This document shows, one piece after another, positions 1 to 64,000 of a stretch of 64,000 nt of DNA. Each line of letters opens with the position of its first letter. The stretch's first letter is position 1. Made by a program: the position numbers and the translations under genes. Below the pieces are notes generated by a model. It did not search any database and was not told the DNA's origin. It worked only from the letters and a program-made list of their open reading frames with translations. This DNA comes from Terriglobales bacterium (lineage in GTDB: Bacteria > Acidobacteriota > Terriglobia > Terriglobales > Acidobacteriaceae), in contig JAICWB010000001.1 in the NCBI GenBank assembly GCA_025935035.1, positions 11,834 to 75,833 on the forward strand. Reading direction: 5' to 3'.

Positions 1-215
1 CCAAGGAATCGGTTCACTCAAAGCAGAGTCTGCGGTGGGCCGCGGCAGACTGGATCGCCGGATGCGGCTTGATCTATTGCTCACTGTTCAGCGTCGGGCA
101 TTTGATATTCGGCCGCCTGTTGCGGGCCGGTGGGTTGTTCGTCCTCGGCCTGTTGTGTGCCTGGTTCATCTATTGGGACCTGAATCGTCGTGGATGGGAG
201 TCGTTGAGCCAGTAG
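1..215 (+). CDS. 3' end of a membrane-protein gene entering from upstream of the window (partial)
   Basis: Frame 3 is open from the window edge to TAG at 213-215. It translates to hydrophobic helix-like sequence (..AAADWIAGCGLIYCSLFSVGHLIFGRLLRAGGLFVLGLLCAWFIYWDLNRRGWESLSQ*). It is absent from the ORF track because it has no start codon in the window. Confidence 0.45.
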   Translation, partial: KESVHSKQSLRWAAADWIAGCGLIYCSLFSVGHLIFGRLLRAGGLFVLGLLCAWFIYWDLNRRGWESLSQ

Positions 216-236
216 CGATTACAATCCTCTTCGACG

Positions 237-1187
237 ATGCTCACCTACTGGATACTGTTCACGATCTTCGTGGTGGCGATGCTGGCGCTGGATCTCGGCC
301 TGATGCACCGTGGCTCCAACGAGATGGGGTTCAAGCAGGCGCTTTGGGCGTGCTTGTTCTGGATCACGCTTGCAGCCGCTTTTGGCGCCCTTGTCTTCTT
401 CTCGATGGGGCAGCAGCGCGCGCTTGAGTTTGTGACAGGCTATGTGATCGAGACGTCCCTCAGCATTGACAACTTATTTGTGTTTCTTATCCTGTTCCGA
501 TTTTTTAAGGTCCCGCGCCAAGACCAATACACGGTCCTGCTCTGGGGCATCATCGGCGCATTGGTGATGCGATTCGTTTTCATTATTGTCGGTGTCGGGG
601 CTATCAGCCGCTTCCATTGGGTGATCTACGTATTCGGCGTTATTTTGATCTATAGCGGATTTAAGCTGGCGTTCGGCGGGGAAGTGGATGTTGAGCCGGA
701 CAAGAATCTCATTCTCAAGCTTTTTCGCAAGTTTGTGCCCAGCACGGAGCAATATGAGGGAAAGAAATTTCTCATCCGTCGTGCCGGTAAGACCATGGCT
801 ACGCCATTACTGGCGGTGTTGATCGTGGTGGAAACCACGGATTTGCTATTCGCGGTTGATTCCATCCCCGCCGTACTGGCCATCACGCGCGATGCGTTCA
901 TCGTTTTTACTTCCAACGTGTTCGCTGTTTTAGGGCTGCGAGCTATGTACTTCGCCCTTTCGGGAATGTTTAAACTCTTTCACTACTTGCACTATGGGCT
1001 GTCGGCGATCTTGGTCTTTGTGGGTGTGAAGATGCTGCTCTCCAATGACCGGCTTGAATTGTTTGGAGTGCCGCTCCATGGCGAGATACCTACACCGATC
1101 GTGCTAACGATCGTCGGCGGAATCCTGGCGCTGTCCGTCATCGCTTCGCTGGCCTTCCCAGAAAAGAAAAAGCCTGACGAAGCTTAG
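237..1187 (+). CDS. TerC/Alx-family integral membrane protein
   Basis: 316 aa and multi-pass hydrophobic. Characteristic TerC-family stretches are present (ETSLSIDNLFVFLILF ... VETTDLLFAVDSIPAVLAIT). ATG lies 21 nt after the upstream stop. Confidence 0.85.
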   Translation: MLTYWILFTIFVVAMLALDLGLMHRGSNEMGFKQALWACLFWITLAAAFGALVFFSMGQQRALEFVTGYVIETSLSIDNLFVFLILFRFFKVPRQDQYTVLLWGIIGALVMRFVFIIVGVGAISRFHWVIYVFGVILIYSGFKLAFGGEVDVEPDKNLILKLFRKFVPSTEQYEGKKFLIRRAGKTMATPLLAVLIVVETTDLLFAVDSIPAVLAITRDAFIVFTSNVFAVLGLRAMYFALSGMFKLFHYLHYGLSAILVFVGVKMLLSNDRLELFGVPLHGEIPTPIVLTIVGGILALSVIASLAFPEKKKPDEA

Positions 1188-1804
1188 CGGTGCGCTAACT
1201 CATCGGAGAGCAGATGGGCTTTGAGGGCGAGATTGTGCGCGCGCACGAGGTCGTTGTCTGAGATCGCTTCCTGCGATTGCGCCATGAAATTCCGGATCTG
1301 CTCCACAATGCTTTTCTCGCTGGCAGACAGCGTGCGATTGATCGAACGCAGGTTGTCCTCAGTGGACTGGTTCAGTTGTGCGGCCGTCTCCAGACGATGC
1401 ATCTCGTCGGAATGAGGCAGGCCCTCCGAGATCGCGGCCGTTGTAGGCACGTCATGCGGTGATGCCGTGATCTTTGGTGGTGGGGTGCTCGTTTCCGCAG
1501 CATTCACAGCCGAAGTGTTAGCTGCGGGCGGCGTGGCCGTAGATGGTTTCATGTCTGTTATCTTGCGGCCATTGCGCGGACGAGGCTTAGGTTTTGTGGT
1601 CGTTGCTACCGGTTCAGTCGGCTGTACGGGTTCAGAGTCCACCTCAGGTGGCGGTAACACGTCGGGAAGCGGCATCATGGCGCTATCCGGTATGACCGGG
1701 GGCGGGACCAGTGGAATGGGCCTGGGCTGCCTGCGACATCCGGCCAGAGCGATGACCCCGAAAAGCAGGACCGACGAAATGTGCTTGAACGTGCGCAGCA
1801 CCAT
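1184..1804 (-). CDS. Proline-rich lipoprotein, function unknown
   Basis: Lipoprotein-type signal peptide with lipobox (LLFGVIALAGC). A Pro/Thr-rich linker is followed by a helical C-terminal region. It lies 22 nt downstream of the histidine kinase gene on the same strand, so it is probably co-transcribed. Confidence 0.6.
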   Translation of the reverse strand: MVLRTFKHISSVLLFGVIALAGCRRQPRPIPLVPPPVIPDSAMMPLPDVLPPPEVDSEPVQPTEPVATTTKPKPRPRNGRKITDMKPSTATPPAANTSAVNAAETSTPPPKITASPHDVPTTAAISEGLPHSDEMHRLETAAQLNQSTEDNLRSINRTLSASEKSIVEQIRNFMAQSQEAISDNDLVRAHNLALKAHLLSDELAHR

Positions 1805-1826
1805 TACGGATTTCTTTCCTCTCTCA

Positions 1827-3740
1827 TCATAGACTTCCCAGAGTATTAACGTGGTTCTGCTCGGTGTTATTCGCGCTGACGGAGCGTGCCACCTCGGTGA
1901 TAGGGAACAGCAATCGGAACGTCGTGCCTTCTCCGGCCTTGCTTACGAAATCCATCGAACCATTATGCAATTGCATCACGCGGTAACTCATTGGCAGGCC
2001 GATACCGCTACCACCGGCCTTAGTGGTGAAATAGAGATTAAATATCTTTTCGCGGATATTATCGGGAATGCCGCTGCCCTCATCACTGATCTCCACACTG
2101 GCGTCGTCATGAACGCGCTTGGCGCTGACGGTCATAGTGCCACCTTTTTCTGCCATCGCCTGCATGCCGTTGATCATGATGTTCAGCACCGCTTGTTTGA
2201 CCATATCTACATCGATTTTCACCGGCAGAGGTTCCGTGGCGAATGATTCCACGATATGAACACCATGCTTTTCGGCGTCTGGCGTGGCGAGCACGATGAT
2301 GTCATCTAGAAGTTTGCGGACGTCCATCTCCACCAACCGTAACTCCATGGGCCGAGTGAAATCGACAAGCGTCTGCACTACGCGATCCAGTCTGCGTATC
2401 TCACTGCCAATGACGTCAATGTGACGTTTAGTATCGGCGTCAGGTTCTTTAAGCTTTTGTCGCAACACTTCGAGATGCACTACGATCGCGTTAATTGGAT
2501 TCTTCACTTCATGCGCCACACCGGAGGTCAATCGTCCCACTGCCGCCATACGGCGCGAGATCTCAAGTTCGTCTTCGATGCGGTGCACGGACTCTGCGTC
2601 CCGCAACGTCACTAGTGCGCCGATCGGCTGACCGTTCTCTTCAATAAAGTCCACGGAGAGCTGAACCCTTATGCTGGCATCAGTTCCGGAAGTGACCTCG
2701 AGTTGTTGCAAGGCTTTATGATTTGCGAATGAATCCGCAACCAGTGATTCGAGCTGCGGGTGTCCTACGAAGATCTCTTGTGGCGTCTTTCCCAATAATT
2801 CAAGCCGCTTGCGATGCAGGAACCGCTCGACCGAGGAGCTTACGAGCACTGCTTTTTCGTCTCGCGTAAAAAGCATCACCCCGTCTTGTAGGTTGGTCAT
2901 GACCTGGTCAAGATTTTCTTGCAGCGCAGAGAAGACTTGATTGACATCTTTCATCTGCTGGCCCAGGCGCTCGATCTTGGTGGTGACGACGCCGTATTCA
3001 TCGCCATGGATCGCTGCAGGGGGCGCAGCGGGCACGACCGAGCCCGCGCTCATCTCATCTAATTTGCGGCTGATTTTCTCTAGAGGGCGGAAAGCCAGCG
3101 TCGAGACTCCGGCGGAGAGAATGACTGAGAACAAGATAGCGAACGCCGCAAGCAATAGCGAGCTGTTGAGTCTTGGTTGGATCTCTTTTTTGAGAAATAC
3201 GCTGGAAACCCCGATGCGAACCGTCGCGAAGGGCTGGCCATCGCGCAAAAGTGGAAGTTGCAATTCATACACAGTCGGCGCGCCGTAAACCATGCGCAAC
3301 TGCTTTAGAAAGCGGCTGTCTCGGATACTGGCGAAGTCCTGTCGCTTCGCTAATTCCTTGCCGACCAACTGAGGGTCGCTGTGAACGATGGCGTGGTTGT
3401 TCATATCGACGATAGCCACGTCATAAACGGTAGGAGAGTATCCGATCACGGACTGCAGTAGGGAAGTAAGTCCGGGGTCAGTCTGGAGACTGCGCTGGAC
3501 GGCTTCCTGGAAGACCGCGGGATCCTTCAGGTCCCGTTTGTCAGTCGCCAGGTCGGTCTCGAGCGCCTCGCGTGCCGATTGAAACACTTCCGATGCTACG
3601 AACTGGCCATTCTGATACGTCTCATCAATCCTCTGGCGTAGAAGTTGGGAGATGTAAACGAACGAGGTTGTAAGAACGAGAAGCGAGGCCATGGCGGTAA
3701 TGGCCAACACAAGCTTCGTCTTGAGACGCAGTCTAGGCAT
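1827..3740 (-). CDS. Sensor histidine kinase (TM-sensor-HAMP/PAS-HisKA-HATPase)
   Basis: N-terminal TM helix and a second TM near residue 200. H-box SGVAHEVKNPINAI. ATPase motifs are present (NIMINGMQAM, DEGSGIP, GGSGIGL). It lies directly downstream of an NtrC-type regulator. Confidence 0.85.
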   Translation of the reverse strand: MPRLRLKTKLVLAITAMASLLVLTTSFVYISQLLRQRIDETYQNGQFVASEVFQSAREALETDLATDKRDLKDPAVFQEAVQRSLQTDPGLTSLLQSVIGYSPTVYDVAIVDMNNHAIVHSDPQLVGKELAKRQDFASIRDSRFLKQLRMVYGAPTVYELQLPLLRDGQPFATVRIGVSSVFLKKEIQPRLNSSLLLAAFAILFSVILSAGVSTLAFRPLEKISRKLDEMSAGSVVPAAPPAAIHGDEYGVVTTKIERLGQQMKDVNQVFSALQENLDQVMTNLQDGVMLFTRDEKAVLVSSSVERFLHRKRLELLGKTPQEIFVGHPQLESLVADSFANHKALQQLEVTSGTDASIRVQLSVDFIEENGQPIGALVTLRDAESVHRIEDELEISRRMAAVGRLTSGVAHEVKNPINAIVVHLEVLRQKLKEPDADTKRHIDVIGSEIRRLDRVVQTLVDFTRPMELRLVEMDVRKLLDDIIVLATPDAEKHGVHIVESFATEPLPVKIDVDMVKQAVLNIMINGMQAMAEKGGTMTVSAKRVHDDASVEISDEGSGIPDNIREKIFNLYFTTKAGGSGIGLPMSYRVMQLHNGSMDFVSKAGEGTTFRLLFPITEVARSVSANNTEQNHVNTLGSL

Positions 3741-3760
3741 CGTAGCGTGAGACAGAAAAC

Positions 3761-5158
3761 TTAGTGCATGACTGCGGATTCAGTCACGCCGCCACTGGAA
3801 TATTCTTTTAATTTATTGTGCAGCGTCTTAAGGCTGATCCCCAATATCTCCGCAGCGCGGGTCTTGTTGTTGTTGGTGGATTCCAGCGTCTTCATGATCA
3901 GCAACCGCTCGGCTTCTCCCACGGTGGTACCAACCCCCAGTCGAACGGAATTGCCGGTGTCTTGCGAAGTCTCAGCATGCAATTGGCCACTGCCAAAGTT
4001 AGGAGGCAGATGTTTTGGCTCAATAATGTTTCCGTGGCACACGATCACGGCGCGCTCCAACGTATTTCGCATCTCACGCACATTCCCCGGCCAAGAATAT
4101 TCTTTGAATTGCTCAAGCACGGCGTCGCTGAGACCCGAAACTTTGCGTCCATGCTTAGCGTTCATTCCGGCGAGCAGGGAATCGGCAAGCTGCGGGATAT
4201 CTTCCTTATGCTCGCGCAGCGGCGGCATGTGAATATTAAAAACATTCAAGCGGTAATAAAGATCATTGCGAAGCTGCCCGTCTTGAACCGCTTGTTCCGG
4301 GACCTTGTTAGTCGCGGCGAGGACGCGAACATCGATCGCAGTCTCGACTTTGCTGCCCAGCCGCCGAAGCTTGCGGTCTTCGAGCACGCGCAGAAGTTTG
4401 GCCTGGGTGTTGATGGGCATCTCCCCGATCTCGTCGAGCAAGAGGGTTCCTTCTTCGGCTAGCTCAAAACATCCGGACCGGCGTTCTAAGGCCCCAGTGA
4501 ACGCACCTTTCTCATGGCCAAAAATCTCGCTTTCGATCAATGTCTCCGGGATGGCGGAGCAATTAATGGCCACGAATGGCTTGTTCTTGCGCGGGCTCAG
4601 TTCGTGGATGGTGCGCGCCACCAGTTCTTTTCCCGTACCGCTCTCGCCGGTGATGAGCACAGAGGCAGAACTCGGCGCCACCATCTCAATGAGTGAAAAT
4701 ATCTCCTGAATCTTTTTGGAAGTGCCGACCAGAGTGCCCAACATGCCGGAGTCGCGCAATCGCTTGCGAGTGACTTCGAGTTCGCGTTCGGTACCCCGTT
4801 GTCGCGTTGCGTTGGCAAGGATGTTTTTAAGCCGCGTTGGGTCTACGGGCTTCGTAAGAAAATCATAAGCGCCGCTCTTCATCGCATCGACGGCGGTATC
4901 AATGCTGCCTTGTGCGGTGAGAAGAATGACCGCGATAGGCTCGGTCATGTCAGCCAGGCGTTCCAGCAGTTCCATACCATTCATGCGCGGCATCTTGTAA
5001 TCGGTAACGATAATGCCCGGTGCCCACGTCGCCACTTTTTCAAGAGCATCAAGGCCATCTTTTGCGGTGTCAGTACGATAACCCCACGCTTGCACCAGCT
5101 CAGCCAGACCGCTGCGTTCATTTTCTTCGTCTTCGACGATCAAGACTTTTTCTTGCAT
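3761..5158 (-). CDS. Sigma-54-dependent response regulator (NtrC family: REC-AAA+-Fis HTH)
   Basis: REC domain (VLIVEDE ... IIVTDYKMPRMNG). Walker A GESGTGKE, and ESEIFGHEKGAFTGA containing the GAFTGA sigma-54 contact motif. C-terminal HTH (RAAEILGISLKTLHNKLK). I place the start at the internal Met (MQEKVLIVEDE) rather than the track start at 5206. Confidence 0.9.
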   Translation of the reverse strand: MQEKVLIVEDEENERSGLAELVQAWGYRTDTAKDGLDALEKVATWAPGIIVTDYKMPRMNGMELLERLADMTEPIAVILLTAQGSIDTAVDAMKSGAYDFLTKPVDPTRLKNILANATRQRGTERELEVTRKRLRDSGMLGTLVGTSKKIQEIFSLIEMVAPSSASVLITGESGTGKELVARTIHELSPRKNKPFVAINCSAIPETLIESEIFGHEKGAFTGALERRSGCFELAEEGTLLLDEIGEMPINTQAKLLRVLEDRKLRRLGSKVETAIDVRVLAATNKVPEQAVQDGQLRNDLYYRLNVFNIHMPPLREHKEDIPQLADSLLAGMNAKHGRKVSGLSDAVLEQFKEYSWPGNVREMRNTLERAVIVCHGNIIEPKHLPPNFGSGQLHAETSQDTGNSVRLGVGTTVGEAERLLIMKTLESTNNNKTRAAEILGISLKTLHNKLKEYSSGGVTESAVMH

Positions 5159-5399
5159 GCGAATTGCTCCAGGGGATCTGCAATCTGTGTCCGCGAAATG
5201 CGACAACAGCTACTTGCATCAGATGCTCGATGTCACTAATTTGGCTACTTTTGCAGGGTAATTTTTACAACGTTACCCAAGTTACTAATTCTATTGACCC
5301 TTCGGGCATCCAGCAGCTCAGACTCGCATCCAACTTTGTTCGGAATCCCAAGTTTTTAGGCCCTACCTAACCCCTACAAATCTTTCGCAGGAGGAAGCA

Positions 5400-6353
5400 A
5401 TGAAATTGTTTATGACCGGCTTGATCTCGATCGGATTGCTAGCGACCGCGGTCGGCCAAGTCACTTCTCAAACATCAACCACGAGCACTTCACAGACTTC
5501 AGTCAATGCCTCGAAATCAGGCGCCAACGCGAATACCAATAATTCGGTTAACGCAAATCAAAATTTGGAGGCAGGCAAAAAGGCAAACGCGAATGCGTCG
5601 GCAGACTCTTCTCAAAATGCAAGCGCCAATACAAGTGACCTGCAGATCCCTCCCGGAACGAAAGTTCCAGCCGTGCTGGATAAGTCGATCGATTCCCGCA
5701 AGTGCAAGCAGGGAGACGAAGTAATTGCGAAGACCACATCCAATGTCGTTTCAAATGGCAAAATCATTATTCCTAAAAATTCGAAGTTGATCGGCCATGT
5801 GACCGAAGCTTCCGCGACTGCGAATGGTCAATCGGATTCCAAGCTGGGAATTATCTTTGACAAGGCCATGCTGCGAAATGGATCGACCGTGCCGATGCAA
5901 GCGCGCATTCAGGCACTCGCGGGTCCTGTTGTCTCGGCGGCCAGTTCTATGTCTGATGACTCAATGATGAGTACGCCTATGGGTGGCGCATCTTCCAGTG
6001 GACGAGGCAGCGCTGGATTAGGCGGCACCGTCGGTGGGGTCACAAACACGGCCGGGAATACGGTGGGCGCGGTTGGCAATACTGCAGGGAACGTTGCCGG
6101 CTCAGCCGGATCTACCATTGATTCAACAGCCGGTGCGACTGCAAATACAGTCGGCAAGACCGGCGGCGGAACTGCAACAGCAACCGGCGCTCTGAGTAGC
6201 AATTCGACCGGCGTGATTGGTCTGAAGAATCTGCAGCTCAGTTCAGACTCTTCCAACTCCACAAATGGCTCCGTGATCACTTCGGCAGGTAAAAACGTAA
6301 AATTGGATAGCGGTAGCAGAATGGTTTTGGACGTCACCGGCTCTGCGCAATAA
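5400..6353 (+). CDS. Secreted low-complexity protein with a possible VirB10/TrbI-like core
   Basis: AGGAGG RBS 5 nt upstream and a signal peptide (MKLFMTGLISIGLLATAVGQ). There are S/T/N/A-rich tracts. The central block is LQIPPGTKVPAVLDKSIDS...IIIPKNSKLIGHV. The C-terminus carries degenerate GNT(V/A)G repeats. Confidence 0.6.
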   Translation: MKLFMTGLISIGLLATAVGQVTSQTSTTSTSQTSVNASKSGANANTNNSVNANQNLEAGKKANANASADSSQNASANTSDLQIPPGTKVPAVLDKSIDSRKCKQGDEVIAKTTSNVVSNGKIIIPKNSKLIGHVTEASATANGQSDSKLGIIFDKAMLRNGSTVPMQARIQALAGPVVSAASSMSDDSMMSTPMGGASSSGRGSAGLGGTVGGVTNTAGNTVGAVGNTAGNVAGSAGSTIDSTAGATANTVGKTGGGTATATGALSSNSTGVIGLKNLQLSSDSSNSTNGSVITSAGKNVKLDSGSRMVLDVTGSAQ

Positions 6354-6375
6354 CCTCAATAGCGCCCATAAGCAA

Positions 6376-6415
6376 GGGACGAGGGGTATAAAGGCTTGCA
6401 CCTCGTCCCTATTTC
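6376..6415 (+). terminator. Candidate rho-independent terminator
   Basis: GGGACGAGG (6376-6384) pairs with CCTCGTCCC (6401-6409), followed by TATTT. The loop is long (16 nt), so this is only moderate. Confidence 0.45.
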
Positions 6416-6542
6416 GCTATCGCGCGTTGAATAAAAAGGACTTATTCTGCTACAATTTTCCCGGTTAAGGGGAGCGCCTTAGCCGTTTCATTCGTCCCTG
6501 CGCTTTGCCCTTCTTTTTAGTTTTTTCAGTTTTTCGAGGAGA

Positions 6543-8078
6543 ATGCGAATGTCACAACGCAAGTTGCATGCATTGATCAATGTGATCGTGGCCGCTTTGA
6601 TATTGGCCGCGACCTCTGCTTTCGCCCAAGATACGCCGCCCTCCAAAGTAGATCTGTATGGCGGCTACGTTTGGGCGGATACGGGAAGCCATGGTTTTGC
6701 TCCCGGTCTAAAGAACATGCCTGTTGGCTTTAATGCCGCAGGTACGTGGTGGACGGGGCGATATTTAGGCTTGACCGCCGATTCGCAATTCTCGTACGGC
6801 AAAAATAGCACGCGACTAGCCACACTCCAAGCCGGCCCTTCCGTACGCTGGCCCGGCGAGCATGCGACTATCTTCGGCCAAGCATTGGCGGGACTTTATG
6901 ACCTCAACGTCCCCACGCTCGGTTCAAGCGCAAACATGGGGATCACCGCGGGTGGTGGCTTAGATCTGCATGTTCTGCCGCGACTCGATCTGCGAGTGAT
7001 TCAGGCTGACATGCAGTGGGGACGTTTCAATGCGCATTTGCAGCGCACTGAATTTCTCGGTGGCCGCATAGGCGGGGGCGTGGTCTTAAAATTCGGAAGC
7101 ATCGGTCCGGTACTGGTTCCTGCTGCTTCATGCAGTGTTCAGCCAACCGAGGTATTCGAAGGTGAGCCGGTCACTGCCACCGCAACTGCTACAAATTTCA
7201 ATCCCAAGCGCACGTTGACTTACACATGGTCAGCCAATGGCGCGAAGGTCAGCGGGACCGGTTCGACCGGAAACGTTGACACCAAAGGTTTGCAGCCGGG
7301 TTCTTACACCGTGAAAGCCGATATCAGCGACGGTCACAAAGGAACCGCGACCTGCACTGCAAACTTCACCGTCAAGCAGCCGCGTCCGCCAGAGATTTCT
7401 TGCTCGGCGAATCCAAGCACGGTTCAACCGAACGGAACCTCTACCATCACCAGCAACGGCAGCAGTCCTGATGGTCGCAATCTGACCTACAGCTACACTG
7501 CCAGCGCAGGCAACATTTCCGGCAGCGGCAGCAGCGCTACCCTGAACACCTCTGGCGCGCAGCCGGGACCGATCAACGTCGGATGCACTGTGACGGATGA
7601 TCGCAACCTGTCCGCTTCTGGCAATACCACGGTTACGGTCGAAGCTCCTCCGCCGGCTCCCGCGCCACCGCCGGCTCCCGAGGCCAGCAAGTTGAACGAG
7701 ATCAGCTTCAAGAAGAACAGTCCGCGGGTCGATAATGCCGCCAAGGCTATTCTTGATGAAGTTGCTCTGCGCTTGCAGCGCGATGCTGACGCCAAAGCTG
7801 TGGTAGTCGGCAATGCCGACGCCAAGGAAAAGGGCGCCAAGAAGTTAGCCGCGCAACGTGCCGTGAATGCAAAGGCATACCTGGTAAAAGAGAAGGGCAT
7901 CGATGCAAGCCGTGTTGAAGCACGCACCGGGAATGGTGGAGCTTCTAATGCGGAGATCTGGCTCGTTCCCGCAGGTGCAACCTACAACGGCGAAGGAACT
8001 GAAGTCGTCAGCGATAAGGTGAAGGCCCAAACCACAGCTCATCACAGGGCTACCAAAAAGGCCTCGACGAAAAAGTAA
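6543..8078 (+). CDS. OmpA-family outer-membrane protein (beta-barrel + two Ig/PKD-like repeats + OmpA C-terminal domain)
   Basis: Signal peptide, then an N-terminal aromatic-rich beta-barrel-like region. Two ~85-aa internal repeats each start with a Cys (CSVQPTEV.., SCSANPSTV..). A PPPAPAPPPAP linker leads to a C-terminal OmpA-like block (NAAKAILDEVALRLQ..AVVVGNAD...AQRAVNAKAYLV..GIDASRVEART). The start may be the second ATG at 6549, which has better RBS spacing. Confidence 0.8.
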   Translation: MRMSQRKLHALINVIVAALILAATSAFAQDTPPSKVDLYGGYVWADTGSHGFAPGLKNMPVGFNAAGTWWTGRYLGLTADSQFSYGKNSTRLATLQAGPSVRWPGEHATIFGQALAGLYDLNVPTLGSSANMGITAGGGLDLHVLPRLDLRVIQADMQWGRFNAHLQRTEFLGGRIGGGVVLKFGSIGPVLVPAASCSVQPTEVFEGEPVTATATATNFNPKRTLTYTWSANGAKVSGTGSTGNVDTKGLQPGSYTVKADISDGHKGTATCTANFTVKQPRPPEISCSANPSTVQPNGTSTITSNGSSPDGRNLTYSYTASAGNISGSGSSATLNTSGAQPGPINVGCTVTDDRNLSASGNTTVTVEAPPPAPAPPPAPEASKLNEISFKKNSPRVDNAAKAILDEVALRLQRDADAKAVVVGNADAKEKGAKKLAAQRAVNAKAYLVKEKGIDASRVEARTGNGGASNAEIWLVPAGATYNGEGTEVVSDKVKAQTTAHHRATKKASTKK

Positions 8079-8099
8079 AAGGCAGAAAGTGAATGAACG

Positions 8100-8135
8100 G
8101 CCGGTTGGAAGCAATTCCAACCGGCTTTTTTCTTT
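8100..8135 (+). terminator. Rho-independent terminator
   Basis: Perfect 11-bp stem GCCGGTTGGAA / TTCCAACCGGC with a GCAA loop, followed by TTTTTTCTTT. Confidence 0.8.
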
Positions 8136-8333
8136 GCAGGAAACTGGAAAGACACTACGGCCTGCCCTTTTGTAACTTGAAACACTGGCGGCCAGTGGTG
8201 CACTCTGAAAGCATCTGGCCGCATCTTAAGAATGAGGTAGTCTGGATCCCTGTAGGGGTTTCATGGGATGGCAAAAGTGTCCGCCGCAAGTAAGGATATT
8301 TTCATGCTATCGATACCAGGCCAAAACTAAAAT

Positions 8334-10340
8334 ATGACTCGCAGTCTTAGGAATTCGTTTGCGTTGTTGCTGTCGCTTCTATTCGTAGCCGTGGCGTGGG
8401 GACAACAGTGGACGCCTCTTGGTCCGGACGGTGGCGACGTTCGAAGTCTTTCGCGCGATCCCTTCACGCAACACAGGATATTGCTCAGTACCAGCGCCGG
8501 CCAACTGTACGAATCACTTGATGACGGCTTTACATGGTCCCGTTTCGCCAAGTTGGGCGAAGGGAATGACTACGTTTTAGATCGGGTCGTCTTCGATCCC
8601 ACGAAGAAGGGCATTGTTTACGTCGCCGCTTGGAGCGTAGAGAACACGACTGGCGATATCTTCCGTAGCGAGGATGGCGGAAAGAGCTGGAAGACGCTTA
8701 AGGCGATGCATGGCAAATCGGTGCGTGGTTTCGCCATGGCACATTCAAATCCTGACATTCTCGTGGCAGGTGCTCTTGATGGCGTTTACCGGAGTGAAGA
8801 TGGCGGCGATCATTGGAAGCTGATCTCGCCGGAAAATCATCCCGATATCCGGAACCTGCAATCGGTCGCAATTGACCCGCGCGATCCCAATATCATTTAC
8901 GTCGGCACCTGGCACCTGCCCTGGAAGACGGCGGATGGCGGCAAGACGTGGACCAACATGAAGAATGGGATCATCGATGACTCCGACGTTTTTTCCATCA
9001 TCGTCGATCCGGTGATCCCTTCCACAATCTATGCCAGCGCATGTTCCGGGATCTACAAAAGTGATTCATCCGGAGGTTCGTTCCGCAAAGTCCAGGGAAT
9101 GCCGTTTTCGGCGCGTCGCACGCGCGTGTTGATGCAAGACCCGGTGCACCGCAACATTGTGTACGCAGGCACCACGGAAGGTTTGTGGAAGACGATCGAT
9201 TCTGGTGCGACGTGGCGCCGCATGACCGGGGCCAACATCATCGTGAATGATGTGCTGGTTGACCCTGCGGATCCCAATCGCGTCTTGCTTGCAACCGACC
9301 GCAGCGGCGTCTTGCTGAGCAAGAACGGCGCCGAAACGTTCACGGCTTCAAATCGAGGGTTCGCCCATCGTCAAGTGGCTACTGTATTGATGGATCGCAA
9401 TGACAGTTCCACATTCTATGCGGGCCTGATCAATGACAAAGAATTCGGTGGTGTGTTTGTTACCCATGATTCCGGCGCTACCTGGGATCAAATGAATGCC
9501 GGTCTCGATGGACGTGATGTATTTGTCCTGCGCCAGACGCCTGATGGCTCGCTCATCGCGGGCACGAATGGCGGCGTTCTGAGCTACCGCGAAGAGAAGG
9601 GCAAAGGCGAGCGTTGGGTGCCCATTAATTATGTCATCAACATCTACGAGACGACCCATGCGGGAAAGACGAAAAAAGTTAAGCCTGTCATCGAAAGAAA
9701 AACGGTCAAATCGAGTATCACGGCCCGCGTGAATGATCTCGAGCTGCTTCCCGGCAAGTGGTACGCAGCGACATCCGCCGGCATGTTCATGAGCAGCGAT
9801 GAAGGCCGCAGTTGGCACGGCGGACCGCTACAAGGAGAGAACGACTTCGTTGCCGTGAAGAGTAATGGGCAGATTACTCTGGCGGCTGCTCGCAGAGCGC
9901 TGTTCATCTCGCCGGATAACGGAAATTCCTGGACGTCTGCAACTGTTCCGCCGATCGTTGCTTCCATCACGGATGTTGCGTTCGATGATCACAATGATCT
10001 CTTTATAGCTTCACGCGAAGGCGCATATCGCAGTAACGATGGAGGCGCGACCTGGGACCATTTGAAATGGTTGCCAGTGGATCACCTTGCTACCATTGTC
10101 TTCGACGAAGAGAATCACCGTCTTATCACCACATCGAATACCTCGCCGGGCATGTATGAGAGCCCAGACTCAGGCCGCACGTGGAAGCATGTGCAGACGG
10201 GCTTCTTAATGCGAGCTGTGCGGTCCTCGCGCGGGCGAGTATTGGGAACCACTGCATTCGATGGCGTAGTCACACAGCCGGAGAATTCCGGGACTGCGCG
10301 GATGAACGCAGGTTTTTCGAGCGACCGTTCGCAGAAATAA
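8334..10340 (+). CDS. Secreted BNR/Asp-box repeat beta-propeller protein (sortilin/Ycf48-like glycosidase-like fold)
   Basis: Signal peptide. At least 9 Asp-box motifs (SxDxGxxW): SEDGGKSW, SEDGGDHW, TADGGKTW, TIDSGATW, THDSGATW, SSDEGRSW, SPDNGNSW, SNDGGATW, SPDSGRTW. Confidence 0.7.
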   Translation: MTRSLRNSFALLLSLLFVAVAWGQQWTPLGPDGGDVRSLSRDPFTQHRILLSTSAGQLYESLDDGFTWSRFAKLGEGNDYVLDRVVFDPTKKGIVYVAAWSVENTTGDIFRSEDGGKSWKTLKAMHGKSVRGFAMAHSNPDILVAGALDGVYRSEDGGDHWKLISPENHPDIRNLQSVAIDPRDPNIIYVGTWHLPWKTADGGKTWTNMKNGIIDDSDVFSIIVDPVIPSTIYASACSGIYKSDSSGGSFRKVQGMPFSARRTRVLMQDPVHRNIVYAGTTEGLWKTIDSGATWRRMTGANIIVNDVLVDPADPNRVLLATDRSGVLLSKNGAETFTASNRGFAHRQVATVLMDRNDSSTFYAGLINDKEFGGVFVTHDSGATWDQMNAGLDGRDVFVLRQTPDGSLIAGTNGGVLSYREEKGKGERWVPINYVINIYETTHAGKTKKVKPVIERKTVKSSITARVNDLELLPGKWYAATSAGMFMSSDEGRSWHGGPLQGENDFVAVKSNGQITLAAARRALFISPDNGNSWTSATVPPIVASITDVAFDDHNDLFIASREGAYRSNDGGATWDHLKWLPVDHLATIVFDEENHRLITTSNTSPGMYESPDSGRTWKHVQTGFLMRAVRSSRGRVLGTTAFDGVVTQPENSGTARMNAGFSSDRSQK

Positions 10341-10346
10341 AGTGAC

Positions 10347-12479
10347 TTAGTCCGTCGGCTTGGCAAAAGCTGCCGCGTCAACCGGCGGATTCAACTTTAC
10401 TGACTTCACATCTGTCGTTGCCGCGACTTCGCCATTATCTTTGGTGACTCGCTTGAAAGCGACCGCGATCCCATCAACTGGCCTATAATCCGAGTAATCC
10501 ACTTCTCGCTGCACCGGCCCTTGCGGAGTGGTGGTTTTGAACTCCGCGCGTAGCACCTGCCCCTTGTCATCAACCAACCAGCGGGTGTTAGTCCCTTCCG
10601 AGGAGATATCCAAAATGTTGGCCGTTGTGTCGCCGACTTTTTGGGTGCCATTGGCCCGGAAACTGAAGCCCGGATCGTCAGCGTGCTGCGCCACAAAAAG
10701 TGGATCACGCTTTGAATCTTTTAATGCAGCTTCTTTCATGGCTTCTGGAAGATCTTGTGAGCCTTGGCCAGGCGCCGCGATGAAGGCTACCTTAGGCGTG
10801 AAAACCATCGACATTTCGCCCTGAGGCGCATGCAGCGTCGTCTTAAACTGGTCGGGGAAGATCGCGACGGATTCGGTATCAAGAGTTATGTTGCCATTCG
10901 GAGTAGGGCGGACTTGAGACGAAGTGGAGGAAATAGACTTCACCGACTCCACTTTATCTTTGCCGCCCATGGCCTGCACCACTTTCGCGATCAGCGCTTT
11001 GCCTTCAGGATTAGAATTTTCGGGCTTTGCAGACGCCGAAGCGCCGCTCGGCTCCTCCGGAATCGATATGTCAATGGTGTGCACTTGCCCCAATGTGTTC
11101 AATGGCTGGTCAAAGTCTTGCGATTTGCCAACGACGAGGACGGCAAACTTCTTGTCCGCCACATATTTGTTGACCACTCGCGCCACATCGGCCGTCGTTA
11201 CCTTTTCTATCCCGGCTCGGAAGCGTTCGAGATAATCGGCCGGATATCCGTAGAACTCGTAAGCCATGCGCTCGGCAAGTATCTTGTCTTTAGAATCAAA
11301 ATCAAAGATGAAGGAGTTCAGGATGTTCTTCTTGGCCCGGCTGATCTCTTCTTCGGAGCCGGGTTCTTTGATCAAACGCGCGACTTCAGCTTCTAAGGAG
11401 TGAATGGCCTGCACTGTGCTACCGCTCTTGGTGCCCATTTCCAAACGGAAGAGGCCGGGGTGATCGAAAGATGATCCGATGCCGCCGCCGACTGAATACG
11501 CCAAGCCCTGCTTGGAACGAATGCTATTGAACAGCCGGGATGCGAAAGCGCCGCCGAACATTTCATTCATCACGCGGACCGCATAGTAATCAGGATTGTC
11601 GCGCCGAATGCCTTGCGCGATCAGCTCGATCGCACTCTGGTTCACATCTGACTTCTCGACAAAGTACGTGCCTGGAGTGGGTGCTTTGAAGTCCACATTT
11701 GTCTCTTGCATCGCCGGTCCTTTCGGCCAAGAGGCGAACGCTGACCGCAACTTTGCTTCTACCGCAGCCGAGTCAAAGTCACCCACGATTCCGAGAATAA
11801 TATTATTGGGTTGAACGCTGCGTTTATGCCAATCGATTAAGTCCTGCCTCGTGACCGCATCCACGGTCCAATACTCCGCTTCACGGGCGTAAGGATTATC
11901 AGCGCCATAACCGATCTTCAAAGCCTCCCGGCCCTCTATGTCGCTGATCTCGTCGTTGCGTCGCGAGATGGCAGTTTTGAGCTGTTTCTTTGCCAGGTCC
12001 ACCTTATCCTGCCGGAATTCAGGATTACGCAACAGGTCAACGAAGACTTCGAAGACCTGGTCAAAGTCCTGCTTTAGCGCGGACATGCTGATCTCGGTCG
12101 AGTCAACTCCTCCGCCCGTCTCAACCTTCGCTGCACGGATTTCGAGGAAATCATCAAGCTGGTCGCCGGTCTTTGTAGTGGTGCCGCCGGTGCGCCACGC
12201 GGAGCCGTAGATACTCATCATGCCAGTCTTCGCTGCCGGAATGTCGCGCCCACCGCCGCGAATGCGGGCTGTTCCGTTGATGAGCGGCAGTTCATGATCC
12301 TCTTGCAAAAAAATGATCATGCCGTTCGGCAATTCAATGCGCTTTGGCTCCTGCGGAGAGAACTTATGCAAGGCCGGTTTTGCTTTTTCAAGCGCTGATT
12401 CCTGGGGGTCTTGCGCGAAACACATCAGCGCGAACATTGAGATGAAGATCAGAATGGCTACTTTACGAAGAGTTGTCAT
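10347..12479 (-). CDS. M16-family peptidase, non-catalytic subunit type, with a ~240-aa C-terminal extension
   Basis: Signal peptide and M16 (pitrilysin) two-domain architecture, but no HxxEH zinc motif. Its start overlaps the stop of the upstream M16 gene by 1 nt (TAATG). Confidence 0.8.
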   Translation of the reverse strand: MTTLRKVAILIFISMFALMCFAQDPQESALEKAKPALHKFSPQEPKRIELPNGMIIFLQEDHELPLINGTARIRGGGRDIPAAKTGMMSIYGSAWRTGGTTTKTGDQLDDFLEIRAAKVETGGGVDSTEISMSALKQDFDQVFEVFVDLLRNPEFRQDKVDLAKKQLKTAISRRNDEISDIEGREALKIGYGADNPYAREAEYWTVDAVTRQDLIDWHKRSVQPNNIILGIVGDFDSAAVEAKLRSAFASWPKGPAMQETNVDFKAPTPGTYFVEKSDVNQSAIELIAQGIRRDNPDYYAVRVMNEMFGGAFASRLFNSIRSKQGLAYSVGGGIGSSFDHPGLFRLEMGTKSGSTVQAIHSLEAEVARLIKEPGSEEEISRAKKNILNSFIFDFDSKDKILAERMAYEFYGYPADYLERFRAGIEKVTTADVARVVNKYVADKKFAVLVVGKSQDFDQPLNTLGQVHTIDISIPEEPSGASASAKPENSNPEGKALIAKVVQAMGGKDKVESVKSISSTSSQVRPTPNGNITLDTESVAIFPDQFKTTLHAPQGEMSMVFTPKVAFIAAPGQGSQDLPEAMKEAALKDSKRDPLFVAQHADDPGFSFRANGTQKVGDTTANILDISSEGTNTRWLVDDKGQVLRAEFKTTTPQGPVQREVDYSDYRPVDGIAVAFKRVTKDNGEVAATTDVKSVKLNPPVDAAAFAKPTD

Positions 12480-13999
12480 TATTCCTCTCCCTTCGTCGCG
12501 CCTGATGTCGCCTTCACGTTTTCAATCTGCGCCACCGTGCGATTGTTGGGGGTGAAAGTTTTTGTGGCCACTCTTTTGATGTCAGCCTTGGTCACTTTCT
12601 CAAGCCTCTCTTCATTGCGGAACACTTCGCGCCAGTCGCCTTCCAGCCCCTGTGCGGTGCCTAGCTCCTGCGCCAATCCTTCGTTGTCGCCCAAACCTCG
12701 AATCAAGTCAGCCTTGCCGCGCGTCTTGATCATGCGCAACTCATCATCGCTGACGTCAGTAGTCTTAAGCTTCTCGATCTCCTCATGGATAGCGGTGGCG
12801 AGGGTTTCAGGTGTGTTGCCCTGGGTCGGCACCGCATAGAACAGATAGAGGTTTGGATACTTATTGCCCGGGAAGCCGCTTTGTCCACCGGCAAAGAGTG
12901 CAACTTTCTTGTCGCGTACAAGCGCCCGATACAGACGGCTCGTCCGACCATTCGCCATCAGGTCAGAGATGGCGTCATAAACCGCATCATCCGGGTCTCG
13001 GAAGTTCGGCCGATGGTAGCCTTCCACGTACCAGGGTTGTCCCTGCTCGCGCAGTGTGACGACTTTCTCGCCGATCTGTACCGGCTCGACCGTACGAACG
13101 TCGTCAGGAGTTTTTCCGCTAGGCAAGCGTCCAAAATATCTTTCCAGGATAGGCATAGCAGTGGGGGCCTTTATGTCGCCCACGAGTGTGATCACGATGT
13201 TCTGCGGAACATAATATTTTTTGTACATCGCTTCCGCGTCTGTACGATTCACATTGCTGATCTCAGACATGAATCCGATAGTGCTGCGATGGTACGGATG
13301 CGCAATGTACGCCGTACCCTGCAATTGCTCGATCAACCGTCCGATGGGGCTACTGTCAGTACGCATGCGGCGTTCTTCCACCACCACATCCCGTTCTTTG
13401 TAGAATTCCCGGAAAACCGGATGCAGAAAACGCTCTGATTCCAGATAGGCCCAAACCTCTAACGCATTGGAAGGCAGGGAATAGTGATATGCGGTCTCGT
13501 CATTGTCGGTGAATGCATTTAATCCGACGCCCCCGTTGCGTTCCACGATCTCTCCGAACTCATTCGGATGCACGTATTGCTGCGCTTTCGCGACCAGATC
13601 CTCAAAGGTCTTGTACAGCGAAGCGATCTTCTTGGGGTCTTTGCCGCTTTCTTTGCGACGCTCGTAATCCCATGCTTTATACGCGGCGTCTACCTGCCCC
13701 ATGACGACTTTTTCCGCCGCAAAATTCTTGGTGCCGATCTTGTCAGTACCTTTGAACGCCATGTGTTCGAACATGTGGGCCAAACCGGATTGGCCTTCCG
13801 GGTCCTGCGTCGAGCCGACCTTAACGTACGTGAAGAACGAGAAGACTGGCGCCTCGGGACGCTCCATGATGAGGATGGTCAGGCCGTTCGGCAGTTTCTT
13901 TACGGTGATGCGCTTCTCAAAAGAAGCAATATCCTGCGCGTAGAGGCTCAAAGAAAAACACAGGAGCAAAGCAAAGGCGAGATAGCGCGAAACGCGCAT
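12479..13999 (-). CDS. M16-family zinc metallopeptidase (catalytic subunit type)
   Basis: Inverted zinc motif HxxEH is present (LAHMFEHMAFKGT). A signal peptide follows the internal Met (MRVSRYLAFALLLCF), which I take as the start rather than the track start at 14056. Confidence 0.85.
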   Translation of the reverse strand: MRVSRYLAFALLLCFSLSLYAQDIASFEKRITVKKLPNGLTILIMERPEAPVFSFFTYVKVGSTQDPEGQSGLAHMFEHMAFKGTDKIGTKNFAAEKVVMGQVDAAYKAWDYERRKESGKDPKKIASLYKTFEDLVAKAQQYVHPNEFGEIVERNGGVGLNAFTDNDETAYHYSLPSNALEVWAYLESERFLHPVFREFYKERDVVVEERRMRTDSSPIGRLIEQLQGTAYIAHPYHRSTIGFMSEISNVNRTDAEAMYKKYYVPQNIVITLVGDIKAPTAMPILERYFGRLPSGKTPDDVRTVEPVQIGEKVVTLREQGQPWYVEGYHRPNFRDPDDAVYDAISDLMANGRTSRLYRALVRDKKVALFAGGQSGFPGNKYPNLYLFYAVPTQGNTPETLATAIHEEIEKLKTTDVSDDELRMIKTRGKADLIRGLGDNEGLAQELGTAQGLEGDWREVFRNEERLEKVTKADIKRVATKTFTPNNRTVAQIENVKATSGATKGEE

Positions 14000-14124
14000 G
14001 GTGGAACCTCCGGGGGAGTGGATGAGAACCAGGCAATGAAAAACGTACGCCAGCATTCAACGTGGTGTCAAACGAAGTGAGAATAATGACGTTAGACGTG
14101 GTCGAAGGCCGAACGCGAGCAGGA

Positions 14125-14832
14125 CTAAACGTCGAATACCCGGTAGATCTGTGGTGGATCAAGATGCTGGAGAACCGGGAAAGCCACGTTATATACAGGA
14201 ACTCCGCCGATGGTCTTACCTTCCGGGGAGCCGTGATGCGCGTGGCCATGCACAGCCAGCACAGCGCCAAAGCGGTCGATCACTTCGGCCAATCGTGAAC
14301 TGCCAAGATATGGAAAGATCTCGGGCGGCTCACCTTCTACGGTCTCGCGAATAGGCGAATAGTGCGTGACCACAACGCGCTTATCGGCGTGGATCTGCAT
14401 GAGAGCTTTTTCAAGCTTTACCGCTTCATCGATTCCAGCCTGGACGAATGCCTTCACTGGCGCTTCGCCGAATGCGGTCAGAACGCCACGTCCAAATCCA
14501 CCGAAAAAACCTTTGACGCCCGCGAATCCCACACCGTCACGTACGTAGCTGCTGCCATCCAGAACCTTGATGCCTTCAGCGATCATAAGTCGCGTGAGCT
14601 CTTCGGGCTGTCCGCTCTCGTGATCGTGGTTTCCCAGTACAGCAACAATGGGAATCCGCAGCCGAACCAAGGCGGTCAGGAATGAGCTCATCTCTTCCGG
14701 CTTGCCGAAGTTGGTCAAATCGCCGGCAATGATCAATAGGTCGGCTTCATCCTTGAGCCGAGACATAGGCTCGCGGATCGCGTCGTAACGCTGCGGCGTG
14801 AAGTGCAAGTCAGCAGTAGCGGCGATCCTCAC
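14125..14832 (-). CDS. Calcineurin-like metallophosphoesterase
   Basis: All canonical motifs are in order: DLH (ATADLHF), GD (IAGDLT), GNHD (LGNHDHE), H (VTHY), GHxH (VHGHAHHG). The GTG start abuts the stop of the upstream gene. Confidence 0.85.
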   Translation of the reverse strand: MRIAATADLHFTPQRYDAIREPMSRLKDEADLLIIAGDLTNFGKPEEMSSFLTALVRLRIPIVAVLGNHDHESGQPEELTRLMIAEGIKVLDGSSYVRDGVGFAGVKGFFGGFGRGVLTAFGEAPVKAFVQAGIDEAVKLEKALMQIHADKRVVVTHYSPIRETVEGEPPEIFPYLGSSRLAEVIDRFGAVLAVHGHAHHGSPEGKTIGGVPVYNVAFPVLQHLDPPQIYRVFDV

Positions 14833-15696
14833 TTACGCGGCCGAGCCTTCCTTTGACGATCTATGGTGTTCCATGTGCTCCCGACGATGCTGGTCACGAT
14901 ACTTTTCAATCTCGTTTTCCAGACCCCACTCACGGACATCAATAGCAAACATGTTTTCGTCTATCAGGCTCCCTCGGAATGGCGCATCGGTATCCGGATT
15001 CATCAATGCAGCTTCAAACTGCTCCAGCAACCGATGCCACACCCGACGCGGGACTTCATTGGTATGTCGCGGATAAACATAGCGATAAAAGATCAGCGAC
15101 CACAACAATATCTCCCAATGGTCACCTACTAGCTGGAATACGCGGTCCCAATCCAGTGAATCGCGAGTGGCATAGATCAAATGAGCGACGTCTGCGCCGT
15201 CAAAGCGCTCGCGACGCGTGACAAAGATCTTTGATGCGATGAGCTCCTCCGCCGCCAGCACGGGCACTTCCACGCCAAGCACTTCAGTCTTCAGAGATCG
15301 GTCGATCCAGCTCTGGTCCACTTGTATGATGGCGTTGCTCATGCCCGTGATGAGATCAATAAAGTAACCACCGCGCCAGGCCTTTCCTAGCCATATCGGG
15401 TCGGGAACTTCCGTTTCGTAGCCGTTCTGTTTGAAGCATTCCAGCGCCGGCAAAAGGTGCTCTGTGGGCAAAAAGAGATCGATGTCTTTGGTATTCCTCC
15501 AAATGCCGGTGTGCTCGTGCAACGCAAAAGCGCCTGACACGGCGTATGGCACACCACTCTTGTTCATGATGTCCAGCGACTCGCGAAACGCATGTTCCTG
15601 TTCCGGAGCGAACTCCGGAGGCAGGGAACTGCTCACCGGCACTTTGGCAGAATCTTCGCGGCGTCGCTTTTCTATACGTTTCTCAGGCATAGTCAT
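14833..15696 (-). CDS. Putative Pol-beta-fold nucleotidyltransferase family protein
   Basis: Minimal NTase signature hG[GSA]x(9-13)DhD: AVSGAFALHEHTGIWRNTKDIDLFLP. A helical C-terminal domain follows. The stop TAA (14833-35) is directly contiguous with the GTG start of the phosphoesterase gene. Confidence 0.55.
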   Translation of the reverse strand: MTMPEKRIEKRRREDSAKVPVSSSLPPEFAPEQEHAFRESLDIMNKSGVPYAVSGAFALHEHTGIWRNTKDIDLFLPTEHLLPALECFKQNGYETEVPDPIWLGKAWRGGYFIDLITGMSNAIIQVDQSWIDRSLKTEVLGVEVPVLAAEELIASKIFVTRRERFDGADVAHLIYATRDSLDWDRVFQLVGDHWEILLWSLIFYRYVYPRHTNEVPRRVWHRLLEQFEAALMNPDTDAPFRGSLIDENMFAIDVREWGLENEIEKYRDQHRREHMEHHRSSKEGSAA

Positions 15697-15708
15697 CCGC
15701 CTAGCTTT

Positions 15709-15733
15709 GATGTTGCTGGACCATGGGATGTTG
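15709..15733. promoter_or_regulatory. Direct repeat GATGTTG-N11-GATGTTG in a divergent promoter region
   Basis: GATGTTG occurs at 15709-15715 and again at 15727-15733. Both lie in the 84-bp gap between the divergently transcribed NTase and LigD-polymerase genes. This is a candidate transcription-factor site only. Confidence 0.25.
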
Positions 15734-15780
15734 TGGCGGGATGAAACTTCCTTAGCGCGGCGTTCAGCATCTGAGATTTT

Positions 15781-16806
15781 ATGGCTGCCAGGAAGACATC
15801 CACGGTCGAAGTCGAGGGACGCACCATCACCGTCTCAAATCTTGAAAAGGTGCTCTATCCGCAACCCGGATTCACCAAGGGACAGGTGATCGACTATTAC
15901 CTGCGCATCGCCCCGGTCCTATTGCCGCATTTGCACAACCGCCCGCTCACCATGAAGCGTTATCCGGAAGGCGTGAATGGGATGTTCTTCTACGAAAAGT
16001 CTTGTCCCAAATATCGCCCGGAATGGCTGCAGACCACTGCCGTATGGAGCGAAGGACGCGGCGAGAATATCGATTACTGCATGCTGCAAGACCGAGCTTC
16101 GCTTGTCTGGGCGGCGAACCTGGCGGACCTGGAATTACATACCTCCCTCTCACTCTCCAAAGACGTGATGCAGCCCACAGTGCTGGCATTCGATCTTGAC
16201 CCAGGGCCGCCCGCCGACATCGTGCAATGCTGCCAGGTGGGCCTATGGTTGCGGCAACTCTTCGGCTCATTCGGACTCGAGTGCTTTCCTAAGACATCCG
16301 GTTCGAAAGGATTGCAGGTATATGTGCCGCTCAACACTGCCGTGACTTACGACGTCACGAAACCATTCGCCCACGCTGTTGCGAGGATGCTAGAAGACGC
16401 GCATCCCGACTTGGTCGTCTCAGACATGAAGAAGGTGTTGCGCACTGACAAAGTGTTTGTCGATTGGAGCCAGAATGACGACCACAAGACTACGGTCACC
16501 GTTTACTCGCTCCGCGCAAAAGAGCAGCCCACAGTCTCAACACCCGTGGAGTGGGCAGAGGTAGAGAAGTGTTTCAAGAAAAAGGACGCCTCACTACTGG
16601 TTTTCTTGACGGACAAAGTGTTAGGAAGGGTAGAGAAGAGTGGCGACCTGTTCGAGCCCGTACTTAAACTGAAGCAACACCTGCCAAAACCAAAAGACAT
16701 GCCTCCAGAACTGGCGGAACACTATGAGAGGTTCGCTCCTTCCGCGAAACCCAAGAAGACGGGTGGTAAAACCCCAAGTGTGGTTCGCGCGCGCAAGGCG
16801 CGCTAA
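15781..16806 (+). CDS. Stand-alone LigD-type polymerase/primase domain protein (AEP superfamily, NHEJ)
   Basis: N-terminus typical of LigD PolDom (VEVEGRTITVSNLEKVLYPQPGFTKGQVIDYY..TMKRYPEG). AEP motifs are FDLDP, TSGSKGLQVYVPL and VFVDWSQN. The tail is basic. No ligase or phosphoesterase domain is fused. Confidence 0.8.
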   Translation: MAARKTSTVEVEGRTITVSNLEKVLYPQPGFTKGQVIDYYLRIAPVLLPHLHNRPLTMKRYPEGVNGMFFYEKSCPKYRPEWLQTTAVWSEGRGENIDYCMLQDRASLVWAANLADLELHTSLSLSKDVMQPTVLAFDLDPGPPADIVQCCQVGLWLRQLFGSFGLECFPKTSGSKGLQVYVPLNTAVTYDVTKPFAHAVARMLEDAHPDLVVSDMKKVLRTDKVFVDWSQNDDHKTTVTVYSLRAKEQPTVSTPVEWAEVEKCFKKKDASLLVFLTDKVLGRVEKSGDLFEPVLKLKQHLPKPKDMPPELAEHYERFAPSAKPKKTGGKTPSVVRARKAR

Positions 16807-16860
16807 GGCGACTCAAGTTGATGACTGTACTCAGGGTCCGATAACGCGCAAAATGATTGC

Positions 16861-17784
16861 GTGTCCAAAGGCCCGAATGCGCGTGCTGTCACCGGTTTTA
16901 TCGCATACTTAAAGGTCGAGAAAGGGCTTGCTCCGCTCACCATCGCAGCTTACACGCGTGACCTGACTGACTTCAGCGCCTATCTCGGCCAAAAGCGAAG
17001 TCTCACGGCAGTCAAGCGAGACGACGTGCGCGGCTTCCTGGAGCAGCTTACTGCCCATGGACTCGATGGTCGTTCCATAGCGCGGAAAATCTCAACGCTG
17101 CGCCACTTCTACAAACATCTGCTGCTTGACCGCCAGATCAAGCTTGATCCGACGCTCAACATCGATTCGCCGAAGCAGTGGAAAGTTTTGCCCAAAGCGC
17201 TTTCGGGCGAAGAGATTGAAAGAGTCTTGACGAAACAGTCGTCCGCGTCAAAGAGTCCACGTCTGGCGCGCGCCATCGAAGTACGTGACCGTGCCATCTT
17301 GGAAACCCTCTATGCCGGGGCTTTGCGTGTGTCAGAGATCACTTCAGCCCGGCACATTGATCTGCGGCTCGACGAAGGGTGCATGATCGTACGCGGCAAA
17401 GGCGATAAAGAGCGCATCGTACCGCTTGGTCGAGTGGCCCAGGAATGTCTAGCTTCCTACCTCAAGGATGCGCGGCCGGTTCTAACCAGTGGCAAGCAAT
17501 CGCCACATCTATTTCTCGCGCAGGGTGGACACGCGCTGACCAGAAATCGTGTCTGGCAGATCGTCTCGGCAGCCTCCAAACACGGCCGTCATGCCAGTCC
17601 GCATATGCTGCGTCACAGCTGCGCTACGCATATGGTCGAAAAAGGTGCGGACTTGCGCACGGTGCAGACGATTCTTGGTCACGCTGATATCTCCACCACG
17701 CAGGTTTACACGCACCTGGCGATGGATAAACTGAAGTCCATCTACGCCAAACATCATCCGCGCGCTGCTAAGGGGAAGCGATGA
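16861..17784 (+). CDS. xerD: Tyrosine recombinase XerD
   Basis: ~300 aa with an N-terminal SAM-like core-binding domain. Catalytic region: RVSE.., [39 protein letters not shown] (R..HxxR..H..Y). GTG start. Confidence 0.8.
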
Positions 17785-18683
17785 GCACCAAGCTGGATAA
17801 AGGCGTCAAGGAATTCCTTCGCTACTTGCGCAATGAGCGCAAGGCTTCCGAACATACCGTCACCGCCTACGCGAAGGATCTCGCCAAGTTCGCCGAGTTC
17901 ATCGGCCCGGAAGTCGCATGGTCAGAGATAGACCACTTGCTGATTCGCGGATTTCTCTCCGAACTCTTTCAACAGGGACTTAGCAAGCCCTCTGCCGCAC
18001 GCGCACTCGCGAGCCTGCGTTCCATCTTCAAATGGCTGGCACGCGAAGGGAGAGTAAAACAGAATCCGGCGAAATTAGTCTCGACGCCGAAGCTGCCTAA
18101 GCATCTTCCGCGCGTACCGACGATTGAACAGATGAATACTTTGCTCGATGGAGACTTCGCGGACATAGGGTCGTTTCCTGAGCGCGATCGAGCAATCTTT
18201 GAGCTGCTCTACGGTTGCGGCATTCGCAATTCAGAACTGGTCGGCATCGATCTTTCAGACGTGCACTGGTCAGCGGAATCAATTCTGGTCCGCGGCAAAG
18301 GAAAAAAAGAACGCATCGTGCCGTTGATGGGAATGGCGGCAGAGTCACTGAAGGCATATTTGCCGGTTCGTGACGCCTTCCTCCTGAAAAATCGTCGAAC
18401 CAGTATGGCCTTACTAATCAATGCGCGCGGTTCTCGACTGACCGATCGCAGTGTGCGCAGGTTGGTGAAGCAGGTCGCCGTTCAGCGTGGTCTGCCGTCA
18501 GACGTGCATCCGCACACGTTGCGGCATGCTTTCGGCACGCACATGCTGGAAGAGGGCGCAGACCTACGCTCGATCCAGGACCTATTGGGCCACGAACGGC
18601 TCTCCACCACGCAGCGTTATACGCAATTGAGCGCCAAGCAGGTGTTGAAGGTGTATGACGACACCCATCCCCGCGCGAAATGA
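17781..18683 (+). CDS. xerC: Tyrosine recombinase XerC
   Basis: 300 aa. Catalytic region [39 protein letters not shown]. The start overlaps the xerD stop by 4 nt (ATGA). Confidence 0.75.
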
Positions 18684-18695
18684 GTGTCGTCAAGA

Positions 18696-20312
18696 TTAGT
18701 TGCGGATCATGATGCGAAAGCCGCCGACCGCAGGTTTCATGTCGGGATCAAGGTTTTCCGCTGCTGAGATCAGAAGCATGGTCTGCAGCGGAGCAGCGTT
18801 AACGCGATCGATATGCGCGAGTGTTGCAGCCTGATCAGCCTTGATGCCGATTCCTGCGAGCCGCGTCAACGTGTCAATCCCTGGACGCGTATTGACGCCC
18901 GCGTCAGGATTCTTGTCGATGGACTTGCGATATAAGTCTTCTCCCATGGCGAACGCTTGGTCCATTGTGGTATTCAGGCCATCTTTATCTTTCATGGTCG
19001 ATTGAGCTTGCGCCAGGCCAGTGAGAATACGAAGTTTGTCTGCCGGTTCCGGGGTCGCGGCAATCGCGTCTTTCGCATTCTTCACCAGCTTCGCCGCTTG
19101 AGCCGGATCGGAGTTGTTGATCTCTCCGGCAATGGCCACACTGGTAGCAGTTCGTAGCACGGGATCGCTGATCTCGTCAGACGCCTTGAGCGCTCGCATA
19201 GGGTCCTTTTGAGCTAGCTCATCTACTTCCATGGCTTTCATCGGGTCCATGGGGTTCCCGCGTTGATTCAAGGGGCCATTTCCCATCACCATCCCGATTT
19301 GCACGCGGTTATTGCCATTGGGTGAATTCTGCTGAGCGATGACCGCATTACGCAATTGTTCGTTATCGTTCTCCAGCTTCTTGGCCCATTCGGGATCGAC
19401 TTCATTGATCAATGGCATGAGCTGGAACATCATTAGGTTTGACATGCCTTTCAAAGTCGCCGTATTCCCGTTGGTGGAAATGGTCGTGGTCAAGCCGTTG
19501 TCAGAGTCTTTCTTGGTTGCCAGGGCCTTGTCCACAAGTTGCGTGAGAATATCTTTCATAACCGGCTTTGAGATCATGGCCTGGTTCATCCGCAGGAACA
19601 TAGCGATCTGCTGGCCGGAATTGTCATTCTGCTGCAAGCGCGGAAAATAAACGAGCGCCTCATTCACCAAAGCTTGAGCCTTGTCAGGGTCTTTCTGATT
19701 CATCTGGCGAATGATAGGTCCCATCGCCATAAACGGATAATGTCCATCTTCGCCAAGTTGGCGTGCTGTGGCTTGCAAAGCCGGCAAACCAGCTTCTCCT
19801 TTCTTCTGGAAGTACCTCTGGAACAGGCCCGATGCTGCCGGTCCGCGAAGGTCAGGCACCGGATTGCCATCTTGATTTGTAAGCGGCGGTGACATCCGGA
19901 GCAGAAGTTGCAAGGCATGGTCAGGGTCGGTCTCGGCGGTAGCCAACAGAGCCGTCATTTCATATTGGCCGCGGAAGTTATCGTTGGTCAGTCCTTGAGT
20001 GATCTGAAAGACTTCGTCCGCCCAAGCTTTGGATTGGTCCGGCATCACCCGCGCTGAAGAAGACGAAAGGCGTGCCAGGATCGCAGCACGGTCTGACTCT
20101 GAGAGGTCTTTGGTATTGGAATAAGCGCGTTGCAGCAGCTCTTTGGCTTTGCGCTCGTTCTCTTCCTTCAGTTTTTTCGCTTCCGGAGTCTCCGGCGCCT
20201 TCTCTTTAACTTCCAAATTTCTCTGCGGCTGCCCTTGCATAACCATCTGCCCTTGGCACACCGCCGATCCTGCAAGCACTCCGCACAACGCTAGACTAAC
20301 CCCAACCCTCAT
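18696..20312 (-). CDS. Secreted alpha-helical repeat protein, function unknown
   Basis: Signal peptide (MRVGVSLALCGVLAGSAVCQG). A long ORF with coding-like composition and no motif I recognise. Confidence 0.6.
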   Translation of the reverse strand: MRVGVSLALCGVLAGSAVCQGQMVMQGQPQRNLEVKEKAPETPEAKKLKEENERKAKELLQRAYSNTKDLSESDRAAILARLSSSSARVMPDQSKAWADEVFQITQGLTNDNFRGQYEMTALLATAETDPDHALQLLLRMSPPLTNQDGNPVPDLRGPAASGLFQRYFQKKGEAGLPALQATARQLGEDGHYPFMAMGPIIRQMNQKDPDKAQALVNEALVYFPRLQQNDNSGQQIAMFLRMNQAMISKPVMKDILTQLVDKALATKKDSDNGLTTTISTNGNTATLKGMSNLMMFQLMPLINEVDPEWAKKLENDNEQLRNAVIAQQNSPNGNNRVQIGMVMGNGPLNQRGNPMDPMKAMEVDELAQKDPMRALKASDEISDPVLRTATSVAIAGEINNSDPAQAAKLVKNAKDAIAATPEPADKLRILTGLAQAQSTMKDKDGLNTTMDQAFAMGEDLYRKSIDKNPDAGVNTRPGIDTLTRLAGIGIKADQAATLAHIDRVNAAPLQTMLLISAAENLDPDMKPAVGGFRIMIRN

Positions 20313-20532
20313 CGCTGCTGTTCTCCTGTTTGTTGAAGGAATCCTAGCGGGATAACGTCCTCTCGGGGAGATTTTCCGGTGGCGGGTAGAAAGATTTTTG
20401 TCTGGTCACTCGGCCGCCGCCTGGTTGCGCGATACATTGCGACCGCCACTGTCCCACTGCATCCAATATGTTAGGCTTTTTAAGGGGTTAGCTGTGTTGC
20501 CGTGCCCCTCCCTAGAATAAAGGACCCATCTA

Positions 20533-23500
20533 TTGATAGGCGACGTTTTATCCAAGGTTTTTGGCACCAGCAATGACCGTGAGATCAAGCGGATACGTCC
20601 GCTGGTTGATCGCATCAACGGTCTCGAGAGCCAGATGCAGCAGCTCTCTGATGAGCAACTACGCGCCAAGACCGACGAATTCAAACGCCGGATCCAGGCT
20701 TCTTTAGAGCGGGACTTGGGGGCCGAAAGGGTAGCCCGTACCACCGCCAGCAAGCTCAAGAAGACACGTCCCGAGGGTGACGAAGCTCCCGAGGACGAAG
20801 CCTCCGCGGATGAGTTCGGACCCTCGTTCGTAGCCAAATATAAGCAGGCTCTGCAGGACGCACTCGATGATGTCCTGCCCGAAGCTTTCGCGGTGGTTCG
20901 CGAGGCTGGCCGCCGCGTGCTGAACATGCGCCACTTTGACGTGCAGATGATAGGCGGCATCGTACTGCATCGCGGCAACATCTCTGAAATGAAGACGGGT
21001 GAGGGCAAAACGCTCGTCGCCACATTGCCGGTATACCTTAACGCGCTCGCTGGAATGGGCGTTCACGTAGTCACTGTCAACGACTACCTGGCCAAACGCG
21101 ACTCGGAGTGGATGGGCAAACTCTACAACTTCCTAGGTCTAACCGTCGGCGTGATCGTTCATGACCTTGACGACAACCAACGCCGCGAAGCTTATGCCTC
21201 TGACATCACCTATGGCACTAACAATGAATACGGCTTCGACTATCTTCGCGACAATATGAAGTTCGACATGGCCGAGCGCGTCCAGCGCGGCCATCACTTC
21301 GCCATCGTGGACGAAGTCGATTCAATTTTGATTGACGAATCGCGCACACCCCTCATTATCAGCGGCGCCAGCGAAGAGTCCACTGACAAGTACGCGCGCG
21401 TGGACAAGATCATCCCCAAACTGGAAAAGGGTGAAGAGATAGGCTTCGGCGAAGATCTGAGCTATACCGGCGACTTCGTAGTGGACGAGAAGCACCGGAA
21501 CACCGTAATCACGGACCAAGGCTGGGAGAAGGTCGAACAGCTTCTTGGCATTGAAAACATCGCCGACCCGGAAAACTGGGACCTTAAGCATCACGTTGAG
21601 ACTGCGGTAAAGGCTCACGCGCTTTACCGGCGTGACGTCGAATATGTAGTCAAAGATGGCGAAGTCATCATTGTTGACGAATTCACCGGACGCCTCATGC
21701 CCGGTCGTCGCTGGTCAGATGGCTTGCACCAAGCCGTGGAAGCCAAAGAGGGCGTGAAGATCGAGCGCGAGAACCAGACGCTCGCTACGGTCACCTTCCA
21801 GAATTACTTCCGCATGTACAACAAACTGGCAGGTATGACCGGCACGGCAGACACGGAAGCCGCCGAGTTCGACAAGATCTACAAGTTGAACGTCATGGTC
21901 ATCCCGCCGAATAAGCCTTTGCTACGCATCGAGAACCCGGATGTGATCTATCGCACCGAACGCGAAAAGTATCACGCAGTCGCGGACGAGATCCAGAAGA
22001 TGAGCGAAGAACAACGGCCGGTGCTTGTCGGAACTACTTCCGTAGAAAAATCGGAGCGCTTGTCCGAGCTGTTGAAAAAGAAAGGCGTAAAGCACGTTGT
22101 GTTGAACGCCAAGTATCACGAGCGCGAAGCCGAGATCGTGGCCCAGGCGGGGCGTCGCGGCATGATCACCATTGCCACCAACATGGCGGGGCGCGGCACA
22201 GACATTCTGCTGGGCGGCAACCCTGACTTTCTGGCTAAACAAGAGTTAGTGAAGAAGGGAACCGCGCAAGCGGTACATGCCGCTGCCGGCGAACTCGAGC
22301 TCAAAGCTAGCAATGAGTCGATGACCCGCTTTTACTATTCAGGGACCGAATTCGAAGTGCCCACCGTTGCATGGGAAGAGGCTTTCAATCGGCATCGTGC
22401 TAACACCGACAGTGAACATGATGAAGTTATCCGCGTGGGCGGGCTCCATATTCTCGGCACAGAACGCCACTCCGCGCGCCGCATAGACAACCAGCTGCGC
22501 GGACGCGCCGGCCGCCAGGGCGACCCTGGCTCTTCGCGCTTTTATCTTTCGCTGGAAGATGACCTCATGCGCATCTTCGTACAGAAGGAGTGGATTTCCA
22601 AGCTGCTGCAACGCCTCGGCATGGAAGAAGGAGTCGCCATCGAAGGCGGCATGATGACCAAGCGCATAGAAGCTGCGCAGCGCGCCATCGAGTCGCAGGA
22701 CTTCGAGGCCCGTAAACACCTTCTCGAATATGACGATGTAATGAACAAGCAGCGCCTCGCCGTCTATGGCTTGCGCGACCAGTTGCTCGAAGGCATCGAC
22801 CAAAAAGATTTGATCGTGGAAGACTACGTTTCCAGCATGCTCGGCGATCTGCTGAACCAGTACCTGCCGGAGAAGGTCCATCCCGAGCAGTGGGACTTGA
22901 ATGCATTCCGCACGCAGGTATTGACGCGGTTCGGCGTTGATCTCACGGCTGAGAACGTGAAGCTTGAAGAGATGGAGCGCAGCGAAGTCGGCGATAAAGT
23001 GTTCGACAAGTTGCGCGAACGCTACAACGCTAAAGAGAACCTTATCGGCCCAGACGCCATGCGTTATCACGAGCGCATGATCATGCTCAGCGTGCTAGAT
23101 GGGCAGTGGAAAGACCATCTGCTCAACATGGACCATTTGAAAGAGGGAATCGGCCTGCGTGGCTACGCGCAGAAAGATCCTCTGGTCGAGTACAAGCGCG
23201 AGTCGTTTGAGATGTTTGAGGCCATGATGCAGCGGTTCCAGGAAGAAACGGTACGCTACTTGTACCTCATGCAGGTCGTGGGACCACAGACCACTTCTGA
23301 ACCTGCGCCCGAACAAGCGCCAGCCGAACCGGCCCGTCGGCGGCCTCGCGCCACTTCGATCGACGACATGGAAGCTGAATTCCAGCGCCGAAAACGCCGT
23401 GAGCTAGAACAAGCGCGCATGGCCGGCGGTGGCTCAGTTGAAGCGACACAGGTGCAGCAAGTCGTTCGCTCCAGCGAAAAAGTGCGGCCTAACGAGCCCT

Positions 23501-23550
23501 GCCCCTGCGGCTCAGGTAAGAAGTACAAGAAGTGCCACGGTAGCGATTAG
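20533..23550 (+). CDS. secA: Preprotein translocase ATPase SecA
   Basis: N-terminus [19 protein letters not shown]. Walker [16 protein letters not shown]-like [10 protein letters not shown], and the C-terminal zinc finger [17 protein letters not shown] start. Confidence 0.95.
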
Positions 23551-23565
23551 GTAGAACTCGAACCG

Positions 23566-23601
23566 AAAAGGCAGAGTTCCTACGACTCTGCCTTTTGTTT
23601 T
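23566..23601. terminator. Bidirectional rho-independent terminator
   Basis: AAAAGGCAGAGT / ACTCTGCCTTTT stem with a 7-nt loop and T-runs on both strands. It sits between the convergent secA and the 23605-23976 gene. Confidence 0.65.
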
Positions 23602-23604
23602 TGG

Positions 23605-23976
23605 TCAGCCGTTGCGACGATGTCGGCGATGGCGCTGCCGATAATCTTTCTTGATGTCCCGTTTGTCTTTGTTGATGTCAGCTTCCGTCTTGCGCGTTGT
23701 CGAGCGATCTTGCTTCAATTGCGCGCGATCAGCAGACAACTGAGACGCACTAGCGCCGGCGGCTTTGTCGGCCTTGTACTTTTGGGCGTCAGTTCGGTCT
23801 TGTTGTTTCTCCTGTTTCAGAGTTTGGTTGTCTTGCTTGATGTCTTGACGGTCATTCTGGATATCCTGCTGCAGAGGCCCGGGGGCCGGCGGAGTGGTGG
23901 GCGTGGTGGTTTGCGCCACAGCCGCGCCCACCAGCAATGTGAAGCTCGCGACCGCCATTACAAAGATGCGTTTCAT
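23605..23976 (-). CDS. Small secreted, highly charged Q/D/K-rich protein
   Basis: Signal peptide from the internal Met (MKRIFVMAVASFTLLVGAAVAQ). Repeated KQD / DIKKD-like units and a polybasic tail (RQRHRRHRRNG). Confidence 0.55.
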   Translation of the reverse strand: MKRIFVMAVASFTLLVGAAVAQTTTPTTPPAPGPLQQDIQNDRQDIKQDNQTLKQEKQQDRTDAQKYKADKAAGASASQLSADRAQLKQDRSTTRKTEADINKDKRDIKKDYRQRHRRHRRNG

Positions 23977-24079
23977 CGTGCGTATTCCTCCCGCCCTGAT
24001 TGGGCTTGGTGAAAGAAACACTGTAGGGTTTTGAAAGTTGTCCGCGACTAAGTCACAATAACCGGGTTGCCGCAGCAGG

Positions 24080-24661
24080 TTAGCTGGAATGATCTTTCGC
24101 TCGAATGGCGGCCCAAGTCATTTCGGTCGCGGTCCGCCCTGTCTCACCCTTCCATTCCAGGAAAAGTTCCGAGTAAGACTTAGTGATGTAATCCTCTTCT
24201 GCGATTCCCATCTTCTTTGCAATGGCATCGATCCACTCTGCCGGACCCTCGATCTCACCGTAGTTGCCGATAGGCGTCTCATCCACAACCACGTCGCCTT
24301 TGCCTTTGGTCCATTCGGTACGGAATTTCTCGTAGCGAAACCGTGGATGCAGTCCTATAGACAGCAGGACATCGTTCAATTTGTCGCCATGCGTGACTTC
24401 TGTCTCAGTCTCTTTGCGTGACTTGTGCTTTCCCGGTTCGCCTGCGCTTTTGTGGGTAAGCGTCCATACCCGTCCATACTTGCGCAGGCGCAACACTTCG
24501 CCACGCTGGCGCAGGTCGCCGTTGGGGAAATCGTAGAGCGTGTTCATCTCGTGCGTGCGCTTCGTCTTCACGCGGAGCCCCGCGGCACGCAGTGCTGCGC
24601 TAAGCGCCTTCAAGTCAGTGACGCGGAACTTGATCTCGACTTCGTGTCCGTCAGTCGCCAT
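24080..24661 (-). CDS. CYTH-domain protein (CyaB-type class IV adenylate cyclase / triphosphatase family)
   Basis: N-terminal ExExK signature (HEVEIKFRV) followed by alternating charged beta-strand pattern typical of the CYTH tunnel fold. About 190 aa. Confidence 0.75.
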   Translation of the reverse strand: MATDGHEVEIKFRVTDLKALSAALRAAGLRVKTKRTHEMNTLYDFPNGDLRQRGEVLRLRKYGRVWTLTHKSAGEPGKHKSRKETETEVTHGDKLNDVLLSIGLHPRFRYEKFRTEWTKGKGDVVVDETPIGNYGEIEGPAEWIDAIAKKMGIAEEDYITKSYSELFLEWKGETGRTATEMTWAAIRAKDHSS

Positions 24662-24684
24662 TCACAAAAGAATAGCAGGGAAGT

Positions 24685-25197
24685 TCATGCGCCTGCAGTG
24701 ATTCTTCTGTACTCGTCGTCGGCTGAAGGACCCATTAATACCCACAATGTATAGATTCCCAACGCCATTCCGAACGGAACATTCAGCATCGCCAGGAACG
24801 ACCATATGAGCGCCAGAGGCCGTGCCCACGATTGCCGATTCAGCAGGCCGAAACCCGAAAGCGCGCCTCCGACAGCTTTGACCAAAAGGAGCACAAACAG
24901 GAAGTGAAAGAGAGAATGCAAAAAAATAGGTAGACCGGGAAAATCCGGCGTAGGGTGCACCACTCCAGTTCCAGGAGCGAAAATAGTTTTTCCCAATACG
25001 AGCAGGACTGCCGCTCCAATGAGTCCTAACGCGGAGTATGCCACCCACAGAACGCCAAGGATATGAAGGTGCCGTGATAGTCGGCTGACGGGAAGAGCTA
25101 GTCCCGAAGGGGCCATCTCCTTGCCGCATGCGCCGCAGAATCGCTGACCCGCACCCAACGGTGCTCCACATTTATCGCAGAACATAGGGGCCTCCAA
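24685..25197 (-). CDS. Zinc-ribbon membrane protein
   Basis: N-terminal CxxC..CxxC zinc ribbon (FCDKCGAPLGAGQRFCGACG) followed by about 4 TM helices. Confidence 0.6.
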   Translation of the reverse strand: MEAPMFCDKCGAPLGAGQRFCGACGKEMAPSGLALPVSRLSRHLHILGVLWVAYSALGLIGAAVLLVLGKTIFAPGTGVVHPTPDFPGLPIFLHSLFHFLFVLLLVKAVGGALSGFGLLNRQSWARPLALIWSFLAMLNVPFGMALGIYTLWVLMGPSADDEYRRITAGA

Positions 25198-25255
25198 AAA
25201 GAGCTCCTAAGCATGATACGAAGGAATGTATAGGAAAGATTCGTCGAAACTGCGT

Positions 25256-26245
25256 CTATTTTTCGCGCTCGACCACAAATTCCGGCACCCACAGCAGTGC
25301 GCGTTTGATCTCGGAATCTTGGAATGTGCAGATCGCCTTTCGCGCAGCCTCAGAATACTCCGCCGCGCGCGAATGGGCGGCGTCGATAGAGCCATAGCGC
25401 TGCAGTAATTCAAGGATTTGGGAATGAGTGACACTCTGGAATGCTCGTTCCTGCAACACCATCTCGATCAACCCGCGTTCTTCGGGCGTGCATCGCTCCA
25501 GGGCGTGGATGACCGCCATGGTCACCTTACCTTCGCGCAGGTCACTAGCGACCGGCTTGCCCAAAATCTCCTCTGAAGCCGTAAGGTCGAGAACGTCATC
25601 CACGATCTGGAAAGCCATACCAAGATTGCGCCCATATTCCTCCAGCCGACGCTCTTCTTCTTCGCTAGCCCCCCCAAGGATCGCTCCTAAACGCATCGAT
25701 GTTGCGAACAAGCAGGCGGTCTTGCGGAAGATCAAGTCGAAGTGTTCCTGCTGAGTAATGCATTTGCCGAGCTTTTCCATCTGCAGCAGTTCGCCCTCGA
25801 CCATCTGTTGTGTGAGATCGATAAGGACATCCAGCACTTTAAGCTTGCGTTCCTGCAGCGCGATCTTAAACGCTTGCATGTATAGCCAGTCTCCGGCAAG
25901 CACGCAGCGGGAGTTTCCCCAACTTGTGTTAGCGGAAGGGCGTCCGCGGCGGATCTCCGCCTCGTCAATGATGTCGTCATGCACGAGCGTCGCGGTATGC
26001 ACGATCTCTACCACTACTCCCAGGCGCACCGCGCCCGGTCCGTTGTATCCCAAGAGTTTGGCTGAAAGCAGAAGAAGCGCGGGACGAATCCGCTTTCCGC
26101 CGCCCGCCCGCAGGTACGCGCCTATATCGGTGATGGCAGGGACTGAAGAGACGGTGTCCCGCTCGAACTCAGCCTCAATGGCGGCCAGATCGTCGCGCAG
26201 CAGGTCGAAGACTTCTTTCACCGTCAGTTGGGCAGCCGAACTCAA
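25256..26245 (-). CDS. Long-chain trans-polyprenyl diphosphate synthase (IspB-like)
   Basis: First and second aspartate-rich motifs are LVHDDIIDE and FQIVDDVLD. Length is 329 aa. Confidence 0.85.
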   Translation of the reverse strand: MSSAAQLTVKEVFDLLRDDLAAIEAEFERDTVSSVPAITDIGAYLRAGGGKRIRPALLLLSAKLLGYNGPGAVRLGVVVEIVHTATLVHDDIIDEAEIRRGRPSANTSWGNSRCVLAGDWLYMQAFKIALQERKLKVLDVLIDLTQQMVEGELLQMEKLGKCITQQEHFDLIFRKTACLFATSMRLGAILGGASEEEERRLEEYGRNLGMAFQIVDDVLDLTASEEILGKPVASDLREGKVTMAVIHALERCTPEERGLIEMVLQERAFQSVTHSQILELLQRYGSIDAAHSRAAEYSEAARKAICTFQDSEIKRALLWVPEFVVEREK

Positions 26246-26253
26246 ATCTATCC

Positions 26254-26757
26254 TTAATTCGTGCGGAAGTTTGTGAATTGCAGGTCGATGCCAAGGTCTT
26301 GCTGGCGCAGCAGGGCAATGGCTTGTTGTAGTGTATCGCGGTCTTTGCCGCTGATGCGCACTACATCACCCTGAATAGACGCCTGCACCTTCATTTTGGA
26401 GTCTTTAATGAGCTGCACGATCTTTTTCGCCTTGTCCCCCGCAATGCCTTGCTGCAGAGTGGCCTTCTGCCGCACCGTGCCCCCGGCGGCGGGTTCAATA
26501 GCGCCGTAACTAAACGCCTTCAGGGAAACTCCGCGCTTCACCAGCTTGCCTTGGAAAACGTCGGTGACGGCTTTCAGCTTGAAATCATCGGCGGAAGCCA
26601 GTACTACAACAGTTTCTTTTTCTTCCAGCGAGATGTTTGACTTGGAATCTTTCAAGTCGTAACGCGTGTGGATCTCTTTCAGTGCTTGCTGAATGGCGTT
26701 ATTCAGCTCTTGCAAATCCACTTTGCTCACTACGTCAAAAGAATTGTCTGCTGCCAT
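26254..26757 (-). CDS. yajQ: YajQ-family nucleotide/c-di-GMP-binding protein (UPF0234)
   Basis: Collinear with E. coli YajQ as I recall it ([12 protein letters not shown]..., [33 protein letters not shown]..., FTNFR). I use the internal ATG at 26757; the track ORF extends 58 codons further upstream. Confidence 0.8.
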
Positions 26758-26767
26758 GTGTTCTTTC

Positions 26768-27577
26768 CTATTGTTTGATTTTCTCGTGCAGCCCAAAGAA
26801 GCGATAGAAGTTTTGCGAAGTAGCGTGGGCAATCTCCGCCGCTGTAACGCCGCGGACTTCAGCGATCTTCTCTGCCACATTAACCACAAACGCTGGTTCA
26901 TTGCGCTTTCCTCGGTTCGGCACTGGCGCAAGGAACGGAGAATCTGTCTCGATGAACATCCGGTCCAGCGTCACTTCCTTAGCGGCGTCCCGGATGTTTT
27001 GTGCTTTAGGAAAGGTCACGTTCCCGGAAAATGAGATCATGAACCCGATCTCCAGCGCCGCGCGCATATGCGCCAGAGTTCCCGTAAAGCAATGCAAGAT
27101 GCCGCCCAGCTTTGTCGGCGCCCAATGTTCACGGAGCATGGCAATCGTATCGTCCCACGCGTTTTCGGTATTCTCTGACGGACGGCAATGAATAATGACG
27201 GGTAGCGAGTTCTGCGCCGCCAGCTTCATCTGTCGCAGGAAGACGTCTTTCTGCACATCGCGCGGCGAATGGTCATAGTAGTAATCGAGACCTATCTCTC
27301 CCCACGCGATCACATGTTCACTTTTTGCCAAACCATCCAGCTCGACAAAATCCGCATCTGTCGCCAGCTTTGCCTCGTGCGGATGAATGCCAATGCTTGC
27401 GTAAATGCCATGATTCTGTGTGGCAAGATGGATCGCACAATCCAGTGAACCCGGTCCCGTGCCACTCCCGATGGCCAGAATGCTTTCTACGCCGGCATCT
27501 TTCGCGCGCTGCAGCATCGCCGCTCGATCGGCGTTGAACTGCTCCATCTCCAGATGTGCATGCGAATCGACGTACAT
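26768..27577 (-). CDS. TatD-family metal-dependent hydrolase
   Basis: [10 protein letters not shown]-terminal motif with conserved His/Asp/Glu positions (IGIHPHE, IIHCR, HCFTG, ETDSPF). It lies immediately downstream of metG. Confidence 0.85.
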
Positions 27578-27588
27578 TCTGTGCCCCG

Positions 27589-29643
27589 CTACTTAAGCCG
27601 TGCGCCTACCGGCACGTCTTCCAGGAATCCAGCCAACACCGGTGATCCTTGCTCTCCGATAGAGGCCGCAACGATCATGCCATTCGACTCCAGCCCACGC
27701 AGCTTGCGCGGTGCAAGGTTCGCAACAATTACTACCTTGCGGCCGATGAGCGAGTCCGGCTCATATGCAAGAGCGATGCCCGCAACAACCTGGCGCACTT
27801 CCGTTCCGATATCCACTTCCAAACGTAAAAGTTTGTCTGCGCCCTTCACCTTCTCTGCTACTTTGACTTGGCCCACTCGCAGCTCAATCTTCGCAAAGTC
27901 ATCGATGGAAATTGGTGCGGGTTTCGCTGTTGGCGACAAGCTGGGTGCATTTGCATTCGGCGCGGGACCACCCGCTGCCTGCGTCGCCGGCTGTCCAGCG
28001 ACTGCGCCTGTTCCGGCAGGTTCCTGCGTCGAGTCCGGCTTTGCGCCGCCCGCTCTCTCTTGTTCCATCTGTTGCATCCTTTCAACTGCATTCTTTTCTG
28101 ACCGGGGAAAAACCGGTTCGATGGTGCCCAAGTTCGCGCCCAGCGTAAGGTCTCCCCATTTCAGTGCCTGCGGATTCACCTGTTCGATCTTCGCCAATCC
28201 CAATTGCGCCCAGATCTTCCGTGTAGATTCCGGGATCACAGGGTGGACGAGTGCCGTGACCACGCGCAACGCTTCCGCGGCCGTGTACAAAATTGTTGCC
28301 AGTCGCGAGCGCCCTTGTTCGTCGGTCTTGTCGGCAACTACCCAGGGTTCCTGCTCAACAATATATTTATTTACCGCGCCCACCAAAGACCACGCCGCTT
28401 CCAACGCACGTGAGAACTGGTACTCGCCAAACAGTTGGTTGTAGTTCTTGATCACGCTGTCAGCCAGCGTCGCGATGTTCTTGTCCGCCGCAGTTCGCTC
28501 AGCCGCGGAAGGGTAGGGAATCTTTCCCTGAAAATAGCGCTGGATCATTGTCAGCGTCCGGCTGCTGAGATTCCCTAAGCCATTGGCCAGGTCAGAATCG
28601 TACCGCTGCACGAGTGCGTCGAATGAGAAGCTGCCGTCCTGTCCGAAGACGATCTCACGTAGCAGAAAGTACCGCAGCGCGTCATTACCCATCACATCAA
28701 TGATGGTCTCTGCGCGCACGATGTTCCCGCGTGTCTTTGACATCTTGCTCTCTTCGAACAATAACCAGCCGTGCGCGACGATCGCCTTTGGCAGTTCGAT
28801 GCCCGCAGCCATCAAAAATGCCGGCCAGTACACGCAATGAAAGCGCACGATCTCTTTGCCGATCATGTGAACGTCCGCTGGCCAATACTTCGCGAACATA
28901 TCGTGGTCGCGTTTGTCCGGCGAGCCAAAACCGACTGCCGTGCAGTAATTCGAAAGCGCATCCATCCAGACGTAGATCACGTGCGCTGGATCATCGGGTA
29001 CCGGAATGCCCCATTTGAAACTTGCGCGGCTAATGGATAAGTCGCGCAGACCGCCCTTTACGAACGAGATCACCTCATTGCGCCGTGTCTCTGGACGAAT
29101 CAACTCCGGCTGGTCCGCGTAAAGCTTCAGCAGCTTGTCTTGGAATGCTGAGAGCTTAAAAAAATAATTCTCTTCGCTGACCGTCTCCGTCGGATTCCCG
29201 CAGATAGGGCACGGCGTGCCCGGGCCGCCTTCAGTCACATACAATTCGTCCGAAACGCAGTACTGACCCGTGTATTTCGCCTTGTAGATGTACCCGTTAT
29301 CGCGGATACGCCTGAACATCTCCTGCACGCCGCGCTTGTGGTGTTCATCCGTCGTGCGGATGAATCCGTCGTACTTGATTCCCATCTTGTCCCAAAGCGC
29401 GCGGAACTCGGCGGAAACCTCATCCACGAATTGCTTCGGACTCTTTCCCGCAGCGTTGGCGGAACGCTCGATCTTTTGTCCGTGCTCGTCTGTGCCGGTC
29501 AGGAAATAAGTATCGAAGCCCGCCATGCGCTGTTGCCGCGCGATCGCGTCACACGCAATGGTGGTGTAGGCATGGCCAATGTGTGGCCTGGCGTTCACGT
29601 AATAGATGGGTGTGGTGATGTAGAACTTCTGGCGTGAAGTCAT
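27589..29643 (-). CDS. metG: Methionyl-tRNA synthetase with C-terminal tRNA-binding domain
   Basis: HIGH motif (RPHIGHAYT), KMSKS motif (KMSKTRGN), and a zinc knuckle (CPICG). The C-terminus is a Trbp111-like OB domain (IDDFAKIELRVGQV...). Confidence 0.95.
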   Translation of the reverse strand: MTSRQKFYITTPIYYVNARPHIGHAYTTIACDAIARQQRMAGFDTYFLTGTDEHGQKIERSANAAGKSPKQFVDEVSAEFRALWDKMGIKYDGFIRTTDEHHKRGVQEMFRRIRDNGYIYKAKYTGQYCVSDELYVTEGGPGTPCPICGNPTETVSEENYFFKLSAFQDKLLKLYADQPELIRPETRRNEVISFVKGGLRDLSISRASFKWGIPVPDDPAHVIYVWMDALSNYCTAVGFGSPDKRDHDMFAKYWPADVHMIGKEIVRFHCVYWPAFLMAAGIELPKAIVAHGWLLFEESKMSKTRGNIVRAETIIDVMGNDALRYFLLREIVFGQDGSFSFDALVQRYDSDLANGLGNLSSRTLTMIQRYFQGKIPYPSAAERTAADKNIATLADSVIKNYNQLFGEYQFSRALEAAWSLVGAVNKYIVEQEPWVVADKTDEQGRSRLATILYTAAEALRVVTALVHPVIPESTRKIWAQLGLAKIEQVNPQALKWGDLTLGANLGTIEPVFPRSEKNAVERMQQMEQERAGGAKPDSTQEPAGTGAVAGQPATQAAGGPAPNANAPSLSPTAKPAPISIDDFAKIELRVGQVKVAEKVKGADKLLRLEVDIGTEVRQVVAGIALAYEPDSLIGRKVVIVANLAPRKLRGLESNGMIVAASIGEQGSPVLAGFLEDVPVGARLK

Positions 29644-29798
29644 TTTGGGGCGGCGCCGACACTTAATCTTATGGAAGCGGACTCGATTGCGTCAAACGTG
29701 AGTGTTTCTGTCGCTTTGTTATAATCGCCTGTTAATCAGTGACTTACAACCGCAGCGTGCGCGTCGATTGTTGTTATTCTTGCCCTTGAAAGTGGTCC

Positions 29799-31802
29799 TT
29801 GTCAGTGTATAGAGAGCTTCAGTCTCAACTCGTCCAGCATGTCCGTGCCTTCCTGCAAAAGCAATACCAGGTTGAACTTAAAAACATTCCCGTGGAGCAA
29901 CCGCCTTCGGTCGAGTTAGGTGAATACGCGCTCACCTTTTGCTTTGAACTCGCGAAAAAACTGCGTAAAGCGCCCCGCAAGATCGCCGAGGAGATTGTGG
30001 CGAATATCGGCCCGATCCCCGGAATTGAGAGATTAGAAGTTGCGGGTGGCGGATATATCAACGCACGCGTGGATCGTGCTCAACTAGCGAAAAAGATTGT
30101 CAGTGGGTCCACCGAATCGGCGCCGACCGGCGAAAAGATTCTCGTTGAACACACCAGCATCAATCCCAACAAAGCCGCGCACATCGGACACCTTCGTAAT
30201 GCGATCCTCGGCGACACCTTCGTCCGTCTCCTTCGCGCGGACGGACGCCACGTAGACGTGCAGAATTACATTGATAACACCGGCGTCCAAGTCGCTGACG
30301 TCGTTGTCGGTTTGATGTATCTCGAGAAAAAATCAAAGGGCGAGATCGAGCGCCTCATCACTGACCCGGCGCCCCGCGGCAATCAGCCGATCGATTACTA
30401 CTGCTGGGACCTCTACGCGAAAGTCTCCGGCTGGTATGAGCTGAGTCCTGAAAACAAGCAAACGCGCCTCAAGATGCTGCATGAGATTGAAGCGGGGAAT
30501 AATGAGGCCGCTGAGATTGCCGACATCCTCTCCACCGCGATTCTCCGTCGCCACCTCGAGACCATGCAGCGTCTCGGTATCTACTACGACTTTCTTCCCC
30601 GCGAGAGCGAGATACTCTCGCTTCATTTCTGGGATTTAGCCTTCGCGCAGCTCAAAGAAAAGGGCGTTCTTTACCTTGAGATGGAAGGGAAGAACAAGGG
30701 CTGCTGGGTAATGAAGCGTGCCGGCACAAAGGCCGCGGACTCCGAAGCAGCGGAACAATCAGGCCCGGACGAAGATGCCAAGATCATCGTTCGCTCGAAC
30801 GGTACGGTCACTTATGTCGGCAAAGACATCGCTTACCACCTCTGGAAATTTGGCTTGCTTGGTCGCGACTTCGGTTACAGGCGCTTCTTCCATTACGCGC
30901 CGAACCCGGATTATCCCAAGGGCCACGAGGTTTGGATCTCAGCAAAGTCCGGCGAAGCGGATCATCCACACTTCGGCGGCGTCTCTGCTATCTATAACGT
31001 GATCGACGCCCGCCAGGCCGATCCGCAGAACAACGTCATCGAAGCACTGCGCCTGCTCGGCTACGCCGAACAAGCCGCGCACTACACGCACCTCTCATAC
31101 GAGATGGTCGCGCTTACGCCGCGCTGCGCCGCGGAACTCGGCTACGATCTGCTCGAAGAAGATAAGGCGCGCGCGTTTATCGAAGTTTCAGGACGCAAAG
31201 GCTTCGGCGTAAAGGCCGATGATCTGCTCGATGCCCTGATTGCTTCCGCAAAGCGAGAAGTCGATCTGCGACGCACTGAAATCGCCGACGAAGAACGCCA
31301 CACCATCGCGCAACATGTTGCCATTGGCGCATTGCGCTATTTCATGTTGAAGTTCACAAAGAACTCCGTGATCGCATTTGACTTCAAGGAAGCGTTGAGT
31401 TTCGAAGGCGAAACCGGCCCTTATTGCCAATACTCCGTCGTGCGGGCGGGTAACATCTTCCGCAAGGCCGGCGCCGATCCTGACGCAATCCTACGCGAGA
31501 ACATCGACCTGGAAAACATCGTCACTGGTTCTGAGAATGACGACATCTGGAGTCTGTGGCTGACGGCTGCCAAATTAGGGCTCATCATCGACCAATCCAT
31601 CGCCACATCAGAGCCCGCCTATCTGGCCAAATATGCCTTTCAGCTGGCGCAGGGCTTTAACAACTTCTACCATCGCCACCACATTCTGACCGAAGCCGAT
31701 GAGAGCAGAAAAAAGGCGCTGCTCGCCACCGCCGCCATCGCCCGCAGGGAACTAATACGTGCTTTAGGTGTGATGGGGATCACAGCGCCTTCAGTTATGT
31801 AG
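29799..31802 (+). CDS. argS: Arginyl-tRNA synthetase
   Basis: Class I HIGH motif (NKAAHIGHLRN), ArgRS N-terminal additional domain, and a C-terminal DALR anticodon-binding region. The start is TTG at 29799 or GTG at 29805. Confidence 0.9.
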   Translation: MSVYRELQSQLVQHVRAFLQKQYQVELKNIPVEQPPSVELGEYALTFCFELAKKLRKAPRKIAEEIVANIGPIPGIERLEVAGGGYINARVDRAQLAKKIVSGSTESAPTGEKILVEHTSINPNKAAHIGHLRNAILGDTFVRLLRADGRHVDVQNYIDNTGVQVADVVVGLMYLEKKSKGEIERLITDPAPRGNQPIDYYCWDLYAKVSGWYELSPENKQTRLKMLHEIEAGNNEAAEIADILSTAILRRHLETMQRLGIYYDFLPRESEILSLHFWDLAFAQLKEKGVLYLEMEGKNKGCWVMKRAGTKAADSEAAEQSGPDEDAKIIVRSNGTVTYVGKDIAYHLWKFGLLGRDFGYRRFFHYAPNPDYPKGHEVWISAKSGEADHPHFGGVSAIYNVIDARQADPQNNVIEALRLLGYAEQAAHYTHLSYEMVALTPRCAAELGYDLLEEDKARAFIEVSGRKGFGVKADDLLDALIASAKREVDLRRTEIADEERHTIAQHVAIGALRYFMLKFTKNSVIAFDFKEALSFEGETGPYCQYSVVRAGNIFRKAGADPDAILRENIDLENIVTGSENDDIWSLWLTAAKLGLIIDQSIATSEPAYLAKYAFQLAQGFNNFYHRHHILTEADESRKKALLATAAIARRELIRALGVMGITAPSVM

Positions 31803-31807
31803 AGTCG

Positions 31808-33316
31808 TTAGTTAAAGCTTTCCACAAACTCAATGATCGTTCGGACGGCGATTCCCGAAGGCCCTTTCGCGATCCAGGGTTTGTTCTCTTCCATCCACGC
31901 CACGCCGGCAATATCCAGATGGATCCACGACTTGTCCGCAACAAACTCTTCCAGGAATTTCGCTGCGGTGATAGCTCCGCCATATCGCCCGCCGGAGTTC
32001 ATGATGTCCGCGATATTTGACTTGATCATGTCGCGGTATTCTTCATCCAGCGGAAGCCGCCAGAAGCGCTCCCCGGCGCGTTTCTGCGCAGATTGGAACC
32101 GCGTGACCATCTCGTCGTCATTGCTGAAGAGGCCGGCGTGCACCATTCCGAGCGCCACGACGCATGCTCCCGTCAAAGTTGCCGCATCGATCAAATGCGT
32201 GCAGCCAAGTTGCCGCGCGTAGCAGAGACCATCTGCCAGTACCAGGCGCCCTTCAGCGTCGGTATTGATGATCTCGATGGCCGTCCCGTTCATGGCGAAT
32301 TGCACATCGCCCGGTTTCTGTGCGGTGCCAGAAGGCATATTCTCCGCCGCGCACACGATACCGATCACTTTCACTTTCGGCTTGAGTGCCGCGATAGCGC
32401 GCATTGCACCGATCATGGTCGCGCCGCCGGCCATGTCATACTTCATTTTTTCCATGCCGTCGGCCGGCTTGATGGAAATGCCGCCGGTATCGAACGTTAT
32501 GCCTTTGCCTACCAGTCCGATGACCGGCGAACTTGGCGCGCCCTTCGGCTCGTAGGTCATCACGATCAAGGCGGGCGGCTCGGCCGAACCCTGTGACACG
32601 CTCCAGAAGGAACCCATCTTCAGTTCGTGAAGTTTTTCCGCGCCGTAGACTTCGCATTTCAATCCAGCTTCATCACACATCTTCTTCGCGCGCTGTCCCA
32701 TGACAGTAGGTGTCATCTTGTTGCTGGGTTCATTGACCAAGTCGCGAGTGAAGTTTTGCGCTTCGCCAAACGCCTTTCCGGTTTCCAGCGCAGTCTCCAA
32801 CGTCTTCTTATCCGCAGAAGAAGAAGCCACGATCTCAACCTCATTCAGCTTCTGGTCGCGGCGATCGCTGGCATAGTAGTTCGGGTCAAAGTCGCCGACG
32901 TACGCACCTTCGACTATCGCCCGAACGGCGGCATCTGCCGAAACAGAAGTGCCGTCCGGAATAGCGATTGCTACCGATTTCAGGTTCTTGCCTTTCACGA
33001 AACGCGCAGCGGTTCCGGCGATCTTGCGCAGGTCATCGGCCGAGAACTTGGCTGCCTTCCCGCCGCCGATGATCAACAACCGCTTCGCCTTCATTCCCTG
33101 CGGCGCATGGATCAACGTTGTCTCTAATGCCTTCGCAGTAATGTCGCCGCTTGCAATAACGCCCTCCGCGGAACTTACAACGCTCTTATCGGCGCATGCC
33201 AGCCTTGCCTGCGGCTTGGCCTCTTTACCTTTATCGGTATTGTGATCGAGCACAACAACCGCAACACATTCGGCCGATACTTCCGCCACCGATGAATAGT
33301 TCAGTTTGGTTTTCAT
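31808..33316 (-). CDS. pepA: Leucyl aminopeptidase (M17)
   Basis: M17 signature NTDAEGRLVLAD plus GKGITFDTGG. I place the start at the internal Met (MKTKLNY). Confidence 0.9.
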   Translation of the reverse strand: MKTKLNYSSVAEVSAECVAVVVLDHNTDKGKEAKPQARLACADKSVVSSAEGVIASGDITAKALETTLIHAPQGMKAKRLLIIGGGKAAKFSADDLRKIAGTAARFVKGKNLKSVAIAIPDGTSVSADAAVRAIVEGAYVGDFDPNYYASDRRDQKLNEVEIVASSSADKKTLETALETGKAFGEAQNFTRDLVNEPSNKMTPTVMGQRAKKMCDEAGLKCEVYGAEKLHELKMGSFWSVSQGSAEPPALIVMTYEPKGAPSSPVIGLVGKGITFDTGGISIKPADGMEKMKYDMAGGATMIGAMRAIAALKPKVKVIGIVCAAENMPSGTAQKPGDVQFAMNGTAIEIINTDAEGRLVLADGLCYARQLGCTHLIDAATLTGACVVALGMVHAGLFSNDDEMVTRFQSAQKRAGERFWRLPLDEEYRDMIKSNIADIMNSGGRYGGAITAAKFLEEFVADKSWIHLDIAGVAWMEENKPWIAKGPSGIAVRTIIEFVESFN

Positions 33317-33368
33317 TCTTTCCCCGAATCGTATGTTTTTGATCAAGACAGGATGGTTCTAAGTTGTT

Positions 33369-35594
33369 CTACTTCTTTGCAGCAACTTCCACTTCTTCAA
33401 ACAACTCTGGCAATCTCTCCGCATCTTTTTCCGAACCGCCAAAACGGGCGCGCTCGTAATGAGTCGTAAAAATCTCCACGGACCGCCGTAAAGTAGGAGT
33501 TTTGATAGTTCGTGCAAACTCCTGTGGAGTCTGTTGCGGAACTTTTGCCATGCCGCGTCGTTTCAAACTGCGCGTCATGCGCTCATACCAAATAGTAGCA
33601 GCAGCCTGCGGCGCTTGGCTCGGCCGGCGCGCCAAAAATCCTTCTTTCACCATGCGAACCAGTCGGCGCAGACGTAGCAACAAGATCAAAATCACGGCTA
33701 CAAACAAAGCTCGCCAGCCAACAGCGCGTGGATTCTGCGATACGGTAAGATTCAGCCCACGCACTTGGCCCAATGCGATCTGGTATTTCTGCCGGAACCA
33801 CTGCTGCACAGCTTCAAAGTATTGCCGCCCTTGTGAGATTGATCTTTGTCCCAAAGTCTCCTGATGAGAAAAGTCGTAGTTAATGATCCAGTCATTCCAG
33901 AAGTCGCGCATCGCATCCGCATAAAGCGCTAGACGCGACCACGCGCTCTCGCCGGCCGCAGGCACTGCCGGCGTCGGATCGAAGGTCGCCCAACCATAAC
34001 CAGGGATATAGGCTTCCACCCAGGAATGCGCATCGCGCGCCCGGATAATGTACCTTCCGCTGACGTCGTTGTATTCGCCATTGCGGAATCCGTTCACGAT
34101 GCGCGATGGAATACCCTGCGTGCGCAGCATGATGGCCATGGCGGAGGCAAAATACTCGCAGTGCCCCTTTTTGCGCTCGAATAAAAAATATGCAAGAGGA
34201 TCGCCGCCGTTCGGAGGTGCCTGCATCTCCAACGTGTAGCCATAGGAAGACTGCAATTTGCTTTCGATCGCTTGTGCCTTCTCGTAGAAAGTATTTGTTC
34301 CGGCGCTATATTTCGCTGCCAATTCAGCCACTCGGGGATCGAGTGTGCCGGGCAATTGCATGTATTGGTCAGCGATACGAGGTGGGACATAAGTAGCCGT
34401 TTCAGCCTTCTGTTCTGCGCTTAATGATTCCAGCCGTGAATCGCCGTGATAGATGCGTACGAGTCGTGTTGGATCGATGAGCGATATCGAGCCGGTGCCA
34501 TCGACCTGAAACTCGCGCGGCGCTCCAGCGTCGATCGCATAAGCCACAGGAAGAATGAATATTACGTTCATTCCGAGTGGCTGCACGGCCACGCGGTAAT
34601 GCACTGCTTCACCTGGTAGGGAGTCAGCCTGAGCAGCGCCGGGAAGCAGCTCGCGGATGTGTTGCTTCCGTAGGTCAAGTTCATTATCTGCTGAGGTACG
34701 CTCCGCCCAGCCACTCGTTGTGTTGCGCCAGTGCCGGCCATCAAAGTGGTTAAGGCTCACGCCTCGCCATTTCAGGTCCGCCGGCAATGAGGTTTGCTGT
34801 GAGAACTCTACATGCATCACTACTGTGTCCAGCTGTTGTATTCGGCCGATCTCTCCCAGCGTAACGTCGTTGCTGAATCCCGCAGCAAACGTGTTCTGCG
34901 TGGCAAAGCGATTCAAGTAGCTGCTGGTGTATCGGGGCAGCACAAAGAAGATTCCCGCCGCTCCTGCAAGGATGCTGACTACCAGCACCGCGCTGGTGAA
35001 CGAGACTGACTTTCCCAGTCCTAAGATAGGCGTCGCCGTGCCACCCAGCAGGTGCGATACGGGCTGCTCTGCTGACCGTCGCAGCGAGCGCCGCATCTCC
35101 ATGGTGATCGATGTGGTCACGGTCAATAAGAGAAAAAGCGCGAACGCTGCCAGGAAGAAGCTGTCAACAGTGAGTACGGCGCTCGCCAAGATCATCATGA
35201 ACGCAATGAGCGCGAGATAGGCGTGGTCTCGCTCGGTCTGCACTGAGAACAGCTTCACCACCATGATGAAAAGCACCAGGTGAACAAGAGGTCCGATGAA
35301 GCTCCCCGACAGAAAGAACAGGTCAAAGAAATAGAAAAGTATGTATGCGATGGTCAGCCGGGAAGTAGTTTTTACTGACACGGCCAGCGTTCGGCCCGTA
35401 GCGAAAAGAAAAGTTCGGACACCCAGGGCAGTCAACACGAAGATGACTGAGAAAGCATCTAGTTTCCCCGTCCCCGCCAGAGATACGAAACCTGTCACCA
35501 CCATCGCAAATAGCGACAATTCGAAGTAGCGTTGGATCCTCCAACGAACCTGGGCATCACTAGCAATAACGGGAATGTGGCCGCCTGCAGCCAT
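33369..35594 (-). CDS. Transglutaminase-like membrane protein (DUF3488 - transglutaminase core - DUF4129-type architecture)
   Basis: About 6 N-terminal TM helices. Cys-His-Asp core: KKGHCEYFASAM, DAHSWVEAY, ATFDPT. A late TM helix and a C-terminal helical domain follow. Confidence 0.8.
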   Translation of the reverse strand: MAAGGHIPVIASDAQVRWRIQRYFELSLFAMVVTGFVSLAGTGKLDAFSVIFVLTALGVRTFLFATGRTLAVSVKTTSRLTIAYILFYFFDLFFLSGSFIGPLVHLVLFIMVVKLFSVQTERDHAYLALIAFMMILASAVLTVDSFFLAAFALFLLLTVTTSITMEMRRSLRRSAEQPVSHLLGGTATPILGLGKSVSFTSAVLVVSILAGAAGIFFVLPRYTSSYLNRFATQNTFAAGFSNDVTLGEIGRIQQLDTVVMHVEFSQQTSLPADLKWRGVSLNHFDGRHWRNTTSGWAERTSADNELDLRKQHIRELLPGAAQADSLPGEAVHYRVAVQPLGMNVIFILPVAYAIDAGAPREFQVDGTGSISLIDPTRLVRIYHGDSRLESLSAEQKAETATYVPPRIADQYMQLPGTLDPRVAELAAKYSAGTNTFYEKAQAIESKLQSSYGYTLEMQAPPNGGDPLAYFLFERKKGHCEYFASAMAIMLRTQGIPSRIVNGFRNGEYNDVSGRYIIRARDAHSWVEAYIPGYGWATFDPTPAVPAAGESAWSRLALYADAMRDFWNDWIINYDFSHQETLGQRSISQGRQYFEAVQQWFRQKYQIALGQVRGLNLTVSQNPRAVGWRALFVAVILILLLRLRRLVRMVKEGFLARRPSQAPQAAATIWYERMTRSLKRRGMAKVPQQTPQEFARTIKTPTLRRSVEIFTTHYERARFGGSEKDAERLPELFEEVEVAAKK

Positions 35595-35669
35595 GCAAGA
35601 GATTGTAGACGAATGGATGCGCCGACTCGCCGCACAAGCGCAAACACGGTGTTATCATCGATTGGGTCA

Positions 35670-35768
35670 GGTACTGGGTCCTACGCGACGCAATCCCGCC
35701 AACCCCGCCAGGTCCGGAAGGAAGCAACGGTAACGGGCTAGTGCGTGTGCAGTGGGGTCCCCGGTATC
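35670..35768 (+). ncRNA. ffs: Signal recognition particle RNA (4.5S, small bacterial type)
   Basis: The conserved domain IV core CCAGGUCCGGAAGGAAGCAAC, with its GGAA tetraloop, lies at about 35708-35728. The ends pair (5' GGUACUGGG with 3' CCCGGUAUC). A T-run follows at 35772-35776. The region is a 255-bp stretch free of ORFs. End positions are accurate to a few nt only. Confidence 0.8.
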
Positions 35769-35849
35769 TGGCTTTTTCCTTTTGCGCTCGTCGAGCGCAC
35801 TCCCCGCTATCTAGACAACCTTCGTTTTTGTGGTTCAGAATAATCAGTC

Positions 35850-36872
35850 TTGACTAAGGAGTGTTCATTGAAACCTTTGATCGGTGCAAAGATCACCGCC
35901 CTCGGCACTTACGTTCCACCTAAGCTCCTCACCAATGAGGACCTGGAAAAAATGGTGGACACCACCAGCCAATGGATCACCGAACGCACCGGCATCAAAC
36001 AGCGCCACATCGTGGACAAGGGGGTATCAACATCCGACCTTGCCGTCGAAGCCTGCAAGCAAATTCTTGAAAAGCGGGGAATCGCGCCCACGGAGATTGA
36101 GGCGATAGTCGTCGGCACTGTTACGCCAGACATGCTGTTTCCCTCCACCGCTTGCTTGGTCCAAGACCGCCTGGGATGCAAAGGGGCATGGGGCTTCGAC
36201 GTATCCGCCGCCTGTTCAGCTTTTCTCTATGCGCTGCAAACTGCTGCGCAGTTCGTTCAAACGGGAGCACATAAGAAAGTCCTGGCGATCGGCGCGGATG
36301 TCATGTCTTCCATCATCAATTACGAAGACCGCGCCACGTGCATCATCTTTGGCGATGGGGCGGGGGCGGTGTTGCTGGAAGCCGCAGAGCCCAATGATCC
36401 CAACATTCTGCTGGATTTCACGCACGAAGTGGATGGTTCCGGCGGATGCTCGCTCTACATGCCGGCCGGCGGCAGCAAGCGCCCCGCTACGCATGAGACT
36501 GTCGATAAGAAAATGCATTATGTTCACCAAGATGGTCAGGCAGTGTTCAAGTATGCGGTCCGTAAAATGGCGGAAGCATCAGAAACTCTGCTCAAGCGCA
36601 ACGGCCTTACTGGAAAAGACATAAATCTCTTTGTTCCGCATCAAGCCAATCGCCGCATCATCATGTCAGCGGCAGAACGACTGGGCATGCCGGAAGAACG
36701 CATCATTATTAATATCGGCGAGTACGGAAACACAACGGCGGGAACGATCCCTCTGGCTTTGGGGACCGCGCGTGAACAGGGGCGCCTCAAGAAAGGCGAC
36801 TTGGTACTCATGGCGTCGGTCGGTGCCGGCTTCACCGTCGGCGCTACGCTGTTAAAGTGGGGCGCGGACTAG
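35850..36872 (+). CDS. fabH: 3-oxoacyl-ACP synthase III
   Basis: Active-site Cys context ([12 protein letters not shown]), HQAN and GNTTAGTIP motifs. The more likely start is TTG at 35868, 6 nt after AAGGAG (35856-61), rather than the track start at 35850. Confidence 0.9.
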
Positions 36873-37619
36873 CAGCCTGAAGAGGCCAAATGCGACTGCT
36901 GCCGAACAGGCGGTGCCCAGCAGGTTTACCGCGTCGTTGTTCAACCAGCCACAATTTTCCAGGGTGGCGCCAAATAGGCTGTCTGCCAACATGCCCACCA
37001 CTCCGCTAACAATAGGTACCCAGAGGTGGAATCCGCGAAGCTGCAATGCACAAGCTGAAATCGTCACCAATAGTGCAGCCGTGACCCCAGCCGCTGTGCC
37101 GACCAGAGTGATTCCCCCGTTTGCCCCAGACAAAGTCTTTCGCATGGTGCTGATCAAGCGAGGCTCTCCACCGAAAGCTTCGCCTATCTCGCTGGAGACA
37201 GTATCAGCCGCGAGTTCACTGAGGACAGCAAGCGCTACGGTGTAAGTACCGGCCCCGGGATACAACAGCACGACCATCGAGACGACCAGGTTAGCGGTTA
37301 CTTGAGACGCGCTTCGACCGCCAGCCTCTCTTCGGGACGAGACCTTAGTGGCCGCAAGCGTAAGAACGAAAACAATCAGAAGAACGGCGAAAAGACGCCA
37401 ACCGCCCAAACGATAAAAGACGAACGCTGCGCCTGTTCCAGCGATCGCCCCGCTAATATCCACTCCCCGTAACAACCATGCAGCCACGGCGAATGAGGCA
37501 GACACCAGCAGTGCTGCCGGAATGCTAGCGATAGGCCACGGCGATAGCGCAGCTAAACCGGCTAGACCAAGGGCGGCAAAGACTGCAATGGCATCAATCA
37601 GCCTGCCTCTTGGTCTCAT
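36852..37619 (-). CDS. DUF92/TMEM19-family integral membrane protein
   Basis: Polytopic membrane protein. The block [44 protein letters not shown] resembles the DUF92 signature (A.DT.ASE.G....P.LIT......G..GG.S..GT.A). The start is uncertain; I use the internal Met MRPRGRL. Confidence 0.6.
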
Positions 37620-37663
37620 CCCCGGCAAACAGCCCCTTTCCCATCTGCATCCTACCAAATGCT

Positions 37664-38515
37664 ATGGCCTCTCTTTGGAGCGGATACCTTACCTTCGGAC
37701 TCATCTCTATGCCGGTGCGTCTTTTTGCCGGGGCGCGCAGTGAAAATGTTTCATTCCACATGCTGCATCGTCACGACCTCGTGCGCGTAAAGCAGCAACT
37801 CACCTGCCCAGCCGAAGACAAAGTGATCGACCGTAGTGAGGTCGTGAAAGGTTATGAGTTCCGCAAAGGCGAGTACGTGGTCATCGAGCCGGAAGAGATC
37901 AAGAAGATCGAACCTAAGACCGCCAAGGCGATGGAGATCCTCGAGTTCGTCCCGGCAAGCCAGATCGATCCCGTTTACTTTGAATCGTCTTACTTCCTCA
38001 TGCCGGAAGAAGCCGGACGCAAGCCCTACGCTCTACTCGAAAAGGCGCTGGAAGAGACCGGTTTCTACGGCATCGCTAAACTCACGATGCATAATCGCGA
38101 ATACACCGTGATCCTGCGCCCATCCGATGGCGGCATCATGCTTCACACCATGTACTATGCCGATGAAGTCCGCGAGGTCGAAGGTTTTGGTGATCTTAAG
38201 GTTCAAGTCAAACCGGCCGAATTGAAAGTGGCCACCCAGCTTGTGAACGCTCTTTCCGGTGATTGGAAGCCCGAACAGTACTCTGACTCCTTCCAGGAAA
38301 ATCTTAAGAGAATGATCGCAGCCAAACTAGAAGGGGAAGAAGTCACCGCCGTCGAAAAGCCGAAGAAGCCGGCGCCTGTCGTTGACCTCATGGAAGCCTT
38401 GAAGGCTAGCCTTGCCCAATCCGGCAAGGCAGGAAAGAAGCCGGCTACGTCAGAGAAAAAGACCGCGGCGCACGCAGAAAAGCACGGCAAGAAACATTCC
38501 CGCAAAGCTGCTTGA
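37664..38515 (+). CDS. ku: Ku protein (bacterial NHEJ DNA-end-binding)
   Basis: N-terminus WSGYLTFGLISMPVRLFAGAR is typical of bacterial Ku. About 283 aa with a lysine-rich C-terminal tail. I place the start at the internal ATG at 37664. Confidence 0.9.
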   Translation: MASLWSGYLTFGLISMPVRLFAGARSENVSFHMLHRHDLVRVKQQLTCPAEDKVIDRSEVVKGYEFRKGEYVVIEPEEIKKIEPKTAKAMEILEFVPASQIDPVYFESSYFLMPEEAGRKPYALLEKALEETGFYGIAKLTMHNREYTVILRPSDGGIMLHTMYYADEVREVEGFGDLKVQVKPAELKVATQLVNALSGDWKPEQYSDSFQENLKRMIAAKLEGEEVTAVEKPKKPAPVVDLMEALKASLAQSGKAGKKPATSEKKTAAHAEKHGKKHSRKAA

Positions 38516-38562
38516 GTCCAACCAGATTCCGCCGCGCAAACTAGCGCGTATCGCCCGTTCTA

Positions 38563-38590
38563 TTTACAATTAAGTGTTTGCACTCATAAT
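38563..38590 (+). promoter_or_regulatory. Candidate sigma-70-type promoter
   Basis: TTTACA (38563-68), a 16-nt spacer, then CATAAT (38585-90). It lies 19 nt upstream of the ATG at 38609, so the leader would be very short. Pattern match only. Confidence 0.3.
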
Positions 38591-38608
38591 TTTGCGGTAG
38601 GAGCGGGA

Positions 38609-39886
38609 ATGCGCTTTAAGTCCAGGGCTGCGTTAGCGGCCATTGTTTGTTTTGTGGTTTTCAACATTGGCTGCGGTGACACATTCAGACCCATCGCCAT
38701 TCCTATCATCCAGCCAGGTGGACAGCCACAATCACCGCGCCAGGCCGTGTTCCTCTCTACCGGCGGAGCCGCTGTAGGTTCACCGGAAGGCCAAACTCTC
38801 CACGTCAATGTCTCTGGTGACACTAACGTCGGGCAGGTGACAGTCGGCAGAGACCCCGTCCAAGTCGCCGTACTGACTACCAGCGGGTTCACCGTCGTAG
38901 TGAACCGCGCTGAGGAAAGCATCAGCATTTACCCGACTATCTCTCCCAGCACCGCCCAGCCTCCGATATTTGTCTCGCTGCCCACGGGTTCGATACCGGT
39001 CTTTGCTTACTCAAACGTCGCGGGGGCGGTTTATGTGGCCGAGTCGGGCTCGAGGATTGATTCTGCCTCTTGCACCACGACACCATGTGCGCACGTCGCC
39101 GTCGTCACTACAAGCGGCAATCCAACGGCTGTCACAGCCGAGATCCCGGTTGGCAACACTCCGGTCAGTCTTGTGGGTACGCCGGATGGCACGAGGCTTT
39201 ATTCCGCAAATAAGGGCGATAACACGCTCAGCGTCATCGACACGGGTACAAACGCGATCCTGGTTGGAAGTACCCCGGTCCCTGTGGGTGGCTCGCCTGT
39301 CTATCTCACGGTCAACACTAAGGGAACGCGTATTTTCTCCGTCAACAACACCGGCAACAACGTATCTGTGATTGACCCGTCAACGAACACGGTTGTGGCC
39401 AGCCCCGCTGTGGGCTCAGCCCCGAATTACGCCTACTTCGACGCGGCCAACAACAAGTTGTGGGTTACGAACCCCGGCAGTAATTCGGTCAGCGTGATCA
39501 ATGCTGATCCAAACTCTCCCACTGCCAACTCCGTGGTCAATATTCCATTGCCAGCCGGTTGCACACCTAATCCAGTGGGCACCAACAATATTCCGATTAC
39601 TCCCACCATCACGGTCCTAGCCGACGGCTCGCGCGCTTATGTTGCCGGTACAGGATGTAACTCGGTGATTGTCATCAATGCGTTAAGCAATACCATCGCC
39701 AAGACGATCCCGGTCGGCGCCGCGCCGGTAGCCATAATCTCCTCGCCCGATTCCACCAAGGTTTACACCGCTAACAATGCTTCGGGAAACATCAGCGTGA
39801 TTCAGACCTCGAACGATAGCGTGATTACCACGTTGCAGGTTCCGACAGGCCAATCCCCGATCTACGCCTCAATATCGCCTTTCTAA
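38609..39886 (+). CDS. YVTN-family beta-propeller repeat lipoprotein
   Basis: Lipobox (VVFNIGCG). Multiple ~40-aa repeats of the form N.VSVID..TN.V...I.VG..P (e.g. NTLSVIDTGTNAIL, NNVSVIDPSTNTVV, NSVSVINAD, NSVIVINALSNTI, GNISVIQTSNDSVI). Confidence 0.75.
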   Translation: MRFKSRAALAAIVCFVVFNIGCGDTFRPIAIPIIQPGGQPQSPRQAVFLSTGGAAVGSPEGQTLHVNVSGDTNVGQVTVGRDPVQVAVLTTSGFTVVVNRAEESISIYPTISPSTAQPPIFVSLPTGSIPVFAYSNVAGAVYVAESGSRIDSASCTTTPCAHVAVVTTSGNPTAVTAEIPVGNTPVSLVGTPDGTRLYSANKGDNTLSVIDTGTNAILVGSTPVPVGGSPVYLTVNTKGTRIFSVNNTGNNVSVIDPSTNTVVASPAVGSAPNYAYFDAANNKLWVTNPGSNSVSVINADPNSPTANSVVNIPLPAGCTPNPVGTNNIPITPTITVLADGSRAYVAGTGCNSVIVINALSNTIAKTIPVGAAPVAIISSPDSTKVYTANNASGNISVIQTSNDSVITTLQVPTGQSPIYASISPF

Positions 39887-39892
39887 AACAAA

Positions 39893-39918
39893 ACGGGCAG
39901 GGAATTATCCCCGCCCGT
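39893..39918. terminator. Terminator hairpin between convergent genes (best fit for the minus-strand Che1 operon)
   Basis: ACGGGCAGGG / CCCCGCCCGT stem with one mismatch. On the minus strand it is followed by TTTTGTTTTAG. On the plus strand the tail is less T-rich. Confidence 0.55.
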
Positions 39919-39937
39919 CTTACTGTTTCAATCCTGG

Positions 39938-40438
39938 TTATCTCCCGACCACTGCCTCGCGTTCCGTCTTCCTGCGTCGGTTGTAATGCATGGCGATATT
40001 CAGATAAACGCTGCCACTGGGTGTGTCCAGGCACATCACCAGCGCCTCGGTCTCTTCGTTTCCGGTGATGCCTTGCGCATCGGTATGCAGTTGCGGCGGC
40101 TCGATCTTGAAACGGAATCCCTGGTCGTTCAATGTAGTCACGGCATTGCCTATGATCAGATTCGCGAGCTCGAACATGGTCTCTTTCACGACCTGGTCGG
40201 ATTCGCTGACCGGTTCGCCGGCTAGCGCAGTGGCGATGGCAGCCGCTGTCTTTCCGTCAATGTCCAGGATGACGCGGCCTTCAATGTCACCATGGATTGA
40301 AATGAGGACAGCCGTACCTTTGCGGCGGTACGCCTCCTCTTCCATGTTCACGTCGCCAATGCTCGTTTGACATTGCAGCGTTTCCGCCAATACCGCGTCG
40401 GCGGCATTGATGAAGGGTTGGATCAATTCCATCTTCAT
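39938..40438 (-). CDS. cheX: CheX/CheC-family CheY-P phosphatase
   Basis: About 166 aa with a single CheC-like active-site motif E-x2-N-x(~21)-P (FELANLIIGNAVTTLNDQGFRFKIEPP). It is the last gene of the che operon and overlaps cheY by 1 nt. Confidence 0.65.
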   Translation of the reverse strand: MKMELIQPFINAADAVLAETLQCQTSIGDVNMEEEAYRRKGTAVLISIHGDIEGRVILDIDGKTAAAIATALAGEPVSESDQVVKETMFELANLIIGNAVTTLNDQGFRFKIEPPQLHTDAQGITGNEETEALVMCLDTPSGSVYLNIAMHYNRRRKTEREAVVGR

Positions 40439-40875
40439 TACTGTGCGTCTCCCGCGGCTGCGCCCTGCATGGACACGGCCTCTTCGCCCATCACGTACTT
40501 GATGACCTCGTACAGGACTTCCGGTTTGACCGGCTTCTGCACGAAATGTTTCGCGCCCTTCTGCAACGCAGCCACGATGTTCTCCTGGTAGCCGACAGAA
40601 GAGACCATGATCACGCGCGCCTCGGGATGGTTGCGGATGATCTTCTCCGCCGCCTCAATGCCTTCCATCTGCGGCATCGTGATGTCCATGAGCACTACGT
40701 CCGGCTTGGCGCGGTCGTATTCAGTGATTGCCGTGCAGCCATCACCGGCTTCGCCCGCGAGCTCGCCGCCGAATTGCTCCAACATCTTGATGATGTTCTT
40801 GCGTGCGAACACGGAATCATCCACCACCAGGTAGCGGATCGCTTTGCGGTCTTTTCGCACTAACGTGTCGAACAT
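40438..40875 (-). CDS. cheY: Chemotaxis response regulator CheY
   Basis: Single REC domain with intact DD (VVDDS), phospho-Asp (VLMDITMP), S/T (MVSS) and K (QKP). Confidence 0.85.
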   Translation of the reverse strand: MFDTLVRKDRKAIRYLVVDDSVFARKNIIKMLEQFGGELAGEAGDGCTAITEYDRAKPDVVLMDITMPQMEGIEAAEKIIRNHPEARVIMVSSVGYQENIVAALQKGAKHFVQKPVKPEVLYEVIKYVMGEEAVSMQGAAAGDAQ

Positions 40876-40926
40876 AATGACTTCTCCTTATTCCCCGTGC
40901 ATCCGTCCTAAACACTGAAACTGTTC

Positions 40927-41994
40927 TTAAACACTTGCCATTGACTTCGTGTTGCACTGAACCATGATCGCGTTCGGCAGCATATCCAACGACACAACCC
41001 TTTGCGCATAACCTCGCTCGATCGCTGCCTTGGGCATTCCGAACACCACGCAAGAAGCTTCATCCTGTGCGATCGTGACGGCTCCGTTGTCTCTCATCGC
41101 ACCCAGACCCTCGGCACCGTCTTCACCCATGCCTGTCATGATCACGCCGACTGCTCGAGGCCCAAATTCTTGCGCCACGGAATGGAAAAGTATGTCCACC
41201 GATGGCCGGTGCCCGTTCACGCGATCTTCATCGCTTAACAGGACCACGTCACCCAACGGCATCTTGCGCACGCGCATATGCTTGTTGCCCGGGCAGATCA
41301 GCGCGCGACCGGCTTGAAGAATGTCACCCGATTGCGCCTCTTTCACGTGTATCGCGCAAGACTCGTTGAGGCGTCGGGCAAACATCTCCGTGAAGCCTTC
41401 TGGCATGTGTTGCACCACCAATATCGTTCCCGGAAACTCCGCCGGCAATTTGCTGAGCAAGTCTTGCAACGCATTCGGGCCACCAGTCGATATTCCGATG
41501 GCAACCATGCGCGAGGGAGGTGCCGTAGGCGGCTGCGTTGCCTTCTGGATCTTGGGCAGCGAGAATGTAGGCGCAGTGTTGATGCGCGGTTGCGACTTGG
41601 CCGCTGCTTTGATCTTCGCGATCAACTCCGCGGCTATGTCCACCATGTGTGCCGAACTGCCGTCGCGTGGCTTCGCGACAAAATCGAATGCTCCCAGCGC
41701 CAAGGCCTTGAATGTTGATGATGCGCCTTCCTGGCTATGCGAGCTGACGATGATCGCCGGCAAATGGTGTTTGCGCGTGATATGACGCAGTGTCTCCATG
41801 CCATCCATGCGCGGCATCTCGAGGTCCACGGTCACCACATGCGGGCGCAGCTCTTCGATCTTCTTCAGTCCGAACTCGCCATCCATGGCTGTGCCCACAA
41901 CTTCGATCGACGGGTCTTGGGCCAGCATCTGCGAAATAAGCTTGCGCATCAGCGCTGAATCGTCGATCACTAAGACTCTCACCGGACTGCTCAT
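40927..41994 (-). CDS. cheB: Protein-glutamate methylesterase CheB
   Basis: REC domain plus a methylesterase domain with the Ser-His-Asp context (GISTGGP, VQHMPEGFT, TGMGEDGA). Confidence 0.9.
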   Translation of the reverse strand: MSSPVRVLVIDDSALMRKLISQMLAQDPSIEVVGTAMDGEFGLKKIEELRPHVVTVDLEMPRMDGMETLRHITRKHHLPAIIVSSHSQEGASSTFKALALGAFDFVAKPRDGSSAHMVDIAAELIAKIKAAAKSQPRINTAPTFSLPKIQKATQPPTAPPSRMVAIGISTGGPNALQDLLSKLPAEFPGTILVVQHMPEGFTEMFARRLNESCAIHVKEAQSGDILQAGRALICPGNKHMRVRKMPLGDVVLLSDEDRVNGHRPSVDILFHSVAQEFGPRAVGVIMTGMGEDGAEGLGAMRDNGAVTIAQDEASCVVFGMPKAAIERGYAQRVVSLDMLPNAIMVQCNTKSMASV

Positions 41995-44084
41995 GCCATG
42001 GCTCCTGCGCTTTTGATATCTTGCGTTCTTGCCCGGCCCAACTTTGAGACCACAGCTTGCACGTCTAAGATCAGGACCACAGTCCCATCGCCCAAGATGG
42101 AAGCGCCACTGACTAGTTCGGTCGATACCAAGTGATGGTCGAGCGCTTTGATGACCAGTTCTTCTTCGCCTACGAGTTTGTCCACCAGCAATCCGAACTT
42201 CCGGTCGCCTATCGCGACAACTATCACAAATATCTTCGATGTCTTTTCCGCTTGCGCTGCCAACCGATTCAACCTCACCAAAGTCAACACTTCATTACGC
42301 AGGCGCAGAACTTCGTGCTGGTCCACTTTGTGTATCTCTGCCTCGGTGGCGCGAATGATCTCAACCACCGAAGTGAGTGGCACCGCATACAGCTTCTGGG
42401 CCGAGCGGAACATCAATGCCTTGATGATGGCCAGCGTGAGGGGCACCTTCAAGTAGAAGGTTGAACCCTGTCCGACCTCGGTCTCGATCGCGATCGAGCC
42501 TTTCAGGCGGTCTAGCACCGTCTTGACCACATCCATGCCCACGCCGCGCCCGGCAACCGACGTTATCTCCTCCGCAGTGCTCAATCCTGAATGAAAGATC
42601 AGATTGAGTGCTTCGCCTTCCGTCAGGTTCTTGGCTTCGCCCGCCTGGATAATCCCACGTTCGACTGCTTTCTTTACGACCTTTTCGCGATCAATACCGC
42701 GTCCATCGTCGGATACTTCGATCACCACGTTGTTGCCCTGGTGATAGGCGTTCAGTTTGATAGTGCCGAAGCGCTCTTTGCCGGCCGCAACCCGTTCGTC
42801 GGGACTCTCAATGCCGTGGCTGATCGCATTGCGCACCAAGTGCGCCATGGGCTCGGCCAGCGTGTCGAGAATGCTCTTGTCGAGGTCCGTAGTTTGTCCT
42901 GCGAGTTCTAGCCTGACCTCGCGCCCGCAGGCTTTCGCCACATCGCGCACAATGCGTCCAAAGCGCCGGAAAAGTTGTTCCACCGGCACCATTCGGACTT
43001 TCATCACCGATTTTTGCAGGTCCGCCAGCACTCGTGCCTGAAAACCGAGTACATCCGCGAACTTCGCATGCAGCGGATCCCGTCCGAATTTCTTGTCAAA
43101 CTCGCTGATGCTTTGCGTCAGCATTGATTTTCCGATGATCAGCTCGCCGACAAGGTTCAGCACGGCGTCGATCTTTTCCGCGTCCACACGCAGTGTACTT
43201 TCCGGTGCCGCGCTGATCGATGCCGCACCGATTTCGGGTTCGCTCTCGCTAGCTACTTCCTCAACAGGAAGGGAAGCGTTGGCTTTGGTTGTGACCACCT
43301 CTTCTACAACTGGTGCCGCAACCTGCGCGGCGTCGGCAGCCCCGAAGCGCTCCACGAAGACATCGCAGATGACCATAGGAATGCGGCATTTCTTTGCAAT
43401 ATGTGTTTCGTCGAAGCTGCTCGCGATTGCCGCGAACAGGTTATCCACCTTTTCCATGCTCGCCGCATCTTCCGGCAACATGAGCAGCACAGTGCCCAAG
43501 TCCTGGAAGGTGTTTTTCACCATCTGCCATGCTATCGCGCGCGTGTTGCAGTTCGGATCGACGGCCAGAGAGACCTGTAAAACCTTCAAGCCCCGCCGTC
43601 CTGCATCTTGCAGCAGGATCTTTTCGTATTCTGACCACTCAAACGTTTCTATCGCCTTCTTCGCCGGCGTTAGAACGACCAATTCCGGAGCTTCAGTCTT
43701 GCTCACCAGCGCCCGGATCTCGTCTAACAGTCCCGCTCCACTCGACGGTTCCGCGTTCTTCCGATAAGCCCGCAGCATGTCTTGAAAAATATCGGCAGCG
43801 CTCAAAACGACTTCTGCTACACGCTTGCCGCGTGCCTTTGCCAATTCGGGCGTCAACGCATCTTCAAGTTCATGAGCAAGATCGCTGAGAGCGGTATAAC
43901 CGCATGCGGCAGAATCTCCCTTGAGGGTGTGCACAGTCCGGCGCACGGACCGCACCACCTCCGCGTCTTGCGGACGCCGTTCCAACTCCAAGCCTTGTTC
44001 ATTAAGCGCCTGGAGTAGCTCCGTAGCGCTTTCAAAGAACAAGTCTTTGAGTTCAGATACCCGATCTTCGGAGAAGAAGCTCAA
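41991..44084 (-). CDS. cheA: Chemotaxis histidine kinase CheA
   Basis: Hpt H-box HTLKGDSAA. N box HLVRNAISHGIE, G1 DDGRGID, G2 GRGVGMDVV. C-terminal CheW-like domain. It has 4-nt overlaps with cheR and cheB. Confidence 0.92.
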   Translation of the reverse strand: MSFFSEDRVSELKDLFFESATELLQALNEQGLELERRPQDAEVVRSVRRTVHTLKGDSAACGYTALSDLAHELEDALTPELAKARGKRVAEVVLSAADIFQDMLRAYRKNAEPSSGAGLLDEIRALVSKTEAPELVVLTPAKKAIETFEWSEYEKILLQDAGRRGLKVLQVSLAVDPNCNTRAIAWQMVKNTFQDLGTVLLMLPEDAASMEKVDNLFAAIASSFDETHIAKKCRIPMVICDVFVERFGAADAAQVAAPVVEEVVTTKANASLPVEEVASESEPEIGAASISAAPESTLRVDAEKIDAVLNLVGELIIGKSMLTQSISEFDKKFGRDPLHAKFADVLGFQARVLADLQKSVMKVRMVPVEQLFRRFGRIVRDVAKACGREVRLELAGQTTDLDKSILDTLAEPMAHLVRNAISHGIESPDERVAAGKERFGTIKLNAYHQGNNVVIEVSDDGRGIDREKVVKKAVERGIIQAGEAKNLTEGEALNLIFHSGLSTAEEITSVAGRGVGMDVVKTVLDRLKGSIAIETEVGQGSTFYLKVPLTLAIIKALMFRSAQKLYAVPLTSVVEIIRATEAEIHKVDQHEVLRLRNEVLTLVRLNRLAAQAEKTSKIFVIVVAIGDRKFGLLVDKLVGEEELVIKALDHHLVSTELVSGASILGDGTVVLILDVQAVVSKLGRARTQDIKSAGAMA

Positions 44085-44986
44085 CCCGCTACCTCAATAC
44101 GCTGATACGCCGTGCCGTTGTTGTCATGGATCATGCGGAACTTGTCGCTCAATCCGAATAACGACTCCGCATGCCCGATGAACAAATATCCATCCGGATT
44201 CAAACAACGATAAAACTTACTGATCAGCCGCTTCTGTTCTGCCTCATCAAAATAGATCATCACATTGCGGCACCAGATCACGTCATTACGCTGCGGCAAG
44301 AATTCAGTTTTCAGATTGTGAAAGTCGAATTGGACGAGTTCTTTCACTGACTTCTTGATCGCATATTTGTCGCCCACTTTGTCGAAGTAGCGCAGCCGAT
44401 ACGCGTAGTCCACCGGCTCCATATGATGGTCGGGATAAATGCCTTCCTGTGCTGCACGCAGCACTGAATAATTAATGTCTGAGGCGAGTATCTCCACCTT
44501 CCACGGCGGGGGAATGAGCGGCTTCGGCGATGGCATGTCGAAGGGAAGCGGATTTCGCAGGTAGTAGTAAGCCAGCGCGTCACAGACGATCATCGCCAGC
44601 GTATACGGTTCCTGGCCGGTCGAGCATCCCGCACTCCATATTCGCAGGCTGTAATCCCGACGCGCTTGCTTGCGGTTCAGGATATCTTCCAGCGTCTTCT
44701 TGTGGAACAGATCGATCTGCGGCTTGTTGCGAAAGAAACTCGTCTCATTGACGGTGAGGTTTTCCACCAAGGCGGCTAATTCGGCACGGCCTTCACGGCT
44801 GGTCAATAATTGATAGTAGCTGTAAAAAGAATTCAGGCCGGTTACCTTCAAACGGCGCTGCAACCGGTCTTGCAGAAAATGAACGCGGCGCTCGTCAAAG
44901 AACATGCCGCACTCCTGATAGACCAGGGTCTGCAGCAATTTCAATTCGGGTTCGGTAATGACCAGGTTCAAGCTGGGTGAAGCCAT
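44081..44986 (-). CDS. cheR: Chemotaxis methyltransferase CheR
   Basis: CheR N-terminal helical domain and SAM-binding motif IWSAGCSTGQEPYTLA. Confidence 0.9.
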   Translation of the reverse strand: MASPSLNLVITEPELKLLQTLVYQECGMFFDERRVHFLQDRLQRRLKVTGLNSFYSYYQLLTSREGRAELAALVENLTVNETSFFRNKPQIDLFHKKTLEDILNRKQARRDYSLRIWSAGCSTGQEPYTLAMIVCDALAYYYLRNPLPFDMPSPKPLIPPPWKVEILASDINYSVLRAAQEGIYPDHHMEPVDYAYRLRYFDKVGDKYAIKKSVKELVQFDFHNLKTEFLPQRNDVIWCRNVMIYFDEAEQKRLISKFYRCLNPDGYLFIGHAESLFGLSDKFRMIHDNNGTAYQRIEVAG

Positions 44987-45030
44987 AGTGTGTGCGTTCC
45001 CAATTCCAAAAAAAGTCGGTTCGTTTGCCG

Positions 45031-45495
45031 TTAAGCCATCGCGCCCAATTCACCCAGGCGCTTCAGTTCACCCTTTTGCAGAACTTTGGTGAGTTCCACC
45101 AGGATGATCAGCCGGTCTTTCAACTTGCCTACACCGGTCACATAATTCAGTTCGCCGTCTTCAAAAACATTCGGCGGATTGTCCACCTGGTCCGCAGCCA
45201 TGCGAAGCACCTCAGATGCCGAGTCCACGATGAGGCCCACCATCTTGCTCTCGACCTCGACCACAAGGATGCGGTTCTTTTTGCTCTGCGTGATCTCTTT
45301 TTCGCCGAAACGTTTTCGCAGGTCCACGATAGAGACGATCTTGCCACGCAGGTTGATGACGCCTTCCACGAACGCCGGCGCTTCCGGCACAGCCGTGATC
45401 TCAGGCACGCGCACTATCTCATGCACCAGCGAGATAGGCACTCCGAAAGTCTCACGTCCGATGCGGAAGCCGACTAGATGTAAGTCCTTCGCCAT
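45031..45495 (-). CDS. cheW: Coupling protein CheW
   Basis: 154 aa with a single CheW domain (ETFGVPISLVHEIVRVPEITAVP..FVEGVINLRGKIVSIVDLR). Confidence 0.9.
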   Translation of the reverse strand: MAKDLHLVGFRIGRETFGVPISLVHEIVRVPEITAVPEAPAFVEGVINLRGKIVSIVDLRKRFGEKEITQSKKNRILVVEVESKMVGLIVDSASEVLRMAADQVDNPPNVFEDGELNYVTGVGKLKDRLIILVELTKVLQKGELKRLGELGAMA

Positions 45496-45501
45496 TTCGT
45501 C

Positions 45502-47463
45502 CTAGTTTCTCGACGCAGCCGCGGCGTGATGCTTCGCGCCGTTGCCGTTCATGTTTGAATCCAACGCAAAGCGGTCCATGGAATCAAGCAATGTGCGCGC
45601 CATTTTCGACATCTGTTCTGAAGACGCTGCCAACTCGGTCGAGCCGGAAGTAGAGCGTTGCGTCAGCTCGCGCATCTTCTCCATCGCGCGAACAACTGCT
45701 TGCGCGCCCGAAGCCTGCTCTTCCACGGCGGAGTTGATCTCATGGGTGATCTCATTGAGACGCCCGGTGGCTTTTGCTATCTGCGTAGAGCCATTCGATT
45801 GTTCGTTGGTCGCCGCGCCGATCTCCTGCGCAAACTTGTAAACCTCAGTCACAACGTTGGATATCTTCTTCAGCGCTGCTCCGAGGTCGGTGCCAAGCGT
45901 CAGGCCTTCTTCCACGATGCCCGTGCTCTTATCCATGTTCTCAACAGCCTTGCGCGCTTCCTTCTGGATGCTGCCGATGAGTTCAGATATCTCACGCGTT
46001 GACTGCGCGGACTTCTCGGCCAGTTTGCGCACTTCGTCTGCGACCACTGCGAAGCCCAATCCATGCTCGCCGGCACGCGCAGCTTCAATGGCTGCATTCA
46101 AAGCCAGTAGGTTGGTCTGTTCGGCCAAGTCATCGATCACTTCCACGATCTTGCCGATATCATCCGTCTTCTGGCCCAAGTCACTGATGATCTGCGCGGA
46201 CGCGTCGATCGAATTGTTAATGCGCGTCAACCCATTCGTGGCTTTCTCCATGGTCACGATGCCGCTCTGCACTTCTTCACGCGATTTCTGCGAGATATCG
46301 AGCAACACGCGCGCTGTGTCCGCCACGCGCTGGATCGAAGCCACCATCTGGTCGATAGACGCCGAGGTCTCGCTAACGCTCGATGCCTGCGTCTGCGTGT
46401 TCTTCACCATGTTCTGCACGTTGATGCTCATCTCGTGCATAGTGCTGGTCACTTCGTCGATCGCCGTGGCGGCTTGCACGTTGATGCGCGCAGATTCGTC
46501 GGAAGCGGAAGCAACCTGGTTCGAGCCGCTGGCAACTTGCGAAGCTCCGTCGCGCACATTCTTCACCATCGTGCGCAAGCCGTGTGTCATCTCAGTGAAT
46601 GCGCTCGCCAACGTATCGCGAGTTGACCGTGCTTTCACATCCACGGTAAGGTCGCCACCCGCAATGGCTTCGGAAACTGCTGCCATCTCTCGCAGGTAAC
46701 TCACCATGTTGTTGAACGTCTTCGCCAGCTCGCCTATCTCATCCTCGCTGGAGATATTTACCGTCTGGTTCAAGTCGCCAGAATCTCCGATCTCGCGTGC
46801 TACGCTGATCAGATTCCCCAGCGGCTCAGTGATCTGTTTTGAGATCTTGAACGAGATGAATAATCCGCCCATGATCGTGGCCAGCATTCCGAGGATCGAA
46901 ACGGCCAATACTGAATTGCCGGCAGACTGACTTGTCGCCGCTTGCGAATCTGCAAGCTTTTTGATCTTCGTTTGTGCTTCAACGAGCGGAGCGCGTGAAC
47001 GCGTCAACCATTCATCCGGGCGCAGCCCCATATAGAAGATGCTGAGCTGGTCCATGGTCACATTGCCCGACTCCATCTGCTTCCGTTTCTCGGCCAGCGG
47101 ATCTACGAAATCGTTGTGCCACTTGCGTTCCGTGTCGAGAATATTCTGAAAACTCTTACGCAGATCTTCGTCAGGCGAATTGATGATCAGGTTCTGGACT
47201 TTCGTCTCAAGGTCTGATTGCCCTTTGCGGACATCGTCCAAGCCGCCGGGCACGCCTGTTAGCAGGTAGTAGCCCATGTTCTGATGGTTCTGCATCATCA
47301 GGAATCCCACTTCAGCAGTAGAACGCTGCATATCGAACAGTGTTTGCATCTTGTGCTGCGCCGCCGCGTCATATGCCAGCACGGACCAGGTGAAGATCGA
47401 CACGATCGTCACCAGTCCCAGCACCAGGCCGAATCCCCAATAAAGCTTTTTGCCGATTGTCAT
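45502..47463 (-). CDS. Methyl-accepting chemotaxis protein (4-helix-bundle-type periplasmic sensor, HAMP, MA domain)
   Basis: TM1, a ~170-aa periplasmic helical domain, TM2, then HAMP. Invariant signalling hairpin [39 protein letters not shown]. Confidence 0.92.
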
Positions 47464-47651
47464 TGCTAACTGCCTCCAAAGCCTCTAATGCCGCTCAATC
47501 TCATTGCGAGTGGGTCATTATCCCCGCCACTGCGCATAGTTCACTCGGCCTTTTTCCCGGTATCCAGTTGCATTTGTTGATACCCAGGACCTGGTTCCAT
47601 TTGGGGTTTCCCCAGTGAACGCACGATTGCTGAATGTTCAGTGAAGACATA

Positions 47652-47667
47652 TGCACGGTAGTTGCCA
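47652..47667 (-). promoter_or_regulatory. Candidate sigma-54 promoter for the Che1 operon
   Basis: The minus-strand sequence TGGCAACTACCGTGCA has the correct GG-N10-GC spacing (consensus TGGCAC-N5-TTGCW). It lies about 190 nt upstream of the MCP start at 47463. Confidence 0.35.
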
Positions 47668-47912
47668 AGTGCGCCGATGCTCGGCCTGTATTAGTAAACG
47701 TCCATTAGTCAGCTACTTACGCAATATCATTGAATCCTGCTGTGTAGGATAAGGCCGATTTTGAAGGCGGCATCTTGAGATTGTGTCTCACTATGAAACA
47801 GTGCCGGAATGTTACCTTCGTACCCTGTTCCGATCATCAATATCCTTGACTCATATTGAGATTCCGAACTATTGTCATCCCCTCTACCCGTGTTTCTTCA
47901 ACGACTTAAGGA

Positions 47913-50234
47913 GTGGGATTGAAAACGCCGGAACAAGAATCCAGCGCAGCGCTGTCTCGCGCGCAGGCTATTACCGAAATGGCGTTGGAGCTGGGCGTCT
48001 CACTCACCATCCCTGACCTATTGCAAGTCGTCTCACGCAGTTGTCTGAAGATGTTTCGACCGGCGGCGGTGCTCATCGCGCTGTCTCACAATCGTTCCCC
48101 GGAAGCGGTTCTGCTTGCCACCGGGCAGCAAGTTATCTCCGAACGCAAGTCTCTCGCCCGTTTTGATCAGGTGCTCGCGGATTTTCGCATCAAATCCACC
48201 GGCTCGATGGACTCCGTTGCCGCTAGTGACGTGTTAGGCCCTGATCTTATGCAGGGGCTTCAATGGTCAAAGTGCGCGATCGCCCGCATTGATGACAGCA
48301 ACGGACAACCGTTGGCCATGGTTTGCCTGGCGGACCCTGTCGAGGTTGACCAGGCGCTGTCGGCGGCGTTTTTGCGCCTCGTTTCTACGGCATTGGAGAA
48401 TTGCCGTCTTTTCTCGCAGATCACCCAGGCCAGCAAGCAGTGGGCTGAGATATTCGATTCGCTATCTGATTTCGTGGTTCTTCACGATGAGCAACACCGC
48501 GTGATGCGCGTGAATCGCGCGCTAGCTGATTTTATTGGCTCTCGGCCTCCGGAACTCATTGGCATTCATATGCGCGATTTACTGTCCAAAGGGAAAAATT
48601 CCGGCCTCCAGCCGTGCCCTTTCTGTTCGCAGAGCGCCCAAGGTGACGAATTTCGCCACCCTGCGTTGGACCGCTTTTATCTTTTGTCCACCTCGCGCGT
48701 GCGCGGCGCATTGAACGAAAGCTCGCAGACGATACACGTTCTCCGCGACATCACCGATCGTCGCGAAGCCGAGCGCCGCTATCAGCAATTATTTGACAAC
48801 GTACAGGAAGGTGTCTTTTTCTCCACTCCGGCAGGTCGTTTCCTCGAGGTCAATGACGCTCTTGTCACCATGCTTGGATATCGCAGCAAAAAGGAGTTGC
48901 TGGCCATTGATATTCCCACGCAGCTTTACTTGTCTGTCGATGACCGGATTCGCACTCAACACGCCATGGCGCCCACCGGGGAGCTGAAACAGAAAGAGAC
49001 TCACTTCCGCCGTAAGGACGGCTCGCTCATGCCGGCACTGGTCAACTCTTTCGCGGTTCGAAACACCGCCGGTGAAGTGGTGCAATATCGCGGCATGATC
49101 TTTGACATGAGCGAGATCAAGCGCTTCCAGACGCAATTGCAGCGCGAGCGCGATTTCAATCTGCAGATTCTTAACAATACGCAGAACATGATCCTCGTCG
49201 CCGACACTGCCGGCCTCGTCAGCTATGCGAATAGGCGTTGTTTCGTTCCGCAGGCTTACGGCAATACCGAGCTTGTCGGTCACAAGATCTCGAGCCTCGT
49301 CGAGCCTGCGGACCGTGAGTCATGGGATTGCGCCTTTGACATGGCGCTACAGGGCCAGCCGGTCGACAATCTGGAAGCGCAAATGATTCTCGGCGATGGC
49401 GCTGTTGGTCTCTTCTCCGTGAACCTGAGTCCCATGCGCGACCAAGCGGACCTGGTCACAAGCGTAGTCATCGTCATGACGGACATCACCGAGGCCGCCT
49501 TAATACAAGCGAAACTGATGAATACCGAAAAGCTCGCCGCAGTCGGCCAGTTGGTCTCGGGCGTAGCCCATGAAGTGAACAATCCCCTCACTGCCATCAT
49601 GGGCTTCGCTGACCTGATGCTTGAGAATCCAGAATTGCCGCAATTCGCGCACCAGGATCTGCAAGTCATCATGAAGGAAGCTGAGCGAACGAAGGAAATA
49701 GTTCAAAATCTTCTGAGCTTTGCCCGGCAGACTCCGCCACACCGTACCAACGTAGATGTGAACGCCGTTCTTCGCCGCACGCTCGCTTTGCGGGCATATG
49801 ACCTATCGAGTCATGGCGTCGAGATCGTCGAAGATTTCGCCAACGACCTGCCGCAAACTGTTGGCGATGAGCAGCAACTGGTTCAAGTGTTCCTGAACAT
49901 CCTCAACAACGCCTATGACGCGGTCATCGAGACAAGCAGCAAAGGCCGTATCCAGATCTCCACGTCACTCGCCGGCGCGAATGTTGTCGTCGAGTTCAAA
50001 GATAACGGGCCTGGGGTAAGTAATATCGAAAAGATATTTGATCCTTTCTTCACCACGAAACCTGTAGGCAAGGGAACTGGGCTTGGACTCAGCATCTGCT
50101 ACGGCGTGATCCGTCAGCACGGAGGCGAAGTGCATTGTCAAAACAATGCGAATGAAGCGGGCGCAACATTCATCATCAAACTGCCGATTCAGCCGAAGGC
50201 CGCCGCAGCCACTGTCGCGAGGGCCACGGCATGA
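47913..50234 (+). CDS. Cytoplasmic multi-sensor histidine kinase (GAF-like + PAS repeats + HisKA + HATPase)
   Basis: No TM segments. The N-terminal region is GAF-like and there are at least 2 PAS blocks (..RYQQLFDNVQEGVFF.., ..NLQILNNTQNMILVAD..). H-box SGVAHEVNNPLTAI. ATPase motifs NILNNAYDA, DNGPGV, GKGTGLGLS. The likely start is TTG at 47919, 5 nt after AAGGAG, rather than GTG at 47913. Confidence 0.85.
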   Translation: MGLKTPEQESSAALSRAQAITEMALELGVSLTIPDLLQVVSRSCLKMFRPAAVLIALSHNRSPEAVLLATGQQVISERKSLARFDQVLADFRIKSTGSMDSVAASDVLGPDLMQGLQWSKCAIARIDDSNGQPLAMVCLADPVEVDQALSAAFLRLVSTALENCRLFSQITQASKQWAEIFDSLSDFVVLHDEQHRVMRVNRALADFIGSRPPELIGIHMRDLLSKGKNSGLQPCPFCSQSAQGDEFRHPALDRFYLLSTSRVRGALNESSQTIHVLRDITDRREAERRYQQLFDNVQEGVFFSTPAGRFLEVNDALVTMLGYRSKKELLAIDIPTQLYLSVDDRIRTQHAMAPTGELKQKETHFRRKDGSLMPALVNSFAVRNTAGEVVQYRGMIFDMSEIKRFQTQLQRERDFNLQILNNTQNMILVADTAGLVSYANRRCFVPQAYGNTELVGHKISSLVEPADRESWDCAFDMALQGQPVDNLEAQMILGDGAVGLFSVNLSPMRDQADLVTSVVIVMTDITEAALIQAKLMNTEKLAAVGQLVSGVAHEVNNPLTAIMGFADLMLENPELPQFAHQDLQVIMKEAERTKEIVQNLLSFARQTPPHRTNVDVNAVLRRTLALRAYDLSSHGVEIVEDFANDLPQTVGDEQQLVQVFLNILNNAYDAVIETSSKGRIQISTSLAGANVVVEFKDNGPGVSNIEKIFDPFFTTKPVGKGTGLGLSICYGVIRQHGGEVHCQNNANEAGATFIIKLPIQPKAAAATVARATA

Positions 50235-50620
50235 GCGCCGGTCCCGCACTGCAGCAATATCCGCTGCTTGTCATTGAGGATGAAGCCTCTGTGCAAGCCT
50301 TCTTGCGGGCTGCGCTATCTCGCAACGGGTTTCAATTCGAGATCGTCGGTTCCGGCGCCGAGGGCCTCGAGCGGCTCAAGACAGGCCAGTACTGCGGGGT
50401 GCTTTCAGACATGCGCACTCCCGGCGGCGTCGATGGTGCTGATGTTCACTCCTGGCTGCGCGCAAACCAGCCCAGCCTCATTCCGCGCATGCTCTTCATC
50501 ACCGGTGACATTGTGAATGAGGAGACCCGACGTGTGCTTCAGACTACCGGTGTGCCCTGTATCGAAAAACCATTTCGCGTGAACGAATTGATCAACGCGA
50601 TCAGAAAAGTGTTGGGATAG
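50231..50620 (+). CDS. Single-domain response regulator (receiver only)
   Basis: REC with intact acidic pocket (VIEDE) and phospho-Asp (VLSDMRTPGGVDG), T (ITGD) and K (EKPF). The start overlaps the kinase stop (ATGA). Confidence 0.8.
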   Translation: MSAGPALQQYPLLVIEDEASVQAFLRAALSRNGFQFEIVGSGAEGLERLKTGQYCGVLSDMRTPGGVDGADVHSWLRANQPSLIPRMLFITGDIVNEETRRVLQTTGVPCIEKPFRVNELINAIRKVLG

Positions 50621-50623
50621 ACC

Positions 50624-52012
50624 ATGGATGACATCAAAAGCCGTTTCCTCATCGTCGACGACGACAAAAACATCCGCCGCCTCTGCATGACGGTCGGCTC
50701 ATCACTAGGCCTCATCGTTACTGAGGCTGAGAGCACCGAGTCCGCGCTTAACCAGATCGAACTTCATTCGCCCGACATCATCCTGGCCGATCTCATGATG
50801 CCGCAGATGACAGGACTTGAATTCCTCGAGCAAGTGAAAAAGCTGTTGCCGCACACCGAAGTCGCCATCATGACCGGCCACGGCAGCATAGAAACGGCCG
50901 TGCGCGCTATGCGCATGGGCGCTTACGACTTCATCACCAAGCCGTTCCGCATCGAGGAATTGAAACTGCTTCTCACGCGCATGGAAGAGAAAGTAAAACT
51001 GGTCGCCGAGAACCAATTCCTACGTGAACGAGTCACCACCGACACGAATTTAAACGGCGTCACCGGCTCCTCTCCCAAGATCCAGGATGTGTTGCGCATG
51101 GTCGCGCGCCTCAAAGACACGCGCACTCCGGTGCTGATCACCGGCGAGAGCGGCACAGGCAAAGAACTCGTAGCGCGCGCCATCCACTATCGCGGCACGC
51201 TAGCCAAGCGTCCATTCGTTGCCGTGGACTGTGGCTCGCTCGTCCCCACGTTGATCGAAAGTGAGCTGTTCGGGTATGAGAAAGGCGCGTTCACTGGCGC
51301 GCTGCGTGGAAAAGAAGGTCTCTTTCAAGCCGCCAACGGCGGCACCATTTTCTTAGACGAGATCGGCGAGCTTCCGCTGGAGATGCAGGCCAAGCTCTTG
51401 CGCGTCCTGCAGGAAAAAGAAGTGCGCCCCGTCGGCAGCAACGAGCGAGTGAAGATTGACGTCCGCGTCATAGCCGCCACTAATCGCGATCTGGAGCAAG
51501 CCTACAAAGACGGAACCTTCCGCAAGGATCTCTTCTTCCGCCTCAACGTAGTTTCCATTCACACGCCGCCACTTCGTGAACGCAAGTCGGATATTCCATC
51601 CCTCGTGCAATGGTTCCTTGAGAAGAGTGCGCCTCAACGTGTAGTCCACGTTTCCACCCAAGCCATGAAGCTGATGCTCGACTACGACTGGCCAGGCAAC
51701 GTCCGTGAACTCGAAAATTGCGTCGAACGCGCGGTGGCGCTCGGTGCAGACAGCGTTCTAGACGTCGCCGATCTCACTCCCGCCATCCGTGCGGGACAGC
51801 CCGGCGTTCCCCAGATCGCGCTCGCCACAGCGAATACAACTTCGTCTGACCTCGAAGAACTCGAGCGGGAAACCATCCAACGCGTCTTCGATCAAGTCGG
51901 TGGGGACAAGACCGCTGCCGGAAAAATTCTGGGTATCAGCCGTGCCACGCTTTACCGCAAGTTGAAGCGTTACAACATCACCCAAGCCAAAGCCATGACA
52001 GCAACTGCCTAA
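50624..52012 (+). CDS. Sigma-54-dependent response regulator (NtrC family)
   Basis: REC (IVDDD.. ILADLMMPQMTG), Walker A GESGTGKE, GAFTGA (YEKGAFTGA), and a C-terminal Fis-type HTH (AAGKILGISRATLYRKLK). It starts 3 nt after the receiver gene. Confidence 0.9.
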   Translation: MDDIKSRFLIVDDDKNIRRLCMTVGSSLGLIVTEAESTESALNQIELHSPDIILADLMMPQMTGLEFLEQVKKLLPHTEVAIMTGHGSIETAVRAMRMGAYDFITKPFRIEELKLLLTRMEEKVKLVAENQFLRERVTTDTNLNGVTGSSPKIQDVLRMVARLKDTRTPVLITGESGTGKELVARAIHYRGTLAKRPFVAVDCGSLVPTLIESELFGYEKGAFTGALRGKEGLFQAANGGTIFLDEIGELPLEMQAKLLRVLQEKEVRPVGSNERVKIDVRVIAATNRDLEQAYKDGTFRKDLFFRLNVVSIHTPPLRERKSDIPSLVQWFLEKSAPQRVVHVSTQAMKLMLDYDWPGNVRELENCVERAVALGADSVLDVADLTPAIRAGQPGVPQIALATANTTSSDLEELERETIQRVFDQVGGDKTAAGKILGISRATLYRKLKRYNITQAKAMTATA

Positions 52013-52107
52013 GCCGCAAGGCTGAGACAGCCGTCTCATAGTGAGAAACGAGACGCTGCTCAAGCAATCACGGCCAGTAAAATCAGCAACTTACCGCTCA
52101 AAATATT

Positions 52108-52123
52108 TGGCTTATCGCTTGCA
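52108..52123 (+). promoter_or_regulatory. Sigma-54 (-24/-12) promoter
   Basis: TGGCTTATCGCTTGCA has GG (52109-10) and GC (52121-22) separated by exactly 10 nt. It matches 9 of the 11 specified positions of TGGCAC-N5-TTGCW. It lies 96 nt after the activator gene stop and 46 or 67 nt before the in-frame ATGs at 52170 and 52191. Confidence 0.6.
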
Positions 52124-52190
52124 TATCAACCTTCGGGGACATCTGCGCGCGTTCATCCGCCGAGATGTCATGCTGAAAAGAAAAGAGACT

Positions 52191-53657
52191 ATGAGCACAG
52201 CGACCGTCAATCTGACTGAAGTAGCTGCAATGTGGCGCAATGCGCGCCGCCTTTACCCGATCTATTCCGCGCTGAACCAGCAATCTGGTTACGGACTGCA
52301 GCCCTGCCGCGATCTCGAAAGCCCCATCGACCGGTCCGATCCGGAAGTCGTTGAACGCGTCAAAGATTGGCTGAAACAGGTCGACACCCGCATTGAAGTG
52401 CATCAGATCCGGCAGCTTTTACAGACCACTCACATTGCCACTGAAGATGGTTTGCGCGCTTTGTTGACTCGCGAATTGCGCAAGGAGCCAAAGGACAACA
52501 CCGTCCGCGACAAAGTCGACTACATGCTCGTGCAGTATTACGCCTTTTGCTCTCCGGACGACGCGCACGCCTCCACCATCGACTTCACCCATGTCTCTCA
52601 AGTTCTGCGGCCCGTCTTGGGCGAAGTCTCACGCGTGGTGCCGGAGTTCTGCAGCGAACTCGACAACATTCTGACCCAGCTCGACCATTGCGCCTCTCTC
52701 GGTGACTTACTCAACAAGAAGATCATTGACAAAGCCCGCGCCATGAAAGACCAGGCGGGCGCCGAATATTTCAAAGCATCGGTCCTTGTCGCTTACGCGC
52801 GATTCAATTTTCTTATGCGTCGTGGATTCTTCCGCCTCATGCACGCCGACCTGCATGCCATCCGCTTCGCACTTCATGCGATGGAAGGCCGCGGACAGCA
52901 CTCATGCGATTGCACCGCCGTCGGCCTTTCAGCCGACCAGAACTTCGCTGAACTGCGCGAGATCTGTCACGACTGGAAAAAGCCATTTCGCGCCGCCTAT
53001 TCGCTCGGCAATACCTTTGAGCAGTTGGTAAAGATTCGCGCGGCGGTTGAAACAGCAATGGCGAAGCCATTGCCGTCGCCAAAACCCATTGCTCCAATTG
53101 CACCGGTGGCAGCCGCAGCCGCGCCAGCCCCTCAAGTGGCAAAACCGGCGCCAGTCACTACTCCCGCGCCCGCCAAACCCGCAGCCCAGCCTTCCGCTCC
53201 ATTTGCTGTAGCGCCGCAGACGGTCAAAACCGCCGCTCCAGTCGCAAACGTGGGAAGCAATTCCGCGGTGGACGAATGCATCTCGCAGATTCATATCGCC
53301 GTCTCCACGATTCCGGTCAAGAACGCGGCGATGTGTTCTTTCGCTCTAAAAGGAACGAAGCTCATATTGGCCTCATGGGAAGTAGTTGCGTTCCAGAAGC
53401 CGAATAGCCCCGCAGCCATTCCGGTACAGCAAGCAGTCGCTTCGCGCGTGCTTCTGATTCAAGCAGTGGAAGCGCGCAAGCGCGGCGAAGCGGTCGATGT
53501 TCGCGCAGCTATCGCGCAAGCCCATAGCCAGGCCGCGCATCTCCAGGCTGAGATCGCCACTGCTAAAGATCGCAAAGACATTGATACCGCGGTCAACTTA
53601 TCGGCAACCGCCAAACGACTGCTCGCCTTGGTCGAGCAGGCAGAAAAGGGCAAATAG
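52191..53657 (+). CDS. Hypothetical protein, no recognisable domain (N-domain, Ala/Pro-rich linker, C-domain)
   Basis: Long ORF with coding-like composition. I chose ATG 52191 (or 52170) because the sigma-54 promoter lies inside the 5' extension of the track ORF. The A/P-rich linker is encoded at about 53070-53230. The C-terminus is helical. Confidence 0.65.
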   Translation: MSTATVNLTEVAAMWRNARRLYPIYSALNQQSGYGLQPCRDLESPIDRSDPEVVERVKDWLKQVDTRIEVHQIRQLLQTTHIATEDGLRALLTRELRKEPKDNTVRDKVDYMLVQYYAFCSPDDAHASTIDFTHVSQVLRPVLGEVSRVVPEFCSELDNILTQLDHCASLGDLLNKKIIDKARAMKDQAGAEYFKASVLVAYARFNFLMRRGFFRLMHADLHAIRFALHAMEGRGQHSCDCTAVGLSADQNFAELREICHDWKKPFRAAYSLGNTFEQLVKIRAAVETAMAKPLPSPKPIAPIAPVAAAAAPAPQVAKPAPVTTPAPAKPAAQPSAPFAVAPQTVKTAAPVANVGSNSAVDECISQIHIAVSTIPVKNAAMCSFALKGTKLILASWEVVAFQKPNSPAAIPVQQAVASRVLLIQAVEARKRGEAVDVRAAIAQAHSQAAHLQAEIATAKDRKDIDTAVNLSATAKRLLALVEQAEKGK

Positions 53658-53661
53658 ACTC

Positions 53662-54435
53662 ATGTTCTCTGACGACAGGTTCATGCAAGACCGCGTAGTG
53701 CTGGTGCTAGCGCAGTCGCCTGCCTTTGCTCAAGCTTTAGTCGCTCGTTGGCAGAACATTTCATCCGCGCCGGCATTCACCGTCATCACCTCAGCGGATG
53801 CCACTTCTCACAACGGCAGCCAGTACAAAGCCTGCCATATGGTCATCGTCGAAGCAGCCGCTATCCACTCGCATCGAAATCTATTGCAACGCCTCGACGC
53901 GGTCGGCACGCCGGTCATCTGCGCATTGCCCATCGCGGCTTCTCGTAACGCTCGTTCGAACTCGCACGGCCCGGAACCGATCGTTTTCTCGCCGACGGCC
54001 GACCAACTCCGCGCAGATTTTCCGCGCATGATCACGCTCAACCTCATCGACCGCGAGTCCGGCCTCGACACGTTAGTCACTCTCGCGATCGAAGTCCTGA
54101 AACGTATCGACGCTGTGCTTCGCGCCAAGAAGGCAGAATCCGACGCCGGCTCGCAATCCGCTCAACTCGCGCTGGGTAAATACGTTGCCGAATCGATGCA
54201 CGGTTTCAACAATGCGCTTACCGCCGTGCTCGGCAATGCCGAACTATTAATGTTGGAAACCTCAAGCCTTACGCCTCAGATGCAGGAAGAGATTGAGGCC
54301 ATTCATTCCAACGCCATTCGCCTGCACGAGATGATGCAACGCTTCTCGTCATTGGAAGCCGAGATCGAGGCCGGACGCAAACATGGTAAGAGTGCCGCTG
54401 CGGGAGGCACTCAGGCTTACCTTTCAGGTACCTAA
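53662..54435 (+). CDS. HisKA (DHp)-only protein with a degenerate receiver-like N-domain; candidate histidine phosphotransferase
   Basis: 257 aa from ATG 53662, which is 4 nt after the upstream stop. C-terminal H-box LGKYVAESMHGFNNALTAVLGNAELLMLE, with the His codon at 54199-54201. A second DHp helix follows, then only about 20 more residues, so no HATPase domain. The N-terminal ~150 aa have an alternating beta/alpha pattern (VVLVLAQSP.., HMVIVEAAA.., TPVICALP). Confidence 0.65.
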   Translation: MFSDDRFMQDRVVLVLAQSPAFAQALVARWQNISSAPAFTVITSADATSHNGSQYKACHMVIVEAAAIHSHRNLLQRLDAVGTPVICALPIAASRNARSNSHGPEPIVFSPTADQLRADFPRMITLNLIDRESGLDTLVTLAIEVLKRIDAVLRAKKAESDAGSQSAQLALGKYVAESMHGFNNALTAVLGNAELLMLETSSLTPQMQEEIEAIHSNAIRLHEMMQRFSSLEAEIEAGRKHGKSAAAGGTQAYLSGT

Positions 54436-54457
54436 GCTGTTCTCAGCAGAAGATTTA

Positions 54458-54486
54458 CAACTGCCAAGTGCTAGGCTTGGCAGTTG
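54458..54486 (+). other. Perfect 11-bp inverted repeat / hairpin
   Basis: CAACTGCCAAG (54458-68) and CTTGGCAGTTG (54476-86) with a 7-nt loop and no following T-run. It lies between the DHp-only gene and the PilH-like gene. Confidence 0.5.
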
Positions 54487-54506
54487 CGGAAAGTAGCAAT
54501 GGGTTC

Positions 54507-54866
54507 ATGAAAAAGATTCTTATCTGTGACGATTCGATAGCTGAGGTCAAACTCATGCAGTCCGTGCTTGAGAAAGCCGGATACTGCCCGGTCGTGACCC
54601 ACGATTCCACGCGCATCGAGCAGATGATCGACGTACAGCGGCCCAACCTCATCCTCTTGGATGTCGTCATGCCGCAACGCAATGGATTTCAAGTCTGCCG
54701 TGACCTTAAAGGACATGCAGAATACAGCCGCATCCCGGTCGTGGTGGTCAGTTCCAAAGACCAGGAGAGCGACAAGTTTTGGGCAAAGCAACAAGGCGCG
54801 GACGGCTACGTGGTAAAGCCCTTTACGCCAGAACAATTGTTGGGCGCGATAAAAGTTTTGGTTTGA
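54507..54866 (+). CDS. PilH-like single-domain CheY-family response regulator
   Basis: 120 aa from the internal ATG (MKKILICDDS). Intact REC residues (DD, LLDVVMP, VVSS, VKPF). The block SSKDQESDKFWAKQQGADGYVVKPF resembles the PilH/PixH-type signature as I recall it (TKDQETDKVWGKRQGARDYLTKP). Confidence 0.8.
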   Translation: MKKILICDDSIAEVKLMQSVLEKAGYCPVVTHDSTRIEQMIDVQRPNLILLDVVMPQRNGFQVCRDLKGHAEYSRIPVVVVSSKDQESDKFWAKQQGADGYVVKPFTPEQLLGAIKVLV

Positions 54867-54910
54867 AAAAGACGATCAGTGAGGCCACGCAATTGGGCAA
54901 GGTTAGTCGG

Positions 54911-54978
54911 GGCACGGCTTAGTAAGGGCACGGCTTCAGCCGTGCCGTAACGGGCCAATAAATGGGGGCTTTAGCCCC
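54911..54978. repeat. REP-like intergenic palindromic element (direct repeat plus two hairpins)
   Basis: GGCACGGCTT occurs twice (54911-20 and 54927-36). The second copy forms the hairpin GGCACGGC-ttca-GCCGTGCC (54927-46). A second hairpin is GGGGCT-tt-AGCCCC (54965-78). Confidence 0.4.
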
Positions 54979-54993
54979 AGCGAAGAAACGCAA

Positions 54994-55536
54994 ATGGATT
55001 ACACAGCAGAGCAGGCAAAATTAACGGCGAAACTGGCGGAAGCCGCACAATCCGCCACAGGAGCGGCCGAACTCGGCGTTCCCGCTGAAGATCGTGCCGC
55101 GGAGATCCAGTACTGCATCTTCCGCGCCGGGCGCGAACGCTTCTGCCTGCCTGTTCTTGACGTGGAAGAGGTAGTCGAATGGCCCAGCGTCACTGACCTC
55201 CCGCTCTCGCCCAGCTTCCTGATGGGGATCTTCAATCTGCGCGGCAGCATTGTCCCCGTGATCGACATCGCGTTCACTGAAGGACGCCGCGCCGATCTTC
55301 CGCCTAAGCATTGCGTTGTGGCCATCAGAAAAGGTGCGGAAGCTGGCGAGTTCCTTCGGCTCGGGATCGCCGCAGACGAGGTCATCGGTACCTATAACAC
55401 TAGTGAACCTTTGCTGGTGGATGAAGCTCCGGCAGACGTACCGCATTGTTGCGGCATGCTGCGTCACGATGACCGCTTGGCATTGGCTTTGAGTTTGAAA
55501 CGGTTGACGGAATCTTTTCCCGTGCCGGTGATTTAG
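54994..55536 (+). CDS. cheW: CheW-family coupling protein (PilI-like position)
   Basis: CheW domain ([53 protein letters not shown]) preceded by a ~35-aa Ala-rich extension. Confidence 0.85.
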
Positions 55537-55565
55537 ATTTTTCGGTTTTGTCTTGGAGGCTGTAT

Positions 55566-56996
55566 ATGAAGGGTCGGTTGAGTTCGACCATTTGGATGTT
55601 AGTCACGTTCAACGCGATAGCGCTTTTCGGCGTGATCGTGTTGGCGTATATCGCGGGCGAGAAATCGCGTTTGCCGATCGCCAATGCTCTGCAGAGTGAC
55701 GGTGCCACGTTCTTTTTGTCGGCCGTCGTCGCGGGCCTCGCCATGGCTTTCATTGTTCTCTTTGTCCTTGGCAACCGCGTGATCAAGCCAGTGAAGGAAC
55801 TCACTGACTTCTCTGAGAAGCTCGCGGCCGGTGACTACAAGGCCAAGGCAGACGTCGATTCGCAAGACGACTTCGCCCTCATCGCGGAGAACTTCAACTC
55901 CAGCAGTGAGCGCGTCTCTCGTGCCGTCACCAACCAGGAAGCGCAGGAGTCGCTGCAGAAGAGCGTCACTGAGTTCTTGACCATCGTCAGCCAGATCGCC
56001 CGCGGCGATTTGACGTTGCGCGGCAATGTGACCAATGACGCGCTCGGCAACGTAGTCGATTCCGTCAACTACATGCTTGATAACTTCACGCGCGTGCTCG
56101 AACGTGTTCGCAAGAGCGCCATTGACGTCGCCTCCAACGCCAATGAGATCTTGCTCTCGTCTGAAGACATGTCCGCCGGCGCTTCGCAACAGGACCAGGA
56201 GATCACCAATACCTCGTCCGCCGTAGAAGAGCTCACCGTCTCCATGAAGCAAGTCTCGAACAACGCGGAAGCTTCGGCGGAAGCCGCACGCCGCGCACTC
56301 GATGCCGCAGAATCCGGCAACCGCGCCGTGCGTGACACCCTCGAAGGTATGCAACGCATTCGCGCCTCCGTGCAAGCCACCGCAAAGAAGATCAAGTCAC
56401 TCGGCGATCGTTCGCTGGAGATCAGCGAGATCATCAATGTTATTAATGACATCACTGAACAGACCAACCTGCTCGCGCTCAACGCCGCCATCGAAGCAGC
56501 GCGCGCCGGTGAAGCGGGCCGCGGTTTCGCCGTCGTTGCCGACGAAGTCCGCAAGCTGGCAGAACACTCCCGCACCGCTACCAAAGACATTGCTGCACTG
56601 ATCAAAGCCATCCAGGCCGAAACGAACGAAGCCGTTGTCGTGATGGAAGAGGGGACTAAGGAAGTGGAAGTCGGCGCCAAACTGGCAGACCAGGCCGGTA
56701 AAGCGTTGGAAGCTATCTCCAGCGTCGTCCGTCAATCCGCCGAACTTGTACAGGAGATATCACTCGCCTCGAAACAACAGGTGCGCGGTACTGAAGGCGT
56801 AGCTAATGCTATGCAGATCATCTCCAACATCACGCGGCAGACTTCACAGGGGACTCGTCAGACGGCCCGCACCGTGGAACACATGGTGAAGTTATCTGAG
56901 CAGTTGAATGAAGCGCTGTCGCAATTCCGCATCGCTTCATCCGGTCCGACAGAGATCCGTTCGGCCGCCGAAGTAGCTGCCGCGGGTCGCAGATAG
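55566..56996 (+). CDS. Methyl-accepting chemotaxis protein with minimal periplasmic loop (PilJ-like position)
   Basis: Two TM helices are separated by only about 20 residues ([19 protein letters not shown]), followed by HAMP. Invariant hairpin [39 protein letters not shown]. The start ATG at 55566 lies 6 nt after GGAGG; the track start is TTG at 55548. Confidence 0.9.
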
Positions 56997-57004
56997 TTCG
57001 TAAC

Positions 57005-57027
57005 CGATGCCGATGATGTCGGCATCG
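57005..57027 (+). other. Intergenic hairpin
   Basis: CGATGCCGA (57005-13) and TCGGCATCG (57019-27) with a 5-nt loop and no T-run. It lies between the MCP and cheR genes. Confidence 0.45.
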
Positions 57028-57061
57028 CAGTCAATATTCGCCACTTGATGCTAGGTGCTAA

Positions 57062-57943
57062 GTGCTAAAGGCTACAAATTCCGACGCCACGCTGAGTGAT
57101 CACGAGCTCTCAGAGATGCGCTCGCTTTTAGAGCAGCGCTCCGGGATCCTCTTTGACACTTCGCGTGAACGCTTCTTTTCAGCACGCGTGCGGGAGCACA
57201 TGCGCGAGAAGAAGCTCGCCCACGGCGCCGAATTGCTGCGTCTCGTGCGGGGCTCGAATGTCGAATATGACCGGCTGTTAGAGCGCCTCCTGACGCAGGA
57301 GACTTCGTTCAACCGCTATCCCGCCATTTTCTCTGCGCTGGAAAAGCGCGTGCTCCCGGAAATGCACACCAAGAAATTCTGGGAAGACCCGCGCTCGCTT
57401 CGCATCTGGAGTGCCGGCTGCGCCTCTGGTGAAGAGCCTTACACCATCGCCATCAGCGTGGCGGACGCGTTCGAACAAGCCGAGACATGGAACGTACAGA
57501 TACTCGCCACCGACATAAGTCGCCAGGCGCTCGACGTAGCCGAGAAGGGCGTGTACCCCCGCCGGGAATTAGAAACATTAAAGCCCCACCAATTCAACAA
57601 CTACTTCACCCAGCAGGGCGAACACACCTTTAAGGTGAAACCGAAGATTCGCAACATGGTCACCTTCGCGCCATTGAACTTGGCGCAGGCCGTGTACATG
57701 GGCAAGTTTGACTGCATCTTCTGCATGAACGTGATGATCTATTTCACTGAGGAGCGTCGCGCAGCGTTGATCCAGCGTTTCTTCGATTACCTCGAGCCCG
57801 GCGGATACCTATTTCTCGGCCACGCGGAATCGGTCGCCAAAGCCGGGGTCGGCTTCGAACCCATCGTCGTCGGCGATTCGTTGATCTACCAGAAACCAAT
57901 GACCGCGGCCAAACGTGCCGCCGTAACACAGGAGCGTCTGTGA
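57062..57943 (+). CDS. cheR: Chemotaxis methyltransferase CheR (PilK-like position)
   Basis: N-terminal helical domain (LSDHELSEMRSLLEQRSGILFD) and SAM motif IWSAGCASGEEPYTIA. GTG start. Confidence 0.85.
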   Translation: MLKATNSDATLSDHELSEMRSLLEQRSGILFDTSRERFFSARVREHMREKKLAHGAELLRLVRGSNVEYDRLLERLLTQETSFNRYPAIFSALEKRVLPEMHTKKFWEDPRSLRIWSAGCASGEEPYTIAISVADAFEQAETWNVQILATDISRQALDVAEKGVYPRRELETLKPHQFNNYFTQQGEHTFKVKPKIRNMVTFAPLNLAQAVYMGKFDCIFCMNVMIYFTEERRAALIQRFFDYLEPGGYLFLGHAESVAKAGVGFEPIVVGDSLIYQKPMTAAKRAAVTQERL

Positions 57944-60900
57944 GCGCGCCCGGACAAGAATTCGTCGAAGTATTTCTGACCGAAGCGTCAGAGCACCTGC
58001 AGTTCCTGCGGGAATACTCAGGCATTCTCCTGGATCCGTATCCCGTCCCAGAAGATGTGGAGCGTCTCTACATAGCCGCACACACGCTCTCGGGAACCTC
58101 TGCCTCGTATCAGTTCCCACTGTTCTCTGAAGTCGCAAGTAAACTGGCACACATCTTCCAGTACGCCATGAACGCCACCGTCGGCGCCGATGCAGCCGGC
58201 CCTCTGGTCGAGTTCATCTCGGAAGCAATCGCTGTCCTCGAGTCGGACCTGATCATGGTCAGCACCAACGCCATCGAGTCAGAAGAGGACATCAACAACT
58301 TCAAGGCGAAGTATCCCTTCGCATTCCAGGCACCGGCGCCGCCGCCGTTGGTTGAAGAGCCGCATTACGTGCATGAAGCCGAGGGCGACGTGCTCGAAGC
58401 TCACGCAACTCCACAAGCTGCGCCCGTCGCTGCTCCTGCGCCTGAGATTCACATCGCGCCGCTCGACCCCGACCCGGAAATCCCCGCCGAGATCCTCGAA
58501 TTCTTCGTACCCGAGGCCGAAGAGCATCTCCAGATCATCCAAGACTGCTTGCTCTCGCTTGAAACCCACGCCAACGCGGAAGACATCAATCGTCTCTTCC
58601 GCGCCATGCATACGGTGAAGGGAAGCGCGGCGCAAGTCGGATTGCAGCGCATAGCCCGCGTCGCACATCGCGCCGAAGATCTTGTCGGACGCTTGCGCGA
58701 CGGCCTGCTTCATCCCAGCGCCGAGATCGTAGACATCTGCCTCGAATCGGTCGATTGCCTCAAGCGCTTCCTCTACAACCAGTGGAGCGACGAAATCACG
58801 CTGCAATCGTCAGTCAAATCTCTGCTCACGCGGATCGCGCGCCTCGCTCCGGAAGAAGCTGATGGCGAAGCCGCACCGGCAGAACAGGTTGAAGTTGCCT
58901 CGCAAACCATCCACGAACGGGCCGTCGCGCAAGCCGCAGCACCCATCGCCGAGGTCCTTCATGAAGAAGTCCAGGCTGCACCCGCACCAGAGCATGCCGC
59001 CGAAACTGAACACAAAGAAGAAGATGAACTAGTAGCCGGACTCACCTCCGCCAAGCGTGACATCACCGCTGTAGCGCAATCGAAATCTGTCCGCATTGGC
59101 CTAGAACGCCTAGACCGCATGATGAACGCCGTCGGCGAGTTAGTCATCAACCGCACGCGTATGCTTGGCCGTGTTGCCGAACTTGAGCGCCTGGCGGACG
59201 TGCTCAACTTCTCCAAAGGTCGCATGGCGGACAAGGTCACCGAGTTCCAGGAGAAGTACGAATTCAGCCGCCTCACCTCGCAGCCGCAGATGCCGCAGTA
59301 CCCGGCGCAATATCTCGGGGGCGGTGAATATCCATTCCGCGGCGGCTACTCCAGCTACTCCGGCGGATACGATCCCTCACTCGCCGAATTCAGCGAACTT
59401 GAGATGGACCGGTATGACGATTTCAGCATCCTCTCGCGTTCATTGACTGAGATCTCGGCCGACATCACCGAAGTCCTCACGCAGCTAGACGGCTTCGTCC
59501 GCCGCGTTGATTCTGACATCGACGAGTTCACCAAACTCGCGCACCGCCTGCAAGACGAGATCACCCAGGCACGCATGGTGCCCATCGGCAATTTGTACGC
59601 CCGCCTGTCCCGTACCGTCCGCGACGCCGCTAAAGCCGCCAACAAGCGAGTAGAACTAGCGCTATCGGGCGCTGACACCGAACTCGACAACAACATCATC
59701 CAACAGATCTCCGATCCGCTGATTCACCTCGTCCGCAACGCCGTGGCACACGGCCTCGAACGCACAGATGAGCGGTACCACGCAGGCAAAGGCGACCACG
59801 GCAATGTCGCTGTCCGCGCCTACCATCGCGGCAACCACATATATATAGAGGTAGAAGACGACGGTCGCGGTATCGACTACGCGAAAGTCCGCGCCACCGC
59901 CGTTGAAGCCGGCCTCGTAAGCTTCGAAGACGCGGCAGCACTCGGCGAGCGCGATCTGCTCGAGTTCTTGTTCCATCCCGGCTTCTCCACCGCACCTCGC
60001 AAGACCGAACTCGCCGGACGCGGTGTAGGCCTTGACGTAGTCCGCGCCAACTTAAAATCGCTCAACGGCGAGATCGACATCGAAACCTCGAAGGGCCACG
60101 GCACGCGCTTTACTCTGAAGGTGCCGCTCACCCTAATCATCTCGCAAGCGCTCTTCGTGCGGTGCGGCAAACAGACCTTCGCACTCCCGCTCGCCTTCAT
60201 CGAAGAGATTCGCCGCTTAAACGCCAACGACATCGAAGAAGTCGGCGGCAAGCTGCTTACAAAAGTCCGCGATGTAGTCACCGAAGTCGTTCGTCTCGAC
60301 GATCATCTCGGCCTCGCAAAGGTCGAGCCCGTCAACGGCTACTACCGTATGGTCATCGCCAATGTCGGTCAGCGCCAGGTCGGCATCATCGTCGAAGAAG
60401 TCCTGCGCAAAGACGAAATAGTCATCAAGAGCCTCGGCGAATACCTGCGCAACGTGAAGATGTTCCCCGGTTCCACCATCGCGCCAGACGGCAGCCTCAT
60501 CCTGCTCATCGACATCAATCGCCTCATCGCCGGCGAACAAGTCGAACGTCGTCCGCTGGCCATGGCCAACATCGCGAAGGCCGCGCGCCTCTTCGCCCCG
60601 GGCGCAGCCGCAGTCGCCGCCGGACACATCCCCGAAGCCGCCATCGACGAAGTCGGCCCGGAAAAAGTCGTGGTCCTCGCAGACGACTCCATCTCCGTCC
60701 GCAAATTTGTAGGACGCATGCTGGAAAAAGCCGGCTATCGCGTGAAACTCGCCTCAGACGGCCTGGAAGCCTTAGAGATCGCCACCGCCATGAAAGTCGA
60801 TCTAGTGGTCACAGATCTCGAGATGCCGCGCACCAACGGATACGAACTCATCGCGCACCTGAAACAAAACACGCAAACACGCAATCTGCCGGTCATGGTC

Positions 60901-61068
60901 GTCACATCACGCGCAGGCGCAAAACACAAAGACCGTGCATTGAAAGAAGGCGCATCGGCATTCATGACCAAGCCGGTGCAGGACGAACAATTTGTAGCCG
61001 CCGTGGCCGCATTGATCGGCCCGGCAATGGGAGCGTCGCTGGCACATCACGCCACGACCACACACTAG
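57940..61068 (+). CDS. cheA: Hybrid CheA-type histidine kinase with two Hpt domains and a C-terminal receiver (ChpA-like)
   Basis: Hpt1 reads AAHTLSGTSAS (His codon 58081-83). Hpt2 reads AMHTVKGSAAQ (His codon 58609-11). N box HLVRNAVAHGLE, G1 DDGRGID, G2 GRGVGLDVV, then a CheW-like domain. The C-terminal REC has intact DD and phospho-Asp (VLADDS ... LVVTDLEMPRTNG). It overlaps cheR by 4 nt. Confidence 0.9.
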   Translation: MSAPGQEFVEVFLTEASEHLQFLREYSGILLDPYPVPEDVERLYIAAHTLSGTSASYQFPLFSEVASKLAHIFQYAMNATVGADAAGPLVEFISEAIAVLESDLIMVSTNAIESEEDINNFKAKYPFAFQAPAPPPLVEEPHYVHEAEGDVLEAHATPQAAPVAAPAPEIHIAPLDPDPEIPAEILEFFVPEAEEHLQIIQDCLLSLETHANAEDINRLFRAMHTVKGSAAQVGLQRIARVAHRAEDLVGRLRDGLLHPSAEIVDICLESVDCLKRFLYNQWSDEITLQSSVKSLLTRIARLAPEEADGEAAPAEQVEVASQTIHERAVAQAAAPIAEVLHEEVQAAPAPEHAAETEHKEEDELVAGLTSAKRDITAVAQSKSVRIGLERLDRMMNAVGELVINRTRMLGRVAELERLADVLNFSKGRMADKVTEFQEKYEFSRLTSQPQMPQYPAQYLGGGEYPFRGGYSSYSGGYDPSLAEFSELEMDRYDDFSILSRSLTEISADITEVLTQLDGFVRRVDSDIDEFTKLAHRLQDEITQARMVPIGNLYARLSRTVRDAAKAANKRVELALSGADTELDNNIIQQISDPLIHLVRNAVAHGLERTDERYHAGKGDHGNVAVRAYHRGNHIYIEVEDDGRGIDYAKVRATAVEAGLVSFEDAAALGERDLLEFLFHPGFSTAPRKTELAGRGVGLDVVRANLKSLNGEIDIETSKGHGTRFTLKVPLTLIISQALFVRCGKQTFALPLAFIEEIRRLNANDIEEVGGKLLTKVRDVVTEVVRLDDHLGLAKVEPVNGYYRMVIANVGQRQVGIIVEEVLRKDEIVIKSLGEYLRNVKMFPGSTIAPDGSLILLIDINRLIAGEQVERRPLAMANIAKAARLFAPGAAAVAAGHIPEAAIDEVGPEKVVVLADDSISVRKFVGRMLEKAGYRVKLASDGLEALEIATAMKVDLVVTDLEMPRTNGYELIAHLKQNTQTRNLPVMVVTSRAGAKHKDRALKEGASAFMTKPVQDEQFVAAVAALIGPAMGASLAHHATTTH

Positions 61069-61080
61069 GACTTCGGAACG

Positions 61081-62274
61081 ATGGAAGCAGGGAAGAGAAT
61101 TCGGGTTTTAGTCGCAGACGACTCGGCGTTCATGCGCAAGGTTTTAGTAAGCATCTTAAGCGCAGATCCGCAATTTGAAGTCGCCGGCGAAGCGCGCGAT
61201 GGCCGCGATGCCGTCGCCCAGTCCGAAGCCCTGTCTCCAGACGTCATCACCATGGACATCAACATGCCTCACATGGACGGCCTCCAGGCCACCGAAGTGA
61301 TCATGTCCACCAAACCCAAACCCATCGTGATCGTCAGCTCGGAATCGCGCGATGGCGCAGACATCACTCTGAAAGCCCTCGAGCTCGGTGCGATCGACTT
61401 CGTCGCCAAGCCATCCAGCGGTGTTGATCTCGACATGAACACCATTCGCGAAGAGTTGGTTCGCAAGTTGCGCATGGCCTCGAAGGTCCGAGTTGTCCGC
61501 ACAGCGTCACGTTCGAAGCTCGCGCAAGAGATCGCCACCTCCGCCCCTCGCACCGAGCCCGCGCTCCCTTCTGGATACGCCATCAATGCGGCCAACAATG
61601 GTTCAGGCATTCAAGCGCCCGCCCTCAGAAAGATCTCCAGCGTCTTCAATGATGCCACTTCGCTGAAACGTGGCGACGGCAAATTCCCCATCGTGGTCAT
61701 CGCTGCTTCCACCGGCGGTCCAGCTACATTGATGAAGCTGATTCCAAGTTTCCCCAAAGAATTTCCCGGCGCTGTTCTACTCGTGCAGCACATGCCCGCT
61801 AGCTTCACATCGCAGTTCGCGCAACAGCTGGCAGACATCGCCGCTATAAAAGTAAAAGAGGCGTCACCCGGTGAGATCATCTCGCCCGGCAACCTTTATC
61901 TATGCCCCGGTTCGTCGCACATGAAGGTCACCGCCACCGGACGCCTCACGCTCGACGAAGGTGCGCGCATCAACGGCTATCGTCCCTGCGCCGACGTCAC
62001 CCTCACCACCGCCGCCGAATTCATAGGCAGCCTCGGCATCGGCGTGATCCTTACCGGCATGGGTAATGACGGGTGCCAGGGCGCGCAAGCCATGAAAGCT
62101 GCCGGCGCACACGTCATCGCGCAGGACGAAGCCACCTCCATCATCTTCGGCATGAACGCTGAAGCCATCAAGACCGGCGCAGTGGATCAGATCTTGCCGC
62201 TCGACTCTATCTATCAATCGATCGAGAAGCGCATGCTCTACGTCTGCGGCGCAGCGCGGGTAGGTGCATCATGA
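61081..62274 (+). CDS. cheB: Protein-glutamate methylesterase CheB (ChpB-like position)
   Basis: REC (VLVADDS.. VITMDINMPHMDG), a ~70-aa linker, then the methylesterase domain (AASTGGP, VQHMPASFT, TGMGNDGC). Confidence 0.9.
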   Translation: MEAGKRIRVLVADDSAFMRKVLVSILSADPQFEVAGEARDGRDAVAQSEALSPDVITMDINMPHMDGLQATEVIMSTKPKPIVIVSSESRDGADITLKALELGAIDFVAKPSSGVDLDMNTIREELVRKLRMASKVRVVRTASRSKLAQEIATSAPRTEPALPSGYAINAANNGSGIQAPALRKISSVFNDATSLKRGDGKFPIVVIAASTGGPATLMKLIPSFPKEFPGAVLLVQHMPASFTSQFAQQLADIAAIKVKEASPGEIISPGNLYLCPGSSHMKVTATGRLTLDEGARINGYRPCADVTLTTAAEFIGSLGIGVILTGMGNDGCQGAQAMKAAGAHVIAQDEATSIIFGMNAEAIKTGAVDQILPLDSIYQSIEKRMLYVCGAARVGAS

Positions 62275-62777
62275 ACCTCCGCCAACGCACAGTCGCAAAG
62301 AAACAGCATTCGGAAGACGTCATCCTCTTTGATGTCGGCGAGATGCGTTTCGCCATCGCCGCTCGCGATGTGGACGAGATCCGCAATATGGAGAGCATGA
62401 CCGCACGCCACTTCGGCACGGACCCGTGCATCGCGAAAGTGAAGTCAACGATCTCGCGCACCAAAGGTTCCGCCGAGCAAACGTTTTACGTGGTGAACTC
62501 CGCGCTACACTATCGCCTAGCTCAAGCCGCGCCGACTCGGTTACTCATCCTGCGCGATCATCCCGTCGCTCTCCTCGCAGACTCCATCGATCGCATGATG
62601 CAAGTCAGCACTGTTCTCGCGGTCCCGCAAGCTTTTCAAGGCGCAGAACGCAAATGGTATCGCGGCCTCGCGGTCATGAACGGCAAAGTAATACCCATGG
62701 TCGATCCCGCGTCGTTCCTCGGTCGCGAAGAACTCGACCTTCTTGCCGGCACAAGAGTTCAGGCGGTGACGGCATGA
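62271..62777 (+). CDS. Divergent CheW-like protein (ChpC-like position)
   Basis: CheW-like topology (VILFDVGEMRFAIAARDVDEIRNM ... LLILRDHPVALLADSIDRMMQV ... GLAVMNGKVIPMVDPASF). It overlaps cheB by 4 nt. Confidence 0.7.
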   Translation: MNLRQRTVAKKQHSEDVILFDVGEMRFAIAARDVDEIRNMESMTARHFGTDPCIAKVKSTISRTKGSAEQTFYVVNSALHYRLAQAAPTRLLILRDHPVALLADSIDRMMQVSTVLAVPQAFQGAERKWYRGLAVMNGKVIPMVDPASFLGREELDLLAGTRVQAVTA

Positions 62778-63193
62778 GTACTGACAGCCGCTTTGTCCTG
62801 TTCCCGCTAGGCAACAAACGCTTCGCTTTGCCTGCCGCTCAAGTCACCGAACTCGCGCAGCCAGACGTCTTGCAAAAATTCCCGCACACCACCAAGCTGT
62901 TAGCCGGTGTGCTCCTTCGCCGCGGGCGCATCATTCCCGTCCTCGACGTAGCTGAAGTCCTAATTGGCCCGGACGCCCCCGCTCGCAAGTTCTATCTCAT
63001 CGCTACCAGAAAGTTCGATCACATGGAAGAATGGACCGCCGTGCCCGTGACCGGCGAATGCGAATTGAAAAAGTGGGACATGATTCCGCCCATGCCCTCA
63101 CTGCCCAAACATGTCATTGGCATCCTTTCGCTGCCAGAAGAGACCATTGAAGTGATTGATCTCAATCAACTAGCAATGACGGCGGTCGCTTAA
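62774..63193 (+). CDS. Second divergent CheW-like protein
   Basis: 139 aa from ATG 62774, with an ATGA overlap on the previous stop. Sequence: FVLFPLGNKRFALPAAQVTELAQ ... LAGVLLRRGRIIPVLDVAEVL ... VIGILSLPEETIEVIDLNQL. Confidence 0.7.
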   Translation: MSTDSRFVLFPLGNKRFALPAAQVTELAQPDVLQKFPHTTKLLAGVLLRRGRIIPVLDVAEVLIGPDAPARKFYLIATRKFDHMEEWTAVPVTGECELKKWDMIPPMPSLPKHVIGILSLPEETIEVIDLNQLAMTAVA

Positions 63194-63984
63194 TGTCGAA
63201 TATCTCCGCCAATCCGCGCCTGTTGTTGATTGATAGCAACGTCTTCTTCGCCAAGCGCCTCACTGACGCGCTCACAGCCATCGGCTTCGACGTCTCCCAC
63301 AACACGCAATCCGCCTTCGCACTCACATCGCTCGAATGGGACACGCCCGTAGCCATCATCTGCTCCACGCAACTTCGCGAGATGGGAGCGTTTGAGCTTC
63401 CCAAGATTCTTAACGCTGATGCCAAGACCGCGCATATCCCCGTCATAGCCATGGGCGACGGCGGCGACCAGGCGCTGATGGAAGCTTTCCGCGCCGGTTG
63501 CGACGACTATATCGATCGCCGTCTCGGCCCCGAACACATCGCCACCCATGTGCGCACTTTTCTAAAGAGTCACACCGAAGGCTTCCAGCCCACGCAGATG
63601 CTCACCAACTCTGAGACTGCGTTGAGCGGCAATCTCTCACACCTCGATCTGCCCGGCGTCGTGCAGATGCTATGTCACTCCCGCCAGTCCGGCGCGCTCC
63701 ACATCAACGCGCGCGAGATCGACGGCGTGATCTTCTTTGAAGCCGGTGACATCACCCATGCCGAAGCCGGCGAGCAGATCGGTGACGACGCGTTCACCAC
63801 CATCGTGAAGCGCTGCAATGGCATAGGAAATGGCATCTACAAATTCATTCCCGGGGCAGAAACCCCCACGCGCACTGTCTTGCGATCAGCAACCGATCTC
63901 ATGCTCGATGCGTTGCGTCAGCTCGATGAAGAGAATGACGGCGGTGGGGAAGAAGAAGGATTCGCAACAGGAGGGGCATCGTGA
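63193..63984 (+). CDS. Degenerate receiver + DUF4388/PATAN-like domain protein
   Basis: The N-terminal REC fold lacks the phospho-acceptor Asp: VAIICSTQLREMG where DxxMP is expected (C57-S58, codons 63361-66). The conserved T is G and the conserved K is R. The C-terminal block LSGNLSHLDLPGVVQMLCHSRQSGALHINAREIDGVIFFEAGDITHAEAGEQIGDDAF fits the DUF4388 pattern as I recall it. The start overlaps the previous stop (TAATG). Confidence 0.7.
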   Translation: MSNISANPRLLLIDSNVFFAKRLTDALTAIGFDVSHNTQSAFALTSLEWDTPVAIICSTQLREMGAFELPKILNADAKTAHIPVIAMGDGGDQALMEAFRAGCDDYIDRRLGPEHIATHVRTFLKSHTEGFQPTQMLTNSETALSGNLSHLDLPGVVQMLCHSRQSGALHINAREIDGVIFFEAGDITHAEAGEQIGDDAFTTIVKRCNGIGNGIYKFIPGAETPTRTVLRSATDLMLDALRQLDEENDGGGEEEGFATGGAS

Positions 63985-64000
63985 GCTCCACGCCTACGAT
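63981..64000 (+). CDS. Possible start of a further co-oriented gene (runs off the window)
   Basis: GTG at 63981 overlaps the TGA stop (GTGA) and is preceded by AGGAGG (63969-74) at 6-nt spacing. Only 6 codons are visible. Confidence 0.25.

What the first reader, a model, noticed from the sequence alone, without database searches (positions are those of the whole stretch)
63193..63984. Reversed-order pseudo-receiver + PATAN/DUF4388-like protein terminating the che cluster
In cyanobacterial and other pilus-type chemosensory systems, the PatA-type regulators I know have the order PATAN then REC, with a functional receiver. Here the order is REC then PATAN-like, and the receiver is degenerate. 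The phospho-acceptor position reads Cys-Ser (AIICSTQ, codons 63361-63366), the conserved Thr is Gly (IAMGDG), and the Lys is Arg (YIDRR).

The cluster also lacks a PilG-type gene at its 5' end. This protein may therefore be a phosphorylation-independent substitute output or adaptor. Its start is translationally coupled to the second extra CheW (TAATG).
Basis: partly seen in the sequence, partly recalled or inferred. Interest (0 to 1): 0.65.

Follow-up and report, generated by a model that had tools for sequence, protein, structure and literature searches.

The report
Dead-receiver PATAN protein in che operon
This gene encodes a soil-acidobacterial signalling protein whose phosphate-accepting switch domain has lost its phosphorylation site. 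The protein is strongly conserved and always sits next to, or is fused to, an intact switch protein, so it is an uncharacterised variant of a known pilus-type chemosensory output rather than a new kind of system.

Summary
The ORF 63193-63984 (+, 263 aa) is real. It encodes a receiver-fold domain (aa 9-129), a disordered linker, and a full-length PATAN/DUF4388 domain (aa 145-247). CheY D13, D57, T87 and K109 correspond to Ser15, Ser58 (preceded by an invariant Cys57), Gly88 and Arg109. The TAATG overlap with the upstream CheW is present.

Three interpretive points fail:
- REC-then-PATAN is a widespread architecture in several phyla, with both intact and degenerate receivers.
- The cluster does have a canonical single-domain REC at its 5' end (54507-54866).
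- The gene does not terminate the cluster. A further gene starts at GTG 63981, overlapping the target's stop codon. It encodes a canonical REC, an Ala/Pro-rich linker and a conserved C-terminal helix.

The gene order REC-CheW-MCP-CheR-CheA(REC)-CheB-CheW-CheW-pseudoREC/PATAN-REC/helix is conserved across Terriglobia; at least 431 species genomes encode a relative of the protein. The pseudo-receiver is under strong purifying selection. A canonical receiver is always adjacent to it or fused to it.

Best reading: a non-phosphorylatable PATAN output or adaptor subunit, controlled in trans by the neighbouring receiver or by docking to the kinase. This is a new variant of a known kind, of moderate interest.

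The parts
63193..63984 (+). Complete gene for the 263-aa pseudo-receiver/PATAN protein. The ATG overlaps the TAA of the upstream CheW, and the TGA overlaps the GTG of the next gene.
63217..63579 (+). Pseudo-receiver domain, aa 9-129. It has a receiver fold, but only Asp14 of the five catalytic residues is kept. It is as conserved as the PATAN half.
63361..63366 (+). Codons Cys57-Ser58 at the end of beta3. Ser58 occupies the phospho-acceptor column: Ser in 47 and Ala in 38 of 85 sequences. Cys57 and Thr59 are invariant.
63454..63456 (+). Gly88 at the conserved Thr/Ser (CheY T87) position; invariant in 85 of 85 sequences.
63517..63519 (+). Arg109 at the conserved Lys (CheY K109) position: Arg in 56 and Lys in 29 of 85 sequences.
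63580..63624 (+). Inter-domain linker, aa 130-144. The model is low-confidence here, but the sequence motif GFQPTQML is conserved.
63625..63933 (+). PATAN / DUF4388 (PF14332, 'PatA_N') domain, aa 145-247. This is the compact form without a helical insertion.
63940..63981 (+). Short acidic, Gly-rich, poorly conserved C-terminal tail, aa 250-263. Some relatives carry a 100-190 aa acidic tail here.
63981..64000 (+). First codons (VSSTPT) of the next gene, cut by the window end. The start is GTG, with GGAGG at 63970-63974. Orthologues encode about 230-310 aa: a canonical REC, an Ala/Pro-rich linker and a conserved C-terminal helix.
62774..63193 (+). Third CheW of the cluster (the 'second extra CheW'), about 139 aa, translationally coupled on both sides.
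62271..62777 (+). Second CheW of the cluster, 168 aa and divergent.
61081..62274 (+). CheB: canonical REC plus methylesterase.
57940..61068 (+). CheA-type hybrid kinase, 1042 aa. It has two Hpt domains (HTLSGT at aa 48, HTVKGS at aa 224), a dimerisation domain, HATPase_c, a CheW-like domain and a canonical C-terminal REC.
57062..57943 (+). CheR methyltransferase.
55548..56996 (+). MCP with two N-terminal hydrophobic segments, a HAMP domain and a signalling domain.
54994..55536 (+). First CheW of the cluster.
54507..54866 (+). Canonical single-domain receiver at the 5' end of the cluster (the ORF can be read from GTG 54468; ATG 54507 gives 119 aa, as in orthologues). It is a CheY/PilG/PilH-type stand-alone REC.
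53662..54435 (+). Conserved upstream gene: a DHp (HisKA)-only protein without an ATPase domain. It is kept next to the target module even in reduced variants of the cluster.

Best explanation
The gene encodes a conserved Terriglobia (Acidobacteriota) two-domain protein: a receiver-fold domain that can no longer accept phosphate at the canonical Asp, joined by a flexible linker to a compact PATAN domain.

It is the ninth gene of a translationally coupled chemosensory operon. The first seven genes (REC, CheW, MCP, CheR, CheA-REC, CheB, CheW) are colinear with pilH-pilI-pilJ-pilK-chpA-chpB-chpC of Pseudomonas (gene order recalled from my own knowledge). It is followed by a gene for a fully canonical receiver with an Ala/Pro-rich linker and a conserved C-terminal helix.

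Most likely mechanism (inferred):
- The PATAN domain is the output surface. By analogy with cyanobacterial PATAN regulators, it binds a motility or polarity machine such as the type IV pilus motor.
- The pseudo-receiver is a protein-protein interaction module that makes PATAN activity depend on the pathway without being phosphorylated itself.
- It probably pairs with the adjacent phosphorylatable receiver, as the REC and pseudo-REC adaptor of PleD do, but on two chains.
- Alternatively, or in addition, it docks on the kinase.

Shown: gene, domains, residue losses, purifying selection, strict synteny, and the constant adjacency or fusion of a canonical receiver.
Inferred: the binding partners and the target of the PATAN domain.
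For: Domains and residue losses.

Selection on the pseudo-receiver:
- Median identity to the query is 67% for both halves across 84 orthologues.
- Cys57, Thr59, Gly88 and Asp14 are invariant, and the alpha1 helix NVFFAxRL is invariant in the 60-sequence alignment A2.
- dN/dS is 0.04-0.15 for the receiver half, generally no higher than for the PATAN half.

Synteny:
- The ten-gene order is conserved in essentially all Terriglobia loci with enough DNA.
- Of 80 loci with at least 400 nt downstream, 78 have the REC-linker-helix gene directly after the target, with a median gap of -2 nt. The two exceptions carry a canonical REC fused N-terminally to the pseudoREC-PATAN module.
- The partner has DD/D/S/K in 75 of 75 orthologues.

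Natural fusions:
- CheA core fused to pseudoREC-PATAN, followed by the REC-helix gene, on a 26-kb contig.
- REC fused to pseudoREC-PATAN, in three samples.

Published PATAN function:
- The PATAN domain of PixE alone binds the PilB1 and PilC N-terminal domains and is sufficient to switch phototaxis direction.
- PixE is non-phosphorylatable.
- PixG needs phosphorylation to localise (bioRxiv 10.1101/2021.06.11.447907; PMC11181946).

The best PDB sequence hits of the query are the two receiver domains of PleD.
Against: - No interaction was tested, and no multimer prediction was possible.
- No type IV pilus, MglA or MglB genes lie in the 64-kb window. The link to pili therefore rests on analogy and on gene order.
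- The PATAN domain here lacks the helical insertion of PixE/PatA-type domains. PilB binding was shown only for the construct with the insertion.
- The REC fused in the three-sample variant is of CheB type, not the REC-helix type. It supports 'a receiver works with the module', not the specific partner.
- The similarity to PleD is weak: 20-22 bits per domain.
- The fusion variants could be decaying clusters.
Confidence: 0.5

Rival explanations
1. One reading: the protein is a phosphorylation-independent substitute for a missing PilG-type response regulator and is the terminal output of the cluster.
For: - The receiver lacks the acceptor Asp.
- PATAN domains are outputs in cyanobacterial pilus-type systems.
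Against: - A canonical stand-alone REC is encoded at the 5' end (54507-54866).
- A second canonical REC gene overlaps the target's stop codon and is present in 78 of 80 informative loci.
- Nothing is missing that would need substituting, and the target is not the last gene.
Confidence: 0.08
2. The pseudo-receiver is a docking module for a four-helix bundle. It binds an Hpt domain of the CheA-type kinase, or the conserved DHp-only protein encoded upstream, through the alpha1 / beta5-alpha5 face that receivers normally use for kinases. This would tether PATAN to the signalling complex. Output would then depend on kinase conformation or occupancy rather than on the neighbouring receiver.
For: - The alpha1 helix (N16 V17 F18 F19 A20 R22 L23) is invariant in 60 orthologues. 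From established two-component biology, alpha1 carries the main kinase-receiver specificity residues.
- Natural fusions join the CheA core, or CheA's N-terminal Hpt-like domain, to the module.
- The DHp-only gene is conserved upstream in at least 50 loci. It is one of the few genes kept beside the module in both reduced variants, L085 and L086/L087.
- Its H-box His is replaced by Pro in 15 of 49 orthologues, so it too often cannot transfer phosphate.
Against: - Part of the alpha1 conservation may simply reflect core packing.
- Co-retention in two reduced variants is thin evidence.
- No interaction data exist.
- This reading does not explain why a canonical receiver is always adjacent or fused.
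Confidence: 0.25
3. The receiver pocket is still a switch but uses different chemistry. Examples are oxidation or modification of the invariant Cys57, phosphorylation of Thr59 or Ser58 by a Ser/Thr kinase, or ligand or metal binding by the remodelled pocket.
For: - Cys57, Thr59, Asp14 and Gly88 are invariant around a variable Ser/Ala acceptor position.
- Tyr/Phe106 is retained.
Against: - The acceptor-column residue itself varies between Ser and Ala, so it cannot be the modified site.
- No kinase or redox partner is encoded in the conserved cluster.
- Invariance may be structural.
- This reading rests on inference alone.
Confidence: 0.07
4. The receiver half is an evolutionary remnant with no function, and only the PATAN domain matters.
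For: In cyanobacteria, PATAN alone can complement or act without its receiver.
Against: - The receiver half is as conserved as the PATAN half: 67% median identity for each.
- It has equal or lower dN/dS (0.04-0.15) across Terriglobia.
- It is retained in all fusion variants.
Confidence: 0.05

Closest known systems
Cyanobacterial PatA-type regulators (PixG, PilG/TaxP3, PixE, LsiR, PatA)
   Same: - They carry a PATAN (PF14332) domain plus a receiver domain.
- They are encoded in pilus-type chemotaxis-like operons together with a second, stand-alone CheY-like receiver.
- PixE is likewise non-phosphorylatable.
- PATAN is the output domain and binds PilB1 and PilC.
   Different: - Domain order is REC then PATAN here, the reverse of the PatA type.
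- The PATAN domain here is the compact form without the helical insertion.
- The gene sits near the 3' end of the operon, after two extra CheW genes.
- It is coupled to a REC-linker-helix gene.
- The phylum is Acidobacteriota.
- No experiment exists for this family.
PleD of Caulobacter (REC, pseudo-REC adaptor, GGDEF)
   Same: - A phosphorylatable receiver works with a non-phosphorylatable receiver-fold adaptor that carries the output.
- PleD's two receiver domains are the best PDB sequence matches of the query.
- A single-chain REC-pseudoREC-PATAN variant exists (P0137).
   Different: - In the window the two receiver folds are on separate, translationally coupled proteins.
- The output is PATAN, not GGDEF.
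- Similarity is weak and homology beyond the receiver fold is not implied.
FrzS / AglZ pseudo-receiver proteins of Myxococcus xanthus
   Same: - They have a receiver fold lacking the residues critical for phosphorylation and used as a protein-interaction module in pilus-dependent motility. The FrzS pseudo-receiver binds SgmX (PMC11580455).
- The FrzS receiver is a structural and sequence hit.
   Different: - FrzS carries a long coiled coil, not PATAN.
- It is not an orthologue.
- In the window, the helix-bearing protein is the neighbouring one, and its receiver is canonical.
Pil-Chp system of Pseudomonas aeruginosa (PilG/PilH, PilI, PilJ, PilK, ChpA, ChpB, ChpC)
   Same: - Gene order REC-CheW-MCP-CheR-CheA(REC)-CheB-CheW (Pseudomonas order recalled from my own knowledge).
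- A hybrid CheA with more than one Hpt domain.
- Two canonical receivers that could act antagonistically.
   Different: - Only one REC at the 5' end.
- An additional CheW.
- The pseudoREC-PATAN and REC-helix genes at the 3' end.
- The MCP lacks a periplasmic domain.
- The class assignment was not tested phylogenetically.
RomR of Myxococcus (for the downstream partner)
   Same: REC, an unstructured Pro/Ala-rich linker and a short conserved alpha-helical C-terminus. RomR homologues have been reported in Acidobacteria (PMC3441718).
   Different: [quoted passage not shown] It was not compared directly with a RomR sequence.

Membership tests
PATAN / DUF4388 domain (Pfam PF14332, 'PatA_N') | Significant full-length match to the family profile | tested here: met
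   65.2 bits against the gathering score of 25; E 7e-18; aa 145-247 cover profile positions 1-121 of 122.
PATAN / DUF4388 domain (Pfam PF14332, 'PatA_N') | Binds the type IV pilus motor (PilB N-terminal domain, PilC N-terminal domain), as shown for PixE PATAN | not testable with these tools
   Known only from the literature. No pilB or pilC in the window.
PatA-type response regulator (PATAN-REC) | N-terminal PATAN followed by a C-terminal receiver | tested here: not met
   The receiver is at aa 11-120 and PATAN at aa 145-247.
PatA-type response regulator (PATAN-REC) | PATAN domain with the alpha-helical insertion described for PatA and Synechocystis regulators | tested here: not met
   103 residues span the whole 122-position profile. 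The model reads beta-alpha-beta3-alpha-beta-alpha with no helical hairpin insert.
PatA-type response regulator (PATAN-REC) | Encoded in a chemotaxis-like operon together with a stand-alone CheY-like receiver | tested here: met
   A stand-alone REC is at 54507-54866 and a full set of che genes lies between it and the target.
Functional response-regulator receiver (Pfam PF00072) | Score at or above the Pfam gathering threshold | tested here: not met
   27.0 bits against 30.2.
Functional response-regulator receiver (Pfam PF00072) | (beta-alpha)5 receiver fold | tested here: met
   In the AF2 model, 10-residue blocks covering most of aa 9-129 have mean pLDDT about 56-88. Foldseek TM 0.80-0.89 to PhoB, MtrA and DivK receivers.
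Functional response-regulator receiver (Pfam PF00072) | Catalytic quintet D12, D13, D57, T/S87, K109 (CheY numbering) | tested here: not met
   The quintet reads D, S, S, G, R. The acceptor column is Ser or Ala in 85 of 85 sequences and never Asp.
REC-then-PATAN proteins (unnamed, widespread architecture) | Colinear receiver then PATAN, separated by a short linker | tested here: met
   57 cluster representatives align over both domains. Pfam coordinates were confirmed in 10. The 45 distant ones are a mix: 18 with the acceptor Asp and 27 without.
Pil-Chp / pilus-type (Tfp-class) chemosensory cluster | Gene order REC-CheW-MCP-CheR-CheA(REC)-CheB-CheW, with a multi-Hpt hybrid CheA | tested here: met
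   Pfam content of the ORFs from 54468 to 62777; the CheA has 2 Hpt domains and a C-terminal REC.
Pil-Chp / pilus-type (Tfp-class) chemosensory cluster | Class assignment by CheA/CheW phylogeny, and a functional or genomic link to type IV pili | not tested
   No class HMMs were on hand. There are no pilus genes in the 64 kb.
FrzS-type pseudo-response regulator | Pseudo-receiver followed by a long coiled coil | tested here: not met
   The C-terminal half is PATAN, not a coiled coil.
RomR (downstream partner gene only) | REC, unstructured linker and a RomR-C helix with invariant Trp and Pro | tested here: inconclusive
   REC and an Ala/Pro linker are present. The conserved C-terminal helix has no Trp. 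It was not compared with a RomR sequence; the definition comes from PMC3441718.

The most novel reading that the evidence does not exclude
The pseudoREC-PATAN protein and the REC-linker-helix protein whose start codon overlaps its stop form a 'split' response regulator. Phosphorylation of the canonical receiver on one chain would control the PATAN output on the other chain through receiver:pseudo-receiver heterodimerisation. The often His-less DHp-only protein upstream could act as a further phosphorylation-dead docking partner. This would be a Terriglobia-wide output module linking a Chp-like array to pili or to cell polarity. It would also be the first mechanistic example of a PleD-type REC/adaptor pair acting in trans.
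Probability: 0.25. Interest if true: 0.55.

Novelty: new variant of a known kind. Interest (0 to 1): 0.4.

Why it matters
PATAN domains are the only known direct link between chemotaxis-like arrays and the type IV pilus motor in cyanobacteria. Outside cyanobacteria they are abundant and almost unstudied.

This family shows that a very common soil lineage (Terriglobia, at least 431 species genomes) keeps a PATAN protein whose receiver is dead yet strongly constrained, always next to a live receiver. If the two act as one unit, it would show how pseudo-receivers are wired into phosphorelays, and it would give a handle on surface motility or polarity control in Acidobacteria, where almost nothing is known.

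It does not open a new class of system. Each ingredient is individually known: PATAN output, pseudo-receivers, and Chp-like operons with two receivers.

Tried and rejected
- An exact-sequence look-up of the window protein in public assemblies found nothing. Context was taken from orthologues P0014 and P0008 instead.
- A PDB sequence search found only receiver domains and no solved PATAN relative.
- A PATAN-only AlphaFold model (pLDDT 80) had no significant Foldseek neighbour in the PDB: best E 0.04, TM below 0.32, all GyrB or protease noise. Fold comparison therefore says nothing about PATAN function.
- The full-length model has low inter-domain confidence (pTM 0.44), so no domain-packing claim is made.
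- Literature searches for DUF4388, PATAN, pseudo-receiver and Acidobacteria found nothing on this architecture. The original PATAN paper (PMID 16543275) is not held.
- I considered the idea that the downstream gene is RomR. I did not adopt it because its C-terminal helix lacks the Trp described for RomR-C.
- I considered the idea that the DHp-only protein is a Spo0B/ChpT-like phosphotransferase. This is weakened because its His is Pro in 15 of 49 orthologues, and it has no PDB relative.
- I looked for pilus, MglA or MglB genes in the window and found none.
- dS is saturated in most pairwise comparisons. The dN/dS values are rough upper-level indicators only.
Full report
**What is there**

The ORF 63193-63984 on the + strand encodes 263 aa.
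- Pfam finds a full-length PATAN/DUF4388 domain at aa 145-247: 65.2 bits against a cut-off of 25, covering profile positions 1-121 of 122.
- It also finds a sub-threshold Response_reg match at aa 11-120: 27.0 bits against 30.2.
- An AlphaFold model built on 60 orthologues gives a (beta-alpha)5 domain (aa 9-129), a disordered linker (aa 130-145), a compact alpha/beta domain (aa 146-249) and a disordered acidic tail.
- Foldseek matches the first domain to PhoB, MtrA, DivK, PleD and FrzS receivers, with TM 0.80-0.89.
- A separate model of the PATAN half (pLDDT 80) has no significant neighbour among solved structures.

**Residues**

Three independent alignments with CheY or canonical receivers agree: HMMER against PleD, and MAFFT with CheY and orthologues or distant relatives.

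| CheY position | Residue in target |
|---|---|
| D12 | Asp14 (kept) |
| D13 | Ser15 |
| D57 | Ser58 |
| T87 | Gly88 |
| K109 | Arg109 |

- Cys57 is the residue before the acceptor column. A one-residue shift would put it in that column. Neither register supplies an Asp.
- Across 85 sequences (the query plus 84 orthologues from other contigs), the acceptor column is Ser (47) or Ala (38).
- Cys57, Thr59, Gly88 and Asp14 are invariant.
- Position 109 is Arg (56) or Lys (29).
- The three other receivers of the cluster (5' REC, CheA-REC, CheB-REC) all read DDD[ST][YF]K.

**The gene is real and under selection**

- A database search returns 2912 relatives. The top 120 are 70-96% identical and come from Terriglobales and other Acidobacteriota metagenomes.
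- At least 431 GTDB species genomes encode a relative. The best 80 are all labelled Terriglobia/Acidobacteriota except two MAGs labelled Rhizomicrobium (L041) and Ca. Binatus (L069).
- The receiver half is as conserved as the PATAN half, with a median of 67% identity each.
- Its dN/dS is 0.04-0.15. dS is saturated, so these values are rough.
- The alpha1 helix NVFFAxRL is invariant in 60 orthologues.
- The domain is not a decaying remnant.

**Context**

On the + strand the window carries, in order:

| Coordinates | Gene |
|---|---|
| 54507-54866 | canonical stand-alone REC |
| 54994 | CheW |
| 55548 | MCP |
| 57062 | CheR |
| 57940 | hybrid CheA with two Hpt domains and a C-terminal REC |
| 61081 | CheB |
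| 62271 | CheW |
| 62774 | CheW |
| 63193 | the target |

- Most junctions overlap.
- The target's TGA overlaps a GTG at 63981, which is preceded by GGAGG.
- The last six codons of the window (VSSTPT) match the start of a 268-aa gene that follows the orthologue elsewhere.
- That gene encodes a canonical receiver (DD/D/S/K in 75 of 75), a roughly 93-aa linker that is 49% Ala+Pro, and a strongly conserved C-terminal helix.
- tblastn over 84 loci shows the ten-gene order is conserved throughout.
- Of 80 loci with at least 400 nt downstream, 78 have this gene directly after the target, with a median gap of -2 nt.
- The target therefore does not terminate the cluster, and the cluster does not lack a stand-alone receiver at its 5' end.

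**Is the domain order unusual?**

No.
- A search of 1.84 billion cluster representatives gives 7261 hits. 487 of them are below 1e-10, and many align colinearly across both domains at 22-35% identity.
- Of 45 such distant representatives, 18 have the acceptor Asp, 10 have the full canonical set, and 27 lack the Asp. 16 carry more than 100 further residues after PATAN.
- Pfam confirms REC(about 7-119) followed by DUF4388(about 140-240) in ten of them. Canonical receivers score 86-113 bits. Some carry C-terminal TPR or ODP domains, and one has a REC-REC-PATAN form.
- Named members come from NC10/Methylomirabilales and Myxococcaceae.
- The literature already notes that most DUF4388 proteins have no other domain or a single REC. 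It also notes that PatA-type (PATAN-REC) regulators are typical of cyanobacteria only.

**Variants that bear on mechanism**

- One 26-kb contig carries DHp-only / CheR / [CheA Hpt-Hpt-dimer-ATPase fused to pseudoREC-PATAN] / REC-helix (P0131).
- Three samples carry DHp-only / CheR / [CheB-type canonical REC fused to pseudoREC-PATAN], with no REC-helix gene (P0137).
- Another representative fuses a CheA N-terminal Hpt-like domain to the module (P0129).
- Three loci lack the two extra CheW genes but keep everything else.
- In every variant seen, a canonical receiver is adjacent to or fused with the pseudoREC-PATAN module, and the module tracks the kinase.

**Mechanism**

Established work provides three relevant points.
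- PixE is non-phosphorylatable.
- PixG needs phosphorylation to localise.

By analogy, I take PATAN to be the output surface. The pseudo-receiver would be an interaction module that couples it to the pathway.

Two couplings fit the data:
- The first is pairing with the neighbouring phosphorylatable receiver. This resembles the REC/adaptor pair of PleD, whose receiver domains are the best PDB sequence hits, but on two chains.
- The second is docking on a four-helix bundle of the kinase or of the conserved DHp-only protein. That protein's His is Pro in 15 of 49 orthologues.

I favour the first because of the invariable adjacency or fusion of a canonical receiver. Neither coupling was tested. The pilus target is inferred only. 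The window has no pilus, MglA or MglB genes, and the PATAN domain here lacks the helical insertion present in the PixE construct that was assayed.

**Comparison and novelty**

- The protein is a member of the PATAN domain family.
- It is not a PatA-type regulator: the order and the insertion tests were not met.
- It is not a functional receiver: three of the tested features were not met.
- It belongs to a widespread but experimentally uncharacterised REC-then-PATAN architecture.
- Within that architecture it defines a Terriglobia clade with a fixed pseudo-receiver, embedded in a Chp-like operon.
- I found no paper on it.
- I rate it a new variant of a known kind. It is of moderate interest as an entry point to pseudo-receiver wiring and to motility control in Acidobacteria.

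Noticed in passing
window 63970-64000: A further gene starts at GTG 63981, overlapping the target's TGA, with a GGAGG Shine-Dalgarno at 63970-63974. It is cut by the window end. Orthologues encode a canonical REC, a roughly 93-aa Ala/Pro-rich linker and a conserved C-terminal helix (KLRxExMRLEGLVKKLQSELxAEREY...). The architecture is RomR-like, but the helix has no Trp.
   Followed up: yes
window 53662-54435 (+): A conserved 257-aa protein lies directly upstream of the cluster. It has a HisKA/DHp domain only and no ATPase domain. It is found upstream in at least 50 Terriglobia loci and is kept in both reduced cluster variants. Its H-box His is Pro in 15 of 49 orthologues, so it is often a phosphorylation-dead DHp. 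It has no PDB relative.
   Followed up: partly
window 52041-53657 (+): A 538-aa protein with no Pfam match and an Ala/Pro-rich central region precedes the DHp-only gene. tblastn finds it in 45 of the related loci.
   Followed up: partly
L085:1246-3789; L086:3718-5031; L087:1812-3125: Reduced natural variants of the cluster exist. One is a CheA core (no P5, no REC) fused to pseudoREC-PATAN and followed by the REC-helix gene. The other is a CheB-type REC fused to pseudoREC-PATAN, seen in three samples. Both keep the DHp-only gene and CheR but have no MCP or CheW between them.
   Followed up: partly
L051, L057, L066: These loci lack both extra CheW genes: CheB is followed directly by the pseudoREC-PATAN gene. 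The extra CheWs are therefore not obligatory partners of the target.
   Followed up: no
window 57940-61068 (+): The hybrid CheA has two Hpt domains. The first has an atypical HTLSGT motif (Ser where the usual motif has Lys). The second has the usual HTVKGS.
   Followed up: no
window 39938-47463 (-): A second, separate chemotaxis cluster lies on the minus strand. It comprises an MCP, CheW, CheR, CheA (697 aa, no REC), CheB, CheY and a 166-aa CheC/CheX-like protein. It is presumably the flagellar-type system. These assignments were read from the translated ORFs by eye; no family search was run on this cluster.
   Followed up: no
window 47913-52012 (+): A PAS-PAS histidine kinase, a stand-alone REC and a sigma-54 NtrC-type activator lie immediately upstream of the conserved unit. 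They may regulate its transcription.
   Followed up: no
window 15781-18683 and 37610-38515: A LigD primase-polymerase gene and a Ku gene (NHEJ) lie about 20 kb apart. Two tandem tyrosine recombinase genes are at 16861-18683.
   Followed up: no
P0123, P0126, P0127, P0128 (relatives, 49-59% identical): Some clade members extend the short acidic tail to 100-190 aa of acidic, disordered sequence. Three of these tails end in a similar ...[ST]HE C-terminus.
   Followed up: no
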